Part shown: one piece after another, positions 1 to 64,000 of the stretch
How the letters are laid out: every line of letters starts with the position of its first letter
Numbering within the stretch: the first letter of the stretch is position 1
NCBI GenBank assembly: GCA_963796105.1
Contig: CAWCKJ010000007.1
Location: 96,001 to 160,000 of the forward strand
Source of the DNA: a candidate division FCPU426 bacterium
GTDB lineage: Bacteria > Oederibacteriota > Muellerivitia > Muellerivitales > Muellerivitaceae
Length of the DNA stretch: 64,000 nucleotides
Reading direction: 5' to 3'
Program-made: the position numbers and the translations under genes
Notes under the pieces: model-generated
The model's input: the letters and a program-made list of their open reading frames with translations, nothing else
The model's database searches: none
What the model was told of the DNA's origin: nothing

Positions 1-177
1 CCCGGAAACGTGAAACTCTCCGCGCGCAAAACGGGTCTTCCGAAGGATTCGGTGGCCAACGTGTCCCAAATCATCACACTGGATAAAACCTTCCTGCGGG
101 ATAAATCGGGAAAATTGGATGAACTGACGGTATCCCGCGTTGAAGACGGGTTAAAACTTTTGTTGAATTTGAAATAA
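1..177 (+). CDS. PemK/MazF-family toxin, C-terminal part (5' end outside window)
   Basis: Frame 1 translated by hand: PGNVKLSARKTGLPKDSVANVSQIITLDKTFLRDKSGKL...LK*, the typical PemK/MazF C-terminal motif. Stop at 175-177. Confidence 0.8.
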   Translation, partial: PGNVKLSARKTGLPKDSVANVSQIITLDKTFLRDKSGKLDELTVSRVEDGLKLLLNLK

Positions 178-190
178 AACCTTGCGCCAT

Positions 191-1211
191 TGGAAAATAA
201 GGGTCAGGTCTTGAAAACGGCATTACGAATCTTTTCCTCAAGACCCTTTTCCTCACGAATGCGTTTCTTCATCCTTGCCACCGCATGGCTTACCGCGGAG
301 TATTTTACCCCCATCTTCTTAGCCACTTCCCCTAAACTTAATCGGCATATCTGACGCAAGGCCCATACCGCCGCTTCCCGCCCTTCGTTTTTCCGCCGGG
401 TCGGAACCACCATATCTTTCACCATAATCCCATGCATTTTCCCGATCTTTTTCAGCGTTTCCTCGGCATCCGGCAAGCCCAATTTCTGTTGTTCCCTGTG
501 CGCCTCATGGTGATGCTTCCCCCTAATCTTCCCTTTAATGTGCTCCTCAAAACTTTTTCCCCCCAATATGATCTGCGATGTTACTTGCTCCCATGGGCTC
601 TCTTTCTTCCTCAAACCTTCCAACACGAATTTCCGGTACAAACCCTGCGCCTCATGTTTCACTTTTCCAAACTGTTCCAAAAGCCATTTATTTTCCACCC
701 ATTCCGGCTCGGTCTCATAACCTGCCGTAGCCCGGTAACTGCTCCATTTCCATTCCTTCGGATGCTTGACCATCTTGGCCCGGACCGGATTCAAGACCAC
801 ATACCTGCATAATTCCTTTAAATAACTATCCTTATGGACCAAAATCGCCTTATAACGCCCCTGGTACAAATGTCCCGCGCGGTTGTGACGCCGGTTGAAT
901 CGAAGGGTATAAATTCCATTTAAGTGGCGGAGGGCTTGGGAAAGATTAGCTTCGGGGGTTTCTACCAGCAAATGGTAATGGTTATCCATCAACACCCAGG
1001 CATGAACGACCACCCCGTAAGAATCAACGGTATCCGCCAACGCCCGAATAAAAAGCCACCGGTCCTTGTCATCGCGAACGATAGGTCTTCGTTCGTTCCC
1101 GCGGGAGGTGATGTGATATACAGCGCCTGGATATTGAATTCTTAAGGGACGTGCCATTTCAGTATCTTAATCCGCCCTTATGCCGTTTTCAAGACCTGAC
1201 CCTTGTGTTCT
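191..1211 (-). mobile_element. IS-like element, copy 1: Y1/HUH transposase between 25-bp inverted repeats
   Basis: Perfect inverted repeat AAGGGTCAGGTCTTGAAAACGGCAT (199-223) / ATGCCGTTTTCAAGACCTGACCCTT (1180-1204). Near-identical second copy at 3762-4782; shared sequence ends at about 1211. Outer limits are approximate. Confidence 0.85.
204..1157 (-). CDS. Y1/HUH (RAYT-like, IS200 superfamily) transposase with C-terminal HTH
   Basis: MARPLR..YHITSRGN start, HUH motif NHYHLL, catalytic Tyr in YVVLNPVRA, WSSY motif, C-terminal SLGEVAKKMG..YSAVSHA helix-turn-helix. Confidence 0.92.
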   Translation of the reverse strand: MARPLRIQYPGAVYHITSRGNERRPIVRDDKDRWLFIRALADTVDSYGVVVHAWVLMDNHYHLLVETPEANLSQALRHLNGIYTLRFNRRHNRAGHLYQGRYKAILVHKDSYLKELCRYVVLNPVRAKMVKHPKEWKWSSYRATAGYETEPEWVENKWLLEQFGKVKHEAQGLYRKFVLEGLRKKESPWEQVTSQIILGGKSFEEHIKGKIRGKHHHEAHREQQKLGLPDAEETLKKIGKMHGIMVKDMVVPTRRKNEGREAAVWALRQICRLSLGEVAKKMGVKYSAVSHAVARMKKRIREEKGLEEKIRNAVFKT

Positions 1212-1569
1212 GCCCGTCATCATTTTCTCGGTCCTGGGGGAACAAAAGGACATCCAAAAAGGGATGGATTTAGGGGCCAACGATTACACCGTGAAGGGTT
1301 TTTATACTCCCCGGCAAATCCTCAGCAAGATCAAGGATTTGATGACGAAAGCCGGCCCCGCAAAAGGGGGCGCTTCTTTCAAGGTGAAGGTGATGGATGG
1401 CACGGAGGACGCTCCCCTTCTTTGGTCGGAATTGGGGTTTACCAGCAAGAACAAATGTCCCCAGTGCCAGGGTGAACTGGTATTGGAGCTGTTTCCGGAC
1501 TATGTCCACAATGAGGGCCATTGGTTCACGGCGCACTTCCTTTGCGGCAAGTGCAACAAAGCCTATTAA
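1212..1569 (+). pseudogene. 5'-truncated response regulator with C-terminal CxxC...CxxC domain
   Basis: PVIIFSVLGE..GANDYTVKGFYTPRQILSKI matches the second half of 2437-3081. The N-terminal receiver part is missing; the ORF-track start lies inside the element's inverted repeat. Confidence 0.8.
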
Positions 1570-2436
1570 ATTAACCCACCCCTACCCAAAGAATTTAGCC
1601 ACGGATGTGCCAATCTTCCAAAAACCTTTACGGAGATTGGTACGATACCAGCCCCAATATCATCCTAATGGAAGGCTGGCATGCATGGAATTCATGGGAT
1701 TTAAAACGCATTTTGATCATGTTCTATGGTTAAGCTGACAGCCGATGGAAAAATTAATTTTTCCACGGTCTGTAGGCTTGACCATAACGCCCATCGGGCG
1801 CAAGAGCCGTGCTCTTGTCATGATCTGAGACATTTTTGAATTATTCATTGTACATTTTTCATTTTGTTCATTTTTATTCATCCCCCTGCATGCCGAACCT
1901 CATTAAAGCCTTCAATGAAAGTTCGGTATAGTGCCGATTTCCTCAAATGCTTCAGGGTTGAATCAGCACATCCCCTGAATCCGTGCCGATCATCCATAAA
2001 GATATATTGAGATCGGTACTGTACCAGCCTTCTTCTATTGCCTTATGGCAGGCTGGCACGTGGCAAAGACTTGTCTTGCTTAACGCCTTTTAGAATTAAA
2101 AACATCTAATTTTGTTTATCTTTGTTAACTTGATTTATTAATCGAAAAATCATGAAACTTGTCATTCAATCCCATAAATGTGCAAAAGCCTCCTTCTCCA
2201 CTATCGTCATGACAACGTCGAATAAATTGGGAATTCCCCAGGACCCGAGGGATAATTTTCTTATCTCGGCGCGTGATTGTCTTCATCCTGCCAGGACGCC
2301 GTCAATACCAAGCAAGCTTTTCCCCGCTTTGTTTCTTTAGCACCCCATGAATTTTTTGGAACAAGCTTGCTGTTTCCCGGCAACCCATTTTCATCAAGAG
2401 ATCCCAGCCACAATCATCATTCCAGGAGGAACCATC

Positions 2437-3081
2437 ATGCAAAATGAAACTACTCAATCCCCAAACGAGGTTAAACCTTTGGCCGAGAAGGGGAAAAAAG
2501 GAACCATACTGATCATGGAGGACCAGCGCGGCTTTCGCAGGGTTTACAAGGATGTCCTGGAGGCGGATGGTTACGCGGTGATTGAGAGCACCAACGGCGA
2601 GGAAGGCTGGGATATGATCCTGGCCCATAAGCCGGACCTGGTTCTTTTGGACTTGGGGCTTCCGGTGCTGGACGGATTCCAGGTCCTCGAGAAAATCCGC
2701 CGGAGCGGGCAGACCAAGGATATTCCCGTCATTATTTTCTCGGTTCTCGGGGAACCCCGGGATGTCCAAAAAGCCCTTCAAATGGGCGCCAACGACTATA
2801 CCGTCAAGGGGTTTTATACGCCCAGGCAGATCCTGAGCAAGATCCGGGATCTCCTGCACGACCGCCAGAAAAAAGCCGTGAAAAATTCCTACCGGCTCCA
2901 TATCAAGACCGGCCAGGGCAACGAGCCCCAGCTCCAGCAGGATCTAGGGATGGAAGCCGGCCTCAAGTGCGCCCAATGCCTGGTCGTCCTGGAAGCGGAA
3001 TTTTTCCCTGATTACGCCCGCTCCGACGGCCACTGGTTCGCCGCCCGCCTGGTTTGCCCCAACTGCGGAAAACCTTTTTAG
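2437..3081 (+). CDS. Response regulator: receiver domain plus putative zinc ribbon
   Basis: ILIMED, PDLVLLDLGLP.LDG and TVKG receiver motifs; CAQC...CPNC at the C-terminus; AGGAGG precedes ATG 2437. Confidence 0.85.
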   Translation: MQNETTQSPNEVKPLAEKGKKGTILIMEDQRGFRRVYKDVLEADGYAVIESTNGEEGWDMILAHKPDLVLLDLGLPVLDGFQVLEKIRRSGQTKDIPVIIFSVLGEPRDVQKALQMGANDYTVKGFYTPRQILSKIRDLLHDRQKKAVKNSYRLHIKTGQGNEPQLQQDLGMEAGLKCAQCLVVLEAEFFPDYARSDGHWFAARLVCPNCGKPF

Positions 3082-3230
3082 GAACAAGGATATTCGGCGG
3101 ACGCAAACAAGAAAGCGGCGTCTCATGGACAACTTGGGGACGCGGGATTCAAGCGGGGGATTTCAGGGCCTTAAGTGATTCCGTTGTTAAACAACTGGAA
3201 TAAGCGGGACAATTATTTCCCCGAAGAACT

Positions 3231-3557
3231 TTAAGCGTGGGTTAATTGTTTCGTTCGATTGCCAACACCCGTCACAATTTTGAAGCGCAAACCCATAGGC
3301 GCCAATACACGCGTTAGGTTCCGGTACATGGGGTTTCCATCCTTCGAAACAATCGCGGTAATGGCTTGGCGGGACAAATGGGCTTCGCGGGCAAGCCAAG
3401 TTTTTCCTCCCATTGCTTTAGCGCAATCATTGAGGCAGGCCAGGAGAATTCCGGGATCGCCATCCTCCAAAGCGGCGTTTAAATATCCGGCCCTTTCTTT
3501 AGGATCTTTCAGCTTTTTAAGCAAATATTCCTTGTAACTTCCCGATGTTTTATCCAT
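3231..3557 (-). CDS. Addiction-module antidote protein (HTH antitoxin)
   Basis: YLNAALEDGDP..LL..L...AKA.GG...LA.EA.LSR......S..GNP pattern; GGAGG RBS; lies downstream of a RelE-like remnant. Confidence 0.85.
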   Translation of the reverse strand: MDKTSGSYKEYLLKKLKDPKERAGYLNAALEDGDPGILLACLNDCAKAMGGKTWLAREAHLSRQAITAIVSKDGNPMYRNLTRVLAPMGLRFKIVTGVGNRTKQLTHA

Positions 3558-3582
3558 AACGAAACCTCCATTTATCCAATGA

Positions 3583-3761
3583 TCAATCCTTCTTTTTCCC
3601 TTTCGCTTCTAGGACTTTTCTCGCCTTAAAATCCGCCCAATACTCATGGGCCTTAGCGACATCACTTTCCTGCCTTTTCTTCGTTCCCCCGTGAATAGCA
3701 AAACAACCTTTTGTTCCTCAGTTAACGCGTAATAAATCCTATAACCAGGTCCGAATTCGAA
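3583..3761 (-). pseudogene. RelE/ParE addiction-module killer toxin, 5'-truncated and frameshifted
   Basis: FGPGYRIYY...VVLLFTG, then after a one-base shift in a G5 run GTKKRQESDVAKAHEYWADFK...*. The 5' end is replaced by element copy 2. Confidence 0.75.
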
Positions 3762-4782
3762 TAGAACATAAGGGTCAGGTCTTGTAAACGGCATTACGAA
3801 TCTTTTCCTCAAGACCCTTTTCCTCACGAATGCGTTTCTTCATCCTTGCCACCGCATGGCTTACCGCGGAGTATTTTACCCCCATCTTCTTAGCCACTTC
3901 CCCTAAACTTAATCGGCATATCTGACGCAAGGCCCATACCGCCGCTTCCCGCCCTTCGTTTTTCTGCCGGGTCGGAACCACCATATCTTTCACCATAATC
4001 CCATGCATTTTCCCGATCTTTTTCAGCGTTTCCTCGGCATCCGGCAAGCCCAATTTCTGTTGTTCCCTGTGCGCCTCATGGTGATGCTTCCCCCTAATCT
4101 TCCCTTTAATGTGCTCCTCAAAACTTTTCCCCCCCAATATGATCTGCGATGTTACTTGCTCCCATGGGCTCTCTTTCTTCCTCAAACCTTCCAACACGAA
4201 TTTCCGGTACAAACCCCGCGCCTTATGTTTCACTTTTCCAAACTGTTCCAAAAGCCATTTATTTTCCACCCATTCCGGCTCGGTCTCATAACCTGCCGTA
4301 GCCCGGTAACTGCTCCATTTCCATTCCTTCGGATGCTTGACCATCTTGGCCCGGACCGGATTCAAGACCACATACCTGCATAATTCCTTTAAATAACTAT
4401 CCTTATGGACCAAAATCGCCTTATAACGCCCCTGGTACAAATGTCCCGCGCGGTTGTGACGCCGGTTGAATCGAAGGGTATAAATTCCATTTAAGTGGCG
4501 GAGGGCTTGGGAAAGATTAGCTTCGGGGGTTTCTACCAGCAAATGGTAATGGTTATCCATCAACACCCAGGCATGAACGACCACCCCGTAAGAATCAACG
4601 GTATCCGCCAACGCCCGAATAAAAAGCCACCGGTCCTTGTCATCGCGAACGATAGGTCTTCGTTCGTTCCCGCGGGAGGTGATGTGATATACAGCGCCTG
4701 GATATTGAATTCTTAAGGGACGTGCCATTTCAGTATCTTAATCCGCCCTTATGCCGTTTTCAAGACCTGACCCTTGTGTTCT
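3762..4782 (-). mobile_element. IS-like element, copy 2 (Y1/HUH transposase, inverted repeats)
   Basis: Inverted repeat 3770-3794 / 4751-4775 with one mismatch, extendable outward (AGAACAT / GTGTTCT). Same orientation as copy 1. Confidence 0.85.
3775..4728 (-). CDS. Y1/HUH (RAYT-like) transposase, copy 2
   Basis: 317 aa; four visible residue differences from copy 1 (HEAQG/HKARG, TRRK/TRQK, VFKT/VYKT). Confidence 0.92.
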   Translation of the reverse strand: MARPLRIQYPGAVYHITSRGNERRPIVRDDKDRWLFIRALADTVDSYGVVVHAWVLMDNHYHLLVETPEANLSQALRHLNGIYTLRFNRRHNRAGHLYQGRYKAILVHKDSYLKELCRYVVLNPVRAKMVKHPKEWKWSSYRATAGYETEPEWVENKWLLEQFGKVKHKARGLYRKFVLEGLRKKESPWEQVTSQIILGGKSFEEHIKGKIRGKHHHEAHREQQKLGLPDAEETLKKIGKMHGIMVKDMVVPTRQKNEGREAAVWALRQICRLSLGEVAKKMGVKYSAVSHAVARMKKRIREEKGLEEKIRNAVYKT

Positions 4783-5612
4783 TGTCCAGCCCCGCCATGC
4801 CGGTAGCTAAAACCCTCATGCCGGTAGGTGATCCCCGCCATGCCGGTAGGCAACCACTCCATGCCGGTAGGTGATCCCCGCCATGCCGGTAGGCAACCAC
4901 TCCATGCCGGTAGTTGAATCCCCCATGCCGGTAGTCCAGCCCCGCCATGCCGGTAGCTAAAACCCTCATGCCGGTAGGCGACCCCCACCATGCCGGTAGC
5001 TGAAACCCCCATGCCGGTAGGTGATCCCCGCCATGCCGGTAGGCAACCACTCCATGCCGGTAGTTGAATCCCCCATGCCGGTAGTCCAGCCCCGCCATGC
5101 CGGTAGCTAAAACCCTCATGCCGGTAGGCGACCCCCACCATGCCGGTAGCTGAAACCCCCTGCCGGTAGTCCAGCCCCGCCATGCCGGTAGCTAAAACCC
5201 TCATGCCGGTAGTCCAGCCCCGCCATGCCGGTAGCTAAAACCCTCATGCCGGTAGTCCAGCCCCGCCATGCCGGTAGCTAAAACCCTCATGCCGGTAGGT
5301 GACCCCCACCATGCCGGTAGCTAAAACCCTCATGCCGGTAGTTGAAAGCCCCATTCCGGTAGGCGACCCCGTCCATGCCGGTAGCTGAAACCCCCATGCC
5401 GGTAGGTGATCCCCGCCATGCCGGTAGCTAAAACCCTCATGCCGGTAGGTGACCCCCGCCATGCCGGTAGTTGAAAGCCCCATTCCGGTAGGCGACCCCG
5501 GCCATGCCGGTAGCAGAAACCCTCATGCCGGTAGGCAACCTCCGCCATGCCGGTAGTTGAAAGCCTCATGCCGGTAGGCGATCCCCGCCATGCCGGTAGT
5601 CGAGACCCCGTC
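4783..5612. repeat. Tandem array: 38 CATGCCGGTAG cores separated by 10-11 nt variable spacers
   Basis: Cores counted by hand from 4796 to 5599; period 21-22 nt; two CATT variants and one core lacking its A; 150-bp internal duplication 4860-5009 / 5010-5159. Confidence 0.97.
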
Positions 5613-5770
5613 CAATGTCGCCGGAAAACTGGCTCTCGAAAGAAGTAAGGGATTAGAGGCATTTTAAACATTGGATTTATTAGGCAACTACAAAAAAATG
5701 TCTTTTGGAGGGAAAAAGTTTGCCTGGGAATCATTTCGAATGGGAAAAGGGCCGGATTCAGGCCTATTTC

Positions 5771-6442
5771 TTAAATCTTATCGAGCAAGGACTGGAGGCC
5801 GGTAAAATCTGGCAAGATATGTTCCGCCCCGGCTTCCCGGAGGGCCGGTTCGTTCCCGCCGGAGTCGATCCCTATAAACCCCCACCCGAGGGCCTTGGCG
5901 GCCTGGATGTCCCAAATCCAATCCCCGACATAAACGACCTTCTCAAAAGTCACGCCCTTTAGGGCTTTCGTGGCTTTGGTCAGGGCCGCCAGGAGGATCC
6001 ATTCCCGGACCTTGCCGTCATCGGCTGAGGCGAAGGGGATATTCCTGGGGTCAAACCCGGCGCTTTGGAGCTTGTATCTTCCCGCGAACTCCCAATTTCC
6101 CGTCGCGATGGCGGCGGTCCAATCGGACCCGCTTAAAAGCCCCCTCAGGCACTCTTTGGCGCCCGGCATCTCCCCAAAGGGGGCATTTCCATATTCCTTC
6201 TCAAGCCAGGAAGCCATGCTCTTCTTGACCTTCTCGATATCCTGGAGCGCGCAAGGCCGTTTCAAGTCCTTTTCGAATATCTCGGAGAGAACGCCCGAAT
6301 CGGTGGAATGGGCATAAGCCGACCAGTCGTCCTTGATCGTGATCCCGAAGGTTTCCTTGAGGGCCCGGATATAGGCGATGTCGTTCCTTTTCCGGTGGTA
6401 TTGGACCAGCGTGCCATCAATGTCGAACACGGCTAATTTCAT
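5771..6442 (-). CDS. HAD-superfamily hydrolase
   Basis: Motif I FDIDGTL, motif II ATGN, motif IV YVGDWIWD. Confidence 0.9.
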   Translation of the reverse strand: MKLAVFDIDGTLVQYHRKRNDIAYIRALKETFGITIKDDWSAYAHSTDSGVLSEIFEKDLKRPCALQDIEKVKKSMASWLEKEYGNAPFGEMPGAKECLRGLLSGSDWTAAIATGNWEFAGRYKLQSAGFDPRNIPFASADDGKVREWILLAALTKATKALKGVTFEKVVYVGDWIWDIQAAKALGWGFIGIDSGGNEPALREAGAEHILPDFTGLQSLLDKI

Positions 6443-6808
6443 TTTTATTTAACTCTTCTAATTTTTTTGGCCGAATATCTGCGGTTTTTAATATTTCATT
6501 TCAAAGCCGTTTACGCCATATCTGATTAATTCTTTTCCGCGTCCAAGGGACGACTCGCCGCACCCCATATCAGCCTTCCATAAACCTGATAGTGAGACTG
6601 GCATAGTACCGATTTCTATTACCGTTTTGTTGTAAATCGCTGCAGTGTAGGGCAGGGCTTAGGGCCGCCATGTGGCCTATTTCTGAAATCAGCCGGGCAT
6701 CCATCTTAAGATTACCCACATTAGAATTTTCCTTTGCCCGCTCACCGGCACCGCACGAATGAAAACCCATAGACTAAAAGCGGGGAAAGAGTCTTCGCCC
6801 AAACGAAT

Positions 6809-8731
6809 TTATTTATGGATATTCAAGTAAAAATATACCGCAATTAAAGCAGCCAAGAGAACTAGTAAGGGAATTAAATTACGCCTCTTGTTTTCGCCGT
6901 CAGCCTTCTGGCTAAGAAAATTTAACCCATTTCCTTCGCCGGTTTCTTTCTGTTTCCCCAGGCCCGCCAGTTTCCAGAATACGCAATTTAAATAAAATTT
7001 GACCCGTTTGGGGTTAACCGGATCCACAAGGAGAAGTGGGAAATCAAAAGAGCCGGTATTAGAATTCAATACTTTCCGTATCGTTTGGCCGCGGAATGAA
7101 TAATCAATGACGTACCAATCGCCCCTGCCTATACGCCCGCGCTTCCTATCAACGATCCTTCCCATTACGGGCAAGCCGTTTTTCAGGTAGTGATAGCCTG
7201 TCAACAAGTCGGGTAGCGAAAACATTAAAGGTCCAAAAAAAATCAGTAAAAATACCGTGCTCCAGGCAAGCATAAAAATTTGAAAATTGTCGTGCTCAAT
7301 GAAAGCGGCCAATACCAAGGCGATAATTCCCGCTGTGGCCGCGATACCAAAAAGCAGTTTCGGGTCAAACCACACTTTTCGCGGCGTGGACATTGCCTCT
7401 AACCGTCTCATGATTTCCAAGTTTAATTCGTTTCCTTTGATCTTTTCATCCAATCGTCCTTTTTGCCGGTTATCGCCCAGGTTCTCGTCTTCAGGCCTTT
7501 CCGGCCATACCGCAGATGATGATTCCTTGGGCGGAAACCATAAATCCGGCAAAAAAAACATTAAAAAAGACAGAACAAGGTAATCCCAGAAAAACAAGGT
7601 CTTACCAAGATCAGAAAAGCTCTTACCAAGTGTAATAATCGAACCCAAGTAAACTGGTCCCGCGAAGTAACCATAGGCCGCGGCGGCCGACAGGGCCGCT
7701 TTAAGCGGGTAGTACGCCTTCCCCCTTGTGGGTCCCTCCACGGTGATTAAACCGGCCACCAACAGGCCGACCGCCAGAAGAACAAAAAGGGCGCCGCAGC
7801 ATCTGTAAACGTCCAGCATGGAAAACCAGGGTGTTCTCATGGGCGGCTTGAATGGGGGCAGGCGCGAATAGTATTCCCGGAGGTTTTTTTCCGTTGCTTC
7901 TTTCATCGCTTTATTTGACGCCTCGGTCTCGTAATCGGCGAGCCCGATGACGGTGTAAGGGTTCTTTTCACCGTAATAATATCTCTCGGATTTGACCAAG
8001 CCGATATTTTTCGTGTAATAATTTTTAATTTTTTCGATCCAGTGGTTGTCCTTGACGTCTTTCGCCGGACCTATATTTTTAGCGTGGCCAACATTTAATG
8101 AGTCCATCAAGCGGGTGATCCTCGCGTCTTTAAGATAACATTCTTCCTCGACAATAACGCAATCCAGATAGCCGCCAGATCGATTTTTGTATTTACCATA
8201 GTAAGACTTAGCGCGGTAATAATAGTCGACGGCGAAACCATGGGCGTTTTCCTTCCATTCAACGGGATGGTTTTTTTGGGGCATCTTTAATAAATAAAAA
8301 TCATGAAATTTAAGTTTGTTAACGGAACTGTTAAAGCCTTCCCTATTACCCTCGTCAATCGCCTTCAGCTCAATTGAGTCATTCGTAAAATACAGCTCGT
8401 ATCCATTGAACATGTCTGAAAGATTAATATTGGAGAACAACGACACATAATGATGTTTCAAATCCTCCTCGGTCACATAACCGCTGTAGTTTTGATCGTC
8501 AATTTCATTGTAAAAATAAGCCTTTTGGTTTTGACCCGGATGAACTTTGTTGAAGTAGTAACTAAGAGTCTGCTTTTCCGAGTGATCCGGGGCCAAAAAC
8601 TCCGATTTTATTTCATAGCTGTTGACCGAACCAGGTACCATGGGCTGGAAATAATCCCTTGCGGCCGGGGCTTTCGCCCAGGCGTTTACGCCGGCGCTTA
8701 AAATCAATAGGGTTACAATCCACTTTTTCAA
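6809..8731 (-). CDS. Hypothetical membrane protein (signal peptide, soluble domain, several TM helices)
   Basis: 640-aa ORF with N-terminal signal peptide MKKWIVTLLILSAGVNAWA and hydrophobic segments in the C-terminal half. Confidence 0.75.
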   Translation of the reverse strand: MKKWIVTLLILSAGVNAWAKAPAARDYFQPMVPGSVNSYEIKSEFLAPDHSEKQTLSYYFNKVHPGQNQKAYFYNEIDDQNYSGYVTEEDLKHHYVSLFSNINLSDMFNGYELYFTNDSIELKAIDEGNREGFNSSVNKLKFHDFYLLKMPQKNHPVEWKENAHGFAVDYYYRAKSYYGKYKNRSGGYLDCVIVEEECYLKDARITRLMDSLNVGHAKNIGPAKDVKDNHWIEKIKNYYTKNIGLVKSERYYYGEKNPYTVIGLADYETEASNKAMKEATEKNLREYYSRLPPFKPPMRTPWFSMLDVYRCCGALFVLLAVGLLVAGLITVEGPTRGKAYYPLKAALSAAAAYGYFAGPVYLGSIITLGKSFSDLGKTLFFWDYLVLSFLMFFLPDLWFPPKESSSAVWPERPEDENLGDNRQKGRLDEKIKGNELNLEIMRRLEAMSTPRKVWFDPKLLFGIAATAGIIALVLAAFIEHDNFQIFMLAWSTVFLLIFFGPLMFSLPDLLTGYHYLKNGLPVMGRIVDRKRGRIGRGDWYVIDYSFRGQTIRKVLNSNTGSFDFPLLLVDPVNPKRVKFYLNCVFWKLAGLGKQKETGEGNGLNFLSQKADGENKRRNLIPLLVLLAALIAVYFYLNIHK

Positions 8732-8869
8732 AAGGCCCTCTTTCCGGCGAGATAACAGCGGTTCAAACCCAATGATGATGTCTCATTGCCGATAGCGACA
8801 AATAATAATAACAGCGTCAGGAGTAGCCCTGGATTTTCGAGGCTCTCTTGAAACAATACCCCCCGTAAA

Positions 8870-8986
8870 CTACCTCAAGACCAGCCACTTGAGGATTTGC
8901 CTTTGCCCCTTCACCGTTACCGCCACGTAATAAAGCCCGTCGGCCAGGGGAACGCCGTCCTGATCCGCCAAGGGAAGGGGCAATAC
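8870..8986 (-). repeat. 117-bp direct repeat, copy 1 (last 38 codons plus stop of the hydrolase gene)
   Basis: Matches 12172-12288 with one mismatch (GAACGCC/GAATGCC). Confidence 0.95.
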
Positions 8987-11900
8987 CTGGCTCGGGGCCA
9001 CCGGGTTGAAAGTCAAATCCAATACTTTCCTGCAAGCAACGGTGTAAATTTGCACGCGGGCTGAAACGGGTGAGGTGAGGCTCAGGCGCACTAACGTAAG
9101 GACATTTCCCTTGCAGGGGTTGGGATATAGGACGGCGCCGGAGGGGCCGCCGGGGGCGGCAGTGGCGGCGGGTGAGACCGTTGGGGTTAAGATAGGCGTG
9201 ACTGTAAATGCGCCATTTGAGGTTACGGTTGGCGTGGGGGTATTTGTAGGAGTGGAAGTGGCCACTGGGGTTATGGTCCCAGATGCCGTAAAAGTGGGTG
9301 TTTGAGAAGGGGTGAATGTGGGAGTCAGGGAAGGCGTTGGAGTAAACGTTGCCGAAGGCGTAATGGTGTTGGTTGGCGACGATGTAGGTGTTTTTGTGGC
9401 CGTCACCGTCGGGCTGGGAGTGGGCGTGAACGTGGTGGAGCAGTAAAAGGCGACCTGGTCCACCTCATAGCTGAAACTAACGCCATGCGATTCAGTGGCG
9501 AATTGTAAACCTGTCACGTCCGTGCCCGCGAAGGCGGTTGGGAGGCCCGTCTGGTAACCCCATCCCTGGGTTACCATTTGGGAAAAAGGGATCTGATAGA
9601 AGGTCCACTGGTTTTTAGGCGGGCTAAATGGATAACCGTAACTATCGTTATCGGTCACGGCTTGGCTCAGCACATTGGCGCGGTAGTTGTTGCCGTCCCC
9701 GTAAATCCAAAATTCAACTCCAATCACCCCTGCCCCGCTCAAGTTACAGGCAACCGGAGGCCAAGTCGAGCTCAAGCAGCTTTGGTAAATGCACCAGGAA
9801 GTGTTGGTGGCGGCCATCGAGCCGGAAACCTGGACGGCATATTTGGTACCCGTCGCCCCGGGCGAAACGCCATATTGAACTGTGGCGGCGGTTCCGTAGT
9901 TGTCAAATAACATGATCCATATTCCGCCCCAAAGGTTGACGCGGCCAGACGCCGTGTCACGGGTCAAGTTTTCAAAATCATCCACCATGATAGCGGGTCC
10001 GTAATTGGGCGTAGGCGTAATGGTGGGCGTGAGGGTAATGGTGGGTGTTTGGGTCGCCGTATTGGTGGGTTGGCCGGCTTTGGCGAATTGGAGGACGGTG
10101 ATGGAATAGGGCTGGAAAGTAACGGGGATATTTGAGGTAATTCCCGTCAAGGTAAAGCTGGTCGGGGCGGAATCCGGAGAGGCATGGTAGGGCGTAGTGC
10201 CGGTGGTCACCCACTGATAATTCGTGGAATTAAAGGACCAGCCGCTAGCGGTGCTGTTGGGAGTGAAAGGCAATCCCGTGATCATGGCGGCAAAGGAGTT
10301 GGAAGGATCCTTATTGACCACGGCCAGGGAGAAGACGCCGTCAGGCCGGTAGTCGGAGTAGGCCGCCAAGAGGGTGCTGGAAGCGCTGTTGGTAACCGTG
10401 GTGGAGATGAGCTGGTGGGGGTTGGTATCACCGGGGATGGCCCAGTCACTTGCCATCATCTGCATGGCCCAGTAGGTGGCGCGGGGTTGGTACTGAAAGC
10501 CGTCATTGATGTTGTTCAAATAACCAAGATCGCCATCCGTCGCGACGGTTTCTTCGTTTCCGCCGCCCAAGATATCAAAGAAGTTACTGAAGCCATGTGC
10601 GCCGAAATCGGTGATGAAGTGCCCCAGAACATCGGCCAACCAAAGGCCATTTCCTAGTTGAACCGTGAAAACGAGGTTGGGTTGGGCCGCATCCGCGTTA
10701 TATTCCGTCATCATGACCGGAACCGAAGTGGGGTTGAGGCCGGCCTCGGATAACCAGGAATGAAGTGTCGCGGGATAAGTGTCCAGGCTGCCGGCGCTGG
10801 TCAAGGCTTGGGAGGCGGAATAGGGGTTGGCGGGAGTGCCCCAATTGGGATACCAATGAAAATCGATGGCGTTAATCACGCCCGCGGCGCCACCCATGCT
10901 GACGAAATCCTGGATCATCGTGTTTCCGTCGTACAGATTGGAGGGAGCGGTAAAGCCTCCCGCCACGGGGCCCGTGATGGTGATCGTGGAATCCACCGCC
11001 TTCATGGCATTGTAATATTCGATATATCGCCTCGTGTAATCGCTCGCGTTCAGCGGGCCCCCTGTTTCCCAGGCCCCATGCATTTCATTTCCAATCTGCC
11101 AATACTTGATGCCGTAATTCATGGCCTTATTGGCGTAATATACCCAGCTGGCGGCTTCCGAAGCCGTGCCCGTGCCCATATTGACTGTGATCAAAGGAAT
11201 CGCGCGGGGGCTGAAGGAATTCACGTAGGCCATAAAGGAAGCGAAATCCCATGAAACGGTCGCGTCCTCCTCGCTGCCAGGATCCATGCTGGAAACCACT
11301 GTCCAGGTTTGGGCCGGAAGGCCGCTCGCGTCCAAAGTATCCGTGTTGCGGGTGACCTGTCCGCCGGGCCCGTAGACATAAAGTTCGGCGATAGAATAGG
11401 CGCCGCCCGCTCCCGCCGAACTGGAGGTCATTAAGATCCGCAAGTGTTCCATGCCCACCGCGCTGAAGGTTACCCCTTGGATGCCGCCCGTACTCGAAAA
11501 AGAGCCAATGGTTTGCCAATTAGATTCGGAAATGCCCTGCATGTAAGGCGGCGGATAGCCGTTAGGCCCGGCCCAATACTGGACTTGGAAAGAGGCGGCG
11601 TAGGGTGTTCCCCAGACGATGGTGACCGCGTTCACCATTGTCACCGTGTTCGAGGGATTGCCGTCCGGTCCAGTCAGGTCCAATTCCACCCATTGGTGGT
11701 TGGGGAAATTCGTGTCCATATTGGAAAGCCAAACGGCGGAAGAATCCCCATCGGTAAGGTTGGAGGGAATCCCATAAGAGGATGTGGTTCCAGTATAAAT
11801 GTCGAAATCGGTGAAACTTGGGCTGTAGGCGGCGCCGCTGGGAATCCAGAAATCGTTGATATAGCTTCCGCTTCCGTTCCAATGGAAGTTGTCGGCGGCG

Positions 11901-12154
11901 GAACCACCCGGGTAACGGAGAAAATAATTCCCCGCCGCCTGGACTTGCCTCTGGGTGTTCATGTATTCGGCCGCGTCAATCCAATCACCCGTGTTATTGC
12001 CGAAAATGTTGATGGGAACAAAAGAGGTCAAGGTTGTCGCGGCGTTGACCGTTATTGTAGTCGGAATGGTCTGGGCCAGTACAAACGGGGGCCAGACGGC
12101 TCCGATGACCGAGGTGAAAAACAGGAAGCTTATAATAAATTTCAAAGCCTTCAA
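8870..12154 (-). CDS. Secreted multidomain clan GH-A glycoside hydrolase (GH51/GH44-like) with discoidin-like insert, CBM11/CIA30-like domain, Thr/Pro linkers and C-terminal sorting-like domain
   Basis: RYPGGS, YWQIGNE (acid/base), FHWYP, MMTEYN (nucleophile); VDDFE...W..YQIPFS domain; YPNP...IYTVACRKV...LADGLYYV tail. TTG 12154 preferred as start because the ORF-track start 12190 lies in a duplicated segment. Confidence 0.8.
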
Positions 12155-12171
12155 GTAAAACCTTTTTCTTT

Positions 12172-12288
12172 CTACCTCAAGACCAGCCACTTGAGGATTT
12201 GCCTTTGCCCCTTCACCGTTACCGCCACGTAATAAAGCCCGTCGGCCAGGGGAATGCCGTCCTGATCCGCCAAGGGAAGGGGCAATAC
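12172..12288 (-). repeat. 117-bp direct repeat, copy 2 (orphan gene tail upstream of the hydrolase)
   Basis: CTACCTCAAGACCAGCC...GGGGCAATAC, as at 8870-8986. Confidence 0.95.
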
Positions 12289-12394
12289 TCCCTTTTCAAC
12301 TTATTTAAAATGCCTATTCCAAAAGTCGCATCCGCTTTATGGGCGCTAACAAAGAAAGGGGCTTTGCGTAAGCAGGTCCAATTAAAATTTTGGT

Positions 12395-12470
12395 TTAATT
12401 GATGGTGACGTCGTCAATAAAGAGGTTCACGGTATTAAAGGGGCCCGTCGCCATAGAACTGTTGACGAAA
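12395..12470 (-). pseudogene. Orphan 3' tail of a paralogue of 12509-14101
   Basis: Translates ...ATGPFNTVNLFIDDVTIN*, compared with ...TSGPFNTVDFYLDDFSIE* at the end of the neighbouring gene. Confidence 0.65.
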
Positions 12471-12508
12471 GGTCGTCCCTTGATTCTTTCCGCACGGAAA
12501 CGCACGAT

Positions 12509-14101
12509 TTATTCAATGCTGAAATCGTCAAGGTAAAAGTCAACGGTATTAAATGGACCCGATGTGCCTGAAGCCCCCGTGTAAAGGCTTATTGTAATTT
12601 CCCAAACTGCGGTAGGATCAATGCTACCATGGCCGCCATAAATGATCGGATATGTAATTTGCGTCCAAACCCCGGTAGTTAAAGTCACCGATTCTCCGCC
12701 ATCCCCATACAAAGTATCCACATCCAATCCTAACTGGTTGCCACTAGCATCGGGAAGTTGATTGATGTAATACCAGAAAGAAATTGATTTTCCGGTTAAG
12801 TTAACAGGAGGGTTGAAATTATAAAAGATCTCCCCAAACTGTGCGGCTCCGGAAAATAAGAATGTAGCGCAAGCGGATTGGCTTCCCGAATGAGACTCAG
12901 CGATTGTAAGCGCTAACGGCGATGCTGTTTCTCCGCTGCTCCAGGATCTCCATCCAGTAGGCAATGATGATTCCTCAAACCCTTCAGCCGGAAAAGTATC
13001 GACCGTGGAAGTTGGGGTGACGGTAGCGGTGAATGTTTCCGTGGCCGTGTTAGTAATGGTCGGAGTATTAGACGCCGTTGGTGTCGAATCAACCGCCTGC
13101 GACCCGTTGATAATACCCGGTTGGCCCGCTGTCCCGTTAATAGCTGAATTGCTTCCAGTCCCACCAGCCCCACCATTCACCTCCATAAAACCGGAAAAAG
13201 GAGGAGCATTAATATCAATAATTCCACCGCCGCCGCCACCCCCTCCACCAGCCTGCGCAGAATTTTCTCCCGACCCGCCATTAGCGGAAATAGTGCCGTT
13301 ACCTAGGAAATATGGGACTGCGATATATATCCCGCCGCCTGCGCCACCCCCGCTGCCGTTGCAATACCCCACACTGCCTCCTACGGATTGGCCGTCCATA
13401 TCAATAGTTCCATTGATGGTGACAGCTACGTTTCCAGAACCCGAACCCGAGGCAACTATCCACAATAAAGCCCCACCGCTTCCCCCTGAGTTGGACGGAC
13501 AATTTCCACTACCTCCCCCACTACCCATTAAACCGGGGACAGTAGTGTCGTTTTTATTTGTCGAAAGTGTGTTTGGCGTCGCCCCGTCGCCACCAGAACC
13601 CCCATGACCACCGCCTGTGCCAGTGGAACCTCCTCCACCAGTGCCAAGTCCCGGACCATAGCCCAAGCCGACGCCGTTGATCGAACCACCGGCTTCCGCC
13701 GTTAGGTACTGGTAGATATCAAGGGTCACCGCCCCGTTGATATAAAGCGTTCCTCCAGGGGATATAACAATATCCTCATAAATATAAGTCCCGGACGTTA
13801 GTGTGACCGATCCGGTAACATTGAGGGTGGGAAGGGGCGTTGCTGTGGAGGTCGCTGTTTTAGTTGGTGTGGAACTCACGGTTGGCGTATTGGTAATAGT
13901 CGGGGTTGGGCTCGCGGTGAAAGTCACCGTAAGCGTCATCGAATTCGTCGGCGTAATGGTTTGCGTCAGTGTTGGAGTGATGGTCGGACTTTGAATGGTA
14001 ATAGGCTTGGCGGGAGTGCTGATGGAGGAACTACAAGCGCCGGTCAGGGCCGCTGCCACCGCGAGGATGAGGACCGAGGCCCAAACGGATTTGTTCCCCA
14101 T
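12509..14101 (-). CDS. Lipoprotein: Thr/Pro stalk, Gly-rich domain, C-terminal carbohydrate-binding-like domain
   Basis: MGNKSVWAS...LTGAC lipobox, TPT repeats, GGGAGGG repeats, ends FYLDDF. Confidence 0.8.
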   Translation of the reverse strand: MGNKSVWASVLILAVAAALTGACSSSISTPAKPITIQSPTITPTLTQTITPTNSMTLTVTFTASPTPTITNTPTVSSTPTKTATSTATPLPTLNVTGSVTLTSGTYIYEDIVISPGGTLYINGAVTLDIYQYLTAEAGGSINGVGLGYGPGLGTGGGGSTGTGGGHGGSGGDGATPNTLSTNKNDTTVPGLMGSGGGSGNCPSNSGGSGGALLWIVASGSGSGNVAVTINGTIDMDGQSVGGSVGYCNGSGGGAGGGIYIAVPYFLGNGTISANGGSGENSAQAGGGGGGGGGIIDINAPPFSGFMEVNGGAGGTGSNSAINGTAGQPGIINGSQAVDSTPTASNTPTITNTATETFTATVTPTSTVDTFPAEGFEESSLPTGWRSWSSGETASPLALTIAESHSGSQSACATFLFSGAAQFGEIFYNFNPPVNLTGKSISFWYYINQLPDASGNQLGLDVDTLYGDGGESVTLTTGVWTQITYPIIYGGHGSIDPTAVWEITISLYTGASGTSGPFNTVDFYLDDFSIE

Positions 14102-14247
14102 ACCGATACCCCTTGAATTTATTCCCCGCCTCAAGAAAACAAGGGGGTATTAGCATTAAACTTAACCCTATTCAGTCTGGCTAAAGTTAAACCGGCATTC
14201 TTGAACAAGGAGCACTTGAATTTTTCTCAGCGAAAATAAAAAATAAC

Positions 14248-14805
14248 TTAAAAGTGCAATGCCGCCGTGACCTTGGGGCCGTAAGCCATGGCCGTCGTAA
14301 ATTCCGACCGACTCAAGAGGCCCACATTGATTCCAAGAGAGTATTTATCAACCGGAAATTCCAACAGATCCCCAAAACTTTTGTGTTTCAATTCTTTGAG
14401 CTTATCGTTGTGCTGGGAAGCTTCCATCGGCGCAAAAATCATGCTGGAAACCCACCCGCCCAGCCCTAAACCGAGTCCAATTTCCAGTCCGGTGTAATCC
14501 GTTTGGCCATAAGCGTTGATGCCGGTTCCTGATGGAAAACAGACCAGAACCACTGCCCCGCTTACGACAAATACATCGCAGAAAATCCCTACCGTAACAT
14601 CAACACCATCCCCGACATAATATTGGCCTAACCCGGGGACAAGAAATGAGTATAGGAAAGCCAAATTAGCATCCTTTTCATTCTCATTGTCCGGCATGAT
14701 CGTTCGTGGGAGAGGCTCACCACTCGCGTTTTGGGGAAAACAAGGCGTCATCAGCAACAACCCCATAAGCAAAATGCCCGCCCAGTGAATCCTGAAATAT
14801 TTCAT
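14248..14805 (-). CDS. Hypothetical exported/membrane protein
   Basis: Signal peptide; AFLYSFLVPGLGQYY motif followed by hydrophobic segments; GGGGG RBS. Confidence 0.7.
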   Translation of the reverse strand: MKYFRIHWAGILLMGLLLMTPCFPQNASGEPLPRTIMPDNENEKDANLAFLYSFLVPGLGQYYVGDGVDVTVGIFCDVFVVSGAVVLVCFPSGTGINAYGQTDYTGLEIGLGLGLGGWVSSMIFAPMEASQHNDKLKELKHKSFGDLLEFPVDKYSLGINVGLLSRSEFTTAMAYGPKVTAALHF

Positions 14806-14988
14806 AACCCCCCCCTTAAAAATTTCTCATTTCACGTTCAATTGCATTGGTACTTTCAAACCATTTATAGTAAGTGGCTCCCGCATTTGTTGTTAAGAAT
14901 TATCTAATGCGTTGGTGCATTTCTAAAAATAAGAAAACCGCGTTCCAAATGAAAATTTTACACAAACACTAATGCGTATTAACGCGAA

Positions 14989-15584
14989 CTAGAATTCAAC
15001 CAATTTGGCAGTAGGAGAGCCATCTTTTATAAGGATGATGCTTCCGGCCATCGCGGCTAGGCTTATACCGCTAATAGTCAATCCATTTGAGACCGCATTG
15101 TCAGAACTACCGGCAAAAGATCCAGCTCCGACAATAATTCCGAGAAGACTGCCAATGACAAGAGCGGCGCCTGTTAGGGTTTCCGCGCTTTTACCTTCTG
15201 TTAATTCCCAGGTTTGTGTCCCCCCATTCGCGCTTACGTGAAAACTGGGGCCAGGAGAGCCAGCTAGGGAATAAAACCCATTGGGCAGTTCCAATTCCGC
15301 GGGGGCCTCACAAAGAAGCTTGCTAGTTTCACCATACCCATTAAGAGTTGCGTTTAATCCGCTCGCGGAAATTTCGGTTTGGTTTAAAATTCGCTTTATT
15401 GACATTGTTTTATTACTTTCGCTTTTAAAATGAGTTTAGTGACTCCAGCTTGCATGTTTTGCCCATTTTCCTTAAGTACGCGAATACCTGATGAATCCTT
15501 GGCCCGAACGTAAAGCGGTAAAAAAACAATCGAGACGATCAATAAAAACTGCAACCCCATCATTTTTCCACGGAACATTTTCAT
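14989..15584 (-). CDS. Hypothetical membrane protein, probably one gene split by a one-base frameshift near 15428
   Basis: Adding one A to the A4 run (minus strand) joins ORF 15396-15584 (signal peptide) to ORF 14989-15405. Confidence 0.55.
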
Positions 15585-15738
15585 AAAATCTTCTCCTTCT
15601 GGAAATAGAACTAAACTTTAGTGATGACCGCGACATTCCCCCTTCAAATGTGTGAACATTCTCATATCCTTGCGTTTTTAGATTTTATATTTCTTTCAAG
15701 CCTAGAGGTTTCCACGGCCTTTTTAATACCGTTTAGGG

Positions 15739-16545
15739 CTAAGGACAAGTCTGCCCTTGGATGGAATAGATGGAACCCAAAAGGGCAGTGCCACCCGACC
15801 ATGTCAGTGGAAAATAGTATTGTCCGGGCGTTTCCGTGCCAGGAAAACTAGTCTCCACAAAACCAATGCTTCCTGTAGGCGAGGACAATTTTACGCTTGA
15901 ATAAAAAACCAACCAATAAGTGGTTGCGCTTGTGATACTGACCGATGTCTGCAATGGATATGAAAACCAAGCGTCCGACGAAACAGTCCCTAACGGTAAA
16001 GATTGGAAGCCTGTCTCTGAAAGTAAATTTCCCGGGAATAATGAACTATCGGAATAAATACCAAGTTCCAAACCCACTGCGCTTCCAGTCGCGGGGATAT
16101 AAATCTCAAGGCTATTCAAAGTTGTACTGGAAGTGGCTGAAAAGGATTGGGCGTAAAGATTATTTCCAATGGCGGTTCCAGCCGCGCCCGTGTTGCTCGT
16201 TCCTAAAACCGTGCTTGAGTTGCATGTCGGCGTAATCGTAGGCGTCGATGTCGGCGTGGGCGTATAGGTGGAGGTGCCCGTTTTGGTCGGTGTGGCAGTT
16301 ACTGTTGGTGTTCTGGTTTTTGTCGGCGTATTGGTCCCCGTAAAAGTCGCCGTTACCAAAATAGTCACGGGTGTATCGGTACTGGTGGGCGTGGCGGTGA
16401 TGGTATAGGTGGGTGTTATGGTTGGGGTTGACGTAGGATTATTATGTGGGGAAGAGGGATTACTGGAATTGTTGGAGCATGACACGGCAAAGACCGCCGC
16501 CGCCATGAGTACAAAAATGACCGCCCAAACGGATTTATTTACCAT
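15739..16545 (-). CDS. Lipoprotein with Thr/Pro stalk and beta-rich head domain
   Basis: MVNKSVWAVIF...AVSC lipobox, SNNSSNPSSP, TPT repeats. Confidence 0.8.
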   Translation of the reverse strand: MVNKSVWAVIFVLMAAAVFAVSCSNNSSNPSSPHNNPTSTPTITPTYTITATPTSTDTPVTILVTATFTGTNTPTKTRTPTVTATPTKTGTSTYTPTPTSTPTITPTCNSSTVLGTSNTGAAGTAIGNNLYAQSFSATSSTTLNSLEIYIPATGSAVGLELGIYSDSSLFPGNLLSETGFQSLPLGTVSSDAWFSYPLQTSVSITSATTYWLVFYSSVKLSSPTGSIGFVETSFPGTETPGQYYFPLTWSGGTALLGSIYSIQGQTCP

Positions 16546-16653
16546 TTAAATTCTCCCCATTTGAATTAAAAACAAAAGCCCCACACCGCAAACGCTGTCA
16601 GTGAAAAAAATCCCAGCCGCGACTGGCCAGGAACTTCTTCCAGACCCGCATTC

Positions 16654-17274
16654 CTATGTTGGCCAATGCAAGGTCCAAGCATCATTTACATTGCAATCGG
16701 TGACAGTATCATCAAAAGTCACGGTATTCGGCCCCGAACTGATCGTTGCCGTAAATTCGCATTGTGCTTGATTGCTGCACCAATAAAGGCCGGTAGGGTT
16801 ATTGGCCGTGAATAATTCGAAAGTAAGAACATACTGCCCGGGAGTTGCGTTGTAAAAAATCGTGACGGCATTCATGCTGGTATAAGGATCTCCTTGCGCG
16901 TTTTGGCACGTATAAAAAGCAGAACCCAGGCCATTCGCGCTGCCGTCCATAGTTACGATGAGTGAATACCCGCAGGGATTTTTTAAATTAAAAAGCACGT
17001 AGCCTTTTGCCGGCGCTTGCGTAGGAGTCATGGTGGGTGTTGAGGTAATGACGGCCGTCGGGATCATTGTGTGGGTTTTAGTGGGGGTGGCGGTTGGCGT
17101 ACTTGTATAAATGGGTGTGATAGTTCTCGTGAGAGTGGGGGTAAGGGTCGGGGTTGCTGTAGGATTATTATTTTGCGGGGAAGAAGGATTACTGGAATTG
17201 TTGGAGCATGACCCTGAAAAGACCGCCGCCGCTATAAGTATAAAAATGACTGCCCAAACGGATTTATTTTCCAT
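16654..17274 (-). CDS. Lipoprotein with Thr/Pro stalk and Cys-containing head domain
   Basis: MENKSVWAVIF...SGSC lipobox; 5' end similar at DNA level to that of 15739-16545. Confidence 0.8.
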   Translation of the reverse strand: MENKSVWAVIFILIAAAVFSGSCSNNSSNPSSPQNNNPTATPTLTPTLTRTITPIYTSTPTATPTKTHTMIPTAVITSTPTMTPTQAPAKGYVLFNLKNPCGYSLIVTMDGSANGLGSAFYTCQNAQGDPYTSMNAVTIFYNATPGQYVLTFELFTANNPTGLYWCSNQAQCEFTATISSGPNTVTFDDTVTDCNVNDAWTLHWPT

Positions 17275-17774
17275 TTAAATTCTCCCCAAATAATTGTTGA
17301 TTAACTTGTTGGATGTTAAATGCGTCGATATGCCTTGAATATGGCTGTCATCATACAAGTGCGATTAAATCGTGTGAATAAAATAAAAATAATTTTATGA
17401 TGTGAATGTAAATTTTGAGTCAAGCAGTTACCAATGGTTACCATTAAATTTTAATGCCGGGCTTATTAAACAGTTTTTAGAAGTAACGGCCTGGCTTTTG
17501 CCCGGGTTTCGTTTTTTAGCGGGAATCAAAACAATATCGAGTGGTACAAATTCCGATTGTTGCCCCTGAAAGCGGTATCAAAAACCTTCTATTGGGGTTG
17601 GATGGGTTTAGAAATTCATTATTTAGGTTTAAATTGTAAGAATTATGCGGTTTTGACCGAGAATGGGGACTAGCATTGACCTCCGCTGGCGCTCATCGTC
17701 GTCATGGCAAGGCCGGACCCAGATGAAACCAACCGCCAATTTGAGCCATGGGAAATGGATGAGAGAGAAGATCC

Positions 17775-19202
17775 TTATTGGATTTTTCGGATGAGGCTGT
17801 TGCCCGTGTCGGCAACATAGACATTTCCCGCGGAATCCACCGCGATTCCTTGGGGATAATTGAAGGACGCGCCTGTCCCGGTGCCATCGGCATGCCCCAC
17901 TGTGCCGGCCTGTCCCGCCAGGGTGGAAACAGTTCCAGAGGTGATTTTTCGGATGAGCTGGTTGCCGGTATCCGCCACGTAGACATTCCCGTAGTTATCC
18001 ACCGCGACTCCGTCGGGAAAGCTGAAAGACGCGGATGCAACGGATCCGTTCATGCTCCCAGTCACGCCCGCCTGGCCCGCCAGGGTTGACACCGTCCCGT
18101 CGGGGGCGATTTCCCGGATAAGGCTGTTACTCGTATCTGCCACATAGACGTTGCCGGAGGAATCCACCGCGACGCCATTCGGATAATAGAATGATGAAGC
18201 TGATCCGGGGCCGTTGGAGGACCCTGTCACGCCCGCCTGTCCGGCCAAGGTGGTCACATCGCCCCCCGGTAAAAACTTCCGGATGAAATGGTTATCGGTG
18301 TCCGCCACGTAGATGTTCCCGGAGGAATCCACCGCGACTCCCGAGGGATAACTGAATAACGCGGCCGTCGCCGGCCCGTTCAAGGATCCTGTCACGCCCG
18401 CCTGCCCCGTTAAAGTTGATACCGCGGCTCCTGAGCCGATGATCCGGATGAGGCTGTTACTTGTGTCGGCCACATAGACGTTGCCGGTGGAATCAACCGC
18501 GACGCCATACGGATAATAGAAGGATGCGCTGGTTCCGTTTCCATTGGCATGCCCGGTCACGCCGGCCTGCCCCGCCACGGTCGACACGATACCGCCGGAA
18601 GTGATGATACGAATGAGTTGATTGTTTGAGTCCCCCACGTAGATGTTCCCGGAAGTATCCATGGCCACTCCATCGGGAAACCCGAACGTCGAGGAGGTCC
18701 CTGTTGACGCGTTAATGGCCCCGGTCACGCCCGCCTGGCCGGCAATAGTTGTGACAGCCCCGCCGTTATTGTGGGTGGAGGTAATAGTCATGGTGAACGT
18801 TTGGGTGCTCGTGGGTGTTTTCGTCGTCGTGTTCGTGGGCGTGGAAGTCATGTTGTTCGTGGGTGAATAAGTCGGCGACGGGGTTGGTGTCAGGCTGAGC
18901 GTGGGATTGGGGGTGTTCGTGGGGGTTAAAGTCAGACTGCTCGTAGGAGTATAGGTCGGCGTTTTGGTTCCGGTCTGGCTGGGAGTGGGTGTGCCCGTGG
19001 GTGTTAAAGTTAGACTGCTCGTAGGGGTATAGGTCGGGGTGGGAACCCCATTTTCAGGAGAGGAAGGATTACTATTACTCTTACATCCCGCCGAAAAGAT
19101 CGCAACCGGAATTACCGCCGCCGTCATTATGGAGAAAACCATGAATATCTTGCGTAACGGAGTTTCATTTTCCGGACGAAAACCAACCCCAGGATTGAGC
19201 AT
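17775..19202 (-). CDS. NHL-repeat beta-propeller lipoprotein with Thr/Pro stalk
   Basis: Six P.GVAVD..GN.YV.D..N..IR.I repeats; SAGC lipobox; start uncertain. Confidence 0.88.
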   Translation of the reverse strand: MLNPGVGFRPENETPLRKIFMVFSIMTAAVIPVAIFSAGCKSNSNPSSPENGVPTPTYTPTSSLTLTPTGTPTPSQTGTKTPTYTPTSSLTLTPTNTPNPTLSLTPTPSPTYSPTNNMTSTPTNTTTKTPTSTQTFTMTITSTHNNGGAVTTIAGQAGVTGAINASTGTSSTFGFPDGVAMDTSGNIYVGDSNNQLIRIITSGGIVSTVAGQAGVTGHANGNGTSASFYYPYGVAVDSTGNVYVADTSNSLIRIIGSGAAVSTLTGQAGVTGSLNGPATAALFSYPSGVAVDSSGNIYVADTDNHFIRKFLPGGDVTTLAGQAGVTGSSNGPGSASSFYYPNGVAVDSSGNVYVADTSNSLIREIAPDGTVSTLAGQAGVTGSMNGSVASASFSFPDGVAVDNYGNVYVADTGNQLIRKITSGTVSTLAGQAGTVGHADGTGTGASFNYPQGIAVDSAGNVYVADTGNSLIRKIQ

Positions 19203-19444
19203 TTTACTTTCTCCCCTTTTTATTATTTACGCGCTTTACTAAATATAGAACCAAACTGATTTTGAATATTAAAAAAATATTTATCCACCGATGGTTTATC
19301 ATTGTCCTAAAACATCAATAGAAAAAAAGGAAGAACCGGCGCATGCCGGTGATCTTTTAATAATAGAAACGCGGTTAGCATAGCAACGATCAAAGGATTT
19401 TCCAATATTTTCGAATCCACGGTTTCCAAAAGAAACGGAACTAA

Positions 19445-20899
19445 ATGTCCCCTGAATCCAAAAATGATTTAAGAACCCTTTGGCGGGAAGATAAAGAGGT
19501 GTTCGCCCTGATGGCCGCCGTGGCCGTGGTGTATTCGGTTCTGGGCATCCTGCGCCATCTCCATTTCCAATCCAGGGCCTGGGACCTTGGAAATTTCGAC
19601 CAGATGGTTTGGCATTACAGCCGGTTTGAAAAACCAGGGTGCAGTGATTTGGGGTTGGAAAATGGATTAGGAGACCATTTCAACCCCATTCTGGCCTTAT
19701 TCGCGCCGCTTTATTGGGTTTGGCCGCGGGTGGAAATGCTGTTGGCGGCCCAAGCTCTGTTGTTTTCTTCCGCCTTAATCCCCATTTTCCTTTTCACCGA
19801 AAGAAGAATGGGCCGCCGGTGCGCTTACCTTATATGCGCCTCCTTCTGTGTCTTTTGGGGGTGTCAAAATACCCTCCACGACGACTTTCACCCGGACATT
19901 TTCGCGGTTCCTGTGATCGCTTTCGCCTTGTATTTTCTCGACCTCGAGAAATGGGCTGGTTTTTTGGCTTCAATGGTTTTGCTTCTTTTGGTGAAAGAGG
20001 AATTGACCTTAGTGGTGGTTTTTTTCGGGGTTTACCTTGCCATCAACAAAAAAAAATTGTTCGGTTTCCTTGTCTTCGCGTTGGGAGCCGCCGCTTTTTA
20101 TCTCGAGGTTATGGTTTTAGTGCCTTATTTCCGCGGATCGGGAGGGGGCTATCCCCATTGGTTTTATCCCGGCCTCGGCCAACAACCTTCCGAATCGTTA
20201 ATGAACATTATGAAAAACCCGTCCCTTGTAATTGAAATCTTTTTATCACAACCCGCAAGGATTAAAGCGTTGCTGTTCCTGTTCGGTTCCTTCCTTTTCC
20301 TGCCTTTTTTCTCGAAAATTGTGGTTTTAACGCTGCCGTTGATCGCGGCAAACGGGTTATCTTCCCATCCGGGTCTTTGGAACCTGGATTCTTATTATTC
20401 CGCTTTTTTCTGTCCGCTTTTGACGCTTTCCGCCGCCGATGGGCTATTTAACTTATGGAACCACCCCTTCATAAAAAAACTTAAAATGGGTGACCCCGTC
20501 CGTCCCGCCTCTTTGTTGCTAGCCCTCAACATAGTCCTAGCATTCCTGCTTTCCCCCTGGGGGGACATTGTTCAGCCCGGATTTTGGAAACCCAACCCGG
20601 CGGAAAAAGCCTCCGCTTTGGCTTTCTCCTACATCCCCCCGGACGCATCCGTGATGACCCAAGACCGTATCGCCCCCCATCTTTCCCACCGGCGGGCCAT
20701 TTACACCTATAAAAATATCGGGGATTGCAACGCCAATGTTGATTTTTTCGTCGCTTGCCGGGATATTGACGCCTGGCCGAATTCTTTCGGCCAAGTCCAG
20801 ATGTGCTTAAGCCTCAAGGAAGGGCATGGATACCGGAAAATATTCGACAGCCAGGGCTGGGTGGTTTTAAGAAATGAGAATTATTCGGGCTTTCACTAA
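19445..20899 (+). CDS. DUF2079-like multi-pass membrane protein (putative GT-C glycosyltransferase)
   Basis: DLGNFDQ..W, GDHFNPIL, DFHPD, LLVKEE and PHLSHR motifs. Confidence 0.8.
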   Translation: MSPESKNDLRTLWREDKEVFALMAAVAVVYSVLGILRHLHFQSRAWDLGNFDQMVWHYSRFEKPGCSDLGLENGLGDHFNPILALFAPLYWVWPRVEMLLAAQALLFSSALIPIFLFTERRMGRRCAYLICASFCVFWGCQNTLHDDFHPDIFAVPVIAFALYFLDLEKWAGFLASMVLLLLVKEELTLVVVFFGVYLAINKKKLFGFLVFALGAAAFYLEVMVLVPYFRGSGGGYPHWFYPGLGQQPSESLMNIMKNPSLVIEIFLSQPARIKALLFLFGSFLFLPFFSKIVVLTLPLIAANGLSSHPGLWNLDSYYSAFFCPLLTLSAADGLFNLWNHPFIKKLKMGDPVRPASLLLALNIVLAFLLSPWGDIVQPGFWKPNPAEKASALAFSYIPPDASVMTQDRIAPHLSHRRAIYTYKNIGDCNANVDFFVACRDIDAWPNSFGQVQMCLSLKEGHGYRKIFDSQGWVVLRNENYSGFH

Positions 20900-21080
20900 G
20901 CACGATGTTTACACATATGACGATATATACAAATTATGTCGGATTTAGTGAAAGGATGACCACGATTTAGACATAAACACAAATAAACAACAAAAAAAGA
21001 CATCAACAAAAGGGTTAGTGGTTCGACTAGCTCAACAAAGGCTTTACCGAAGGAATCATATTGGGTGTACTTCCCTACCC

Positions 21081-21632
21081 GTAGGGTCGAGGACTGGCGA
21101 GGTGATGTGCAGGTTGATCCTTGGCTTGTTTCCCCGTTTCCTTCGCTCCGCGGACATTACTCCGCTTCTCCTGTCTGCCGAAGCTTCAGCGCAGGCAGAT
21201 AGCTACTTTTAACCCGTCCTACTCCCTCTTGCCTTCGACCGCCTTCCCGCGTTGCGTTATACGGCCTACCTTTTTCCAAGTATTTCTACTTGGGGCAAGG
21301 AGGGTCTCTCCAGTTGCTCAATGTGTCCTTGTCTTCATGCCGTGGCTAAGCACCCCGCCAGAGTGTTCCAGCGCATTGGCCATCTGGCCGCTGTTCCATG
21401 TTGCCTTCATCCCACGACGGAGGATTCGGCCTCTGGGGCTATTGTTTTCGGGGCCACCTATGCCTTCACTTGCGTTACGGCCTGACGACTCGCTCACCAT
21501 CCCGAAGATGGCTTTGTCGATGGGCTTCAGGCATTAAGTTTCCCGCTTGCCTGCCATCCTAGCTAATGGGCTTTGGCTATTACCCATGCAAGTCTACCTC
21601 TTGCTGAACACTCCTGCCTTTTCTGGACGCGC
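21081..21632 (-). mobile_element. Group II intron remnant, copy B (internal deletion removes ORF and domain V)
   Basis: Sense 5' end GCGCGTCCAGAAAAGGC and 3' end CCAGTCCTCGACCCTAC. Aligns with copy A except for a deletion joined near 21141. Confidence 0.85.
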
Positions 21633-22494
21633 GTAGGGTCGAGGACTGGCGCGGCGATGTGCAGGTAAACCCTTGGCTTGTTTCCCCGTTTCCGGTTCCG
21701 TGCCCGTTTAGGGTCTTCCATCATTCCGTTTCCAGCCCCCGCCACCTCGAACGCAACGTGCGGATTTCCCGCATTGCGCTCTCCTGTTGCTTTCGCGTCA
21801 AAGTTTATGGTGCTTATCGAAACCGGCAGTGCTTTCAAGTATGGTTCGCCTATGAACTTTCCCCTACTCCACCTGTCCCGGCTTTCTAAGCTTTCCCTTT
21901 AACGTATATCCCTCGTCTCAGGTCTTGCAGACTAATGGACGTCTTTTTCATACCGTCCCTGCCTCCCACTTTTGCCGAAAGATTTCACAACAGCAGGGTT
22001 ACTTCGCTCCACGGACATTACTCCGCTTCTCCTGTCTGCCAAAGCTTCAGCGCAGGCAGATAGCTACTTTTAACCCGTCCTACTCCCTCTTGCCTTCGAC
22101 CGCTTTCCCGTTTTTCGGTTATACGGCCTACCCTTTTCCAAGTATTTCTACCTGGGGCAAGGAGGGTCTCTCCAGTTGCTCAATGTGTCCTTGTCCTCAT
22201 GCCGTGGCTAAGCACCCCGCCAGAGTGTTCCAGCGCATTGGCCATCTTGCAGCTGTTCCATGTTGCCTTCATCCCACGACGGAGGATTCGGCCTCTGGGG
22301 CTATTGTTTTCGGGGCCACCTATGCCTTTACTTTCGTTACGGCCTGACGACTCGCTCACCATCCCGAGGATGGCTTTGTCGATGGGCTTCAGGCAGTCGG
22401 TTTCCCTCCTGCCTGCCATCCTAGCTAATGGGTTTTGGCTATTACCCATGCAAGTCTACCTCTTGCTGAACACACCGGCCTTTTCTGGACGCGC
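21633..22494 (-). mobile_element. Group II intron, copy A: ribozyme domains present, RT/maturase ORF almost wholly deleted
   Basis: Domain V GAGCGCAATGCGGGAAATCCGCACGTTGCGTTC (21749-21781; AGC triad, AC bulge), domain VI ending ACCCTAC, residual ORF start MKKTSISLQDLRRGIYVKGKA* (ATG 21951) and residual end RWSR...KALP. Confidence 0.9.
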
Positions 22495-22506
22495 CGTCGT
22501 GGACAA
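22495..22506. repeat. Hairpin repeat R0 (half site; 5' exon of the intron)
   Basis: CGTCGTGGACAA is the right arm of the consensus and abuts the intron 5' end. Confidence 0.85.
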
Positions 22507-22551
22507 CCCGAACCCTAAAATATCGAGACTGCTGTGGTCACAGTTTTGGTT

Positions 22552-23520
22552 CTACTTTTGATTCCCGATTTTGGCGTCAACTCCAGATACTTCTACAACC
22601 GCCTTCCAAAGGGCGTCCTGATTTGCGCGGTCATGGAGGTGTTCATGGCGCATGATCTCAATGGGACCCGTCATCTTTTTTGGAGGCGAGCAAAAGAACT
22701 TGCCAGAAACATCGACGCCAAACTTCGAGGCGGCGAGATACCTTTTGGCCCCTTCATCGACGGAATGTGACATTCCGGGAATAAGTTTCGAAATCCGCAC
22801 AAATACGTTCTTCATAAGAAAACCTAGATTGCGAGGCGCCAGGGTATCTGGAGCGGCCCCGGGTGAAACCGCGTATACGGCCATGTCCGCAGGAAGCTTT
22901 CGAGCAAGGGCCGCGACCCACCACGCGACAAATATTTTAGCGTCAGAGTAAGCCGTGCTAGCCTTGTATTTTACATTCGGGGAGCTGCGCAAAATCGCTT
23001 CTATGGCTGAAACCCGGTCGCCTTTGTACTCTTTCGCGGCGAATGCCGCCAAGTCGGTAAATTGAAACATGGGTACATCACCTCGCGCAGGTTCCGCGCC
23101 GGCAATAACAATACGAGCATCCGGCGCCAGAAGTCCGGCACCTAAAAGTCCCATCGTTAACTGGTGATGGCCGATCAACGGCGCTTGCGAAGCCTCAATG
23201 TTCTCGCTTGTCACAACACGTTCTTTGCCTGGCATCATACCAGCGTTGAGAAGGAGAAAATCTATGGGTTCGCCTCCCGCTCCCTTAACTAGCTCGGCGA
23301 CCGCCTTCTTCACGCTTGCAAACGAATCTAGGTCGAGGGCAAGACCGGTGATGTTTTGTGTTCCGGCATCGATCTTTAACCTGCTAACCGCTTCATCCAC
23401 CTGGGGCCGGCTACGTCCAGTGACTATAACCTGACTCCAACCATCCATGGCAAGTTGCTTGGCTGCCGAGTATCCTAAGCCAGACGTAGCGCCGGTAACG
23501 AGTGCGACAGGCTTTTTCAT
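22552..23520 (-). CDS. Short-chain dehydrogenase/reductase
   Basis: TGATSGLG, LNAG and YSDAK motifs. Confidence 0.9.
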   Translation of the reverse strand: MKKPVALVTGATSGLGYSAAKQLAMDGWSQVIVTGRSRPQVDEAVSRLKIDAGTQNITGLALDLDSFASVKKAVAELVKGAGGEPIDFLLLNAGMMPGKERVVTSENIEASQAPLIGHHQLTMGLLGAGLLAPDARIVIAGAEPARGDVPMFQFTDLAAFAAKEYKGDRVSAIEAILRSSPNVKYKASTAYSDAKIFVAWWVAALARKLPADMAVYAVSPGAAPDTLAPRNLGFLMKNVFVRISKLIPGMSHSVDEGAKRYLAASKFGVDVSGKFFCSPPKKMTGPIEIMRHEHLHDRANQDALWKAVVEVSGVDAKIGNQK

Positions 23521-23569
23521 AGTTTGTCTCCTAAGTCTAACATTGTGGGAAATAGAACCATTTAATTAT

Positions 23570-23629
23570 TGTAGTATACGCTACAGAATGACCCAACTAC
23601 TGTCAAGTGATATTGTTGCGGTTGCTACA
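23570..23629. promoter_or_regulatory. Two candidate TetR operators between the divergent SDR and TetR genes
   Basis: TGTAG-N6-CTACA (23570-23585) and TGTTG-N6-CTACA (23614-23629). Confidence 0.6.
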
Positions 23630-23669
23630 AATAGATTGTCCGAAGTGTTTCGTATGGGTAAAATGAAGC

Positions 23670-24257
23670 ATGAGTCGAAAAATAGAATTTAATTACGATA
23701 ACGCGGTGGATCAAGCGATGCGGGTTTTCTGGGGTGAGGGATACTCTGGCGCATCATTAAAAGACCTTCTCAAGGCGATGAAAATTGGGGAAGGCTCCTT
23801 CTACAATACCGTCAAAAGCAAAAAACAACTCTACATCGAATGCTTGAATCGATATGGAGAGGTCGAAGGTAATAAAAGAATTTTGGCTCTAACATCAGCC
23901 CCGAATGCGCGTCTCGGACTTCGGGCTATGCTAAGCGCAATGTTCGATTGTCTCGATGATCCGAAGAATCCTTCATCTCTTTGCATGATTGCGGCAATGA
24001 TTTCCAATGATGTCATGGCTGATAGCGAATTAAAGAAAGCTGCTATTGCCAGGGTCAATCAAGGCAAAAAGTTAATTGAAGATAAGATTGATGAAGACAA
24101 AAAAGCTGGGCGTCTTCCTAAAAGCTATGACTCACATACAGTTGCTGATGTCATAGTTACTTACTTCCAGGGCATTTGGCGTATGGCCATGATTTCATAC
24201 AAACGGGAAAAGTTCGAGCGCGAATCAGAAGCATTTCTTCAAGGATTGGGCCTTTAG
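23670..24257 (+). CDS. TetR/AcrR-family regulator
   Basis: AMRVFW..GYSGASLKDLLKAMKIGEGSFYN...SK N-terminal HTH. Confidence 0.9.
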   Translation: MSRKIEFNYDNAVDQAMRVFWGEGYSGASLKDLLKAMKIGEGSFYNTVKSKKQLYIECLNRYGEVEGNKRILALTSAPNARLGLRAMLSAMFDCLDDPKNPSSLCMIAAMISNDVMADSELKKAAIARVNQGKKLIEDKIDEDKKAGRLPKSYDSHTVADVIVTYFQGIWRMAMISYKREKFERESEAFLQGLGL

Positions 24258-24354
24258 CTTTAGAATTTCCGAATCACACTGATACTCCAACTTCCAAGTC
24301 ACTGACACTTCGCCCGAAGTGAAACAAGAAAATTAGTACAAAAAGGTCTTTTTT

Positions 24355-24386
24355 CTTGTCCACGAAGGGTCCCCGTCGTGGACAAG
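24355..24386. repeat. Hairpin repeat R1
   Basis: CTTGTCCACGAAGGGTCCCCGTCGTGGACAAG. Confidence 0.92.
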
Positions 24387-24513
24387 CTTTCGGTCAAAAG
24401 CGTCACCAAGAACGCCATGTTAAAATTCGCGGCCAAAATTTTCCACACTGACTGTTTTTCAAAAGAACCAATCGCTCACCCTGCCCAATTTGGCCTTCCG
24501 GGCATGCGCCGGT

Positions 24514-25509
24514 CTAATTTTTTGATAGAATTTCCAACAATTGGGTTCGGTATTCCGGATCTTTCATGGTTTTTACTTCTCTTTCATCCATCAATTGTCT
24601 CAGCCAACATTTTTGATAAGGCTGACCGTTTTTCGCCATGGTTTTCAATTTTTCAAAAAAGTCCCTTATCACTGTTGGATAATCGAGGCCGGTACTCGCA
24701 ATAGCCCGATGTTTGGCAAAAGTTTTGTTTTTTGTATTTAAGTTTGGGTTTCGAAGGTCATAAGTGAAAACAAGTTCGTCTGTGAATAACAATCCGGTTC
24801 CCTTCTTTGGCTTCTCTGGTAAATGGCAGTTGAGCCTGTTGTAATAACCTATATAGAAATTAAATTTTACTGTGAATTGGAGTTGGTCTTTTATTTGCTT
24901 GATATTTGAGCTGTAATCAAAGTCGTCGTCTCCTACCGAAACACTCCCTTCCAGTGGCAGCTCGCCGATTTCCTGATATTTGCCGTTTATAATTTTAAAA
25001 ACATCATAGTCGTAAGATTCGACACCGCTTCCACCATCTGTTTGAACTCCGAGCAAAACAAATAAGTTCGGCGGGCTATCCACAATCATTGGTTTAATTG
25101 CCTTGTATTTTGCGAGTTCGGTAACCATTCCAAGATACGACATTTTTCCCTGTTCTAAAATAAATAGGCCGGTGCAATTATTGCCATTCCCATTAACTGA
25201 AATCGTCAATAAGGTTCTTCCATCATTTATTTTGGAGGCCACAATAACTGGCGTTGTTTCAGCTAATTCTTTGGCGTCGGTCTCTAACTTATCTCCTTCT
25301 GAAAGGAATTGAGGAAGCAAATCGGAAAAGAATTTGTCCCGTCCTTCTCCGTTCACGTGATATTCGTTCAAAATCTCCAATAATTTTCCCCTGGGGGTTT
25401 TCCAATCCATCTTTTCACCAAGGCTTATAGAGGGGATAAGGCAGAGGACAATGAACCACGACAGAAAAAGTTGTCCGGGGACTATTTTGGTTTCTTGTCC
25501 ATTTTTCAT
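24514..25509 (-). CDS. Hypothetical exported protein
   Basis: AGGAG RBS before ATG 25509; hydrophobic signal; visibly AT-rich. Confidence 0.7.
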   Translation of the reverse strand: MKNGQETKIVPGQLFLSWFIVLCLIPSISLGEKMDWKTPRGKLLEILNEYHVNGEGRDKFFSDLLPQFLSEGDKLETDAKELAETTPVIVASKINDGRTLLTISVNGNGNNCTGLFILEQGKMSYLGMVTELAKYKAIKPMIVDSPPNLFVLLGVQTDGGSGVESYDYDVFKIINGKYQEIGELPLEGSVSVGDDDFDYSSNIKQIKDQLQFTVKFNFYIGYYNRLNCHLPEKPKKGTGLLFTDELVFTYDLRNPNLNTKNKTFAKHRAIASTGLDYPTVIRDFFEKLKTMAKNGQPYQKCWLRQLMDEREVKTMKDPEYRTQLLEILSKN

Positions 25510-25532
25510 ACTATTCTCCTGCAAGAAAACTT

Positions 25533-25603
25533 TTGTCCACGGCGCGGGCACTTCATGGACAACCCTTTTTCCCTCTCCACTCTGGGTCCCCGTCGTGGAC
25601 AAG
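25533..25603. repeat. Hairpin repeats R2a (inverted, 25533-25562) and R2b (25576-25603)
   Basis: TTGTCCACGGCGCGGGCACTTCATGGACAA and TCCACTCTGGGTCCCCGTCGTGGACAAG. Confidence 0.85.
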
Positions 25604-25649
25604 GAAGAATGTTAATTTCCTATGATTGAATTGTTTACAACGCTAGGAT

Positions 25650-25682
25650 AAAAATCGGGCAGGCAATTTAAGCCCGCCCGAT
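25650..25682 (-). terminator. Candidate intrinsic terminator after dipZ
   Basis: ATCGGGCAGGC / GCCCGCCCGAT stem with an adjacent A run (U run on the minus strand). Confidence 0.55.
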
Positions 25683-25730
25683 CACTTAGAAGATTAAGCT
25701 TGAACACATCGAGCAAAGGTCAAAACCAAA

Positions 25731-27461
25731 TCATCCGAAAGTAAAGGCATAGACGGAGGTACCTGCGTTTTGGAATTCGATACGCAGGCGATGGGAGCCG
25801 GGCTTTCCCTTTAAGTCCGCCAGGTTATAAAGCCGCTGGGTGTCCAGTGTCACCTTTCCATCCTTCACATCCGCTCCTCCCTCGCCGCCAATGGCTTTTC
25901 CATCAAGGAAAAGGGAGACCTGGTCGCCCTTGTTCGCCGGGCCGATCACCAGATACACCTTGTCCGCCGTGAATTGAATCTCAAGGGCCGAGCCCTGATC
26001 CGGCTTGGCCGCCTCGCCCGTAAGCATCCAACCGCCCTCGTAGCCGATCTGGTGGGACTTCAGGGACTTCGGCAGGGAATAAACCTGCTTCCCGGCGACG
26101 GGTTTTTGCGGCGAGACGAAACGCTCCAATCGGTTCAACCCCAAATAAGATTCGGGGGTCTGGTCGTAATCCTCAGATGGGGCCTGCGCCAGGGTAGCGG
26201 CCCCTTCCACGGGATGGCCGGCCTCAGCCAGCAGCTTTCTGATGGCGGCGTCCATCTCCTCGTAATGGCCCTCGCTGAAATGAGCCAGACGGATATGACC
26301 CTTGTCGTCGATCAGGTACTCGGCGGGCCAGTACATATTTTGGTAGGCGTTCCAGGTTTTAAAGTCGTTGTCCTGGGGGACAGGATAGGTGATCTCGAAC
26401 TGTTTCAGGGCTTTTTGGACGTTGGCGGTTTCCTTCTCAAAGGCAAACTCGGGCGCGTGGACCCCCACTAGGACGAAATGGTCCGGACCGTATTTTTGAT
26501 ACCAGGCCTTGGTGTTGGGAAGGGTCCGGAGACAGTTGATGCAACTGTAGGTCCAAAAGTCAACCAAAACCACCTTTCCCCTCAACCCCGCCAGTGTTAG
26601 GGGAGGGCTGTTGAGCCAGTTCGTGATGCCGGCGAACTCTGGCGCCGGGCCCATGTCCGCAAGTTCCCCCCCATTTCTGCGCTTTCCTGGCGGGATTTCC
26701 TTCCCCTCAGGGTATCCAACTGCTCGCTGACGATCTTGTTGTTTTCAACCCCATTGACCAGGCTCCCATAGGAAGGAAAAGCCTCCAGGATCTTCAGCTG
26801 AATGGTCTTATCGTAATTGGTGTAAATGAGAAGGGCCACGCCGATCATGATGACGCCGAAGACCTGCTGGATGCGGCCCGTGTACTTGTTTAACTTGCGC
26901 ATCCGGGCGAAGAGGAAAGAACCCCCCAGGGAGACCAGGAACAGCGGTATCCCCAACCCCACCGCGTAGGCGAGGGTCACCAGTACCACCTGAAGATTGA
27001 CCGATTGGGTGGCGGCTAAGGTGGCGATGGTGGCCAGGATCGGTCCGGCGCAGGGCGCCCAGACCAAGCCGATGGAAAAACCCGCCACGTAGCCAGCGCC
27101 GAATCCCGTCCCTTCGCCCTTCCCCTGAAGGCGGTTTTGCAGGGGCTGAAGAACCTGGTTAATCCAGGTCTCGAACTTCGCGCCCAGGGAGGGGAATAAA
27201 AGGGCCACACCCAAAAGGCCGATGACAATGACCGCGACTAGTCTGAAGACATTGGCGTCAATGTGGAGGAAACGCTCTAGGTAGGACACAAACAGCGTGA
27301 AAAGGGTGAAGCTGGTCATGACCCCCAGGGTCAGGCCGAAGGGTTTTTCCCTTTCCCCCGGTTGAGGAGACAGAAAGCACCAGGGGCAGAAGGGGCCAAA
27401 TGCAGGGGGCGAGGATGGTGGCGAAGCCAGCCAGGAAGCTGAAGAAGAGAAGGAAAAGCAT
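25731..27461 (-). CDS. dipZ: DipZ-type protein (CcdA membrane domain, thioredoxin, C-terminal domain); two apparent frameshifts
   Basis: LAPCIWPLLP, GLVWAPCAGPIL, DFWTYSCINC, TPESYLG. Frame changes in an A5 run (about 27346) and a G7 run (about 26669), both minus strand. Confidence 0.85.
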
Positions 27462-27562
27462 GGGAACCCCTTTCGGTGGATTTGTTGACTTAAACTACAA
27501 CGAATCACCCTGAAAATTTACGGAAACCCCTTCCATCAACACCTCTTTTTGCGTGAACCCCA

Positions 27563-28225
27563 TCAAGGGTGTTGGTGAATGGCTTCTTGCGCCACCTTCA
27601 ACAATTCATCCGTATCAACCCGCACTTTAATGTCTGGGTTGAAATAAACGTAATGAATAATCCCTTTTTGATCGACGACATAAGCGGCCGGGACCGGAAG
27701 CAGGTGGAGCTGGTTCCCCGTTGCCGAATCCAGGTCCACGCCGAAACTTTTCATTTTGGCCAGGGTTTCCGGGTTGAGCCGGTAGGCCAGGTGAAATTTC
27801 CGGGTCAATTCCATGGAACGGTCCGAAAGGAGGGTGTAGTTGATCTGGTGCTTGTCCAGGCTTTCCTTAAGTTTTTCCGGCTTATCCGGGCTTATGGCCA
27901 GCATCTGGTATCCCATTTCTAGGAGTTTTGGCTCGATCTTCACCAACTGGCCCATTTGAAGGTTGCAATAGGGGCACCATCCGCCTCGGTAAAAGATCAG
28001 CACCGTCGGCTTTTTCAGGATTTCGGACTTAAAATGAAAATCTTTCCCGTCCAGGGTTTTTAAAATCCCGTCAGGTATGGAATCCCCTGATTTAAGTGGG
28101 TGGACATCTTCGGCTTTGTCCGCTACGAATTTGTTCATGGGTGCGGCCACGACACCCCCCCTTGAAGCAACCATCGAAAGGCAAAAAAAGCTTACGAATA
28201 AAAACGCCCCTATTTTCACTCTCAT
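27563..28225 (-). CDS. Exported peroxiredoxin-like (AhpC/TSA) protein
   Basis: FYRGGWCPYC and LPVPAAYVVD motifs; signal peptide. Confidence 0.88.
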   Translation of the reverse strand: MRVKIGAFLFVSFFCLSMVASRGGVVAAPMNKFVADKAEDVHPLKSGDSIPDGILKTLDGKDFHFKSEILKKPTVLIFYRGGWCPYCNLQMGQLVKIEPKLLEMGYQMLAISPDKPEKLKESLDKHQINYTLLSDRSMELTRKFHLAYRLNPETLAKMKSFGVDLDSATGNQLHLLPVPAAYVVDQKGIIHYVYFNPDIKVRVDTDELLKVAQEAIHQHP

Positions 28226-28460
28226 ATCCTCCGTTGACTATTGGTTGAACGGAATATTAAAAATCCAAAAAGGGCCTTATGACCCATCTCTTGGTAGGCG
28301 AAAGGAGAAAATCGAACGGCAGGAAGTCAACTAGGCATTGAAATTGCCGCCAGTTCTTTTTCGGCGCCCCAAAAGCTTTTTTCCGCCTCCCGTGGTGCCC
28401 TTTCCCTTCGAGGGCCCAGGGCCCTGAGCACCCTTGAAGGTGTGGTTCAACTTTCCTTTT

Positions 28461-28985
28461 TTACGGTTTCTTTTCGGACACGAACCGCACTGCGGCGGAG
28501 TTTATGCAATACCTCAGGCCCGTGGGTAGCGGCCCGTCGTCGAAAACATGGCCCAGGTGCCCCCCACAGCGGGGGCAATGGACCTCCGTCCGGTCCATGC
28601 CCAAGGAAGAATCGGTTTGGGAGGCCACGTTTTCCGGATAGAGGGGCTTATAAAAACTGGGCCACCCGGTTCCAGACTCGAACTTGGTGCCGGAGGAGAA
28701 AAGCTCCAGGCCGCACCCGGCGCACACATAGACCCCCTTCGCATGGTTGTCCCAATAGGCGCCGGAAAAGGCGGCTTCCGTTCCCCCTTGTCGAAGGACA
28801 TCGAACTGTTCGGGATTGAGGATTTTCTTCCATTCGGAGTCGGTCTTAACGACCTTGTCACCCCTGTATTTTCCTTTATAACATTCTTTCTCCTTGTGGA
28901 CCGCCGAATCTTTCGCGAACACGGCATAGGATAGGGCGGATAACACGAAGAGAATTCCCAATAACAATCCCATCATTTTTCTCAT
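28461..28985 (-). CDS. msrB: Exported peptide methionine (R)-sulfoxide reductase
   Basis: [22 protein letters not shown] and RYCINS; two CxxC; signal peptide. Confidence 0.95.
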
Positions 28986-29030
28986 GGCAAGCTTTTTAGG
29001 TGGTAAATTTCTTTCCCCTCTTTACAAGAA

Positions 29031-29056
29031 TACGGCTCAGGGCAGGATAAGGTTAC
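29031..29056 (-). promoter_or_regulatory. Candidate ECF sigma promoter for msrB
   Basis: GTAACC-N16-CGTA on the minus strand, about 45 nt upstream of the start. Confidence 0.4.
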
Positions 29057-29169
29057 CCTGCCATCGGTTACATCTTTTGGGTCGTCTGGGTCAAGAACAC
29101 CCAAGGAAATCCGGGGGTCCCGGGAACCAAAATAATATACATAATCCTTTTGTTGAGGCCGTATCTGTT

Positions 29170-29952
29170 TCAAGGAACAATTGGGTAAACCCAACCCACA
29201 CCACCAATTTTCATAGTGTACTCATCTTCCAAAAAAATGGCGAGGCCGGTGAAGCTCTTTTTCCATTCAGGCTCCAAGGAAACGGTAGTTTTAATCCATT
29301 CTGCTTTTTTCAAGGAAACACTCCTTATTCCAACAACCGAGCGAACTACAAAATTTTCGGTCAAGTCCCTGCCTTTGTTTTCTCCACTTTCAACATGGGT
29401 TATTAAATTATTTTCGAAAACAGCCATCATGACTTTCCAGGGCCCGCCCGTTTGCGATCCGGCTAAAGGCTGGAGCTTAATCTTGAGGGCCATTCCTCCC
29501 GTGACCGGCGAAACAGCGACGACCACCCGAGCCGATGCCTTGAGGTTGTCCGGCTCCTCGATTTCCCGGTGGGCTCTGGCGCCATCCGAAGCGACGAAAC
29601 CTGAGCGTCCCGAAACAACCATTTCAGGGGTATAAAGTGAGGAGGAACTCAAAGCGGAAGAATATTGACGCTGACGTTCCGTGAAAAATGACGAGGAGAA
29701 GGGATCTTTCCATCCCAGGTAATCCCAGTAATCCACGTGGAAGGCGAGCGGCAGGGCTTTACCGGCGCGGAAAAGTTCCATTCCCCAGCCGTTGACAAGG
29801 TCTCCCGCCGGAGGGCAACTGGAACAGCCTTGGGAAACAAACAATTGGATCAAGAGTGGCTGTTCGGGAATTGGACGGGACTGTCCATGGGCCGGAATCA
29901 GCAAAGACAGCCCCATCAATACTAGCGACGCTTTGAAATATTTAAAAACCAT
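29170..29952 (-). CDS. DUF1223-like exported thioredoxin-fold protein
   Basis: LF.SQGCSSCPPA, FHVDYWDYLGWKDPF, YTPE, GEN.G motifs; start uncertain (29952 or 30048). Confidence 0.88.
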   Translation of the reverse strand: MVFKYFKASLVLMGLSLLIPAHGQSRPIPEQPLLIQLFVSQGCSSCPPAGDLVNGWGMELFRAGKALPLAFHVDYWDYLGWKDPFSSSFFTERQRQYSSALSSSSLYTPEMVVSGRSGFVASDGARAHREIEEPDNLKASARVVVAVSPVTGGMALKIKLQPLAGSQTGGPWKVMMAVFENNLITHVESGENKGRDLTENFVVRSVVGIRSVSLKKAEWIKTTVSLEPEWKKSFTGLAIFLEDEYTMKIGGVGWVYPIVP

Positions 29953-30134
29953 GCTTTTCTTTGACACCACTTTAAAAGAGTCGCCATTAAAGGTTATTGG
30001 CGGGGATAAGGCAAGGCCCGAAGAACCCGCTAAATGATTTAGATTCACGTTTTTTCCAATTTATCTTTCAGTAGCGAAATACCCTTGTGGCTTTGTTTAA
30101 GTTACTGATTTTTGATTAATATTTGAAATGTTCA

Positions 30135-30163
30135 TTGTCCACGACGGGTCCCCGTCATGGACA
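30135..30163. repeat. Hairpin repeat R3
   Basis: TTGTCCACGACGGGTCCCCGTCATGGACA. Confidence 0.92.
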
Positions 30164-30176
30164 GCTTTAAAGCCAT

Positions 30177-30764
30177 TCAAGGAAGAATACTTAGTCCCGC
30201 CACAATAGGAATATATTCCTCGGTATCCCCGCTAAGAAAAATAATGTCCATTCCTACCATGCAATAAACGGCCAATCCCTGGGAAAGCGATACTTCCAAA
30301 CCGATACCGCCCAAGGCCATGGGACAAGTATCGGAAATATGGTTGTCGAAGGAGTAAGGCATGCCAAACGACATACCCTTTTCCCTTGAATTGTCGGAAT
30401 AAAATGAAAAACCGCCCCCGGCCTCAATAACGATATGAAGCGGATCATTCCCAAAGCGCTTCTTGCAAACGAGCGATTCATTCAAGATTGTTTTCCCGCC
30501 GCCCAATGAAAAAACAGTCTGGTCAGGGCCGGAATTAGGGGGTTGATAGGCGATTGAATAATAAGCGGTCTGCTCGCCCAGGGTAAATTGATCGCCAATT
30601 GGAAGGCCGAGAAAAAGGCCCGTCCCCCAGCCCAGGGCATCAACGTCACTGCCTGTGGTGGCCACACCCCCAAAAGGTGAAATTTCAATATTTGAGATAT
30701 CGCCCTTGGCCCATACTGTTGATGTGGCAAACACAATAGAAATTAAAATGAATAATATTTTCAT
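30177..30764 (-). CDS. Putative small outer-membrane beta-barrel protein
   Basis: Signal peptide; alternating Gly/hydrophobic strands; AAGGAG RBS. Confidence 0.65.
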   Translation of the reverse strand: MKILFILISIVFATSTVWAKGDISNIEISPFGGVATTGSDVDALGWGTGLFLGLPIGDQFTLGEQTAYYSIAYQPPNSGPDQTVFSLGGGKTILNESLVCKKRFGNDPLHIVIEAGGGFSFYSDNSREKGMSFGMPYSFDNHISDTCPMALGGIGLEVSLSQGLAVYCMVGMDIIFLSGDTEEYIPIVAGLSILP

Positions 30765-30792
30765 TTTTTCTCCTTAATAAAACTATTTATCA

Positions 30793-30817
30793 TCCAATCT
30801 GGGTTCCCGTCGTGGAC
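30793..30817. repeat. Hairpin repeat R4 (left arm degenerate)
   Basis: TCCAATCTGGGTTCCCGTCGTGGAC, directly against the stop codon at 30818. Confidence 0.8.
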
Positions 30818-31906
30818 TTATTTTGTAATCGACCCCGCAGTCGCTTCCTCCACAAAAAGCCTAGATGCGGGAGCCAGATTGGTTCCTGAGAAAGTGGCCT
30901 GATTTAAGATGGTTGTCTGGACGTTATATAGGGTCGAACCGGTGGCCACCGGATAAGCCGCCGAAAGATCCGCCGGGGAGTTTATATCGGGCCCAATGGA
31001 AGTATAGGAATCATACGTGGTCACCGGCCCTCCGGTTTGTTGAATAACAACAATCCCATCCGAATTCCCCTCGTAGGTCCAAGTGATGGCCGTACCTGCC
31101 GCGTTGGCCGTAAGGCCGCCAGGGGCGCTGACCGATGCCGAGGTGACGGTTCCCAGGGAAGTGCTGACCGACATCGAGTAACTTCCCGCGAGCTGATATG
31201 TCACGGCCGTGGAGTAAGAATACCAAGCCATTCCGTTGTAATTCGTTAAGTATGGAAGCGTCAAGGGGCCGCTTGGAGTGTTTAAAACCACCGAATCCGT
31301 GGTTTCCGGCAAACCGTTGACGGTAATCCATGCAAAAGGTGTCATACTCAATGTTCCATCCCCCCAAGCGTAGCCCTGGACATAGATACCCGGTGGAAAT
31401 GTGGCTGTTGGTGTCGATGTTGCTGTAGCTGGAACCGTATTGGTGATAGTTGGGCTGTTGGTGGGCGTCCTCGTGGGGGTTTTGGTCGTGGTATTTGTTG
31501 GGGTATAAGTAATGGTAGGAGTTCCTGTTGGCGTAGCCGTAGGGGTTATGGTAGCTGTATTCGTCTGGGTAGACGTGGCCGTTTTCGTCGGGGTGGAAGT
31601 GATTGTCGGCGTGACTGTGTTCGTGGGGCTGTTGGTCGGGGTAGAAGTCGATGTAACCGTTGGTGTGGAAGAAGCTGTTGAGGTGGCCGTCGATGTGGGG
31701 GTGGAAGTGGAGGTGCCGGTTTGCGTACAAGTCGAGGGATAGCAGACACTGGTGGATGTAAGGGTCATAGTCGGTGTATCGGTAGCGGTAGCTTTTTTAG
31801 CCGGGGGGTTTGTGGGGTTATTAGAGTTGCTGCAGGCGATCGGGAAAAGTCCCAAGAAAAAAAGAAGGATTAAACCTAAACCCAAAAGGAAAAATGATCG
31901 GCGCAT
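30818..31906 (-). CDS. Lipoprotein with long Thr/Pro stalk
   Basis: PIAC lipobox then SNSNNPTNPP; TPT repeats; GGAGG before ATG 31906. Confidence 0.8.
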   Translation of the reverse strand: MRRSFFLLGLGLILLFFLGLFPIACSNSNNPTNPPAKKATATDTPTMTLTSTSVCYPSTCTQTGTSTSTPTSTATSTASSTPTVTSTSTPTNSPTNTVTPTITSTPTKTATSTQTNTATITPTATPTGTPTITYTPTNTTTKTPTRTPTNSPTITNTVPATATSTPTATFPPGIYVQGYAWGDGTLSMTPFAWITVNGLPETTDSVVLNTPSGPLTLPYLTNYNGMAWYSYSTAVTYQLAGSYSMSVSTSLGTVTSASVSAPGGLTANAAGTAITWTYEGNSDGIVVIQQTGGPVTTYDSYTSIGPDINSPADLSAAYPVATGSTLYNVQTTILNQATFSGTNLAPASRLFVEEATAGSITK

Positions 31907-32009
31907 TGATGCCTCCCGCAAAAGATTCTATAAAGACCTTGAAATAGATTACCACTCCAACGGAAATCGAGGGGTTGGTTTTTCAAGGCCAAATAATCCA
32001 TGATTTATC

Positions 32010-32037
32010 GTCCACGAAGGGTCCCCGTCATGGACAA
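32010..32037. repeat. Hairpin repeat R5
   Basis: GTCCACGAAGGGTCCCCGTCATGGACAA. Confidence 0.92.
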
Positions 32038-32055
32038 GTGCATTCATCCTAAAGT

Positions 32056-32487
32056 TTATATTCCATTAAGTTCTTTCGTATTATCGCTGAAGTAAATACT
32101 GACCAGAACCCAATCAGTCGACACACGGTAATAATAAAAATTCCAAACCAATGGTAACTTCTCAGTTTTTAATAAATAAATTTCTCGAACAACCGAAGTC
32201 CCATAAATTTTCTGAGTTACAAAATCAAAACCTAAAACTTTTCCATAAAGGTTAATTCCCGTTGTGGTTTCCTTTTTTAAAGCGGCAATGTCTTGTGGCT
32301 TGTCCGTTAATGCAGTTGATCCTTGAAATATTTGATCGTAAGCGTTGTCGACTTGCCCAACCAGGAGAAGATTCAAAAAAGCTTCCGATTTTTCTTTCGG
32401 AATATTTCTGGTGGTTTGTTGTGAAAACCCAGTTGAAGCAATTAAAAAGACAGCGCTGATAATGCTGATTTTTATTATTCCTTGCAT
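32056..32487 (-). CDS. Hypothetical exported protein
   Basis: AGGAGG RBS, signal peptide, 143 aa. Confidence 0.75.
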   Translation of the reverse strand: MQGIIKISIISAVFLIASTGFSQQTTRNIPKEKSEAFLNLLLVGQVDNAYDQIFQGSTALTDKPQDIAALKKETTTGINLYGKVLGFDFVTQKIYGTSVVREIYLLKTEKLPLVWNFYYYRVSTDWVLVSIYFSDNTKELNGI

Positions 32488-32610
32488 GGTTCCTCCTAAG
32501 ATATTTGATATTCTTAATCTATTAAGACCAAAGTTTCCTTCGCGTTCTTCGACTCGTGCAATCCCTCACCATCTTCGCCGGTTAACGATGCATTTTATCT
32601 CTTTGGGTTA

Positions 32611-32654
32611 AAAAGGGTTGTTCCTTACGGGTCCCCGTAAGGAACAACCCTTTT
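32611..32654. repeat. Hairpin repeat R6 (variant stem with compensatory changes)
   Basis: AAAAGGGTTGTTCCTTACG GGTCCC CGTAAGGAACAACCCTTTT. Confidence 0.8.
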
Positions 32655-32658
32655 CTCC

Positions 32659-33753
32659 TTATCCGCCGATAAGACGCCGATATTCTGCCGATAAAACGTA
32701 GTAGGCGTCCCGCTTTCCTGATCCTTGTTTCTCAATCAATCCTATCTTCACCCATTTGGTTAATAAGTCCCTTGCGGCGCGTTCTTTGATGTTAAACAGG
32801 GTACAAAGGTTTTTTGTCCTGAGCTGCAAATTCTTTCCAAAGTAAGTAAGCGCACGCCTTTCTCGCGGGCCGATCACTTGCAAGAGTTTAATGTCCTGGG
32901 TGCTTTGCGGGGCTTGGCGATTTTTAGCGGCGGCCAAGGCCTTTTCCTTGACCCTCTCAAAAATGATAGCGGCACCGTTGAGGAAGTATTCCAACCATAG
33001 GGTAATATCCGGGTTGGGGTTGTCGTAATAATGGACGCCTTGGCAATGGTGCAGGTTGTTGTAATAGCCTTTTAAATCCTCCGCGTAATATTCCTCCAGT
33101 GAATAGAAGCGCTTCAAGCTGTACCCCGCCCGGTAAAGCATAAGGGTGGCAAGCGCCCTGGCGGTCCGCCCGTTGCCGTCCATGAAAGGGTGGATGGTGA
33201 CGAATTGATAATGCGCCACACCCGCCTTAAGAATGGGGTGGGTTTCTTTGTCGCCGTTGAGCCAAGCCGCGAATGATTTCATGAGGGGGGGAACCTCCTT
33301 GGCTTCGGGGGGGAAATAGACCGCCTTTCTTATAGCCGAATCATAAATGGCATTTTGGGAATCCCGGTACTCCCCCCGGAGCTTTCCCTTCACGATCCCT
33401 TTCTGGACGATCGAATGGATTTCCTTAATGAGGACTTCCGTCACCGGTTTTTGGGTTTTGGAATGCCGATAAACGAGGTCAAGGCAGTCGTAATAGTTCA
33501 TCGCCTCCCGCTTGTCGATTTCACGGGCGATTACCGTTTTGCCCTCTAATAGTTCCTTGGTTTGCTTCAAGGTGAGGCGGTTTCCCTCGATCTTCGTGGA
33601 GTAATGGGTCATCCTCGCCGAGGCCTCTTGGCGGAAATCGCGCTCAAGGTCGAAAGGCAGGTCCAGGGCCCCGACGATCTCACGAGCCGCTTCCATTTTC
33701 CCCAGGAGCTTTAGCATGGGGGAAGTCACCCGAAACACAGGTTGATAAGCCAT
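32659..33753 (-). CDS. Fic-domain protein with N-terminal inhibitory motif and C-terminal wHTH
   Basis: HPFMDGNGRTAR catalytic motif; STKIEGN inhibitory motif. Confidence 0.92.
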   Translation of the reverse strand: MAYQPVFRVTSPMLKLLGKMEAAREIVGALDLPFDLERDFRQEASARMTHYSTKIEGNRLTLKQTKELLEGKTVIAREIDKREAMNYYDCLDLVYRHSKTQKPVTEVLIKEIHSIVQKGIVKGKLRGEYRDSQNAIYDSAIRKAVYFPPEAKEVPPLMKSFAAWLNGDKETHPILKAGVAHYQFVTIHPFMDGNGRTARALATLMLYRAGYSLKRFYSLEEYYAEDLKGYYNNLHHCQGVHYYDNPNPDITLWLEYFLNGAAIIFERVKEKALAAAKNRQAPQSTQDIKLLQVIGPRERRALTYFGKNLQLRTKNLCTLFNIKERAARDLLTKWVKIGLIEKQGSGKRDAYYVLSAEYRRLIGG

Positions 33754-33947
33754 GAATCCTCCGCCGTATATCTGCCGTTAAACTGCCGATAAATTATACC
33801 TGAAAATTCCCTTGCCTGGATACCGCCCGCCAGTCTTCCCTCATATTTGAACCAATTATGAATGCCCACTCTTTTGCCATTTCTTCCATGGGGTTTCAAT
33901 GATGGTTTCGGGACATAGCCCCGGGGAAAGGTCAGGCGTAAAAAGTA

Positions 33948-33978
33948 TTGTCCCTTCAGGGATACCCCGCCGCGGACA
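33948..33978. repeat. Hairpin repeat R7 (degenerate)
   Basis: TTGTCCCTTCAGGGATACCCCGCCGCGGACA. Confidence 0.5.
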
Positions 33979-34050
33979 TTTCAGTCAATTCAAAATTTAA
34001 AACTCAAAATTCATAATTGGCGTTCTTCACTCCCCATTCCGGACACCCAT

Positions 34051-34482
34051 TCACTTGATTTTCTTAAATAAAAAATACCTTGTGCTTCCCTTGGGGAATG
34101 GTTTTAAAGAGGCAAATCTTTGAAATCCCGCCTTCCGGTAGAAATCCGGAGCCTGAAAACTGAAGGTGTCCAAGTGGACATACTTACAGCCCCTTTTTTC
34201 GGCTATCTTTTCAGCTTGATGGAGCAATTGAGTGCCGACGCCCTGGTTCCGGTGTTTTTCATCCACCCACAACATCTTCACGAATAGCCAACCCCAATAG
34301 GTCCCGCTGGCCAAACCTCCCACTATTTTTCCCTCGGAATCCACGGCCTTCAGATCCAGTTCCCGCCAATTGAAGCGGCCGATTTTTTTACCATTATATG
34401 AATTGAGCTTATGTCCGATGAAATCCCGGAACCCTTTGTCCGATGCCGGAACGGACTTAATGGAATTTGGAGTTTTGGTCAT
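34051..34482 (-). CDS. GNAT acetyltransferase
   Basis: LWVDEKHRNQGVGTQLL; LDTFSFQAPDFY. Confidence 0.9.
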   Translation of the reverse strand: MTKTPNSIKSVPASDKGFRDFIGHKLNSYNGKKIGRFNWRELDLKAVDSEGKIVGGLASGTYWGWLFVKMLWVDEKHRNQGVGTQLLHQAEKIAEKRGCKYVHLDTFSFQAPDFYRKAGFQRFASLKPFPKGSTRYFLFKKIK

Positions 34483-34749
34483 ATAAGTCCTTTAACACTT
34501 TAAAAAGCCATTCATCAAATGAGTTATCTAATGCCCCTTCACAAAGGCAGGCGGCTTGGTGTTCCCCTTGGCGAATTATTTTAGAACCGCACCTTCACAT
34601 TGTATTACTTTAAACCTTCTCTTCCACTCTGGATGAAAGCCCTTTTCTTAAACCGGATATGGCAACTGGTACTTATCTAAACAAGATTATTTGTTTTGCT
34701 ATTAGCATGAAATGAAATTAAATTGCGGTGAGATAAAAGGAGATTACCA

Positions 34750-36282
34750 ATGTCATTCAGAAACTCTCAATCCGTTTTCATGCTCGGTTTCGCGCTGCTT
34801 TTCCTTGTCTTTATTCCCACCAACCTCTCCGCCCAGGCCCCCCCGGCGAATGCCTCTGCCCTGGAAAACGCTAGTTCTGTTGAGGTAGTCCGCCAAATGG
34901 GGCTGGGGTGGAACCTCGGCAATACCTTGGAGGCCTGCGGGGCTTGGATCAAGGGCCCCTCGGTCAGCAGTTTTGAGACAGCCTGGGGCAATCCCCAAAC
35001 CACCAAGGAGATGATCGACGCGATCAAGGCGGCAGGGTTTAAATCCGTCCGGATTCCCGTGGCTTGGTCGAACATGATGGGGGACGATTATGAGATCAGT
35101 CCCATGCTAATGGACCGGGTCAAAGAGGTTGTCAATTACGTCCTCAATGACGGGATGATCGCGGTGGTCAACATCCACTGGGATGGCGGCTGGTGGTCCA
35201 AGTTCCCGACGGAATACGACGAATCCATGAAACGTTACAAAAAGATGTGGTCGCAGATAGCCGAAACTTTCAAGGATTATCCCTGCTCGCTGATCTTTGA
35301 GTCCTTGAACGAGGAAGGCTGTTTCAACGACGTTTGGAACCGCTGGGGTAAACCGGAACCCGTAAAGAAGCTGAAGGCCTTTGGCATTCTCAACAACATC
35401 AACCAGGCCTTCGTCGATCTCGTGAGGAAATCAGGCGGCCTGAACTCGAAACGCCACCTCCTGATCGCGGGATACGCGACGGATATCGACCTTACGGTGG
35501 ACCCGGATTTCGTGATGCCGAAGGATCCGGAGAACCATTTAATCGTCTCAGTGCATTATTACACCCCCTACACCTTCGCGGGATTGGACCATGACGAATC
35601 CTGGGGAAAGGCCCGCCCGACCTGGGGGACGAAAGAGGATTTCGCCGAACTGGAAACGAACATGCAGAAGCTGAAGCCCCGCTTCCTCGACCAGGGCATC
35701 CCAGTCATCGTGGGCGAATACGGAGCCACCCTCAAGACCAAGGAGATAGAAAGCGTCCGCCGTTACATATTGGCGGTCGCAGGGAAGGTCTATGGGATGG
35801 GGATGTGTCCGATGTTTTGGGACCCGGGGGCGCATTTCAACCGGCGGACCCTGGTATTCAACGATCCCGACCTCCTGGATGGGTTCCAGAGAATCATGAG
35901 CGGCGAGAAAGTTGACGAGGTGGGAAATAACCCGACGCCGGAGGCGGCAGCCTCTTTTTCATCTTCCATTCCGGAGGATATCTTGCAGCAAGCTAGGAAA
36001 AACGCCGATTCCCCCGAGGGAATAAATTACGAGAAACAGTTTTCCGGGTCGGTTGGAGAGGACTTGGGGGGATACATGCGAGTCTGCACCAGGGATACCC
36101 CTCAAGCGAAGGATTTTTTAATCGTGTTGAAGATCGAGAGGAACGGAAAGGTTTCCGGGGTTTACGCTGGCCAGGACGACCCCATCGCCGGCTGTGTGGC
36201 GCGCAAATTGGCGGATGAGAAATGCCCCCGCCCGCCCCTCGGGCCTTACTATGAACTCATTGACATGAAGTTGAAGGAATAA
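34750..36282 (+). CDS. Secreted GH5 endoglucanase-like enzyme with an extra C-terminal domain
   Basis: MGLGWNLGNTLEA, WGNP, VRIPVAW, NIHWD, ESLNE, HYYTP, VGEYG. Confidence 0.9.
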   Translation: MSFRNSQSVFMLGFALLFLVFIPTNLSAQAPPANASALENASSVEVVRQMGLGWNLGNTLEACGAWIKGPSVSSFETAWGNPQTTKEMIDAIKAAGFKSVRIPVAWSNMMGDDYEISPMLMDRVKEVVNYVLNDGMIAVVNIHWDGGWWSKFPTEYDESMKRYKKMWSQIAETFKDYPCSLIFESLNEEGCFNDVWNRWGKPEPVKKLKAFGILNNINQAFVDLVRKSGGLNSKRHLLIAGYATDIDLTVDPDFVMPKDPENHLIVSVHYYTPYTFAGLDHDESWGKARPTWGTKEDFAELETNMQKLKPRFLDQGIPVIVGEYGATLKTKEIESVRRYILAVAGKVYGMGMCPMFWDPGAHFNRRTLVFNDPDLLDGFQRIMSGEKVDEVGNNPTPEAAASFSSSIPEDILQQARKNADSPEGINYEKQFSGSVGEDLGGYMRVCTRDTPQAKDFLIVLKIERNGKVSGVYAGQDDPIAGCVARKLADEKCPRPPLGPYYELIDMKLKE

Positions 36283-36328
36283 ATTTTTCCGTCGCCTATC
36301 TCATCGGGCCGCAGTCAACGATCAGATT

Positions 36329-36475
36329 TTAGGGAACCTCAAAATATTCATTTAGACCCTCGCCCCTTGAGGGAGAGGGTAGGGTGAGGGGTGTTTATTC
36401 AAGACAATTTCACCCTCAACCCATCCTTCTCCCCTCTAGGGAGAAGGAGAACGGCAATTTTTAGAGGTGCCCTTA
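36329..36475. repeat. MITE-like unit: imperfect 20-bp inverted ends around two C/G-rich hairpins
   Basis: TTAGGGAACCTCAAAATATT / AATTTTTAGAGGTGCCCTTA; internal CCCTCGCCCCTTGAGGGAGAGGG and CCTTCTCCCCTCTAGGGAGAAGG. Confidence 0.6.
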
Positions 36476-36511
36476 AGCTATTTCAGCCTGAGCCTGTATC
36501 GAAATTTATTC

Positions 36512-37450
36512 CTAATGAGCTCGTTTCAGTTCCTTCAATAAACAAAAACGCAAGTGGCCTTTGGGAAAATCCTTGTACCGCACGAATGGACGGTAACCCA
36601 TGCGTCCAAAAAAGAAAGGCGCCTGAAAATCGTAAGCCCTGGTGGACGTGTAAGCGCATCCCCTGCGCCGGGCCTCCGTTTCGGCCATTCTAAGTATTTT
36701 CTCGCCGAGTCCCTTCCTCCGTGAGCGGCCCTCAATCCAAATCTGGTTGAATTGAAACCAATTCCACCATGTATATCCGATGATGCCTCCAACCAGGCGG
36801 CCTTTCTGGTCCCTGGCTTCAATCCCGAGCCTTTTCAACCCGAGGGGTCCAGTTACTCTCCGAATAAAGGCGTTCATTCTCATAACGATGGCCTTTAATA
36901 ACCTGCCATATTTCTTGGGTGAGCCTGAAAAAACCTCGATCGAGACCCCAGCCGCTTTAGCCATGACTTCCCTGCTGGATTTTCCGGTCGGAGCCCCTGT
37001 CAGATGTTTGGTGAAATAATAGCCTTTCAATTTGCGGTAAAACCTCTGTCGGCCGATACAACGGTATCCGAACTTCGGGTAATAATCTGGAGCCTGGCCG
37101 TCCCCCGTCTCAACGGCAGACCACCGGCAACCCCGCTTCAACGCCATGGCCTCAATCCGCCGCATGAATTCACTTCCCAGACCGCAACGCCTGTATTTCC
37201 GGTCGATCCAGAGCATTTCGATGATAAGCCAACCCCGAACCGTGACGGCGAACAATCCCCCCGCCAGGTGTCCTTTGGGGCCGCGGGCCAGGAGCGCAAG
37301 GTGCTTTAAATGGGTCGGTCCCAGAACGCGGCTTTGAACGGCCGAAACTTTTTGGCCGAGAACCTTTTCCAGTTTTTCGAATTTTTTCTTGGAGGAGTGG
37401 ATGAAATTCATCCGAAGGTTACCGATGGGTATCTCCATACACTTAATCAT
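36512..37450 (-). CDS. Tandem (two-domain) GNAT acetyltransferase
   Basis: Two W.....RR.GLG...QAP motif sets, each similar to 34051-34482. Confidence 0.85.
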   Translation of the reverse strand: MIKCMEIPIGNLRMNFIHSSKKKFEKLEKVLGQKVSAVQSRVLGPTHLKHLALLARGPKGHLAGGLFAVTVRGWLIIEMLWIDRKYRRCGLGSEFMRRIEAMALKRGCRWSAVETGDGQAPDYYPKFGYRCIGRQRFYRKLKGYYFTKHLTGAPTGKSSREVMAKAAGVSIEVFSGSPKKYGRLLKAIVMRMNAFIRRVTGPLGLKRLGIEARDQKGRLVGGIIGYTWWNWFQFNQIWIEGRSRRKGLGEKILRMAETEARRRGCAYTSTRAYDFQAPFFFGRMGYRPFVRYKDFPKGHLRFCLLKELKRAH

Positions 37451-37664
37451 TAATCCAATGTCTGATATGACTCCAAGGGAAACGTCGGTGAGACTTTCAA
37501 GATGACCGCAGTGAGGGTTGTGAAATTTACCATCGAGCCCAAGAGCACCAACGGAGGTTACCTGGTTTTAGAAGCTGACGATACGGAAGCCATACCGCCT
37601 ATTAACTTCAACCCCAAAAAATAGGGCACTTAAAGAAAACCTTCTACACTTTTTGAATTTCACC

Positions 37665-37693
37665 TTGTTTCTGCATGCACATGCATGTAATAT
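37665..37693 (+). promoter_or_regulatory. Candidate vapBC promoter with a near-palindromic spacer
   Basis: TTGTTT-N17-TAATAT; spacer CTGCATGCACATGCATG. Confidence 0.45.
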
Positions 37694-37710
37694 ATCAGCC
37701 GGAGGTTTTT

Positions 37711-37950
37711 ATGCGGACAACGATTGAAATAAAAGACAAGTTAAGGGCGGAACTTCTAAAGCGGGCGGCCCACCAGGGGGCCAAAGGTTTTTCCCATATT
37801 ATCGAGGAAGCTTTGGAGTCTTTTTTTGGTATTGACGATAAAACTAACGACGCGCGGAAAAAGGCCCTAAGTTTGAGAGGTAGTTTGGGGAAGCAGGATT
37901 CCGAGAAACTACGAGTGGAAACCGGGAAGATCCGAGATTCCTGGCGGTGA
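37711..37950 (+). CDS. VapB-like antitoxin
   Basis: GGAGG RBS; MRTTIEI.D.L start; stop overlaps the PIN gene start (GTGA). Confidence 0.8.
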   Translation: MRTTIEIKDKLRAELLKRAAHQGAKGFSHIIEEALESFFGIDDKTNDARKKALSLRGSLGKQDSEKLRVETGKIRDSWR

Positions 37951-38330
37951 TCATCGCCGACACGGATGTTCTCATTGATTTTTTAGCGGGCAAAGACCCT
38001 GGCGCCGGCCGTGTCGAGGAAGAATTAATAAAAGGCACCCTCTATACGACCGTCATTACGCGGTTTGAAATGCTTTCCGGTTCTAAAAGCGTAAAACAAA
38101 TAGAAAATGTCCAGCAACTATTAACAGCTCTCAAATTTCTCCCCCTGGATGTTTCAGCATCGGATCGGGCAGCGGAAATCCGTCGGAATTTAGACCAAAA
38201 GAGCCACGGCATCGGCATGGCGGACAGCTTGATCGCGGGTATTGTGATGGAACACAGGGCAAACCTGCTAACAAGAGACGAGCGTCATTTCAACAGGGTT
38301 CAAGGGCTTAAGTTAAGCCATTGGGATTAA
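37947..38330 (+). CDS. vapC: VapC/PIN-domain toxin
   Basis: DTDVLIDFL, FE...G, DSLIAG, LLTRDERHF. Confidence 0.9.
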   Translation: MIIADTDVLIDFLAGKDPGAGRVEEELIKGTLYTTVITRFEMLSGSKSVKQIENVQQLLTALKFLPLDVSASDRAAEIRRNLDQKSHGIGMADSLIAGIVMEHRANLLTRDERHFNRVQGLKLSHWD

Positions 38331-38412
38331 CCCAAGTCCTAAAAAAGCAAAATACTTCTTCTGACTGCTTTCTTAAACAAGAGATTATTTTAGGCTTTCG
38401 CGGGATTTTGTT

Positions 38413-39126
38413 TTAAAGTCCGCCCATGCCGCCGGTACTGTTGCGGTTTTGTTTGCGTTCCACCGCGTCCGCCGAAGGCGTCACTTCCTTATCCACCGGC
38501 TTGGTCGCCACTTCCGCTTTGCCTGTTTCCATCAGGTCGTCGCCCAGGACCCCCTCGGAGTCGCAGGCGTGATAATGGCCGTCCGCCAGGTAAACCTGGA
38601 ATTCCGGTTTCTTCTCGCCGCTTTGCCACCACCAATAGCCCCGATCGTAATAAATCCAGCGCTCGGCAAAGGTGTCATGCCACCAAAAACGGCCGTACTT
38701 GAAAAGCACCCAGTGGAATAACGCCCCGGTGCGCCAGCCGTACCAATTACCGGAACCATCCTGGTAATGGCAATAGTCCCAAGCCTGGAATTTATGCCAG
38801 TTATATTCCCCGGATTTTTTCTCGGTCTTGTTGAATCCCTCGATTTGCCCGAAAAAAGCCGGGTCCACCAGGTTAGCCAGGGCCGGGCCCCAATAGGCCT
38901 TTTCATCGTTGTATTTTTTCCAGGCTGTCCCGTCCGGGCTTTTCTTGGGGGGTTTGGGAAAGTGATGCCCCTCGGAATCACCGATCCTCTCCTGGGTTTG
39001 AAGGACAAGGGGTTTGGGAAGAGCGTTTGAGTCCGCCGGGGTCGGCGTTATACCCTGGCCCAGGGCCGCCGGTAGGTTGATCCCCAAGCAAAGCAAGGCA
39101 AATACCCCGCCGCAATATTTCCTCAC
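38413..39126 (-). CDS. Hypothetical exported Trp/Tyr-rich protein
   Basis: Signal peptide; GAGGGGG RBS before GTG. Confidence 0.7.
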   Translation of the reverse strand: MRKYCGGVFALLCLGINLPAALGQGITPTPADSNALPKPLVLQTQERIGDSEGHHFPKPPKKSPDGTAWKKYNDEKAYWGPALANLVDPAFFGQIEGFNKTEKKSGEYNWHKFQAWDYCHYQDGSGNWYGWRTGALFHWVLFKYGRFWWHDTFAERWIYYDRGYWWWQSGEKKPEFQVYLADGHYHACDSEGVLGDDLMETGKAEVATKPVDKEVTPSADAVERKQNRNSTGGMGGL

Positions 39127-39158
39127 GAATTTCCCCCTCGAAAAAGATCCAAATCCAA

Positions 39159-41757
<2,599 letters not shown>

Positions 41758-42241
41758 ATAAAACCTCAATCATTTTATTTATTCATGGGCTAGGAAGCGG
41801 ATTCGAACGCCATTATTGCTGATCAATAGGATCATTTTATAACGGTTAAACCTACATCAAGGTAAGGTTCAAAATAGTTTCTTTCAATAAACGAATTTGA
41901 ATTTTAAAGCGTCCATTGAGTTTAAATAAGCCGCATGATTTAGCGGACCTTTATAATGAACCACCCGACTAAAAAATATCCATCAAGAGAAAAATAAACC
42001 ACGGTGGTATTTGGACTCGGTATTTCTCTTACCGGCAGGTTGGATGAAAACCACATAGCAAAAATGAAAAAAACCTTTATTTTTTTAATTAAACCGGTTT
42101 TAAAAACCACCTTTTTTCAGTAGTTTATGCCTGTGTTGGTTTTTAGCCATGATGTCAAAAATCACATTTCATTATTTTCATTATGTTATAATCTGCCTTC
42201 CTAAAAACGGTTTAAATTTCCCTTGAAGGGGGTTCTTTTCA

Positions 42242-44035
42242 ATGTCAACCGCCACCCAAGTCATTAGTGGAATCCAATTTGAGAAAGTCATGGAAGGGGT
42301 GGACGCTGAGACCAGAACCATCGTTGAGAACTGCCTTTTATTTTTCGCGGACGACACGGACACCTCCACGACAGCGGAAAAAGCCCGCTCGGATAAATTG
42401 AGGGCCGCCTATAACACCCTCGTGGATTTTCTTGTTTCCAACCGCCTCAATGAGCTGAATCCCCAGCAAACAGCCTTCCTTTGCACGGGAGCCCTGGCCG
42501 ACAACATCGCGGTTCAATCCGGCACCCCCCGGGCGGTTGAAATGTTTCCCTCCGAGCTTTACAAGCACTTGGTGGATATCTTTTCCAAGCCCGCTTCTCC
42601 CGACGCCCCTTTCTGCGTTTTTTCCGCCATGGACAAATATACCGCCATCGCCAAGGGCGAGCTTTTAGCCTTGACCCTCGGCGACGACCGCAAAAAGGAC
42701 CTCCGCAATTCGCCCCAGGACCAGAAGCGCATGAAGGACGAGTGGAAGCGCCGGATGGACCAGTTGAAAAGCGAAATTTCCATGTCCATCTCCCAGATCG
42801 ACATCTATTACCCAAAGATGCTTAACTGCCTGAACGATAACTCATTGAAGAACGCCAAGGTCGGTTTGGAAATGATGAAGAAGGTCTCGGCCGCCTGGGC
42901 CAGGGGCGAGGCCGCCACGCCCCAGGAAAAAGCCCTGATCAAGGCTTTCGAGGTGAAAATCGGGGATACCGCCGCCGCCATGAGCCGCTGGATGGAGGAG
43001 ATTTACGGTTACGTCGGAAAAATCCTGGATAACAGCAAGTTGATCGACGAGAAACACCAGGGCGTGGTCAAATCCATCAATGAGATCGCCAAGATTGACA
43101 ACGCTTCCCCGGTCATCGCGGACACAGGGGGGCTCCTGTTCAATTCGGACGCCATCTCGAGCATCCGCACCGACATCGACACCACCAACAGCGTGAGTGT
43201 CAGGGTGGCGGACGCCTCCCCCATGAAGGTCTCTTACAGCGCCTCCCGTATCCTGGTGAGCAAGCAGTTCAACGAGGGGGAAGACTTCAGGGACCGCCTT
43301 TGCACGAGGGAAAATATACTGGCGGGCCTGGAAAAGGTCGTCAAAATCCACACCAACCTATTCCCCAAGGATTTCGAGGGCCGCTTCATCGTTCCCCATA
43401 TCTTGATTGAGCCGTTGCGCAATTTCGCGGACTTCTTCCAGGACAGGTTCATCATGTCCTTCGTCTCGGGGGAAACAGCCCGGAAAGGCGCCATCTTGAC
43501 CTTCACCCCGGTGGATGTCCAGGTATTGCGGTTGTGCGCCCTTTTCCTGACCAAGGACCCCATTTATGACTACCGGGGGGATGTAAAGGTGGGGACCTTC
43601 ATGGGGGATTATGTCGGTAAAATCGACAAGCAGACAAAGGTCAAATGGACGGGCCAAGAGAAGAAATTCACCCTGGCCGTCACCCAGAGCATGCAGGACA
43701 CCGCCAGCCGCGAGGACGCGGTCACTGACTATATCGACTTCATCGTCGCCATGGCCAACGGCAGTCCCACCAACCCCAAGGTCAGCAAGCGGAAGATCAA
43801 TATTCTTTTAAAGTACGTCCTCATGGACAAGCTGGAGAAGAACATCGCCGGCATCCTGAGGCTGGTGGCCCAAACGGACCCAGCCGAGGCCAAGGATTCC
43901 ATCATGTTCTTCGCCAAGGACAACAGTGACACGGCCAAGGACATGATCAGGGCCGCGGTCAAGTCCGACCCGCAAACTTCCAAGTTATTCAGCGATAACA
44001 CCGATTTCGCCATCATGAGGGTCTTCGGCCGCTGA
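42242..44035 (+). CDS. Hypothetical cytoplasmic protein, 597 aa
   Basis: Long ORF with GC-rich third positions like neighbouring core genes; no motif recognised. Confidence 0.8.
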   Translation: MSTATQVISGIQFEKVMEGVDAETRTIVENCLLFFADDTDTSTTAEKARSDKLRAAYNTLVDFLVSNRLNELNPQQTAFLCTGALADNIAVQSGTPRAVEMFPSELYKHLVDIFSKPASPDAPFCVFSAMDKYTAIAKGELLALTLGDDRKKDLRNSPQDQKRMKDEWKRRMDQLKSEISMSISQIDIYYPKMLNCLNDNSLKNAKVGLEMMKKVSAAWARGEAATPQEKALIKAFEVKIGDTAAAMSRWMEEIYGYVGKILDNSKLIDEKHQGVVKSINEIAKIDNASPVIADTGGLLFNSDAISSIRTDIDTTNSVSVRVADASPMKVSYSASRILVSKQFNEGEDFRDRLCTRENILAGLEKVVKIHTNLFPKDFEGRFIVPHILIEPLRNFADFFQDRFIMSFVSGETARKGAILTFTPVDVQVLRLCALFLTKDPIYDYRGDVKVGTFMGDYVGKIDKQTKVKWTGQEKKFTLAVTQSMQDTASREDAVTDYIDFIVAMANGSPTNPKVSKRKINILLKYVLMDKLEKNIAGILRLVAQTDPAEAKDSIMFFAKDNSDTAKDMIRAAVKSDPQTSKLFSDNTDFAIMRVFGR

Positions 44036-44138
44036 GTCTTCCGGGAAACCCGTTCAAGCGGCTCCCTATCTGCGTTTTTCCTTTTCCGGGAGATTCCGCT
44101 AGAATGTCCCGCGTCCATAGAAAGGTGGGTTTCCTCCC

Positions 44139-44687
44139 ATGAAAAAACTCGTAGCCTTGTCCGCGATCGGAAAAGACCAGCCCGGCATCGTAGCAGCCCT
44201 GTCGAGAGTCCTTTTTGAGGCCGGCTGCAACCTGGAAGATTCCAGCATGACGAGGCTCCAAGGCGATTTCGCCGTGCTGCTCTTGATTTCCCTGCCTGAA
44301 AAACTGTCTTTGGACAAACTCAGGCAATCCCTCCAGGAAAAGACAGGCTCTTTCCATTTGACCCTGGCCCTGAGGGAGCTCTCCGCGGAGGAAACCAACG
44401 GCGCGCCCGGTCCCGCGTCCCTTCCCTTCACTCTGGTCGTTTACGGGGTCGACCATCCCGGCATCGTTTATAGGGTCACCCAGGCGGCCTCCGAGGAAAA
44501 AATCAACATCACCGATTTGAGGACCAAGGTCACCTCCAACCAGGGAACGCCGATTTATTCCCTGGTCGTCGAGGTCGAGATTTCCGATGAGAAGACCGTC
44601 AAGCTCTTCGAGAAAAAGCTTGAAGCCCTGAAAGGGGAACTCAAGATCGATATCCTCCTCAAGCCCGTGGAAGCGGACGAACTTTAG
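44139..44687 (+). CDS. GcvR-like double ACT-domain protein
   Basis: G.DQPGIVA...CNLEDSSM and G.DHPGIV...INITDL. Confidence 0.85.
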   Translation: MKKLVALSAIGKDQPGIVAALSRVLFEAGCNLEDSSMTRLQGDFAVLLLISLPEKLSLDKLRQSLQEKTGSFHLTLALRELSAEETNGAPGPASLPFTLVVYGVDHPGIVYRVTQAASEEKINITDLRTKVTSNQGTPIYSLVVEVEISDEKTVKLFEKKLEALKGELKIDILLKPVEADEL

Positions 44688-44689
44688 AC

Positions 44690-45223
44690 ATGGCGGTATT
44701 ACCGATCCTGACCTACCCCCACCCCATGCTGAAGAAAAAATCGGGGGAATTGGGAATCCAAAACCCGGAATGGGACGGGATTTTGCGAGACCTCCATGAG
44801 ACCATGTTGAGCCACCAGGGCTGTGTCGGCTTGGCCGCCCCCCAAATAGGGCATCTGTTCCGTTGTTTGGTGGTGGATGTTTCCCGTTCCCCCCGACCCG
44901 GCGAGAATCACGGTCTTTTAAGGCTGGTCAACCCCCGAATTCTCGAGGCCAGCCAGTGGAAAATCAGCCGGGAAGGCTGCTTGAGTTTTCCCGATCTTTT
45001 GGCTAACGTTAAAAGGGCCCAAAAAATCCAGATCGACGGTTTCAATGAGAAAAAGGAAAGAATACAGTTGAGTTGTTTTGGTTTCGAGGCGGTAGCCATC
45101 CAGCACGAAGTCGATCATTTGGATGGGATTCTCTTTTTGGACCGGATCCGGTCCTCGAAGGATCTTTTCGAGAGAAGGATAACGGCCCCAATAGCGGAGT
45201 CCGGTCATTCCCCGCTTTCCTGA
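44690..45223 (+). CDS. def: Peptide deformylase
   Basis: GLAAPQIG, EGCLS, HEVDHLDG. Confidence 0.95.
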   Translation: MAVLPILTYPHPMLKKKSGELGIQNPEWDGILRDLHETMLSHQGCVGLAAPQIGHLFRCLVVDVSRSPRPGENHGLLRLVNPRILEASQWKISREGCLSFPDLLANVKRAQKIQIDGFNEKKERIQLSCFGFEAVAIQHEVDHLDGILFLDRIRSSKDLFERRITAPIAESGHSPLS

Positions 45224-45244
45224 GGTTTAATTGAAAGGAACCGC

Positions 45245-45790
45245 ATGAACTCCCCAAGCGCGACAAACCTGGTCTGGATGGATTTGGAGATGACGGGTTT
45301 GGACCCTAAAATTTGCACGATCCTGGAGATCGCGACCCTCATCACGGATAAGGATTTGAGCGTGGTCGCGCAAGGCCCTGTCCTGGCGATCCGTCATACC
45401 CAGGAAGATCTGGAAAAAATGGATGAATGGAACCAAAAACACCATTCCCAATCCGGGCTCCTGGAAAAAGCCAGGAATTCCTCGATTTCCGCCCAGGAAG
45501 CGGAGCGCTTGACGCTGGATTTCATATCCCAGCACTGCAAACCCAACAGCAGTCCCTTATGCGGCAATACGATCTACCAGGATCGAAGGTTTTTGATCGA
45601 ATACATGCCGAAACTGGAGGGTTTTCTTCATTACCGTTTAGTGGATGTGAGTACGATCAAGGAGCTCGTCAAACGCTGGTACGGCCCGGAATACCAGGCC
45701 CCTGCTAAAAAACAGAAACACATGGCAATGGAAGACATCCTGGAAACCATCGAGGAGTTGAAGTTTTACCGAAAGACAGTCTTCAAATGA
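45245..45790 (+). CDS. orn: Oligoribonuclease
   Basis: LVWMDLEMTGL, LCGN...DRRFL, HYR.VDVSTIKEL. Confidence 0.95.
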   Translation: MNSPSATNLVWMDLEMTGLDPKICTILEIATLITDKDLSVVAQGPVLAIRHTQEDLEKMDEWNQKHHSQSGLLEKARNSSISAQEAERLTLDFISQHCKPNSSPLCGNTIYQDRRFLIEYMPKLEGFLHYRLVDVSTIKELVKRWYGPEYQAPAKKQKHMAMEDILETIEELKFYRKTVFK

Positions 45791-46106
45791 TGGATCTCAA
45801 CGTTTGATTGACAGAACACAATTTATTCGACGCTTTTTCCGATTTCCCGCCAAGGTCTAATGCTTTCTATTGAAAATTCGGAAAAAGTTTCAATATTGTT
45901 GCATTAAGAGCCATTACGGCAAATAACGCGCCTTTTCTCAAACCGCGCCTTCAGGAAAACATTTTCCAAAATAGTTGTATTTCTGTCTTTTCAGCCATGC
46001 TCCTTTGAACAATAATACAACGAACTCCTTCCCAACACCCCAATTCCCTGTATTGAAATTACAGGGAAACATATAAAAAATCTCAGCATCTTAAAAGAGA
46101 AAAATA

Positions 46107-47165
46107 GTGTCCCCTAATTCGAAGGAAGTCTTATCGCCCGAGATGCTTATCCTCAGCCAAGGCTTGATGTCATTGTATCACGCGAGCGCTGATCTGCAGT
46201 TTTCCAAACCCCTTCCAGCCCTTCTCAAATCCATCCTTCGCGGGTTAAAAAGCGGAACGAAAATCACGAAGGCCGCCATTTTCATCAAGGGGGATCTGGA
46301 TAACCAATTGAACGGCATGGTGGGCGTGGGATTGAATGATAAAAAAGTCTCCGAAATGATCCTCTCGCTTACCACCGCCGAGGAAGAAGAACTTCTGCGG
46401 ATTAACTCAACACCCAAAACCGATTCTGCCCCCGTGTCTTTGAGCCGATTGTCCCAGCTGCTGGAAACCCAGCTGGATTTGAAAAAATGCGAAATTCTTC
46501 CATTGGAAATAAGGGACCGTTTGGTTGGAATTTTGGCATATGAAAAAACCTTGGATATCCTCTATCGGGAAATTCTATTCATATTTTCCCGCCAAGCGGC
46601 CTTGACCATTGATAACGCCAAACTTTTCGCGAAGGTGGAAGAGATGGCTTTGAGAGATACCCTCACGGGCCTCTATAACCGCCGATATTTTTTACAGATT
46701 CTTGAATACGAATTAAATAGGTCCAAGCGCTACCGCCAACCCCTCTCCCTGATCTTTCTGGACATAGACCATTTCAAGAGTATCAATGACACCTACGGGC
46801 ATTCCATGGGAGACCAGTTCCTGAAACAAATTTCCCAGAAATTGTCCTCGTTATTCAGGACCACAGACTTGGTCGCCCGTTACGCCGGCGATGAATTCGT
46901 GGTCATCCTCCCGAGCACACCCAAGGAAGGCGCCATGATTTTGGCCCAGAGGATACAACAAATCTTGGGAAATTACCAAATGATGGTCCGGGGAAGGACC
47001 CTTCAAACATCCGTGAGTATCGGCGTGGATACCTATGAGGGCGCGGAGGGAATCCGGAGCATGGGTTTCATCGACAGGGCTGACAAGGCTATGTATGAAG
47101 CCAAGGCAAACGGCCGTAATTGCGTCAAGTTTTACCAGGAAAGTCAAAAGGCCCTAGCGGTTTAG
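46107..47165 (+). CDS. GAF-GGDEF diguanylate cyclase-like protein (AGDEF)
   Basis: DTLTGLYNRR, DIDHFKSINDTYGH, RTTD, RYAGDEF. Confidence 0.9.
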   Translation: MSPNSKEVLSPEMLILSQGLMSLYHASADLQFSKPLPALLKSILRGLKSGTKITKAAIFIKGDLDNQLNGMVGVGLNDKKVSEMILSLTTAEEEELLRINSTPKTDSAPVSLSRLSQLLETQLDLKKCEILPLEIRDRLVGILAYEKTLDILYREILFIFSRQAALTIDNAKLFAKVEEMALRDTLTGLYNRRYFLQILEYELNRSKRYRQPLSLIFLDIDHFKSINDTYGHSMGDQFLKQISQKLSSLFRTTDLVARYAGDEFVVILPSTPKEGAMILAQRIQQILGNYQMMVRGRTLQTSVSIGVDTYEGAEGIRSMGFIDRADKAMYEAKANGRNCVKFYQESQKALAV

Positions 47166-47354
47166 GTTTTTCCCCTTATCTTTTCACCATCCCAAGAGTT
47201 CACTACCCTTAAATTCCCTTAATCATCGCTATTGCCTCATTTGGGTTCAAACCAATGCAAATGAAAACAAGGGATGGATTTAAAGAAGAATATCGCGGTA
47301 AAGACGGTTTGAATGAAGGATGGGGGCCGATCGTGATGTTACAGGGCTTAAAGA

Positions 47355-48875
47355 TTAACCAACTGCGAAAAGTTTTTTCTGAGTGCCTGTGGAAGAGGGC
47401 AAATCCTCCAGCACTTTGATGGTTTGTAATTGCCCGTCCGATTGCCCGTTGATCCGGGCCCCGGAATCCAGCAAATTCATGAGATAACTGTAAATCTCCT
47501 GGGTAATAACTTCGCCGGGGCAAAGAACTGGAACACCCGGGGGATAGGGACAAACAATCTCGGCGCAAATTTTTCCGACGGATCTTTTAAAGGGGATTTT
47601 CCGGGTCAATTTAGTCAGGGCTTCGCGCGGATTAACCTCCTTTTTAGGCACGAAATGCGGAAAGACAACCCGTTTCCTTTTCTTTTGATTCATGAACATA
47701 TCCTTATAGTCCACCACGATTTTCCGAAGGGCCGCGATGAACCTTTTCAGGTCTTTGGGCACGTTTCCAATCGAGACAAAAAGCAAAACACTTTGGAAAT
47801 CGGACAATTCCGTTTGAATCCCGTATTCCGAATTTAAAATCTTGGCCATATCGTAACCAACGCAGGGCAAACCCTTGGTGGAAATGGTTAATTTCGTCAC
47901 ATCCAGGTCCAATCCAGGTATTTTCCGGACTTGATCCCTCGTCAGGCAGCTCAATCCCGTGATCTGGTTGATGGCCGATCGGGTCTTCTCGCAGAGTTGA
48001 ATGATCTCGTTCAGGAGTTTTTCCCCCTCATGGACCATTTGGTGCCGTGACACATCCAGGGAACCTAAAATCACGTAGGAAGGACTCGTGGTTTGAAGCA
48101 TTTGAAGTGTTGTTTTCAAGCGCAGGATGTCCACCCTGACTCCCTTGACGTGAAGCATGGATCCCTGGCTTAAGGCTGAAAGATGCTTGTGGGTCGATTG
48201 AACGCACATATCGGCGCCCGAATCCATCGCTGATTTCGGGAAAGTGGGATGGAAATGGAAATGACCGCCATGAGCCTCGTCCACCAGGAGGATCTTGTCG
48301 TGCTGGTGGACTACCTCCGCGATAGCCTCCAAATCAGCCGTTAAACCGAAATAGGTCGGGCTGGTGACCAAAACGGCTTTCGCGTCGGGGTGCTGGCGGC
48401 AGGCCTCGTCCACCTGCTCGGCGGTCAGGTTCAGGATCAAGTCGGAGGTCTCGTCGATTTTCGGCATGATGTAAATGGGCTCGGCGTCCGCGAGAATCAC
48501 GGCGGAAATGACGGATTTATGCGCGTTTCGGGGAATGATGATTTTGTCCCCCGGGTCGCATGTGGAAAGGATCATCGCCTGATTGCCGCCCGTCGTGCCG
48601 TTGACAAGGAAGAATGAATAATCCGCCCCGTTGGCCTTCGCGGCGAGGATTTGGGCTTCTTTGATGACCGAATTGGGCTCGTGGAGGGAATCCACCTCGC
48701 TCATGACCGACAAGTCGAGCTTGAAAACATTTTCACCCACATAGGACCTGAAGGCTTTCGGAATGCCCTTGCCGTGCTTGTGGCCGGGCGTGTGGAAGGA
48801 AACCTTATTGTCATTGGCGTAGCGAATGATCGCGTCAAAAAGCGGAGTTTTGTCCTGCCCGTCGTATTTTGACAT
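47355..48875 (-). CDS. Orn/Lys/Arg decarboxylase (PLP-dependent)
   Basis: FHTPGHK, VDEAHG, QSTHK, TTSPSY, PYPPG. Confidence 0.92.
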   Translation of the reverse strand: MSKYDGQDKTPLFDAIIRYANDNKVSFHTPGHKHGKGIPKAFRSYVGENVFKLDLSVMSEVDSLHEPNSVIKEAQILAAKANGADYSFFLVNGTTGGNQAMILSTCDPGDKIIIPRNAHKSVISAVILADAEPIYIMPKIDETSDLILNLTAEQVDEACRQHPDAKAVLVTSPTYFGLTADLEAIAEVVHQHDKILLVDEAHGGHFHFHPTFPKSAMDSGADMCVQSTHKHLSALSQGSMLHVKGVRVDILRLKTTLQMLQTTSPSYVILGSLDVSRHQMVHEGEKLLNEIIQLCEKTRSAINQITGLSCLTRDQVRKIPGLDLDVTKLTISTKGLPCVGYDMAKILNSEYGIQTELSDFQSVLLFVSIGNVPKDLKRFIAALRKIVVDYKDMFMNQKKRKRVVFPHFVPKKEVNPREALTKLTRKIPFKRSVGKICAEIVCPYPPGVPVLCPGEVITQEIYSYLMNLLDSGARINGQSDGQLQTIKVLEDLPSSTGTQKKLFAVG

Positions 48876-49820
48876 TTAGGAGAAATCCTTCTCCTCTCCG
48901 ATCAAACGGTACGTCAAGGGTTTATCATCCTTGATGATTTGTTTTATTCTCACGAATCCATCCCGAATGTATTTTGGGACAAAAAAGATGCCCTCATGGG
49001 TCTCGCCGTCGTAATACTTCAATTTTCCAACATTCCGTTCCTTCAAAATCCGGTCCGCTTGCTCCCTTTTGATGTTTTTGGGATCAATGGATTTTGAGGC
49101 CATGGTAAAGCTCCAGGGTATATCAAAGGACGGGACGTTCGCCGCCCAGGAATAGACCAATGGAAATACCCGCTTAAGGGTGTGATGGATGGCGGCCAGG
49201 CAGGTCAACTCCTTCTCAGCCGAGCAGCCGGATTGAAGGGCGACCATACCGTCTGGATTCAGTTTCTTCGAGACGATTTTGTAAAATTCCTCCGTATAAA
49301 GCAGGTAAGCCGGCCCCTCCTCAACGGGTTCAGGGATGTCCACAATGATGACATCGAATTTCTCATCGGTTTTCTCAAGGAACTTCCTTCCATCCTCGAA
49401 TAGCAAAACCGTTCTTTTATCCTGAAAAGCCCCCCGGTGCCATTCCTCCATGTGTTCCATGCACAATTCCACGACCCTTTGATCGATATCAATCATCCAG
49501 GCTTTTTCCACCGTTTTATGCCGGAGAACCTCATATAGGGTCGCTCCCTCCCCGCCCCCGATGATTAATACTTTTTTCGGGTTGGGGGAGGATACCATGG
49601 CTGGGTGAACAAGATTCTCATGGTAAATAAACTCATCCTGCTGCGCGGATTGCATATGGCCGTCCAAAATAAGGCATTTGCCATAATGGCTGGACTGGAT
49701 CACCTCCACTTGCTGGTAGGGGGTTTTCTCGGATGCGTAAATTTTGGTAATACCCCTCATATGAGCCTCATCCGGCGCGAAAAACTCGATATGCCAATGG
49801 GGACTGATCATGTTTGCCAT
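48876..49820 (-). CDS. speE: Spermidine synthase / polyamine aminopropyltransferase
   Basis: LILDG..Q, DEFIYHE, VLIIGGGEG, DVIIVD. Confidence 0.93.
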   Translation of the reverse strand: MANMISPHWHIEFFAPDEAHMRGITKIYASEKTPYQQVEVIQSSHYGKCLILDGHMQSAQQDEFIYHENLVHPAMVSSPNPKKVLIIGGGEGATLYEVLRHKTVEKAWMIDIDQRVVELCMEHMEEWHRGAFQDKRTVLLFEDGRKFLEKTDEKFDVIIVDIPEPVEEGPAYLLYTEEFYKIVSKKLNPDGMVALQSGCSAEKELTCLAAIHHTLKRVFPLVYSWAANVPSFDIPWSFTMASKSIDPKNIKREQADRILKERNVGKLKYYDGETHEGIFFVPKYIRDGFVRIKQIIKDDKPLTYRLIGEEKDFS

Positions 49821-50054
49821 TTAAAAAACTCCGTTTTTTTCAATTTTATTAAAAGATAAATCTCGTTTCTCCGATGATAACCCATTAAAAATAATTTGAA
49901 ACCCCTGAAAAACTATTAAAAAACGGCCAACAAAGGTTTCGACCCCAAAGATTTCCGCAGTAAATGGCGGGGTTTCCATAAATTTCTTCTGAAAAAGGAG
50001 GCGAAAACCGACTTTTTCAGAGGTTACAATTGTATATCGGGACAAGAAAACATT

Positions 50055-50086
50055 AAAAAGGCGACAGTCCCTACCGGGATGCCGCC
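50055..50086 (-). terminator. Terminator-like hairpin in the speE upstream region
   Basis: Minus strand GGCGGCATCCC GGTA GGGACTGTCGCC TTTTT. Confidence 0.5.
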
Positions 50087-50379
50087 GCGGGAACAATAGG
50101 TTTGTGGGAATGAAGCCCATTTGGAGTTGGGGTAAACCGCGTCTCAATCATCATAAACCTTTTAGCGCTATTAAAAAACTCGGTAGGAAAACTTAATCCA
50201 ATATTCTCCAATATTTTTTCTTTCCAAATTTATTTTTGTTATGAATTTTTCTTAAGTATAAAACGATACGATATACTGTCAAGAAAAAACGGATTCGGGC
50301 TCGCTTTAAATAATTTTTAAAAATTTTTTTCTAACATCCAAACGTTTAAAATAAATTTGATTTTAAAAAAGGAAAATTT

Positions 50380-52743
50380 TTGTTCGAATCAAAAGTAACC
50401 ACAAAACTAAAAGAATTGACCGTTCTTTTGGCTCTTTTTTTTACTCCCTTGCTGTTTTTCACCTCATCCCACGATCAATTCGAGCTTCCTAAAATCACTT
50501 TTTTATCCGTCCTCTGCCTTCCCCTTTTGATTTTGAGCCTTTTGAGCAAAAAATACGTTCCACCCAAACCCGTGGTGATTGCGGTGCTCATATTTGTGTT
50601 CACGCAAATTCTTTCCTCAACCCCATGGATCAGCTTAAGCATGTCCACCAGCCTATTAGGTGAGTATGAGAATTTTTCCGGATTGACCACTTTGTTGGTT
50701 TACCTGGCTTGGTTCCTCGTTTTATTTCATTCCCCGAACAGCTTAAAAACCGGTAAATATTTTCTATTCTCCATTTTATCCGCTTTCCTTTTATCCCTTT
50801 ACGCTCTGGGCCAGCATTACCAATTTGATTTCGTTCAATGGAACCCGGAAAGCATTAATTCATCGAGGGAATTCGGCTCATTAGGCAACCCGAATTTCCT
50901 GGCCGCCTACTTGAGCATGTGCATTCCCCTCGTCTTGGGTTTCTCCATGAAACGCGCATTTTCCCCAGGGACGGCCCAAACTTCCTCCCCTTTACTATCC
51001 CTTTTTTTGATGTCGGCCGGCTTGTGTTTCCTGATTTTAGGCACCTTCCGGATGAGCCAATCCTTCCACATTTCGGATTGGAAATGGTCCCTGCTTATGT
51101 CTCTCTCCCTGGGTTTATTCATGTTTTCGTCCGGCTTTTTACTCCTGATACATTCAAATAATTTGATCTTTTCATTTCTCTCCTTGTTCATTCTGGGATT
51201 TGGGCTCTTCAGCACAGGAAGCCGCGGTGGTTTTTTAGCAACTTTTATGGGAATAATGGTTTATATCTTTTTCATAGTCCGGAAAGAAAATTCTTTTCAC
51301 GAATTTAACGAGAAATTAAAAGCCATCCCGAAAATAAGGATAGCCGGTTGGCTATCGGCGGCTTGTCTGGTGGCGGTTTTTCTGTTAAATTTCGGTTCTC
51401 CATTTTTGATGCGTTTGAAAACCTCGATTTTCCATATTGGGGAGAGCCTCGCGACCTCCCGTCTTCATATTTGGATTCCCGCCCTAAGAATGATTCACTC
51501 CCATCCCCTGCTGGGAGTGGGCCTCGACGCCTTTAAAATCGCTTTCCCTTATTACAGCGGCATCGAGTTCAACCAAATAGACGGACAGTTCGTCAGTTCG
51601 CGCACCGCTCACAATGAAATCCTTCAAGTCGCGTCCACGTCAGGTCTTTTGGGCATGGCCATTTATCTTTGCGTCATTTATTTCTTCACGGCCTCATGGT
51701 TGAAGGCTTACAGGAAATCTATTCCAACTGGGAAATTTTTTCTCATCGGAATTCTCTCTTCCGTAGTCGCTTACCACACCCAGAACCTGTTTAGTTTCGA
51801 TGTTGTTTCACTTTGCGTCCTTTGGTACGCCAGCATGGCCCTGATCGCGAATGGGAATATGGATTCTCCACAACTTCCCGGCCCCCCAAGCGTTCAAAAA
51901 GGGGGGCACAAACCGTGGAACGTTTTAATGGCCCTTCTATTTTCAATCCTCGTTATCTACGCTCTTTTCTTTCCCCTGCAAAGACTGGGCGCGGACATCG
52001 CGTTCGCGAAAGCAAGCGCTTATTCCGACTACTTGAAAAAACCGGATCCCGAGTCGGCGCCGTCCGCTCTCCAATATTATTCAGGCTTGCAAATTTCATA
52101 TATGAGAAGGGCCGTCGCATTAAACCCATTGGAAGTTAAATATCACCTTTACTTGGGTTTGGCCTATGAGCAAAACTCAGCCATCGAGGGTTCCCATACG
52201 AAGGAATCGCTTTTAACGGCCCTGGATTCATATCAAAATGCCGTCAATTTGAGCCCCTTTAACGCTTATTACTACAATGACCAGGGCCGTGTTTTTAAAA
52301 CCCTCGGACGCCGGGATCGGAATTACCTCAAGAGCGGGGAGGCCGCGTACCGAAAAGCCGTTCAATGGGCGCCCTCCAGCCCCTACTTTCTCGTGAACCA
52401 CGCCCATTCCCTGGCGGACATAGGGGACTCATCCGCCTGCAAAGCTGAGCTGGAGAAGGCGTTTCAATTGGATCCGTCCTTCACCTCGGGAATATTGTCC
52501 CAAGTCGGCCTGGAGGAATTTCGGACGGGTCAAAAGGAAATAGCTTTCGGCGATTTAAATGAGGCGATCCAGGGTAATCCTTCAAACGCGGAGGCTTACT
52601 ATTACCGGGGCCTTCTCTATCTGGTTGAGAAAAAGAAATCCAAGGCGTTAAAGGACTTTTTAACGGCGAAAAAACTGATGCCCAATCCCCCTCCCGGTTC
52701 CCGGATAAAGTCCCTGGATGACTTGATCCAACAATCCAAATAA
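50380..52743 (+). CDS. O-antigen ligase-family protein with C-terminal TPR repeats
   Basis: LGNPNFLA, TGSRGG, R..IW, P.LGVG, AHNE; TPR-like helices. Confidence 0.88.
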   Translation: MFESKVTTKLKELTVLLALFFTPLLFFTSSHDQFELPKITFLSVLCLPLLILSLLSKKYVPPKPVVIAVLIFVFTQILSSTPWISLSMSTSLLGEYENFSGLTTLLVYLAWFLVLFHSPNSLKTGKYFLFSILSAFLLSLYALGQHYQFDFVQWNPESINSSREFGSLGNPNFLAAYLSMCIPLVLGFSMKRAFSPGTAQTSSPLLSLFLMSAGLCFLILGTFRMSQSFHISDWKWSLLMSLSLGLFMFSSGFLLLIHSNNLIFSFLSLFILGFGLFSTGSRGGFLATFMGIMVYIFFIVRKENSFHEFNEKLKAIPKIRIAGWLSAACLVAVFLLNFGSPFLMRLKTSIFHIGESLATSRLHIWIPALRMIHSHPLLGVGLDAFKIAFPYYSGIEFNQIDGQFVSSRTAHNEILQVASTSGLLGMAIYLCVIYFFTASWLKAYRKSIPTGKFFLIGILSSVVAYHTQNLFSFDVVSLCVLWYASMALIANGNMDSPQLPGPPSVQKGGHKPWNVLMALLFSILVIYALFFPLQRLGADIAFAKASAYSDYLKKPDPESAPSALQYYSGLQISYMRRAVALNPLEVKYHLYLGLAYEQNSAIEGSHTKESLLTALDSYQNAVNLSPFNAYYYNDQGRVFKTLGRRDRNYLKSGEAAYRKAVQWAPSSPYFLVNHAHSLADIGDSSACKAELEKAFQLDPSFTSGILSQVGLEEFRTGQKEIAFGDLNEAIQGNPSNAEAYYYRGLLYLVEKKKSKALKDFLTAKKLMPNPPPGSRIKSLDDLIQQSK

Positions 52744-52753
52744 CGAATTGATT

Positions 52754-55700
52754 TTAAAGCTCGATTTGGATCTGGTCTTCTCCCAAAAGATCGTAAACGG
52801 CTTTTAAAAATCCTTTGGAGGGTTTGACCTTCAATTCAGGGCCCGCCTCCACCACCACCAAACCGTGATGCGCCGTCTCCATTTGGAAATAAACGAGGGC
52901 CTGCCCCGGGAAATTCTCGCAGACATTTTTCACCTTCGGCAGGAGCGCGTCGTCCCAACCCACGACATTCATGTCCAGCCTTACGCCTTTCGCCCATTTA
53001 GCGGCGATCTCGTTTAAATCGATCACTTCGTTGGCGATCACCTGCAGGCGGTTCCCCGATTTATCCAGCCTTCCCCGGATGGCCACCAGCCGTTCCTTTT
53101 CCAGGATCCCCAGGTGATTCCTGAAAGTTTCCGGCCAGGCGATAACTTCCACGTGGGTATGGAGGTCCTCCAGGACGAACCGGGCGAAAGTTTCCTTGGT
53201 ACGCTTGGAGACGGTCTTGGATAAACTGCGGATCAATCCCGCCACCCGGATTTCCGCGCCATCCGGCAGTTCCTCCAGCTCATGCAGGGGCGTCACGTAA
53301 TGCTCCAATTCCCATTCATGCTCCGAAAGGGGATGTCCCGAGATATAAAAGCCCAAGACCTCCTTTTCTCCGGTCAAGACCTGCGCGGGGGACCATTCCG
53401 GAACCTGCGGAAGTTCCTTCTCCCTCTCATCGCCGCTCATCCCAAATAAGGAGGTCTGTCCCGCCTGGAAATCGGCCTGCATCGTTTGGGCCTGCTTGAG
53501 GATGGAATCCAGGGATTGCTTCATGGCGGAGCGGTTGGATCCCGTGAAATCGAAGGCTCCCGACAGGATGAGGGATTCGAACATTTTGGCCGTGAAGGAC
53601 CTCAAATCGACGCGCTTGCAGAAATCGCCAAGAGACTGGAAATTCCCCCCCTTATTCCTGGCTTCCAGGATCGATTGGATGGCCGGGGCCCCGAGGTTTT
53701 TGATGGCTAAAAGGGAAAAACGGATCTGCCCCTCGGAAGTCACCCAAAAAACCTCCCCGCTTTGATTGACGTCCGGCGGGAGGATTTTCAAATTCATCCT
53801 TTTGCACTCGAAAGCGTACTGGGAGATCTTGTCCCGGTTGCCCGCTTCGCTCGTGAGAAGCGAGGCCATGAACTCGGGCGTAAAATGGGTTTTCAAGTAG
53901 GCCGTTTGGTACGCCACCAGGGCATAGGCCGCGCTGTGGGACTTGTTGAAGCCGTAGCCCGCGAATTTCGAAATCTGGTTGAATATGGCGGATGACGCTT
54001 TCGCGTCAATCCCGCGCTGGGCGGCCCCCTCCAGGAACCGGCTCCGCATTTTTTCCATTTGCTCCAGGTTCTTGCTTCCCATGGCCCTTCTCAGAAGATC
54101 CGCCTGTCCCAGGGTGAAGCCCGCCAAATCCTTCGCGATGCGCATGACCTGTTCCTGGTACAAAATCACCCCGTAGGTGGTCCTCAAGATGGTCTCCAGT
54201 TGGGGGTGAAGATACCCGACTTTGATCTGCCCCTTTTTCCGGTGGATGAAATCGTCCACCATATCCGAGCCCAAGGGGCCGGGCCGGTAGAGGGCATTCA
54301 GGGCCGTGAGATCCTCCATATTTTCAGGCCCGAGTTTTCGAAGGTAATCCCTCATCCCCCTGGATTCCAACTGGAAAACACCCAGGGTCTTCGCCTCGCT
54401 TAAAAGTTTGTAGGTCTCAAGGTCCTCCATGGGAACGGCGGACAATTCGATTTGGATTCCTTTTGTTTTCCGAACCAACTGGAGGGTATCGTCAATAACG
54501 GTTAAGGTTCTCAAGCCTAAAATGTCCAGTTTGAGAAGTCCCACGTCCTTCAATACATTCATGTCATATTGGGTCAGGATCTCGCCGTCCGTTCCCTTGC
54601 AGAGGGGAATTTTCTCCAACAGCGGCTGGTTCCCGATAATGATTCCCGCCGCATGGGTGGAAATATGGCGCACCAATCCCTCCAGGGCCTTGGAAACATC
54701 TAAAAGTTTTCTAAACGGCCCTTCCTCCGTGGCCATCGCCTTGAACTCAGGGACCCGCTCTTCCACGTCCGCCAGTGTGATTTTGGGCTCAAAGGGAATC
54801 AGCTTGGCGATGCGGTCCACATCCTCCAGGGACACCTCTAAAACCCGTCCCACATCCCGGATGGAGGCCTTGGCCGCCAGGGTTCCGAAAGTGACGATGG
54901 AAGCCACGTGATCCTGGCCGTAGGTCTCAGCGATATATCGCAAAACCTCATCCCGCCTGCGGTCGCAGACATCCACGTCGATATCCGGGGCGCTGACACG
55001 CTCGGGATTGATGAACCTCTCGAACAACAAATCGAATCGGATGGGGTCCACCTCGGTGATCCCCAAAAGATAGGAAACCATGCTGCCAGCGGCGGATCCC
55101 CGCCCTGGTCCGACGGGAATCCCTTTTTTCCGCGCGGCGGAGATAAAATCCCAAACAACCAAAAAGTAGCCGCTGAACCCCGTCTTCCGGATGATGGATA
55201 GTTCCTCAAGCATCCGGCCCTTGATCTCAGGATCATAAGCCTTGGAGCCGTAACGCCTTTCCAGGTTTTCCTGGCAGAGTTTCTCCAGGAACTGGTCCTC
55301 ACTCGTGTCCTTAACCGGAACGGGGAATTTAGGCATTTGCGGTTTTTCCAGCTCGAACACGACATTGCACCTTTGCGCAAGCTCGACGGTGTTCTGGAGG
55401 GCCTCAGGCAATTCGGAGAAGAGTTTCGTCATTTCCTCCGCGGATTTCAGGTAATACTCCCCTGTCTCGAGACGGCCGTGGCGGGGATCGGATAATACCT
55501 CCCCCTTTCCCAGGCAAAGAAGCACCTCGTGATTCGGGGCGTCTTCCCGGCGCAGATAACGGACATCATTGGTGGCCAAGAGCGGTATTCCCGTCCGCTT
55601 GGCTATTTCCAAAAGCGGCTGCCGGACAGCCCTTTCCGCTGCTGTCCCATGATCCTGGATTTCCAGGAAATACTTGTCCTTTCCAAAAATATCCTGGAAT

Positions 55701-56188
55701 TGACCGGCGATTTTCAACGCGACCGGCATTTCCCCCTTCTCAAGAAACCGGTCCACCTCCCCTTTCGGACCCCCGGACAAGGCGATGAGGCCCTTGGAGT
55801 GCCTCGAGAGCAGGTCCTTGTCCACCCGCGGGTCTGGGGTTGAACCCCTTAAATACCCGGCGGATGAGATCTGCATCAGGTTGTTGTAACCTTCCTGGTT
55901 CTCCGCCAAAAGCACGATGGGATAAGCCGTTTCTGGACGGCCGGAAGCTTTCTCAAACCGCGAGCCATTGGTCAACAGCACTTCGCATCCCAGGATGGGT
56001 TTCAAGCCATGCGAATGGCAGCTTTGATAGAAAGGAATAGCCGCGAACAAGTTGGCCTTGTCCGTTAGGGCCACCCCCGGCATCTGGAGTTCTTTGAGGC
56101 GTACCATGAGGGATTCCAGCCGGACGGTGCTTTCCAGGAGGCTGAACTGGCTGTGGAGATGTAAATGGATGAAACGGGCATGGTTCAT
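52754..56188 (-). CDS. dnaE: DNA polymerase III alpha subunit
   Basis: PHP HLHLHS.FS, GRGSAAGS, PDIDVD, YGFNKSH. Confidence 0.97.
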   Translation of the reverse strand: MNHARFIHLHLHSQFSLLESTVRLESLMVRLKELQMPGVALTDKANLFAAIPFYQSCHSHGLKPILGCEVLLTNGSRFEKASGRPETAYPIVLLAENQEGYNNLMQISSAGYLRGSTPDPRVDKDLLSRHSKGLIALSGGPKGEVDRFLEKGEMPVALKIAGQFQDIFGKDKYFLEIQDHGTAAERAVRQPLLEIAKRTGIPLLATNDVRYLRREDAPNHEVLLCLGKGEVLSDPRHGRLETGEYYLKSAEEMTKLFSELPEALQNTVELAQRCNVVFELEKPQMPKFPVPVKDTSEDQFLEKLCQENLERRYGSKAYDPEIKGRMLEELSIIRKTGFSGYFLVVWDFISAARKKGIPVGPGRGSAAGSMVSYLLGITEVDPIRFDLLFERFINPERVSAPDIDVDVCDRRRDEVLRYIAETYGQDHVASIVTFGTLAAKASIRDVGRVLEVSLEDVDRIAKLIPFEPKITLADVEERVPEFKAMATEEGPFRKLLDVSKALEGLVRHISTHAAGIIIGNQPLLEKIPLCKGTDGEILTQYDMNVLKDVGLLKLDILGLRTLTVIDDTLQLVRKTKGIQIELSAVPMEDLETYKLLSEAKTLGVFQLESRGMRDYLRKLGPENMEDLTALNALYRPGPLGSDMVDDFIHRKKGQIKVGYLHPQLETILRTTYGVILYQEQVMRIAKDLAGFTLGQADLLRRAMGSKNLEQMEKMRSRFLEGAAQRGIDAKASSAIFNQISKFAGYGFNKSHSAAYALVAYQTAYLKTHFTPEFMASLLTSEAGNRDKISQYAFECKRMNLKILPPDVNQSGEVFWVTSEGQIRFSLLAIKNLGAPAIQSILEARNKGGNFQSLGDFCKRVDLRSFTAKMFESLILSGAFDFTGSNRSAMKQSLDSILKQAQTMQADFQAGQTSLFGMSGDEREKELPQVPEWSPAQVLTGEKEVLGFYISGHPLSEHEWELEHYVTPLHELEELPDGAEIRVAGLIRSLSKTVSKRTKETFARFVLEDLHTHVEVIAWPETFRNHLGILEKERLVAIRGRLDKSGNRLQVIANEVIDLNEIAAKWAKGVRLDMNVVGWDDALLPKVKNVCENFPGQALVYFQMETAHHGLVVVEAGPELKVKPSKGFLKAVYDLLGEDQIQIEL

Positions 56189-56432
56189 GGCGGCATTATA
56201 TCGGAAAATAATTCTTTGTTTTAGAAAGGCGGAGGAAAAGTTTAATTTGCCCCGGGGTTTATAGGCCTAAGAGAGTTTCGAGAGGAGTCATTCCCTTAAG
56301 GGAATTAGAAAACCAGTCTTATTCCCATTTGATGGTGGCAGGAGGTTTGCTTGATATGTACTGATTTATTTATGAGTTTTCAGGGTAACCAGCGCTATAT
56401 CAAGCTCCCTTTTCTTAAATCGAATGGTCGCT

Positions 56433-57983
56433 TCACTCCCATTCGATAGTGGCTGGGGGTTTGCTTGATATGTCGTAAACGACCCGGTTGATGCCCCTCA
56501 CCTCATTGATAATCCTGTTGGAGATAAGGCCCAAAACCTCATAAGGAAGCTTGACCCAGTCGGCCGTCATTCCATCGGTGGAATGAACCGCCCGAATCAC
56601 GCAGACGTGCTCGTAGGTTCTCTCATCCCCCATAACCCCCACCGTTTTTAATGGAGTCAACACCGCGAAAGACTGCCAGATGGAATAATAAAGCCCCGCC
56701 TTCCGGATTTCCTCCGCGACAATGGCGTCGGCCTTGCGCAGCATGTCCAGCCTCGGACGGTCCACGGCGCCGATCAGCCTCACCGCCAAACCGGGACCGG
56801 GGAAAGGCTGCCGGTAAAGCATCTCGCGGGGAATGCCGAGCCTCAAACCCAATTCCCGGACCTCATCCTTGAATAGTTCCCTCAAGGGTTCCACGAGCTT
56901 GAACTTCATGTCCTTGGGAAGCCCCCCCACGTTATGGTGGCTTTTGATCGTGGCTGAGGGTCCCTTCACCGAAACGCTCTCGATGACATCCGGATAAAGG
57001 GTTCCCTGGGCCAGGTACTCAAAAGGGCCCTGCTTTTTTTGGAGATTCTTGGCCTCCCGCTCGAAAACCCGGATGAAGGTCCGCCCTATGATTTTCCGCT
57101 TTTTTTCAGGCTCCTCCACCCCCTTGAGCGGGGTCAGGAACTCTTTTTCCGCGTCGCTGTAGTGAAGGGGAATCCTTAACTTCCCCCGGAAGGTGGATCG
57201 CACCTGCTCCGCCTCCTGGTGGCGCAAGACTCCGTTGTTCACGAAAACACAGTTCAATTGCCTGCCGACGGCGCGGTGAACCAGGACCGCCGCAACGGTG
57301 GAGTCCACGCCGCCGGAGACCCCGCAAAGCACGCGACCTTTTCCCACCTGCGCGCGGATCTTGAGCACGGCCTCCTTCGCGAAGGATTTCATGTTCCAGG
57401 TCGGCCTGCAGCGGCAGATCTTGCGGGCGAAATTCTCCAGGACTTTTTTCCCCTTTTCGGTATGCACGACCTCGGGATGGAATTGGACGCCGTAAATATT
57501 CCTTTTTTCGTTTATCACCGCGGCAAAAGGGCAGTTGGCGGTGGAGGCCAGGGTCCTGAACCCGGTGGGAAGCGCCGTCACATGGTCCCCGTGGCTCATC
57601 CAGACCTTGGCGTGTTTGGGAAGTCCCGCCAGAAGCCCCTTCTGGTTCCTGATCTTGAGCTCCGCCAGTCCGAATTCCCTTTTTCCGGCGTTGCGGACCT
57701 TCCCTCCCAATAAAAACGAGGCGAGTTGGAGGCCGTAGCAGATGCCGAGGATCGGGATGGGAAGATCGAAGAGGGCTTTATCCACATGGGGCGCCCCTGG
57801 GGCGTAAACGCTGGCCGGGCCTCCTGAAAGAATGAGGCCCTTGGGTTTTTTTTCCATTATTTTTTCGATGGGCGTGGAGAAAGGCAGGATCTCGCAATAG
57901 ACCTTGCATTCGCGGACCCGGCGCGCGATCAACTGGCTGTACTGGGCTCCGAAATCCAAAACAAGAATGGTGTCATGCTTCAA
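56433..57983 (-). CDS. guaA: GMP synthase
   Basis: [36 protein letters not shown]. Confidence 0.97.
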
Positions 57984-58158
57984 AGGGGACTCCCGAAAAA
58001 GGATGAGTTATTAAATATCCGCTCAAAAATTCAGGTTGAGGTGCAGCTCGGCTTAAATCTTTTTCCCGAGTCAGGTGATTCAGGAATGGATTAGCCCGCC
58101 GGAATGAGAATACTGATTCCGCGGCCAGCAATCGGTTTATCCCTTTAACCGGGAAAAC

Positions 58159-58449
58159 TCACTCGAAATTTCCGTAAAACGCCTTGATGACATGGGGCCG
58201 GAGCACGAAATCGATCGTCCCGCCTTCTTTCAACCGTTCCACGGACTTCTGGTCGGCCGCCTGGAAATTCTCCAAGGTGTCGTACTCGCAAAGAACCATG
58301 AAAGTATCCACGTTATTGAGGGCTTTCCTCACATAGGCCTTGATGCAGCCCTTCGAGGATTTCTCGCCAGTGACATACTTATTCAATATTTCAAGAACTT
58401 GATTGTCATGTCCTTTCCGGATGGTGACGACGGCGAGTGAGACGATCAT
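58159..58449 (-). CDS. Small ABM-like (dimeric alpha-beta barrel) protein
   Basis: 96 aa with AGGAG RBS, between guaB and guaA; fold call is tentative. Confidence 0.6.
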   Translation of the reverse strand: MIVSLAVVTIRKGHDNQVLEILNKYVTGEKSSKGCIKAYVRKALNNVDTFMVLCEYDTLENFQAADQKSVERLKEGGTIDFVLRPHVIKAFYGNFE

Positions 58450-58469
58450 ATCTGGCTCCTTTAACCTTT

Positions 58470-59966
<1,497 letters not shown>

Positions 59967-60064
59967 TTAATATAAACTCATAAAAAAAGCCTGTCAACCG
60001 GCCTTCTTTTGAAATAAACCAAATGGTTTCGATAAGGGAAATTAGGCAGGGACCCCGAAGGCGC

Positions 60065-61810
60065 TCAGTGCCAGAGGGCGAAATCGGCTTTGTAGGCGGG
60101 AATATCCTTCTTGACTAGGAACGTCCGCAAGTGATCCGAAAGGGCCGCCATGTACCTGTTTTCACTCATTATTTGGGTCTGCAAATCCCGGCCCTGTTTC
60201 ATCTTGTCCACGGCCGCCACATGCTTGACATAAAGCTGGTCCGGGGAGTCACCCGGGTAAAACCCGCTGATATGCTCATCCGTTTCCTGGGCGGTTCCAT
60301 CCCAGCCGTTGGTGGAGAGCCAGGTCCCGTTGGTGAATACCGTCACGAAGGAAAGGTGGGGGGTGATTTGACCGGGGGTTTTCAGGATCTCCGCGTAAGT
60401 TCCGATATCCTCCTTCATGCTGACATCGAAAAAATTCGGGGAGGGCAGCTGGGGTATGGTCATTTGGAGGATGGAGGTAAACCCCATTTTTTGGATCTGG
60501 CCCTGGAGGTCGGAATAAGTGGTGACGTCCATTTCCCCGATCTGCCCCGCGTTGACCTGGACGATATGGATCGGCGGGATGGTATCCGCAAGGGCCACGG
60601 AAGGCCTGTGAATAAGGGTAATGATGCCTGTCAACAGGGCCGCGGAAACCGCCGCCAACAGGATCAGGAAAACATAGGTCGGGAGCTTCAATTTTTTGGC
60701 TGTCGGCTCGAAAATCTCATAGGAACGCCGGCCTAGAAACTTCAGCCAAATTTTTCCCAACAATAGGATTTTATGCTTTTTTTTGACCGGCGTGACGGGT
60801 ATGGGCGGAACGGGACCCGATGGAAATGGAAGATGGGACGGAACGGGAGAGGCGTTGGGTTCAGGGGCATGGGCTTCCGGGAACGGGGGCCGCAGGGGTT
60901 TCGGCTCCTGAATGAGCGTTTCCAAATCGTAAGGCAAGGGCTGTTTCTTGGCCGCCTCAGGGGCCTTCGCAACAGCATCCATCTGGGGCGCCGGCTGCTT
61001 GGGGACTGCTCCTAAGGAAGATAATCCCAAATCGGGCTTTAAAGGGGGTTCAACCGCGGGCTTTTTGGTTTCAATCGGCGGTTCGACCGGCTTGATGACC
61101 ATGGCCGGTGGTTCAACCGCTGGTTTCACGGATGGTTCCGGAGCTGGTTTCGCGGGGGCGGAAGGACCGCCGAAAAGCCCGAGCGGATCGTCCCCTAAAT
61201 CTTTGCCCTTGAAACTAAGCGGCGAGGAGCCGGTGGTGGCGGCAGGAGCGGGTGTGGGGGCCTTCATGACCGGCGCTGGATTGGCCTTGGACAGGGGGGC
61301 CAAGTTGGGAGAAGAAAAGTTGATCGGCGCCTGGGCAACGGGTTTGGAAGCGGTCGGCGGCATCACGGGACTGATTTTCGGCGCGGCGGGATTCAGGTTA
61401 ATAGGCGGTAAATGCACAGGAGCGGGAACGGCCGGTTTGGAAGGGGCCGGTGGGGCGCCGGGATTGGCCTTCGGCGGAAACGGATTCATGTCCAGGATCG
61501 GGGATGGGGGAAGGGTGGTCTGGATGATCTTGAGAGGGTCGCTCTTCGCGTCGAAGCCCCCCAAAGGCATCTTGGAAGCCTGCGTGCCCGGGGCGGTCAT
61601 GGGGGGATCTTTCTTCTCGACCGGATTGATCAAAGGCGGCGGGGCCTTGGGGACCGCCGGCATCGCGCCCGCTTTCTTTCCCTTGCAATTGACGCAAAGG
61701 GGCTGCCCTAACTCCAAATCCAGGCAATCCAGGCAAACGGGGTTATTGCATCTGGAACAAAAACCGACGGCGGTTCTGTCGAAATGATTGACGCAGTTGT
61801 TTTCCGGCAA
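60065..61810 (-). CDS. Hypothetical membrane-anchored protein: B-box-like Cys/His N-terminus, Pro-rich linker, one TM helix
   Basis: CVNH...CSRC...CLDC...CVNC; long Pro/Ala/Lys segment. Confidence 0.75.
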   Translation of the reverse strand: MPENNCVNHFDRTAVGFCSRCNNPVCLDCLDLELGQPLCVNCKGKKAGAMPAVPKAPPPLINPVEKKDPPMTAPGTQASKMPLGGFDAKSDPLKIIQTTLPPSPILDMNPFPPKANPGAPPAPSKPAVPAPVHLPPINLNPAAPKISPVMPPTASKPVAQAPINFSSPNLAPLSKANPAPVMKAPTPAPAATTGSSPLSFKGKDLGDDPLGLFGGPSAPAKPAPEPSVKPAVEPPAMVIKPVEPPIETKKPAVEPPLKPDLGLSSLGAVPKQPAPQMDAVAKAPEAAKKQPLPYDLETLIQEPKPLRPPFPEAHAPEPNASPVPSHLPFPSGPVPPIPVTPVKKKHKILLLGKIWLKFLGRRSYEIFEPTAKKLKLPTYVFLILLAAVSAALLTGIITLIHRPSVALADTIPPIHIVQVNAGQIGEMDVTTYSDLQGQIQKMGFTSILQMTIPQLPSPNFFDVSMKEDIGTYAEILKTPGQITPHLSFVTVFTNGTWLSTNGWDGTAQETDEHISGFYPGDSPDQLYVKHVAAVDKMKQGRDLQTQIMSENRYMAALSDHLRTFLVKKDIPAYKADFALWH

Positions 61811-61830
61811 GTGGATCAGCCTTTCCCAGC

Positions 61831-62217
61831 TTAAGTCTTTAAAGCGATCACATCCATCTCCACCCTGGCGCCTTTGGGCAGGGCCGAAACCTGTACCACC
61901 GACCTGGCGGGCGGGTCTTTCGCGAACCGCTCCGCTAAAATCTTGTTCAAGGATCCGAAATCAGCGAGATCCGTCAAATACACCGTAAGTTTCACGGCGC
62001 CTGAAAGCGAGGACCCAGAAGCCTTCAATACGGCCTCCAGGTTGTCCAAAACCCGGGTAGCGAGAATCTCAATGGACCCTTCTATCATACCGCCTGTAGA
62101 GGGTTCCAAGGGGATTTGCCCGGAACAAAATACGAAGTCCCCCGCCTCCACCGCCTGGGAATAGGGGCCGATGGGCTTCGGCGCGCTTTCCGAAAAAACT
62201 GTTTTCCTGTCCACCAT
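61831..62217 (-). CDS. RidA/YjgF-family imine deaminase
   Basis: GPYSQA, SGQIP, PPARS.VQV..LPKG..VE. Confidence 0.92.
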   Translation of the reverse strand: MVDRKTVFSESAPKPIGPYSQAVEAGDFVFCSGQIPLEPSTGGMIEGSIEILATRVLDNLEAVLKASGSSLSGAVKLTVYLTDLADFGSLNKILAERFAKDPPARSVVQVSALPKGARVEMDVIALKT

Positions 62218-62364
62218 TTTAAAAATCCCCCACATTTCTTGCAATGAAACCTTTGTTAAATTGAGCCCCGTTCCTGTTCCGAAACCGGTTTGCCTCGCTT
62301 GATTCCAATACACTGGATTCTTGGCAAAGACATTCCGCGCAAGGCTTCAACCACCCTCCCTTAT

Positions 62365-64000
62365 TTATCTGGGCTCGATCCTGCGGGCATTCGAGACGCC
62401 TTTGACTCTTTGGAGTTTCTTCAAGACCTTGTCCAGCTGGTCGGAGGAGGAAATGACGATGAGGAAATAACCCTGCGCCCATCCTCCATCCAGGGCTTTG
62501 GCGTTGGCTTCATTAATGATGACGCCCTCCTCGGAAATGGCCAGCAATAGATCGGCCAGGAGTTTTTCGCGGTTTTTGGCCTTCACTTCCAGCGCCACCT
62601 CGTACATCTGTCCCGCGTTTCCTTCCCAGGCCACCAGGATCTTGCGGCCCTCCCATTCGGGCAGCTGGAGGGTGTTGGGGCAGTCGTTGCGGTGGATGGA
62701 GACGCCCCTTCCCCGGGTTACATAACCCACGATGGGATCGCCCGGAACCGGCGTACAGCACCTCGCGAACCGGATGAGGAAGTCCTTCTGGCCCCCGATG
62801 GAAATTCCTTTGACCGGGGCCGCGGAGCCTGGGGCCGCCTGGCCCGCTCCCCTGGTTTGCTTTGTCTCGGGGGCCTTCGCCTCGTTTTTTTCTCCCTTTA
62901 AGGCCGGCGCAGGAGGGTGAATCTTGGCCTCGATCTTGTTCAAGATCATTTTCGGGGATATTTCCCCGTGGCCCGTGTTGGCCAGGAGCTCGTTGACCGT
63001 GTGGCACCCGAAAACATCCAGCATCCCCTCCAAAACCCCGGACTTGAGCGCCCCGTTGAAATCCACATCCATTCGCTCGGCTTCCTTTTCCAGGAGGTTC
63101 TTGCCCTTGTCGATTTCATCGGATGAAAGATGGGTCCTGAACCAGTGCCGGATCTTGTTCTTGGCCCGGCTCGTAGTGACGATTTTCAGCCAGTCCCTGC
63201 TGGGCGTCCGGGAGGATTGGGTCAGGATTTCCAGGATGTCCCCGTTCTTGAGGACGTAACGCAACGGCACCATTTGCCCGTTCACCTTGACGCCCATGCA
63301 GTGGTTGCCCAGGTCCGTGTGGACCGTGAAGGCGAAATCCAGGGCGGTGGCGCCCTTGGGAAGCTCCTTGACCTCGCCCTTGGGCGTGAAAACGAACACC
63401 TCGTCGTCGAAGATGTCCACCTTCATGGCCTCGGAGAACTCGGTGGAATCTTTGATATCCTGCTGGAGGTCCAGCAACTGGCGCATCCAGGCGTATTTCT
63501 CGTCCTCCTTCTCGACGGTCCTGCCTTCCTTGTATATCCAGTGGGCCGCGATCCCCTCCTCCGCGGTTTGGTGCATGTCGTAGGTTCTGATCTGGATTTC
63601 CAGGGGCTGGCCGTTGGGTCCCATGACGGTCGTGTGCAGGCTCTGGTACCTGTTCCCTTTGGGTATGGCGATGTAGTCCTTGATGCGCCCGGGAAGGGGT
63701 TTCCAGATGGTATGAATGGTTCCCAGGGCGGCGTAGCATTCCTTGATGGTGGTGACCAGGATCCGCACCGCCATCAAGTCGTAGATCTCGTCGAAACTTT
63801 TCTGCTGGGTGACCATTTTGTTGTAAATGCTGGCGAAATGCTTGGACCGGCCCTGGACCTGGGCGTGAATGCCGGCTTCCTTGAGCTTCCCCTCGATCAG
63901 GCTCTTGACATCCTCCAGCATGGTGTCCCGCTCGGTCCTCTTCATGGCGACTTTCTTGACCAGGTCGGCGTAAACGTCGGACTGCAGGTATCTCATGCAG
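62365..64000 (-). CDS. rel: RelA/SpoT (p)ppGpp synthetase, 5' end outside window
   Basis: GRSKH..SIY.K, DYIA.PK.N.YQSLHT, EIQIRT, TGS, ARCC.PVPGD, ACT domain. Confidence 0.96.
   Translation of the reverse strand, partial: CMRYLQSDVYADLVKKVAMKRTERDTMLEDVKSLIEGKLKEAGIHAQVQGRSKHFASIYNKMVTQQKSFDEIYDLMAVRILVTTIKECYAALGTIHTIWKPLPGRIKDYIAIPKGNRYQSLHTTVMGPNGQPLEIQIRTYDMHQTAEEGIAAHWIYKEGRTVEKEDEKYAWMRQLLDLQQDIKDSTEFSEAMKVDIFDDEVFVFTPKGEVKELPKGATALDFAFTVHTDLGNHCMGVKVNGQMVPLRYVLKNGDILEILTQSSRTPSRDWLKIVTTSRAKNKIRHWFRTHLSSDEIDKGKNLLEKEAERMDVDFNGALKSGVLEGMLDVFGCHTVNELLANTGHGEISPKMILNKIEAKIHPPAPALKGEKNEAKAPETKQTRGAGQAAPGSAAPVKGISIGGQKDFLIRFARCCTPVPGDPIVGYVTRGRGVSIHRNDCPNTLQLPEWEGRKILVAWEGNAGQMYEVALEVKAKNREKLLADLLLAISEEGVIINEANAKALDGGWAQGYFLIVISSSDQLDKVLKKLQRVKGVSNARRIEPR

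Follow-up and report, generated by a model that had tools for sequence, protein, structure and literature searches.

Bacterial group II introns have been reviewed by target class, and the classes named are homing sites, terminators and attC sites (PMC4424553). Closest in lifestyle to the introns described here are the group IIC-attC introns such as S.ma.I2, which likewise live in the recombination sites of cassette arrays (PMC3001079, PMC7923331). According to these papers, IIC introns have a 3-4 bp EBS1 and no EBS2, recognize the folded attC bottom strand and lie opposite to cassette transcription. In contrast, the lineage at our locus uses a 6-bp EBS1 and a 5-bp EBS2, inserts mostly on the cassette strand and targets a 30-bp non-attC site. 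IIB introns beside attC (UHB.I2, H.ha.F1/F2) are also non-IIC introns in cassette arrays, and UHB.I2 lies in cassette orientation. In PMC7923331 these are single cases with poorly conserved exons, whereas the present system comprises many insertions, covariation with the exons, and three lineages at fixed positions.

In architecture, our lineage resembles the IIE and IIF introns as characterized in PMC3753933. EBS1 and EBS2 both lie in subdomain ID, α′ is in the terminal loop after EBS1, the domain V (DV) loop has 5 nt, domain VI (DVI) is long, as is typical of IIF, and the reverse transcriptase (RT) has a maturase domain. Unlike the introns of that account, it targets a recombination site and its relatives target DV of other introns, and its assignment is to E or F jointly. 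Twintron-forming introns, for example those of Methanosarcina acetivorans, home into other group II introns as a perpetual safe site (PMC4424553), as most distant relatives of our lineage appear to do. Here, however, the copies are tandem instead of nested, and the lineage has moved to a cassette site.

On the cassette side, integrons, CALINs and the islands of large serine recombinases such as SCCmec are likewise rows of one-gene cassettes that share an orientation and are exchanged at a short site, frequently without a recombinase close by. The arrays described here differ from these systems in that neither attC cores nor IntI were found, in their 14-2-14 site, and in a 275-aa serine recombinase that has no zinc ribbon or coiled-coil tail and lies convergent behind a site; CcrA/B/C profiles gave weak matches, far under cut-off. 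The literature searched, largely outside subscription papers, yielded no report on serine-recombinase cassette arrays or on introns in such sites. The introns are real, a variation on a lifestyle already described, and the cassette system in which they live may be new.

The locus lies in the window, the whole 64-kb stretch of DNA analysed, from a genome designated G000. Positions 21081-22494 of its minus strand hold two group II intron copies in tandem, both matched by Rfam RF02003, with the first base of copy B directly after the last base of copy A. The features of the two copies and their exons are listed below.

21633..22494, minus strand: group II intron copy A, 862 nt, without an ORF; all of domains I-VI, a long DVI and features of the IIE/IIF kind (RF02003, 119.5 bits; ends from homolog junctions; DV/DVI fold)
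21081..21632, minus strand: intron copy B, 552 nt, 95% like A (RF02003, 115.8 bits)
22495..22507, minus strand: 5' exon, repeat bases 1-12 plus one; IBS1 at 22495-22500, IBS2 at 22503-22507 (sequence, covariation)
22276..22281, minus strand: EBS1 CGUCGU, with delta C at 22282; in copy B at 21414-21419 (covariation, fold)
22303..22307, minus strand: EBS2 ACAAU, pairing with exon -13..-9; in copy B at 21441-21445 (covariation)
22212, minus strand: likely EBS3 (C), pairing with G, the base that opens the 3' exon or copy B (top column, 37 introns)
22376..22380, minus strand: GACAA, a family-conserved structural word at what we take to be the base of subdomain IC, no exon-binding site (RF02003 consensus, homologs)
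21749..21781, minus strand: DV of copy A, with AGC triad and 5-nt loop (RF00029, 38 bits, just below the 40-bit cut-off; fold)
21886..21951, minus strand: 21-codon stub from the beginning of the gene for the intron-encoded RT (full ORFs of relatives begin alike)
21063..21080, minus strand: 3' exon after copy B, beginning with GGG as the repeat core does and with a degenerate right arm; the array's last site (homolog junctions)

Copy A shows the hallmarks of a group II intron in its RF02003 match, its DV/DVI fold and its ends, GCGCG and AC. The 5' end departs from the canonical GUGYG...AY by a T-to-C change at base 2, which is common to copies A and B and absent from the other 42 of 44 aligned 5' ends. 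The class features of the lineage are α′ at the terminus of its stem-loop, the 5-nt DV loop and the long DVI, with α/α′ covariation judged by eye; copy A appears to fit the IIE/IIF description. The two copies are 95% identical over 496 bases. Copy B has a 309-nt deletion that takes out DIV, DV and the 5' strand of DVI and is therefore predicted to be unable to self-splice. Its DVI end is closer to a relative in the genome G049 than to the DVI end of copy A, and its end is not complementary to EBS1.

The intron-lineage protein matches TIGR04416. In G000, no RT or maturase with PF00078 or PF08388 was found; the assembly is 96.8% complete and may leave repeats unassembled. Since no RT was found there, both copies would now be stranded. 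With both flanks joined, the intron-bearing site scores just 6 bits on the site matrix. Copies A and B are relics, which limits the local biological weight of the locus. Another remnant of the same intron family, a stub with half of DV plus DVI, lies at G000:C3:817630-817675, 200 nt from a degenerate site. Among the sequencing runs searched with the 64-kb window, none covers half of it (best share 0.18).

A sequence-only reading of this DNA had proposed that the 5' exon is one arm of an array hairpin and that the intron recognizes it through two words, CGUCGU and GACAA, both kept in copy B. The exon does end in the left arm of the repeat, terminating in TTGTCCACGACG. The words lie where that reading had put them, CGUCGU at plus-strand positions 22276-22281 and GACAA at 22376-22380, both read on the minus strand, on which intron A begins at 22494; copy B has them at 21414-21419 and about 21514-21518. 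In the fold, CGUCGU occupies a 7-nt loop on a 5-bp stem. Its role as EBS1 is borne out by covariation with exon -6..-1: across 41 homologous introns, 0.911 of positions are Watson-Crick paired, against 0.581 in exon permutations, none of which (0/200) is as high. Whole words change together among the homologs, as in AACCGU/ACGGTT, GAAGGG/CCCTTC and UGUCUC/GAGACA. The covariation set holds 41 of the 44 distinct homologous 5' domains, leaving out copy B, which lacks its own exon, as well as L010 and L011, whose junctions are irregular. The null of 200 exon permutations does not correct for relatedness.

GACAA did not survive this comparison as EBS2 and was rejected on covariation: it scores 0.249 versus 0.268 permuted, 171 of 200 permutations are as high, and it stays constant while the exon changes. 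The word is present in the RF02003 consensus. Of the 35 homologs aimed elsewhere than at the repeat, 20 keep it unchanged, and it is missing from one that does aim at the repeat (L009). By chance, a given 5-mer is expected 0.32 times per 330 nt; GACAA occurs twice. The best window outside EBS1 is instead ACAAU against exon -13..-9 (0.727 versus 0.425 permuted, 0/200 as high), and this is the canonical IBS2 position of IIB introns in PMC8643678. In EBS1 and EBS2, recognition is of IIB type, with a 6-bp EBS1/IBS1, a 5-bp EBS2/IBS2 in subdomain ID and IBS2 at -13..-9. For the likely EBS3, C22212 is the top column (0.811 versus 0.549 over 37 introns), with other columns likewise beating all shuffles, lifted by kinship.

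The homologs come from a DNA search of 99 genomes of the phylum and a protein scan of the genome collection, where 77 loci were kept of 235 confirmed stretches. The yield was 61 distinct exon-intron pairs and 44 distinct 5' domains. A metagenome pattern scan used a query that included a repeat arm, so its 20 loci (two of them not introns) gauge no specificity. Among same-family genomes, 7 of 30 have the 5' domain of the copy-A/B intron. Sixteen distinct junctions, the window's excluded, show EBS1 CGUCGU: twelve follow repeat base 12, where the 3' exon continues the repeat, one is at the centre and three (L011, L049, L056) are elsewhere. L049 and L056 are copies of one other element, which pairs five of six EBS1 bases. 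Most relatives with this EBS1 carry a full RT ORF of about 450 aa. The proposal that the intron is specialized on the repeat holds up, 13 of the 16 sitting in it; the specificity is not absolute (3/16 off the repeat). The junction at the centre belongs to L010 (G048:C3, about 168460-169975), a 1.5-kb 5' intron piece (bases 2 to about 1509) at the central GA of the site with one A on both sides. This single case may be a record of the repair of a cut at GA.

Relatives in other phyla lie mostly in the 3' strand of DV of other group II introns. By exon-end pattern, 28 of 34 family rows have DV-like exon ends, and most, not all, are evident DV/DVI by eye. The proteins of the three repeat-targeting introns in the tree form one clade (SH-aLRT 99) inside the DV-targeting family, in a quick tree with kinship uncorrected and row L008 (a cassette ORF) left out. 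Because the distant relatives mostly target DV of other introns, the lineage was probably retargeted from there to the repeat. A widespread clade of many phyla (L060-L123) sits in the DV 3' strand of other group II introns, where its insertions would disable the host ribozyme. Targeting of DV by introns may already be in print.

The repeat itself has the consensus TTGTCCACGACGGGGACCCGTCGTGGACAA, two 14-base inverted arms around GA, 30 bases in all; the same site can also be read as 12-6-12. In the window, the other sites and the neighbouring cargo are as follows.

24356..24385, minus strand: intact 14-GA-14 site (57.6 bits)
25533..25602, minus strand: two adjacent sites, a strong one at 25573-25602 and a weak one at 25533-25562 (site matrix)
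30135..30164, minus strand: intact site (site matrix)
30790..30819, minus strand: weaker site (site matrix)
32008..32037, minus strand: intact site (site matrix)
32618..32647, minus strand: variant site with both arms changed, behind a Fic-domain gene (sequence, Pfam)
22552..24257, no strand assigned: cassette cargo between the site at 24356 and the intron-bearing site (Pfam)
22552-23520, minus strand: short-chain dehydrogenase, in the cargo (Pfam)
23670-24257, plus strand: TetR, in the cargo (Pfam)

A strict 16-base pattern of the repeat occurs in 26 of 30 family genomes, in the one other genome of the order (1/1) and in 1 of 67 others; the reversed pattern has no matches in the genomes scanned. 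Across G000 and 40 further loci we counted 278 sites, and 0 in the reversed sequence; these loci were fetched around known sites, so occupancy is no random sample. Neighbouring sites are co-oriented in 201 of 207 pairs, and 188 of 200 segments have a co-oriented longest ORF, with a median gap of 828 nt. Cassettes are compact and hold one ORF, which covers a median 0.81 of the segment. Individual cassettes turn up again beside different neighbours: seven full-length pairs are at least 95% identical, three of them across genera at 96-100%. The TetR/dehydrogenase cassette of the window has a 92% copy in the genome G053 (L179), starting at the same site. These are mobile, co-oriented single-gene cassettes. 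In the seven pairs, mismatches at the upstream site end by base 12 and divergence at the downstream site starts from base 19 on, apart from at most two pairs that each have two isolated mismatches before that point. The exchange is bounded by this comparison to the six bases (13-18) that hold GA, at a resolution that does not reach down to GA itself.

Changes in the arms are seldom compensated, either within the same site (19/114) or across cassette ends (17/114), so the site looks to be read as duplex sequence, not as a folded hairpin. Complementarity between the two ends of the same cassette sums to 10.18 against a null of 10.03 (sd 0.08, maximum 10.33; 186 of 200 segments), a weak effect not counted as support. 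As for attC, the core pair RYYYAAC/GTTRRRY is in none of the five strong window sites (280 nt examined), and the best IntI match in G000 has 67 bits versus a cut-off of 265, with the control genomes also all below and so no positive control. The attC identity of the repeat is rejected, as the cores and IntI were not found. Membership of the intron in IIC-attC is rejected on its covarying EBS2, its 6-bp EBS1, the non-attC site and mostly cassette-strand insertion; what stands of the analogy that the earlier reading drew to IIC-attC introns is the lifestyle. A REP/RAYT reading of the repeat was set aside given rare arm compensation, neighbours swapping at the core, and HUH genes with terminal repeats of their own. 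A CRISPR-like reading was dropped on spacing alone, which is gene-sized and irregular.

Serine recombinases use 14-2-14-like sites with an asymmetric central pair, and cross over at two bases. Two of the array flanks encode a protein of 275-278 aa with resolvase and recombinase domains (PF00239 and PF07508) and no zinc ribbon, in which the serine and DRLxR motifs are visible. A protein search found it at 10 loci, at 68% or more, in seven family genomes, and all 10 adjoin a site. In eight, no more than about 35 bases separate the end of the gene from an intact site on the opposite strand, the gene lying convergent behind the site. The remaining two are a locus at a site split by the copy-A/B intron lineage and a frameshifted copy overlapping a site. 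Full-length serine recombinase relatives, by comparison, have a site in the fetched flanks at 0 of 19 loci. The short proteins, 275-283 aa long, group into 19 clusters set off from longer relatives (at most 59% alike), and stop where a zinc ribbon and coiled-coil tail would follow. Judging from these adjacencies and from the site's architecture, the site is likely cut at the central GA by the short serine recombinase.

The protein is present in 7 of 30 family genomes versus 26 of 30 for the site. In G000 the gene was not found, just the tail of its cassette: 75 nt plus a half-site at G000:C6:187366-187440, 87% like L188 and without the gene. L188 itself (5879-12913) has the recombinase in a 7-kb segment between two sites, which also holds a toxin-antitoxin pair and an ORF resembling ArdC, both labelled by eye; the segment may be a master cassette able to move itself. 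Elsewhere, several copies of the recombinase gene are truncated at the 5' end.

Two further intron lineages target the same site. The second (I2, RF02005) inserts after base 20 and has two ORF-less copies on contig C4 of G000 and two full ones in G053. Its EBS1 changes from CGGGUC to UGGGUC as the exon changes from GACCCG to GACCCA, and a relative in G049 has a different EBS1 and a different target. The ORF-less copies (G000:C4:38853-39566 and 34945-35658; L003) are identical and sit in sites of one array, which starts 1 kb from a trio of tyrosine recombinases. For the third lineage (I3), the insertion point is after base 29. Of 23 matches to the I3 5' end, 20 are preceded by the repeat and the other three are not introns. 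Its EBS1 pairs fully in all 18 rows checked, and a filled/empty pair confirms its boundary. It leaves the site whole, on the side of the downstream cassette. I3 (L154:10022 and relatives) starts UCGUG or GCGUG and mostly ends GC, versus the usual GUGYG...AY.

The proteins of the window's lineage, I2 and I3 are 38-45% alike, and the window's lineage and I3 occur together at one site in L047, L055 and L059. Most of the insertions lie on the cassette strand; the exceptions are L234, L238 and a single I3 junction out of 20 (in L156). Filled and empty versions of one cassette (L131 versus L156) differ by the intron alone. We lean towards the broader view that this is a hitherto undescribed integron-like system in which a tail-less serine recombinase acts on a 14-GA-14 site, and that it is old and active enough for three unrelated intron lineages to have re-aimed their guides at it independently. 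The window's lineage (I1) and I2 split the site and would freeze the joint; I3 lands just outside and would travel with the cassette. Within this view, I1 would have jumped from DV to the recombination site.

Our main reading, at a probability of roughly 0.72, is that the window holds tandem ORF-less introns after base 12 of a cassette-bounding palindrome, that the lineage likely retrohomes there as a parasite via EBS1, EBS2 and EBS3, and that the site is likely cut at GA by the short serine recombinase. A DV-targeting ancestor would have been retargeted by changes in EBS1 and EBS2. The intron RNP would recognize the left arm by EBS2 and EBS1 and reverse-splice after base 12. A many-copy intergenic site that is renewed as cassettes arrive might serve as a safe haven, and insertion on the cassette strand might let the intron be transcribed and spliced with the array. 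Insertion after base 12 parts one arm from GA, and the site would be inactive at the DNA level. Copy B would have been the first resident. The exon/B junction still offers IBS2, IBS1 and G as IBS3, so copy A probably homed into it. Against this reading stand the missing recombinase gene in G000 and the narrower distribution of the protein (7/30) than of the site (26/30), together with the degenerate right arm at this locus (6 bits), the three off-repeat junctions among 16, and the occurrence of both orientations.

That some other enzyme moves the repeat (a tyrosine recombinase, a full-length serine integrase or an HUH transposase acting on a REP-like hairpin), the short recombinase being cargo and the intron part remaining right, seems unlikely to us. 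The arrays of G000 do lack the short protein, and the genome has 16 Y1 matches, 36 tyrosine-recombinase matches that include a trio next to an array, and a serine integrase of 512 aa that is 55% similar to the short recombinase; the 12-6-12 reading of the site could also suit such an enzyme. However, every short-recombinase locus adjoins a site and no full-length locus does (10/10 versus 0/19), no tyrosine recombinase or HUH cluster recurs at array flanks among the matches listed, and the rarity of compensated arm changes, within sites and across cassette ends alike, speaks against recognition of a folded hairpin. The trio itself was dismissed as a candidate, since among the matches listed it has no recurrence at other arrays. 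How the tandem arose is a separate question, and an intron RNA circle, or local duplication or recombination, in place of a second homing is a possibility of some substance, though doubtful. One IIF intron forms circles (PMC3753933), and A and B share the change at base 2 that the other aligned 5' ends lack. In contigs of 90-95% relatives, a precise 3'-to-5' joint appeared in 2 of 4 RNA-library runs and 0 of 4 DNA runs, a weak sign given uneven cover and differing settings. Yet A and B differ at 5% of 496 bases, the DVI end of B is closer to the G049 relative than to A, and the exon/B junction is a complete target for A.

The sequence-only reading had also left it open whether the intron is a parasite of the array or a participant in building it. 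Parasitism fits better. No support emerged for the building half: the lineage is less widespread than the repeat and branches from among introns aimed elsewhere, and the three lineages occupy three separate positions. In its full form, the building idea holds that an RT and site-specific insertion join genes to sites and so make cassettes, as proposed in print for IIC-attC introns (PMC3001079). The compact single-ORF cassettes, with their median coverage of 0.81, would suit it, as would I3 leaving the site whole beside the downstream cassette and the L010 piece at GA itself. We nevertheless regard it as very improbable, as each of the three lineages has relatives aimed elsewhere, of 30 family genomes the site occurs in 26 and the window's lineage in 7, and L131 and L156 differ by nothing except the intron. 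Nothing observed requires a building role for introns, and the parasitic reading is retained.

What is new here is the EBS map with its corrected EBS2, the retargeting and the three-lineage convergence. The convergence of three lineages on the joint of a non-integron cassette system amounts to independent, RNA-encoded evidence for a conserved functional site, and the lineages are natural examples of retargeting by EBS change. Cassette systems still unknown might be discovered by reading off intron targets. Should the short enzyme act on a single symmetric 30-bp site with no directionality tail, it would be a candidate for a new tool and a test of the role of that tail.

Outside the intron locus, the window has two 99% identical HUH elements (Y1 plus DnaA-like HTH) at 193-1211 and 3763-4782, with 32-nt terminal inverted repeats; about 13 HUH genes of this type occur in G000. 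Abutting the second element is a tract of 21/22/43-nt tandem repeats (4741-5641). A run of Thr/Pro-rich, probably secreted proteins extends over 6809-19202 and 30818-31921, with one NHL beta-propeller and most without a Pfam match. Between two sites lies a redox block (25731-30048) of DsbD/thioredoxin, AhpC-like, MsrB and DUF1223 genes. A frameshift near 26600-26660 seems to divide the DsbD/thioredoxin pair; the C4 array of G000 contains a related gene.

Follow-up and report, generated by a model that had tools for sequence, protein, structure and literature searches.

Gene cassettes of one or a few genes are probably exchanged, in a candidate division FCPU426 bacterium and its relatives, at a 30-bp recombination site for which the likely enzyme is a shortened serine recombinase absent from this assembly. 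Each cassette begins with the right arm of the site and finishes with the left arm, exchange falls at positions 13-16 of the site, and a cassette that recurs in several genera has other genes beside it from one genus to the next. As to origin, we lean on balance towards a tRNA-targeting large serine integrase that lost its zinc ribbon and coiled coil, giving rise to a symmetric 30-bp site and an order-wide, cross-genus cassette pool; the array described here would then be an orphan. Our literature search, which had subscription journals and supplements outside its range, found no description of the site or of a zinc-ribbon-less serine recombinase associated with cassette arrays.

The gene array in the window

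The window is the whole stretch of 64,000 nucleotides that was analysed. A first-pass annotation, made from its sequence alone, had proposed mobile cassettes separated by nine copies of a repeat. All nine are present, some of them a few bases away from where they had been placed, with modules of unrelated genes between them:

21081..21632, minus strand: group II intron fragment B (Rfam RF02003 at 21470-21606; ends from sequence), without a reverse-transcriptase ORF
21633..22494, minus strand: group II intron fragment A (Rfam RF02003 at 22332-22468), its 5' end adjoining the half site
22495..22506, minus strand: site 1, left arm only, intron-split (from sequence)
22552..24257: cassette with an SDR oxidoreductase (22552-23520, minus) and a divergent TetR (23670-24257, plus) (Pfam)
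24356..24385, minus strand: site 2, near-consensus
24514..25509, minus strand: cassette, 331-aa protein with no Pfam family, GC 0.41
25533..25562, plus strand: inverted site with a degenerate centre
25573..25602, minus strand: site 3
25731..30048, minus strand: cassette with DUF1223, msrB, a peroxiredoxin-like gene and dipZ, the last split over two ORFs
30135..30164, minus strand: site 4
30177..30764, minus strand: cassette, 195-aa protein, probably a barrel of the outer membrane (weak match to PagL, E 0.0017)
30790..30819, minus strand: site 5, degenerate
30818..31921, minus strand: cassette, Thr/Pro-rich likely lipoprotein (from sequence; no Pfam family)
32008..32037, minus strand: site 6
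32056..32487, minus strand: cassette, 143-aa protein with no Pfam family, GC 0.36
32618..32647, minus strand: site 7, within a perfect 19-bp-stem palindrome at 32612-32653
32659..33753, minus strand: cassette, Fic-domain protein (Pfam PF02661)
33948..33978, minus strand: site 8, degenerate, 31 nt
34051..34482, minus strand: GNAT gene, a cassette whose upstream site cannot be recognised in the window

The gene content that had been read from the sequence agrees with Pfam, which matched SDR, TetR, thioredoxin/DsbD (dipZ), AhpC/Prx, SelR (msrB), DUF1223, Fic and GNAT; four window ORFs had no Pfam family, one of which later gave the PagL match listed above. The remarked shift in base composition between modules holds (GC 0.36-0.52 across eight segments), as does the closeness of copies to stop codons: for the four full copies on the right the distances are 12, 0, 18 and 11 bp. 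The repeat is intergenic, and a genome-wide scan found it clustered and not confined to this array. The supposition of a recombinase encoded outside the window fits our finding no enzyme within it. Allowing up to three mismatches, the site pattern gave four matches at three places in the window, with 0.00 expected from 100 shuffles.

Exchange at the centre of the site

On the strand of the genes the site measures 30 bp and consists of two 14-bp arms around an unpaired GA. About 46-66 copies occur in this genome, clustered and co-oriented, and 28 of the order's 32 genomes contain the site, with reversed-pattern controls giving 0; this tally replaces one of 24/24 for the family, which used a 16-nt half pattern and included single matches at control level. 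Half-pattern matches in three genomes of other families lack the right arm. The centre reads GA/TC in 388 of 394 sites selected by their outer boxes, and a box spacing of 16 accounts for 568 counts, every other spacing having at most 6, although many loci were retrieved by the site pattern itself, which inflates such conservation figures. Among 209 canonical sites there are 150 co-oriented neighbour pairs less than 5 kb apart, and the median cassette length is 1000 bp. Sites on the putative leading strand number 34 of 66, the GC skew being weak.

The claim that these are mobile cassettes is borne out by related genomes, in which the repeat coincides with breakpoints of gene content. The SDR and TetR segment (22534-24385) is 91.8% identical to L047:4620-6468 of a genome from another genus (G002), and the match breaks off at the end of site 2. 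Likewise, the GNAT gene has a counterpart in the same genome (L043:9884-10308) that is 73% DNA-identical and flanked by two sites. For the window array as a whole we found no exact empty site; the flanking cellulase has different neighbours in three relatives. Site pairs with related flanks shared the upstream flank only in 52 cases and the downstream flank only in 39 (91 in total), with a single pair sharing both.

Non-consensus letters of the left arm were common to sites with the same upstream cassette in 13/61 comparisons and to those with the same downstream cassette in 0/55; those of the right arm were common to the same downstream cassette in 80/145 and to the same upstream one in 23/296 (random 0.10). 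The flank and arm comparisons draw on 488 sites, the full set of 508 unique ones less 20 that introns have split. Thus, left-arm variants follow the upstream module and right-arm variants the downstream one, and exchange therefore takes place at the centre of the site and not at the edge of the hairpin. A variant at position 12 moves with the upstream cassette (L048/L163), and the variable position 17 follows the downstream cassette. The exchange point lies between positions 13 and 16, and the GA there is nearly invariant. Judged from these sequence comparisons, central exchange would fit a double-stranded site cut at the central dinucleotide, as with a serine recombinase.

A shortened serine recombinase as the candidate enzyme

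Nineteen proteins of 275-283 aa, with identities of at least 74%, form a single clade (support 100/100) that comprises a catalytic and a recombinase domain (PF00239, PF07508) and occurs in relatives but not intact in this genome. About 200 C-terminal residues are missing throughout the clade in comparison with large serine integrases, the zinc ribbon and coiled coil being absent from 19/19 members. They are 55-61% identical to their full-length relatives, their catalytic motifs are invariant, their fold matches serine integrases (Foldseek), and a catalytic-domain dN/dS of 0.02-0.06, where synonymous sites are unsaturated, points to purifying selection.

A site, the last of its array, lies just past the stop codon of the gene, in convergent orientation, in 10/10 short-clade loci as against 0/5 loci of full-length relatives; in nine of the former it stands 44-100 nt from the match end, and in L416 it is intron-split. 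On the far side of the gene, a further site within 6 kb is lacking at all five intact copies, in contrast to the 150 close neighbour pairs counted above. All 5 genomes with an intact short gene hold 20-71 sites, compared with a median of 5 in the other 27, a correlation confounded by assembly quality and kinship. Ten genomes have at least 20 sites: five with the intact gene, two with remnants (G019 and G022) and three without a trace of it (G006, G011 and G023, whose assemblies are 89-99% complete); PF07508 is absent from G006, G011, G022 and G023. The genome under study (G000) encodes just two serine integrases, both full-length. Of the short recombinase gene it keeps no intact copy but a 64-nt tail (C6:187378-187441), which neighbours a site. 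Because just this tail is retained here, the short enzyme can be connected with the site only by inference. A tail copy within one array belongs to a toxin-antitoxin cassette.

In the mechanism that we propose, the short enzyme would bind double-stranded DNA with one arm per subunit and cut at the central GA. Any site might recombine with any other, because the domains that enforce the attP x attB pairing are missing, and the asymmetric GA would keep the cassettes co-oriented. Two papers bear on these domains: the recombinase domain contacts 13 bp and the zinc domain positions 16-24 (PMC3783163), and an integrase without its coiled coil turns promiscuous (PMC5499577). The window array would be an orphan comparable to CALINs: either a passing element supplies its enzyme in trans, or it has ceased to be active.

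The system may descend from serine integrases that target the tip of a tRNA, as its left arm resembles the 3' end of tRNA-Asn. The tRNA-Asn 3' pattern gave 77 matches, of which 56 were not called whole tRNA genes by the filter, a few of these being tRNA copies cut by the edge of the retrieved sequence. In many of the matches the sequences diverge directly behind that GA; one match, from this genome, continues into a right arm. Against such a descent, the full-length relative closest to the short enzyme in this genome is located at a tRNA-Gln, and the integrase that carries a tRNA-Asn arm is only 27% identical to the short enzyme.

Alternative enzymes and readings

The most serious competing explanation, which we regard as unlikely, retains the cassettes and the central crossover and ascribes them to another enzyme, chromosomal or on passing elements, with the short recombinase as a passenger at array ends. 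The candidates would be an unrecognised protein or the full-length integrase with a tRNA-Asn arm at C4:258995-260818 of this genome, whose half-site shares GTCCA and GGGGA with the left arm. The three site-rich genomes without a trace of the short gene and the conservation of the site across an order speak for it. Counting against the short enzyme are some sites with a longer right part containing a hairpin, which a fixed-spacing dimer would not read as a normal arm. Against the rival, a recombinase that is a mere passenger should come with its own sites, and around the short gene no site is conserved except the 30-bp cassette site. Moreover, among the families tested, the single Xer alone is common to the site-rich genomes. 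An iterated tyrosine-recombinase profile found no further remote member in the genome, and no recurring gene stands upstream of the arrays (1894 ORFs at 272 loci). IntI is rejected with a best TIGR02249 score of 67.2 bits in this genome against a cut-off of 265. Reverse transcriptase is absent from G000, G006 and G011, and rve-type DDE transposase from G006 and G011; IS110 occurs in 3/24 family genomes besides G000, with none tied to the site. Viral contigs, considered as phage carriers, have neither the site nor the short recombinase.

That the Xer recombinase itself moves the cassettes, as in pdif modules, seems to us quite improbable. Such modules consist of genes flanked by palindromic recombination sites that measure only about 28 bp and form alternating XerC/XerD pairs. 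The Xer gene is present in 23/24 family genomes and in a second family of the order and encodes the only tyrosine recombinase common to five site-bearing genomes, and 28 bp of the cassette site can be written as 11-6-11. However, Xer has its own 11-6-11 palindrome just upstream (C3:369919-369946), which is unique, conserved in relatives and unrelated to the cassette site; its place at the terminus is putative, the GC skew being weak. No cassette site scores near 18 xer loci. The sites here are direct copies of one type, and position 17, within the would-be 6-bp overlap, varies and follows the downstream cassette.

That some other enzyme recognises a folded single strand, as in integrons, is more doubtful still. 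The first-pass annotation had suggested a cassette system using a short ssDNA hairpin; the cassettes stand, the folded-strand recognition is not supported. The consensus does fold well (z -5.6, -4.8 and -7.6 for three window copies) and some longer variants carry extra hairpins, but 5/8 window copies fold weakly or not at all, only 3/8 surpass all shuffles, the length is fixed, exchange occurs at the centre of the palindrome, and there is no IntI. Arm covariation is absent both within a site (46 co-deviating pairs at array junctions versus 42.2 +/- 5.6 in shuffles) and across a cassette's own ends (28 at circle junctions versus 27.0 +/- 4.3). The site is a homing target of group II introns, much as attC is for those of class IIC, but their entry at four different positions fits sequence targeting of an abundant site equally well.

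That the repeat is an ordinary REP-type element or a terminator, and that homologous recombination shuffled the modules, is hardly credible: strong sites do follow the stop codon of the upstream gene in 40/46 cases (median 30 bp) and arrays are dispersed over many chromosomal places, but a U tract is lacking (at least 5 T in the next 8 nt at 38/508 sites), the RAYT/Y1 transposase expected to accompany REPs (PF01797) is missing from the site-rich G018, G019 and G023, panB and panC, direct neighbours in 4/5 relatives, are separated by an AT-rich gene with sites on both sides of it, and exchange is limited to the centre instead of spreading along the repeat, the linkage of each arm to its cassette largely refuting this reading.

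Relation to known systems

Integrons have so far been the model of cassette capture, and their detection relies on IntI and attC; their parts are IntI, attI and attC (Cury et al., bioRxiv 10.1101/030866). The arrays described here resemble integrons and CALINs in several respects: the cassettes are shuffled, co-oriented and mostly of a single gene, at a length of about 1 kb; toxin-antitoxin pairs and unknown genes abound in the accessory cargo; many arrays have no enzyme; and group II introns use the sites. As had been claimed, the repeat is not attC: the RYYYAAC and GTTRRRY boxes occur together at the ends of 0/508 sites and within 60 nt at 3/508. Integrons use a site of variable length and conserved structure with crossover at the R box, whereas here the spacing is fixed at 16, crossover is central and covariation is absent; their enzyme is a tyrosine recombinase at the upstream end, the candidate here a serine recombinase, convergent, at the downstream end.

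In SCCmec, the Ccr serine recombinase of one unit mobilises recombinase-less neighbour cassettes between direct att sites in all combinations, the cassettes measure 17-48 kb, the 18-nt sites lie downstream of rlmH, and excision is limited to proximal loci (bioRxiv 10.1101/2023.03.17.533233). The serine recombinase of one unit would likewise mobilise recombinase-less neighbours between direct sites in the present system, in which, however, most cassettes hold one gene, the many arrays are dispersed over unrelated places, the 30-bp site is symmetric, and the candidate enzyme lacks zinc ribbon and coiled coil and is half the size of a full-length large serine recombinase. Large serine integrases (LI/A118, Bxb1, phiC31, SPbeta) have the same catalytic and recombinase domains and fold, and their crossover at a central dinucleotide would fit the central exchange seen here, but they act on attP and attB, whereas one site type is used here and loss of directionality is predicted. 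In IS1111 elements, 11-13 bp inverted repeats meet over a short spacer in the junction (PMC11187229), a likeness to the short inverted arms here, whose spacer is 8 bp and not 10. CRISPR duplicates the whole repeat with each insertion, whereas cassette sites are two-arm hybrids.

These arrays, with 20-80 cassettes per genome, would escape tools based on IntI and attC. Should the short enzyme prove to be the catalyst, the capture of cassettes would have evolved again from a different recombinase family, as a serine-recombinase counterpart of the integron and a natural test case for the domain-loss model of directionality; the 275-aa protein would be a compact integrase, minimal in nature and free of directionality, that acts on a site of 30 bp.

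Cargo and introns

The cargo includes unknown genes, and the genes that the arrays move between genera include toxin-antitoxin pairs, acetyltransferases, methyltransferases, a beta-lactamase-fold gene and a cas1-cas2 module. Cas1, which starts 44 bp after a site, was rejected as the integrase: the gene is itself carried by a cassette, its counterpart in G002 is 98% identical over a match that breaks off within the site, and Cas1 of this site-adjacent type occurs in 2/41 genomes, G000 included. The dipZ split over two ORFs in the window has a paralogous cassette at L002:5330-7060 with a single 576-aa ORF. One DNA read run had 7% of the words present (contigs only) and zero joints between sites; no excised circle was seen.

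The copy at 22495 is a half site because two tandem group II introns (21081-22494) inserted in it, fragment A after position 12 of this last site of the array; an Rfam scan of the window found these two introns and nothing else, and RVT_1 had no match in this genome. A related intron with the left arm is also found in L163 and L435, and as to intron class, IIC may be the likelier by a narrow margin: the top PDB match, at 192 bits, is to a IIC reverse transcriptase, and one of class IIB scores almost as high (184).

The repeat and its distribution

All nine repeat copies that the first-pass annotation had claimed for the window are present within a few bases of the positions it reported; its repeat pattern gave four matches in the window as against none in 100 shuffles, and the gene content between the copies agrees with its description. 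Written for the strand that carries the cassette genes, the site has the consensus TTGTCCACGACGGG-GA-CCCGTCGTGGACAA, two 14-bp inverted arms with an unpaired GA between them. Individual features of the window are:

21081-22494: two tandem ORF-less group II introns interrupting a site, of which the copy at 22495 is one half
24356-24385: site 2
25731-27508: dipZ, as two overlapping ORFs, against one 576-aa ORF in a paralogous cassette (L002:5330-7060)
32612-32653: site 7, a perfect palindrome extending past the site, whose right arm copies a left-arm variant that is otherwise rare; template switching is the probable source
4741-5620, 204-1157, 3775-4728: a tandem 43/21-bp repeat adjoining a Y1 transposase whose tail resembles DnaA_C; the transposase gene occurs in two near-identical copies with 32-bp terminal inverted repeats

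The repeat is not restricted to the window. A weight matrix (score 20 or more) recovered 66 copies in the 4.98-Mb genome and none in two shuffles, while a conserved-half search gave 46 strong sites (null 0-1). Of these, 34 have a neighbour within 5 kb (expected 4.0; maximum 15 over 2000 draws), 32 of the 34 share its orientation, 44 of the 46 lie outside long ORFs and 40 directly follow the stop of the upstream gene. On these neighbour, orientation and intergenic counts, the sites form many short co-oriented arrays across the genome, and the question of clustering versus dispersal raised by the first-pass annotation is settled against random scatter. With one mismatch allowed, 28 of the 32 genomes from the order carry the full 28-nt pattern, the copy number ranging over 0-80 (controls 0), and three matches outside the order proved on checking to be chance half-matches. 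The site was also found in about 280 metagenome stretches, and in no viral contig. A locus of another genome (G008; L446:4513-4800, contig C3) carries three left arms at intervals of about 120 bp that contain no gene.

Cassette movement and the crossover point

Comparison with related genomes placed gene-content breakpoints at the site, as the annotation had proposed. The SDR+TetR module of the window is 91.8% identical in a genome of another genus, G002, and the match ends with the end of site 2; a cas1-cas2 module, 98% identical between the source genome and G002, likewise ends its match in the site. In G002 a relative of the window GNAT gene is flanked by two sites. Further, panB and panC, adjacent in four of five relatives, are separated in the source genome by a site-flanked AT-rich gene.

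Flanks were compared over 488 unique sites (508 minus 20 split by introns): site pairs share only the upstream flank in 52 cases, only the downstream flank in 39 and both in one. Left-arm letters that depart from the consensus are shared in 13/61 comparisons with the same upstream cassette and 0/55 with the same downstream cassette; for the right arm the corresponding figures are 80/145 with the same downstream and 23/296 with the same upstream cassette (random 0.10). The variant at position 12 goes with the upstream cassette and position 17 with the downstream one, so that exchange falls within positions 13-16. The arms showed no covariation, either within a site or across the two ends of a cassette (canonical sites, 209 out of 296). 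The centre reads GA/TC at 388 of 394 sites, and with almost no exceptions 16 bp separate the outer boxes; the retrieval of many loci by the site pattern itself inflates both figures. In a minority of sites the right part is longer and contains an additional hairpin, or is lacking. We conclude that the repeat is very probably a cassette site with a central crossover.

The way of working resembles that of integron cassette arrays and of the tandem cassettes that Ccr moves beside SCCmec (10.1101/2023.03.17.533233). The earlier reading of an integron-like layout without attC holds; no IntI was found, and by the defining tests the arrays are not integrons. By their own defining tests, pdif modules, CRISPR arrays, REP/RAYT and IS1111 (PMC11187229) do not accommodate the site either. 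Our literature search found no description of the site-and-cassette system.

A short serine recombinase as candidate enzyme

Candidate enzymes were tested family by family. RAYT, reverse transcriptase, IS110, rve-type transposases and site-adjacent Cas1 were each rejected, being missing from several site-rich genomes. Of the tyrosine recombinases just one, a single Xer, is shared; it has a palindrome of its own, a unique 11-6-11 sequence that does not resemble the cassette site. This palindrome (L019:5915-5945; source genome C3:369919-369946) lies directly upstream of the gene, is kept in relatives and is likely to be a dif site; a second conserved motif stands in inverted orientation on both sides of the gene.

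One family of serine recombinase ORFs occupies a fixed position, convergent at the last site of an array. It falls in a clade of 19 proteins, 275-283 aa long, that have a catalytic and a recombinase domain but lack zinc ribbon and coiled coil; the clade is monophyletic (support 100/100 in a tree of 41 rows). Its structural model matches serine integrases, and the dN/dS of the catalytic domain is 0.02-0.06 (five clade genes, pairs without saturation). A site lies past the stop codon at 10/10 loci of the short clade as against 0/5 loci of full-length relatives. The recombinase domain of LI integrase covers 13 bp and its zinc domain positions 16-24 (PMC3783163), and the enzyme turns promiscuous when deprived of its coiled coil (PMC5499577); an enzyme shortened by zinc ribbon and coiled coil would thus be expected to use a site of the form 14-GA-14.

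The catalyst may nevertheless be another enzyme. Full-length serine integrases number just two in the source genome, where the short gene survives only as a 64-nt tail adjoining a site. No cassette circle was seen in the DNA read data searched. Among the ten genomes with 20 or more sites the intact gene is present in five, remnants in two and no trace in three. Against this, the genomes are incomplete assemblies, and attC clusters without an integrase are common in integrons too (10.1101/030866). On balance we favour the short serine recombinase as the enzyme of the cassette site, with reasonable though far from full confidence.

On the side facing away from the array, the five intact copies lack a further site within 6 kb, and they therefore do not resemble ordinary cassettes. 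Two of them adjoin ardC, and several arrays have TraG/TraD genes nearby; both observations suggest that the carriers are conjugative elements. Recombinase-in-trio elements (L002:15641-19646; L015:3590-6716) have inserted into or close to ardC/radC regions beside arrays. An unrelated 229-aa serine recombinase with a resolvase and a weak recombinase domain (L232:9788-10477) is likewise convergent on the final site of its array, at a distance of about 60 bp.

Likely origin from tRNA tips

Aligned with the 3' end of tRNA-Asn, the left arm agrees at 11 of 16 letters; two other tRNAs reach this same top score. The tRNA-Asn 3' pattern occurs 1-9 times in each of 31 of 32 genomes. Among 77 matches from 70 loci, two arrays and the source genome, a subset of all matches, 21 were called as whole tRNA genes and 56 were not, a few of the latter being tRNAs cut by a fetched edge. 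Many matches diverge directly past the same GA, and one in the source genome is fused to the right arm of a cassette. Full-length relatives of the short recombinase sit at tRNA tips in 7 of 14 loci. Judged from these sequences, descent of the site system from tRNA-tip serine integrases is plausible at most, because the closest full-length relative in the source genome sits at tRNA-Gln and the integrase with a tRNA-Asn arm is just 27% identical to the short enzyme.

The 3' end of tRNA-Asn also occurs as dispersed copies of 21 nt (source genome C3:106668, C4:260496, C4:675168, C2:259651; fetched loci L451-L519), which often stop at GA and are followed by a ribosome-binding site and start codon. 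They are possibly a second, related type of cassette end; the enzyme acting on it would be a full-length serine integrase with an ORF that continues across the arm.

Group II introns and a CRISPR-like repeat

Group II introns enter the site at four positions, after 12 (the window), 20-21, 27 and 29-31, and recall IIC-attC introns. Their entry singles the site out as a target that is both abundant and safe; alone it is no proof of single-strand recognition.

A solo cas1 and a 111-aa Cas2-like ORF travel as a cassette followed by a 37-bp CRISPR-like repeat. The observations on this cassette and on the repeat concern these loci:

L018:5444-6875 (source genome C5:44443-45874)
source genome C6:78385-82697
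L050:8813-10815
L437

We found no literature description of such a repeat with kilobase spacers. The source genome holds 14 near-identical dispersed copies, of which four are spaced at 1.3-1.6 kb, each interval containing a complete gene, and two remnants of the short recombinase (L426 and L257) are cut exactly at this repeat.
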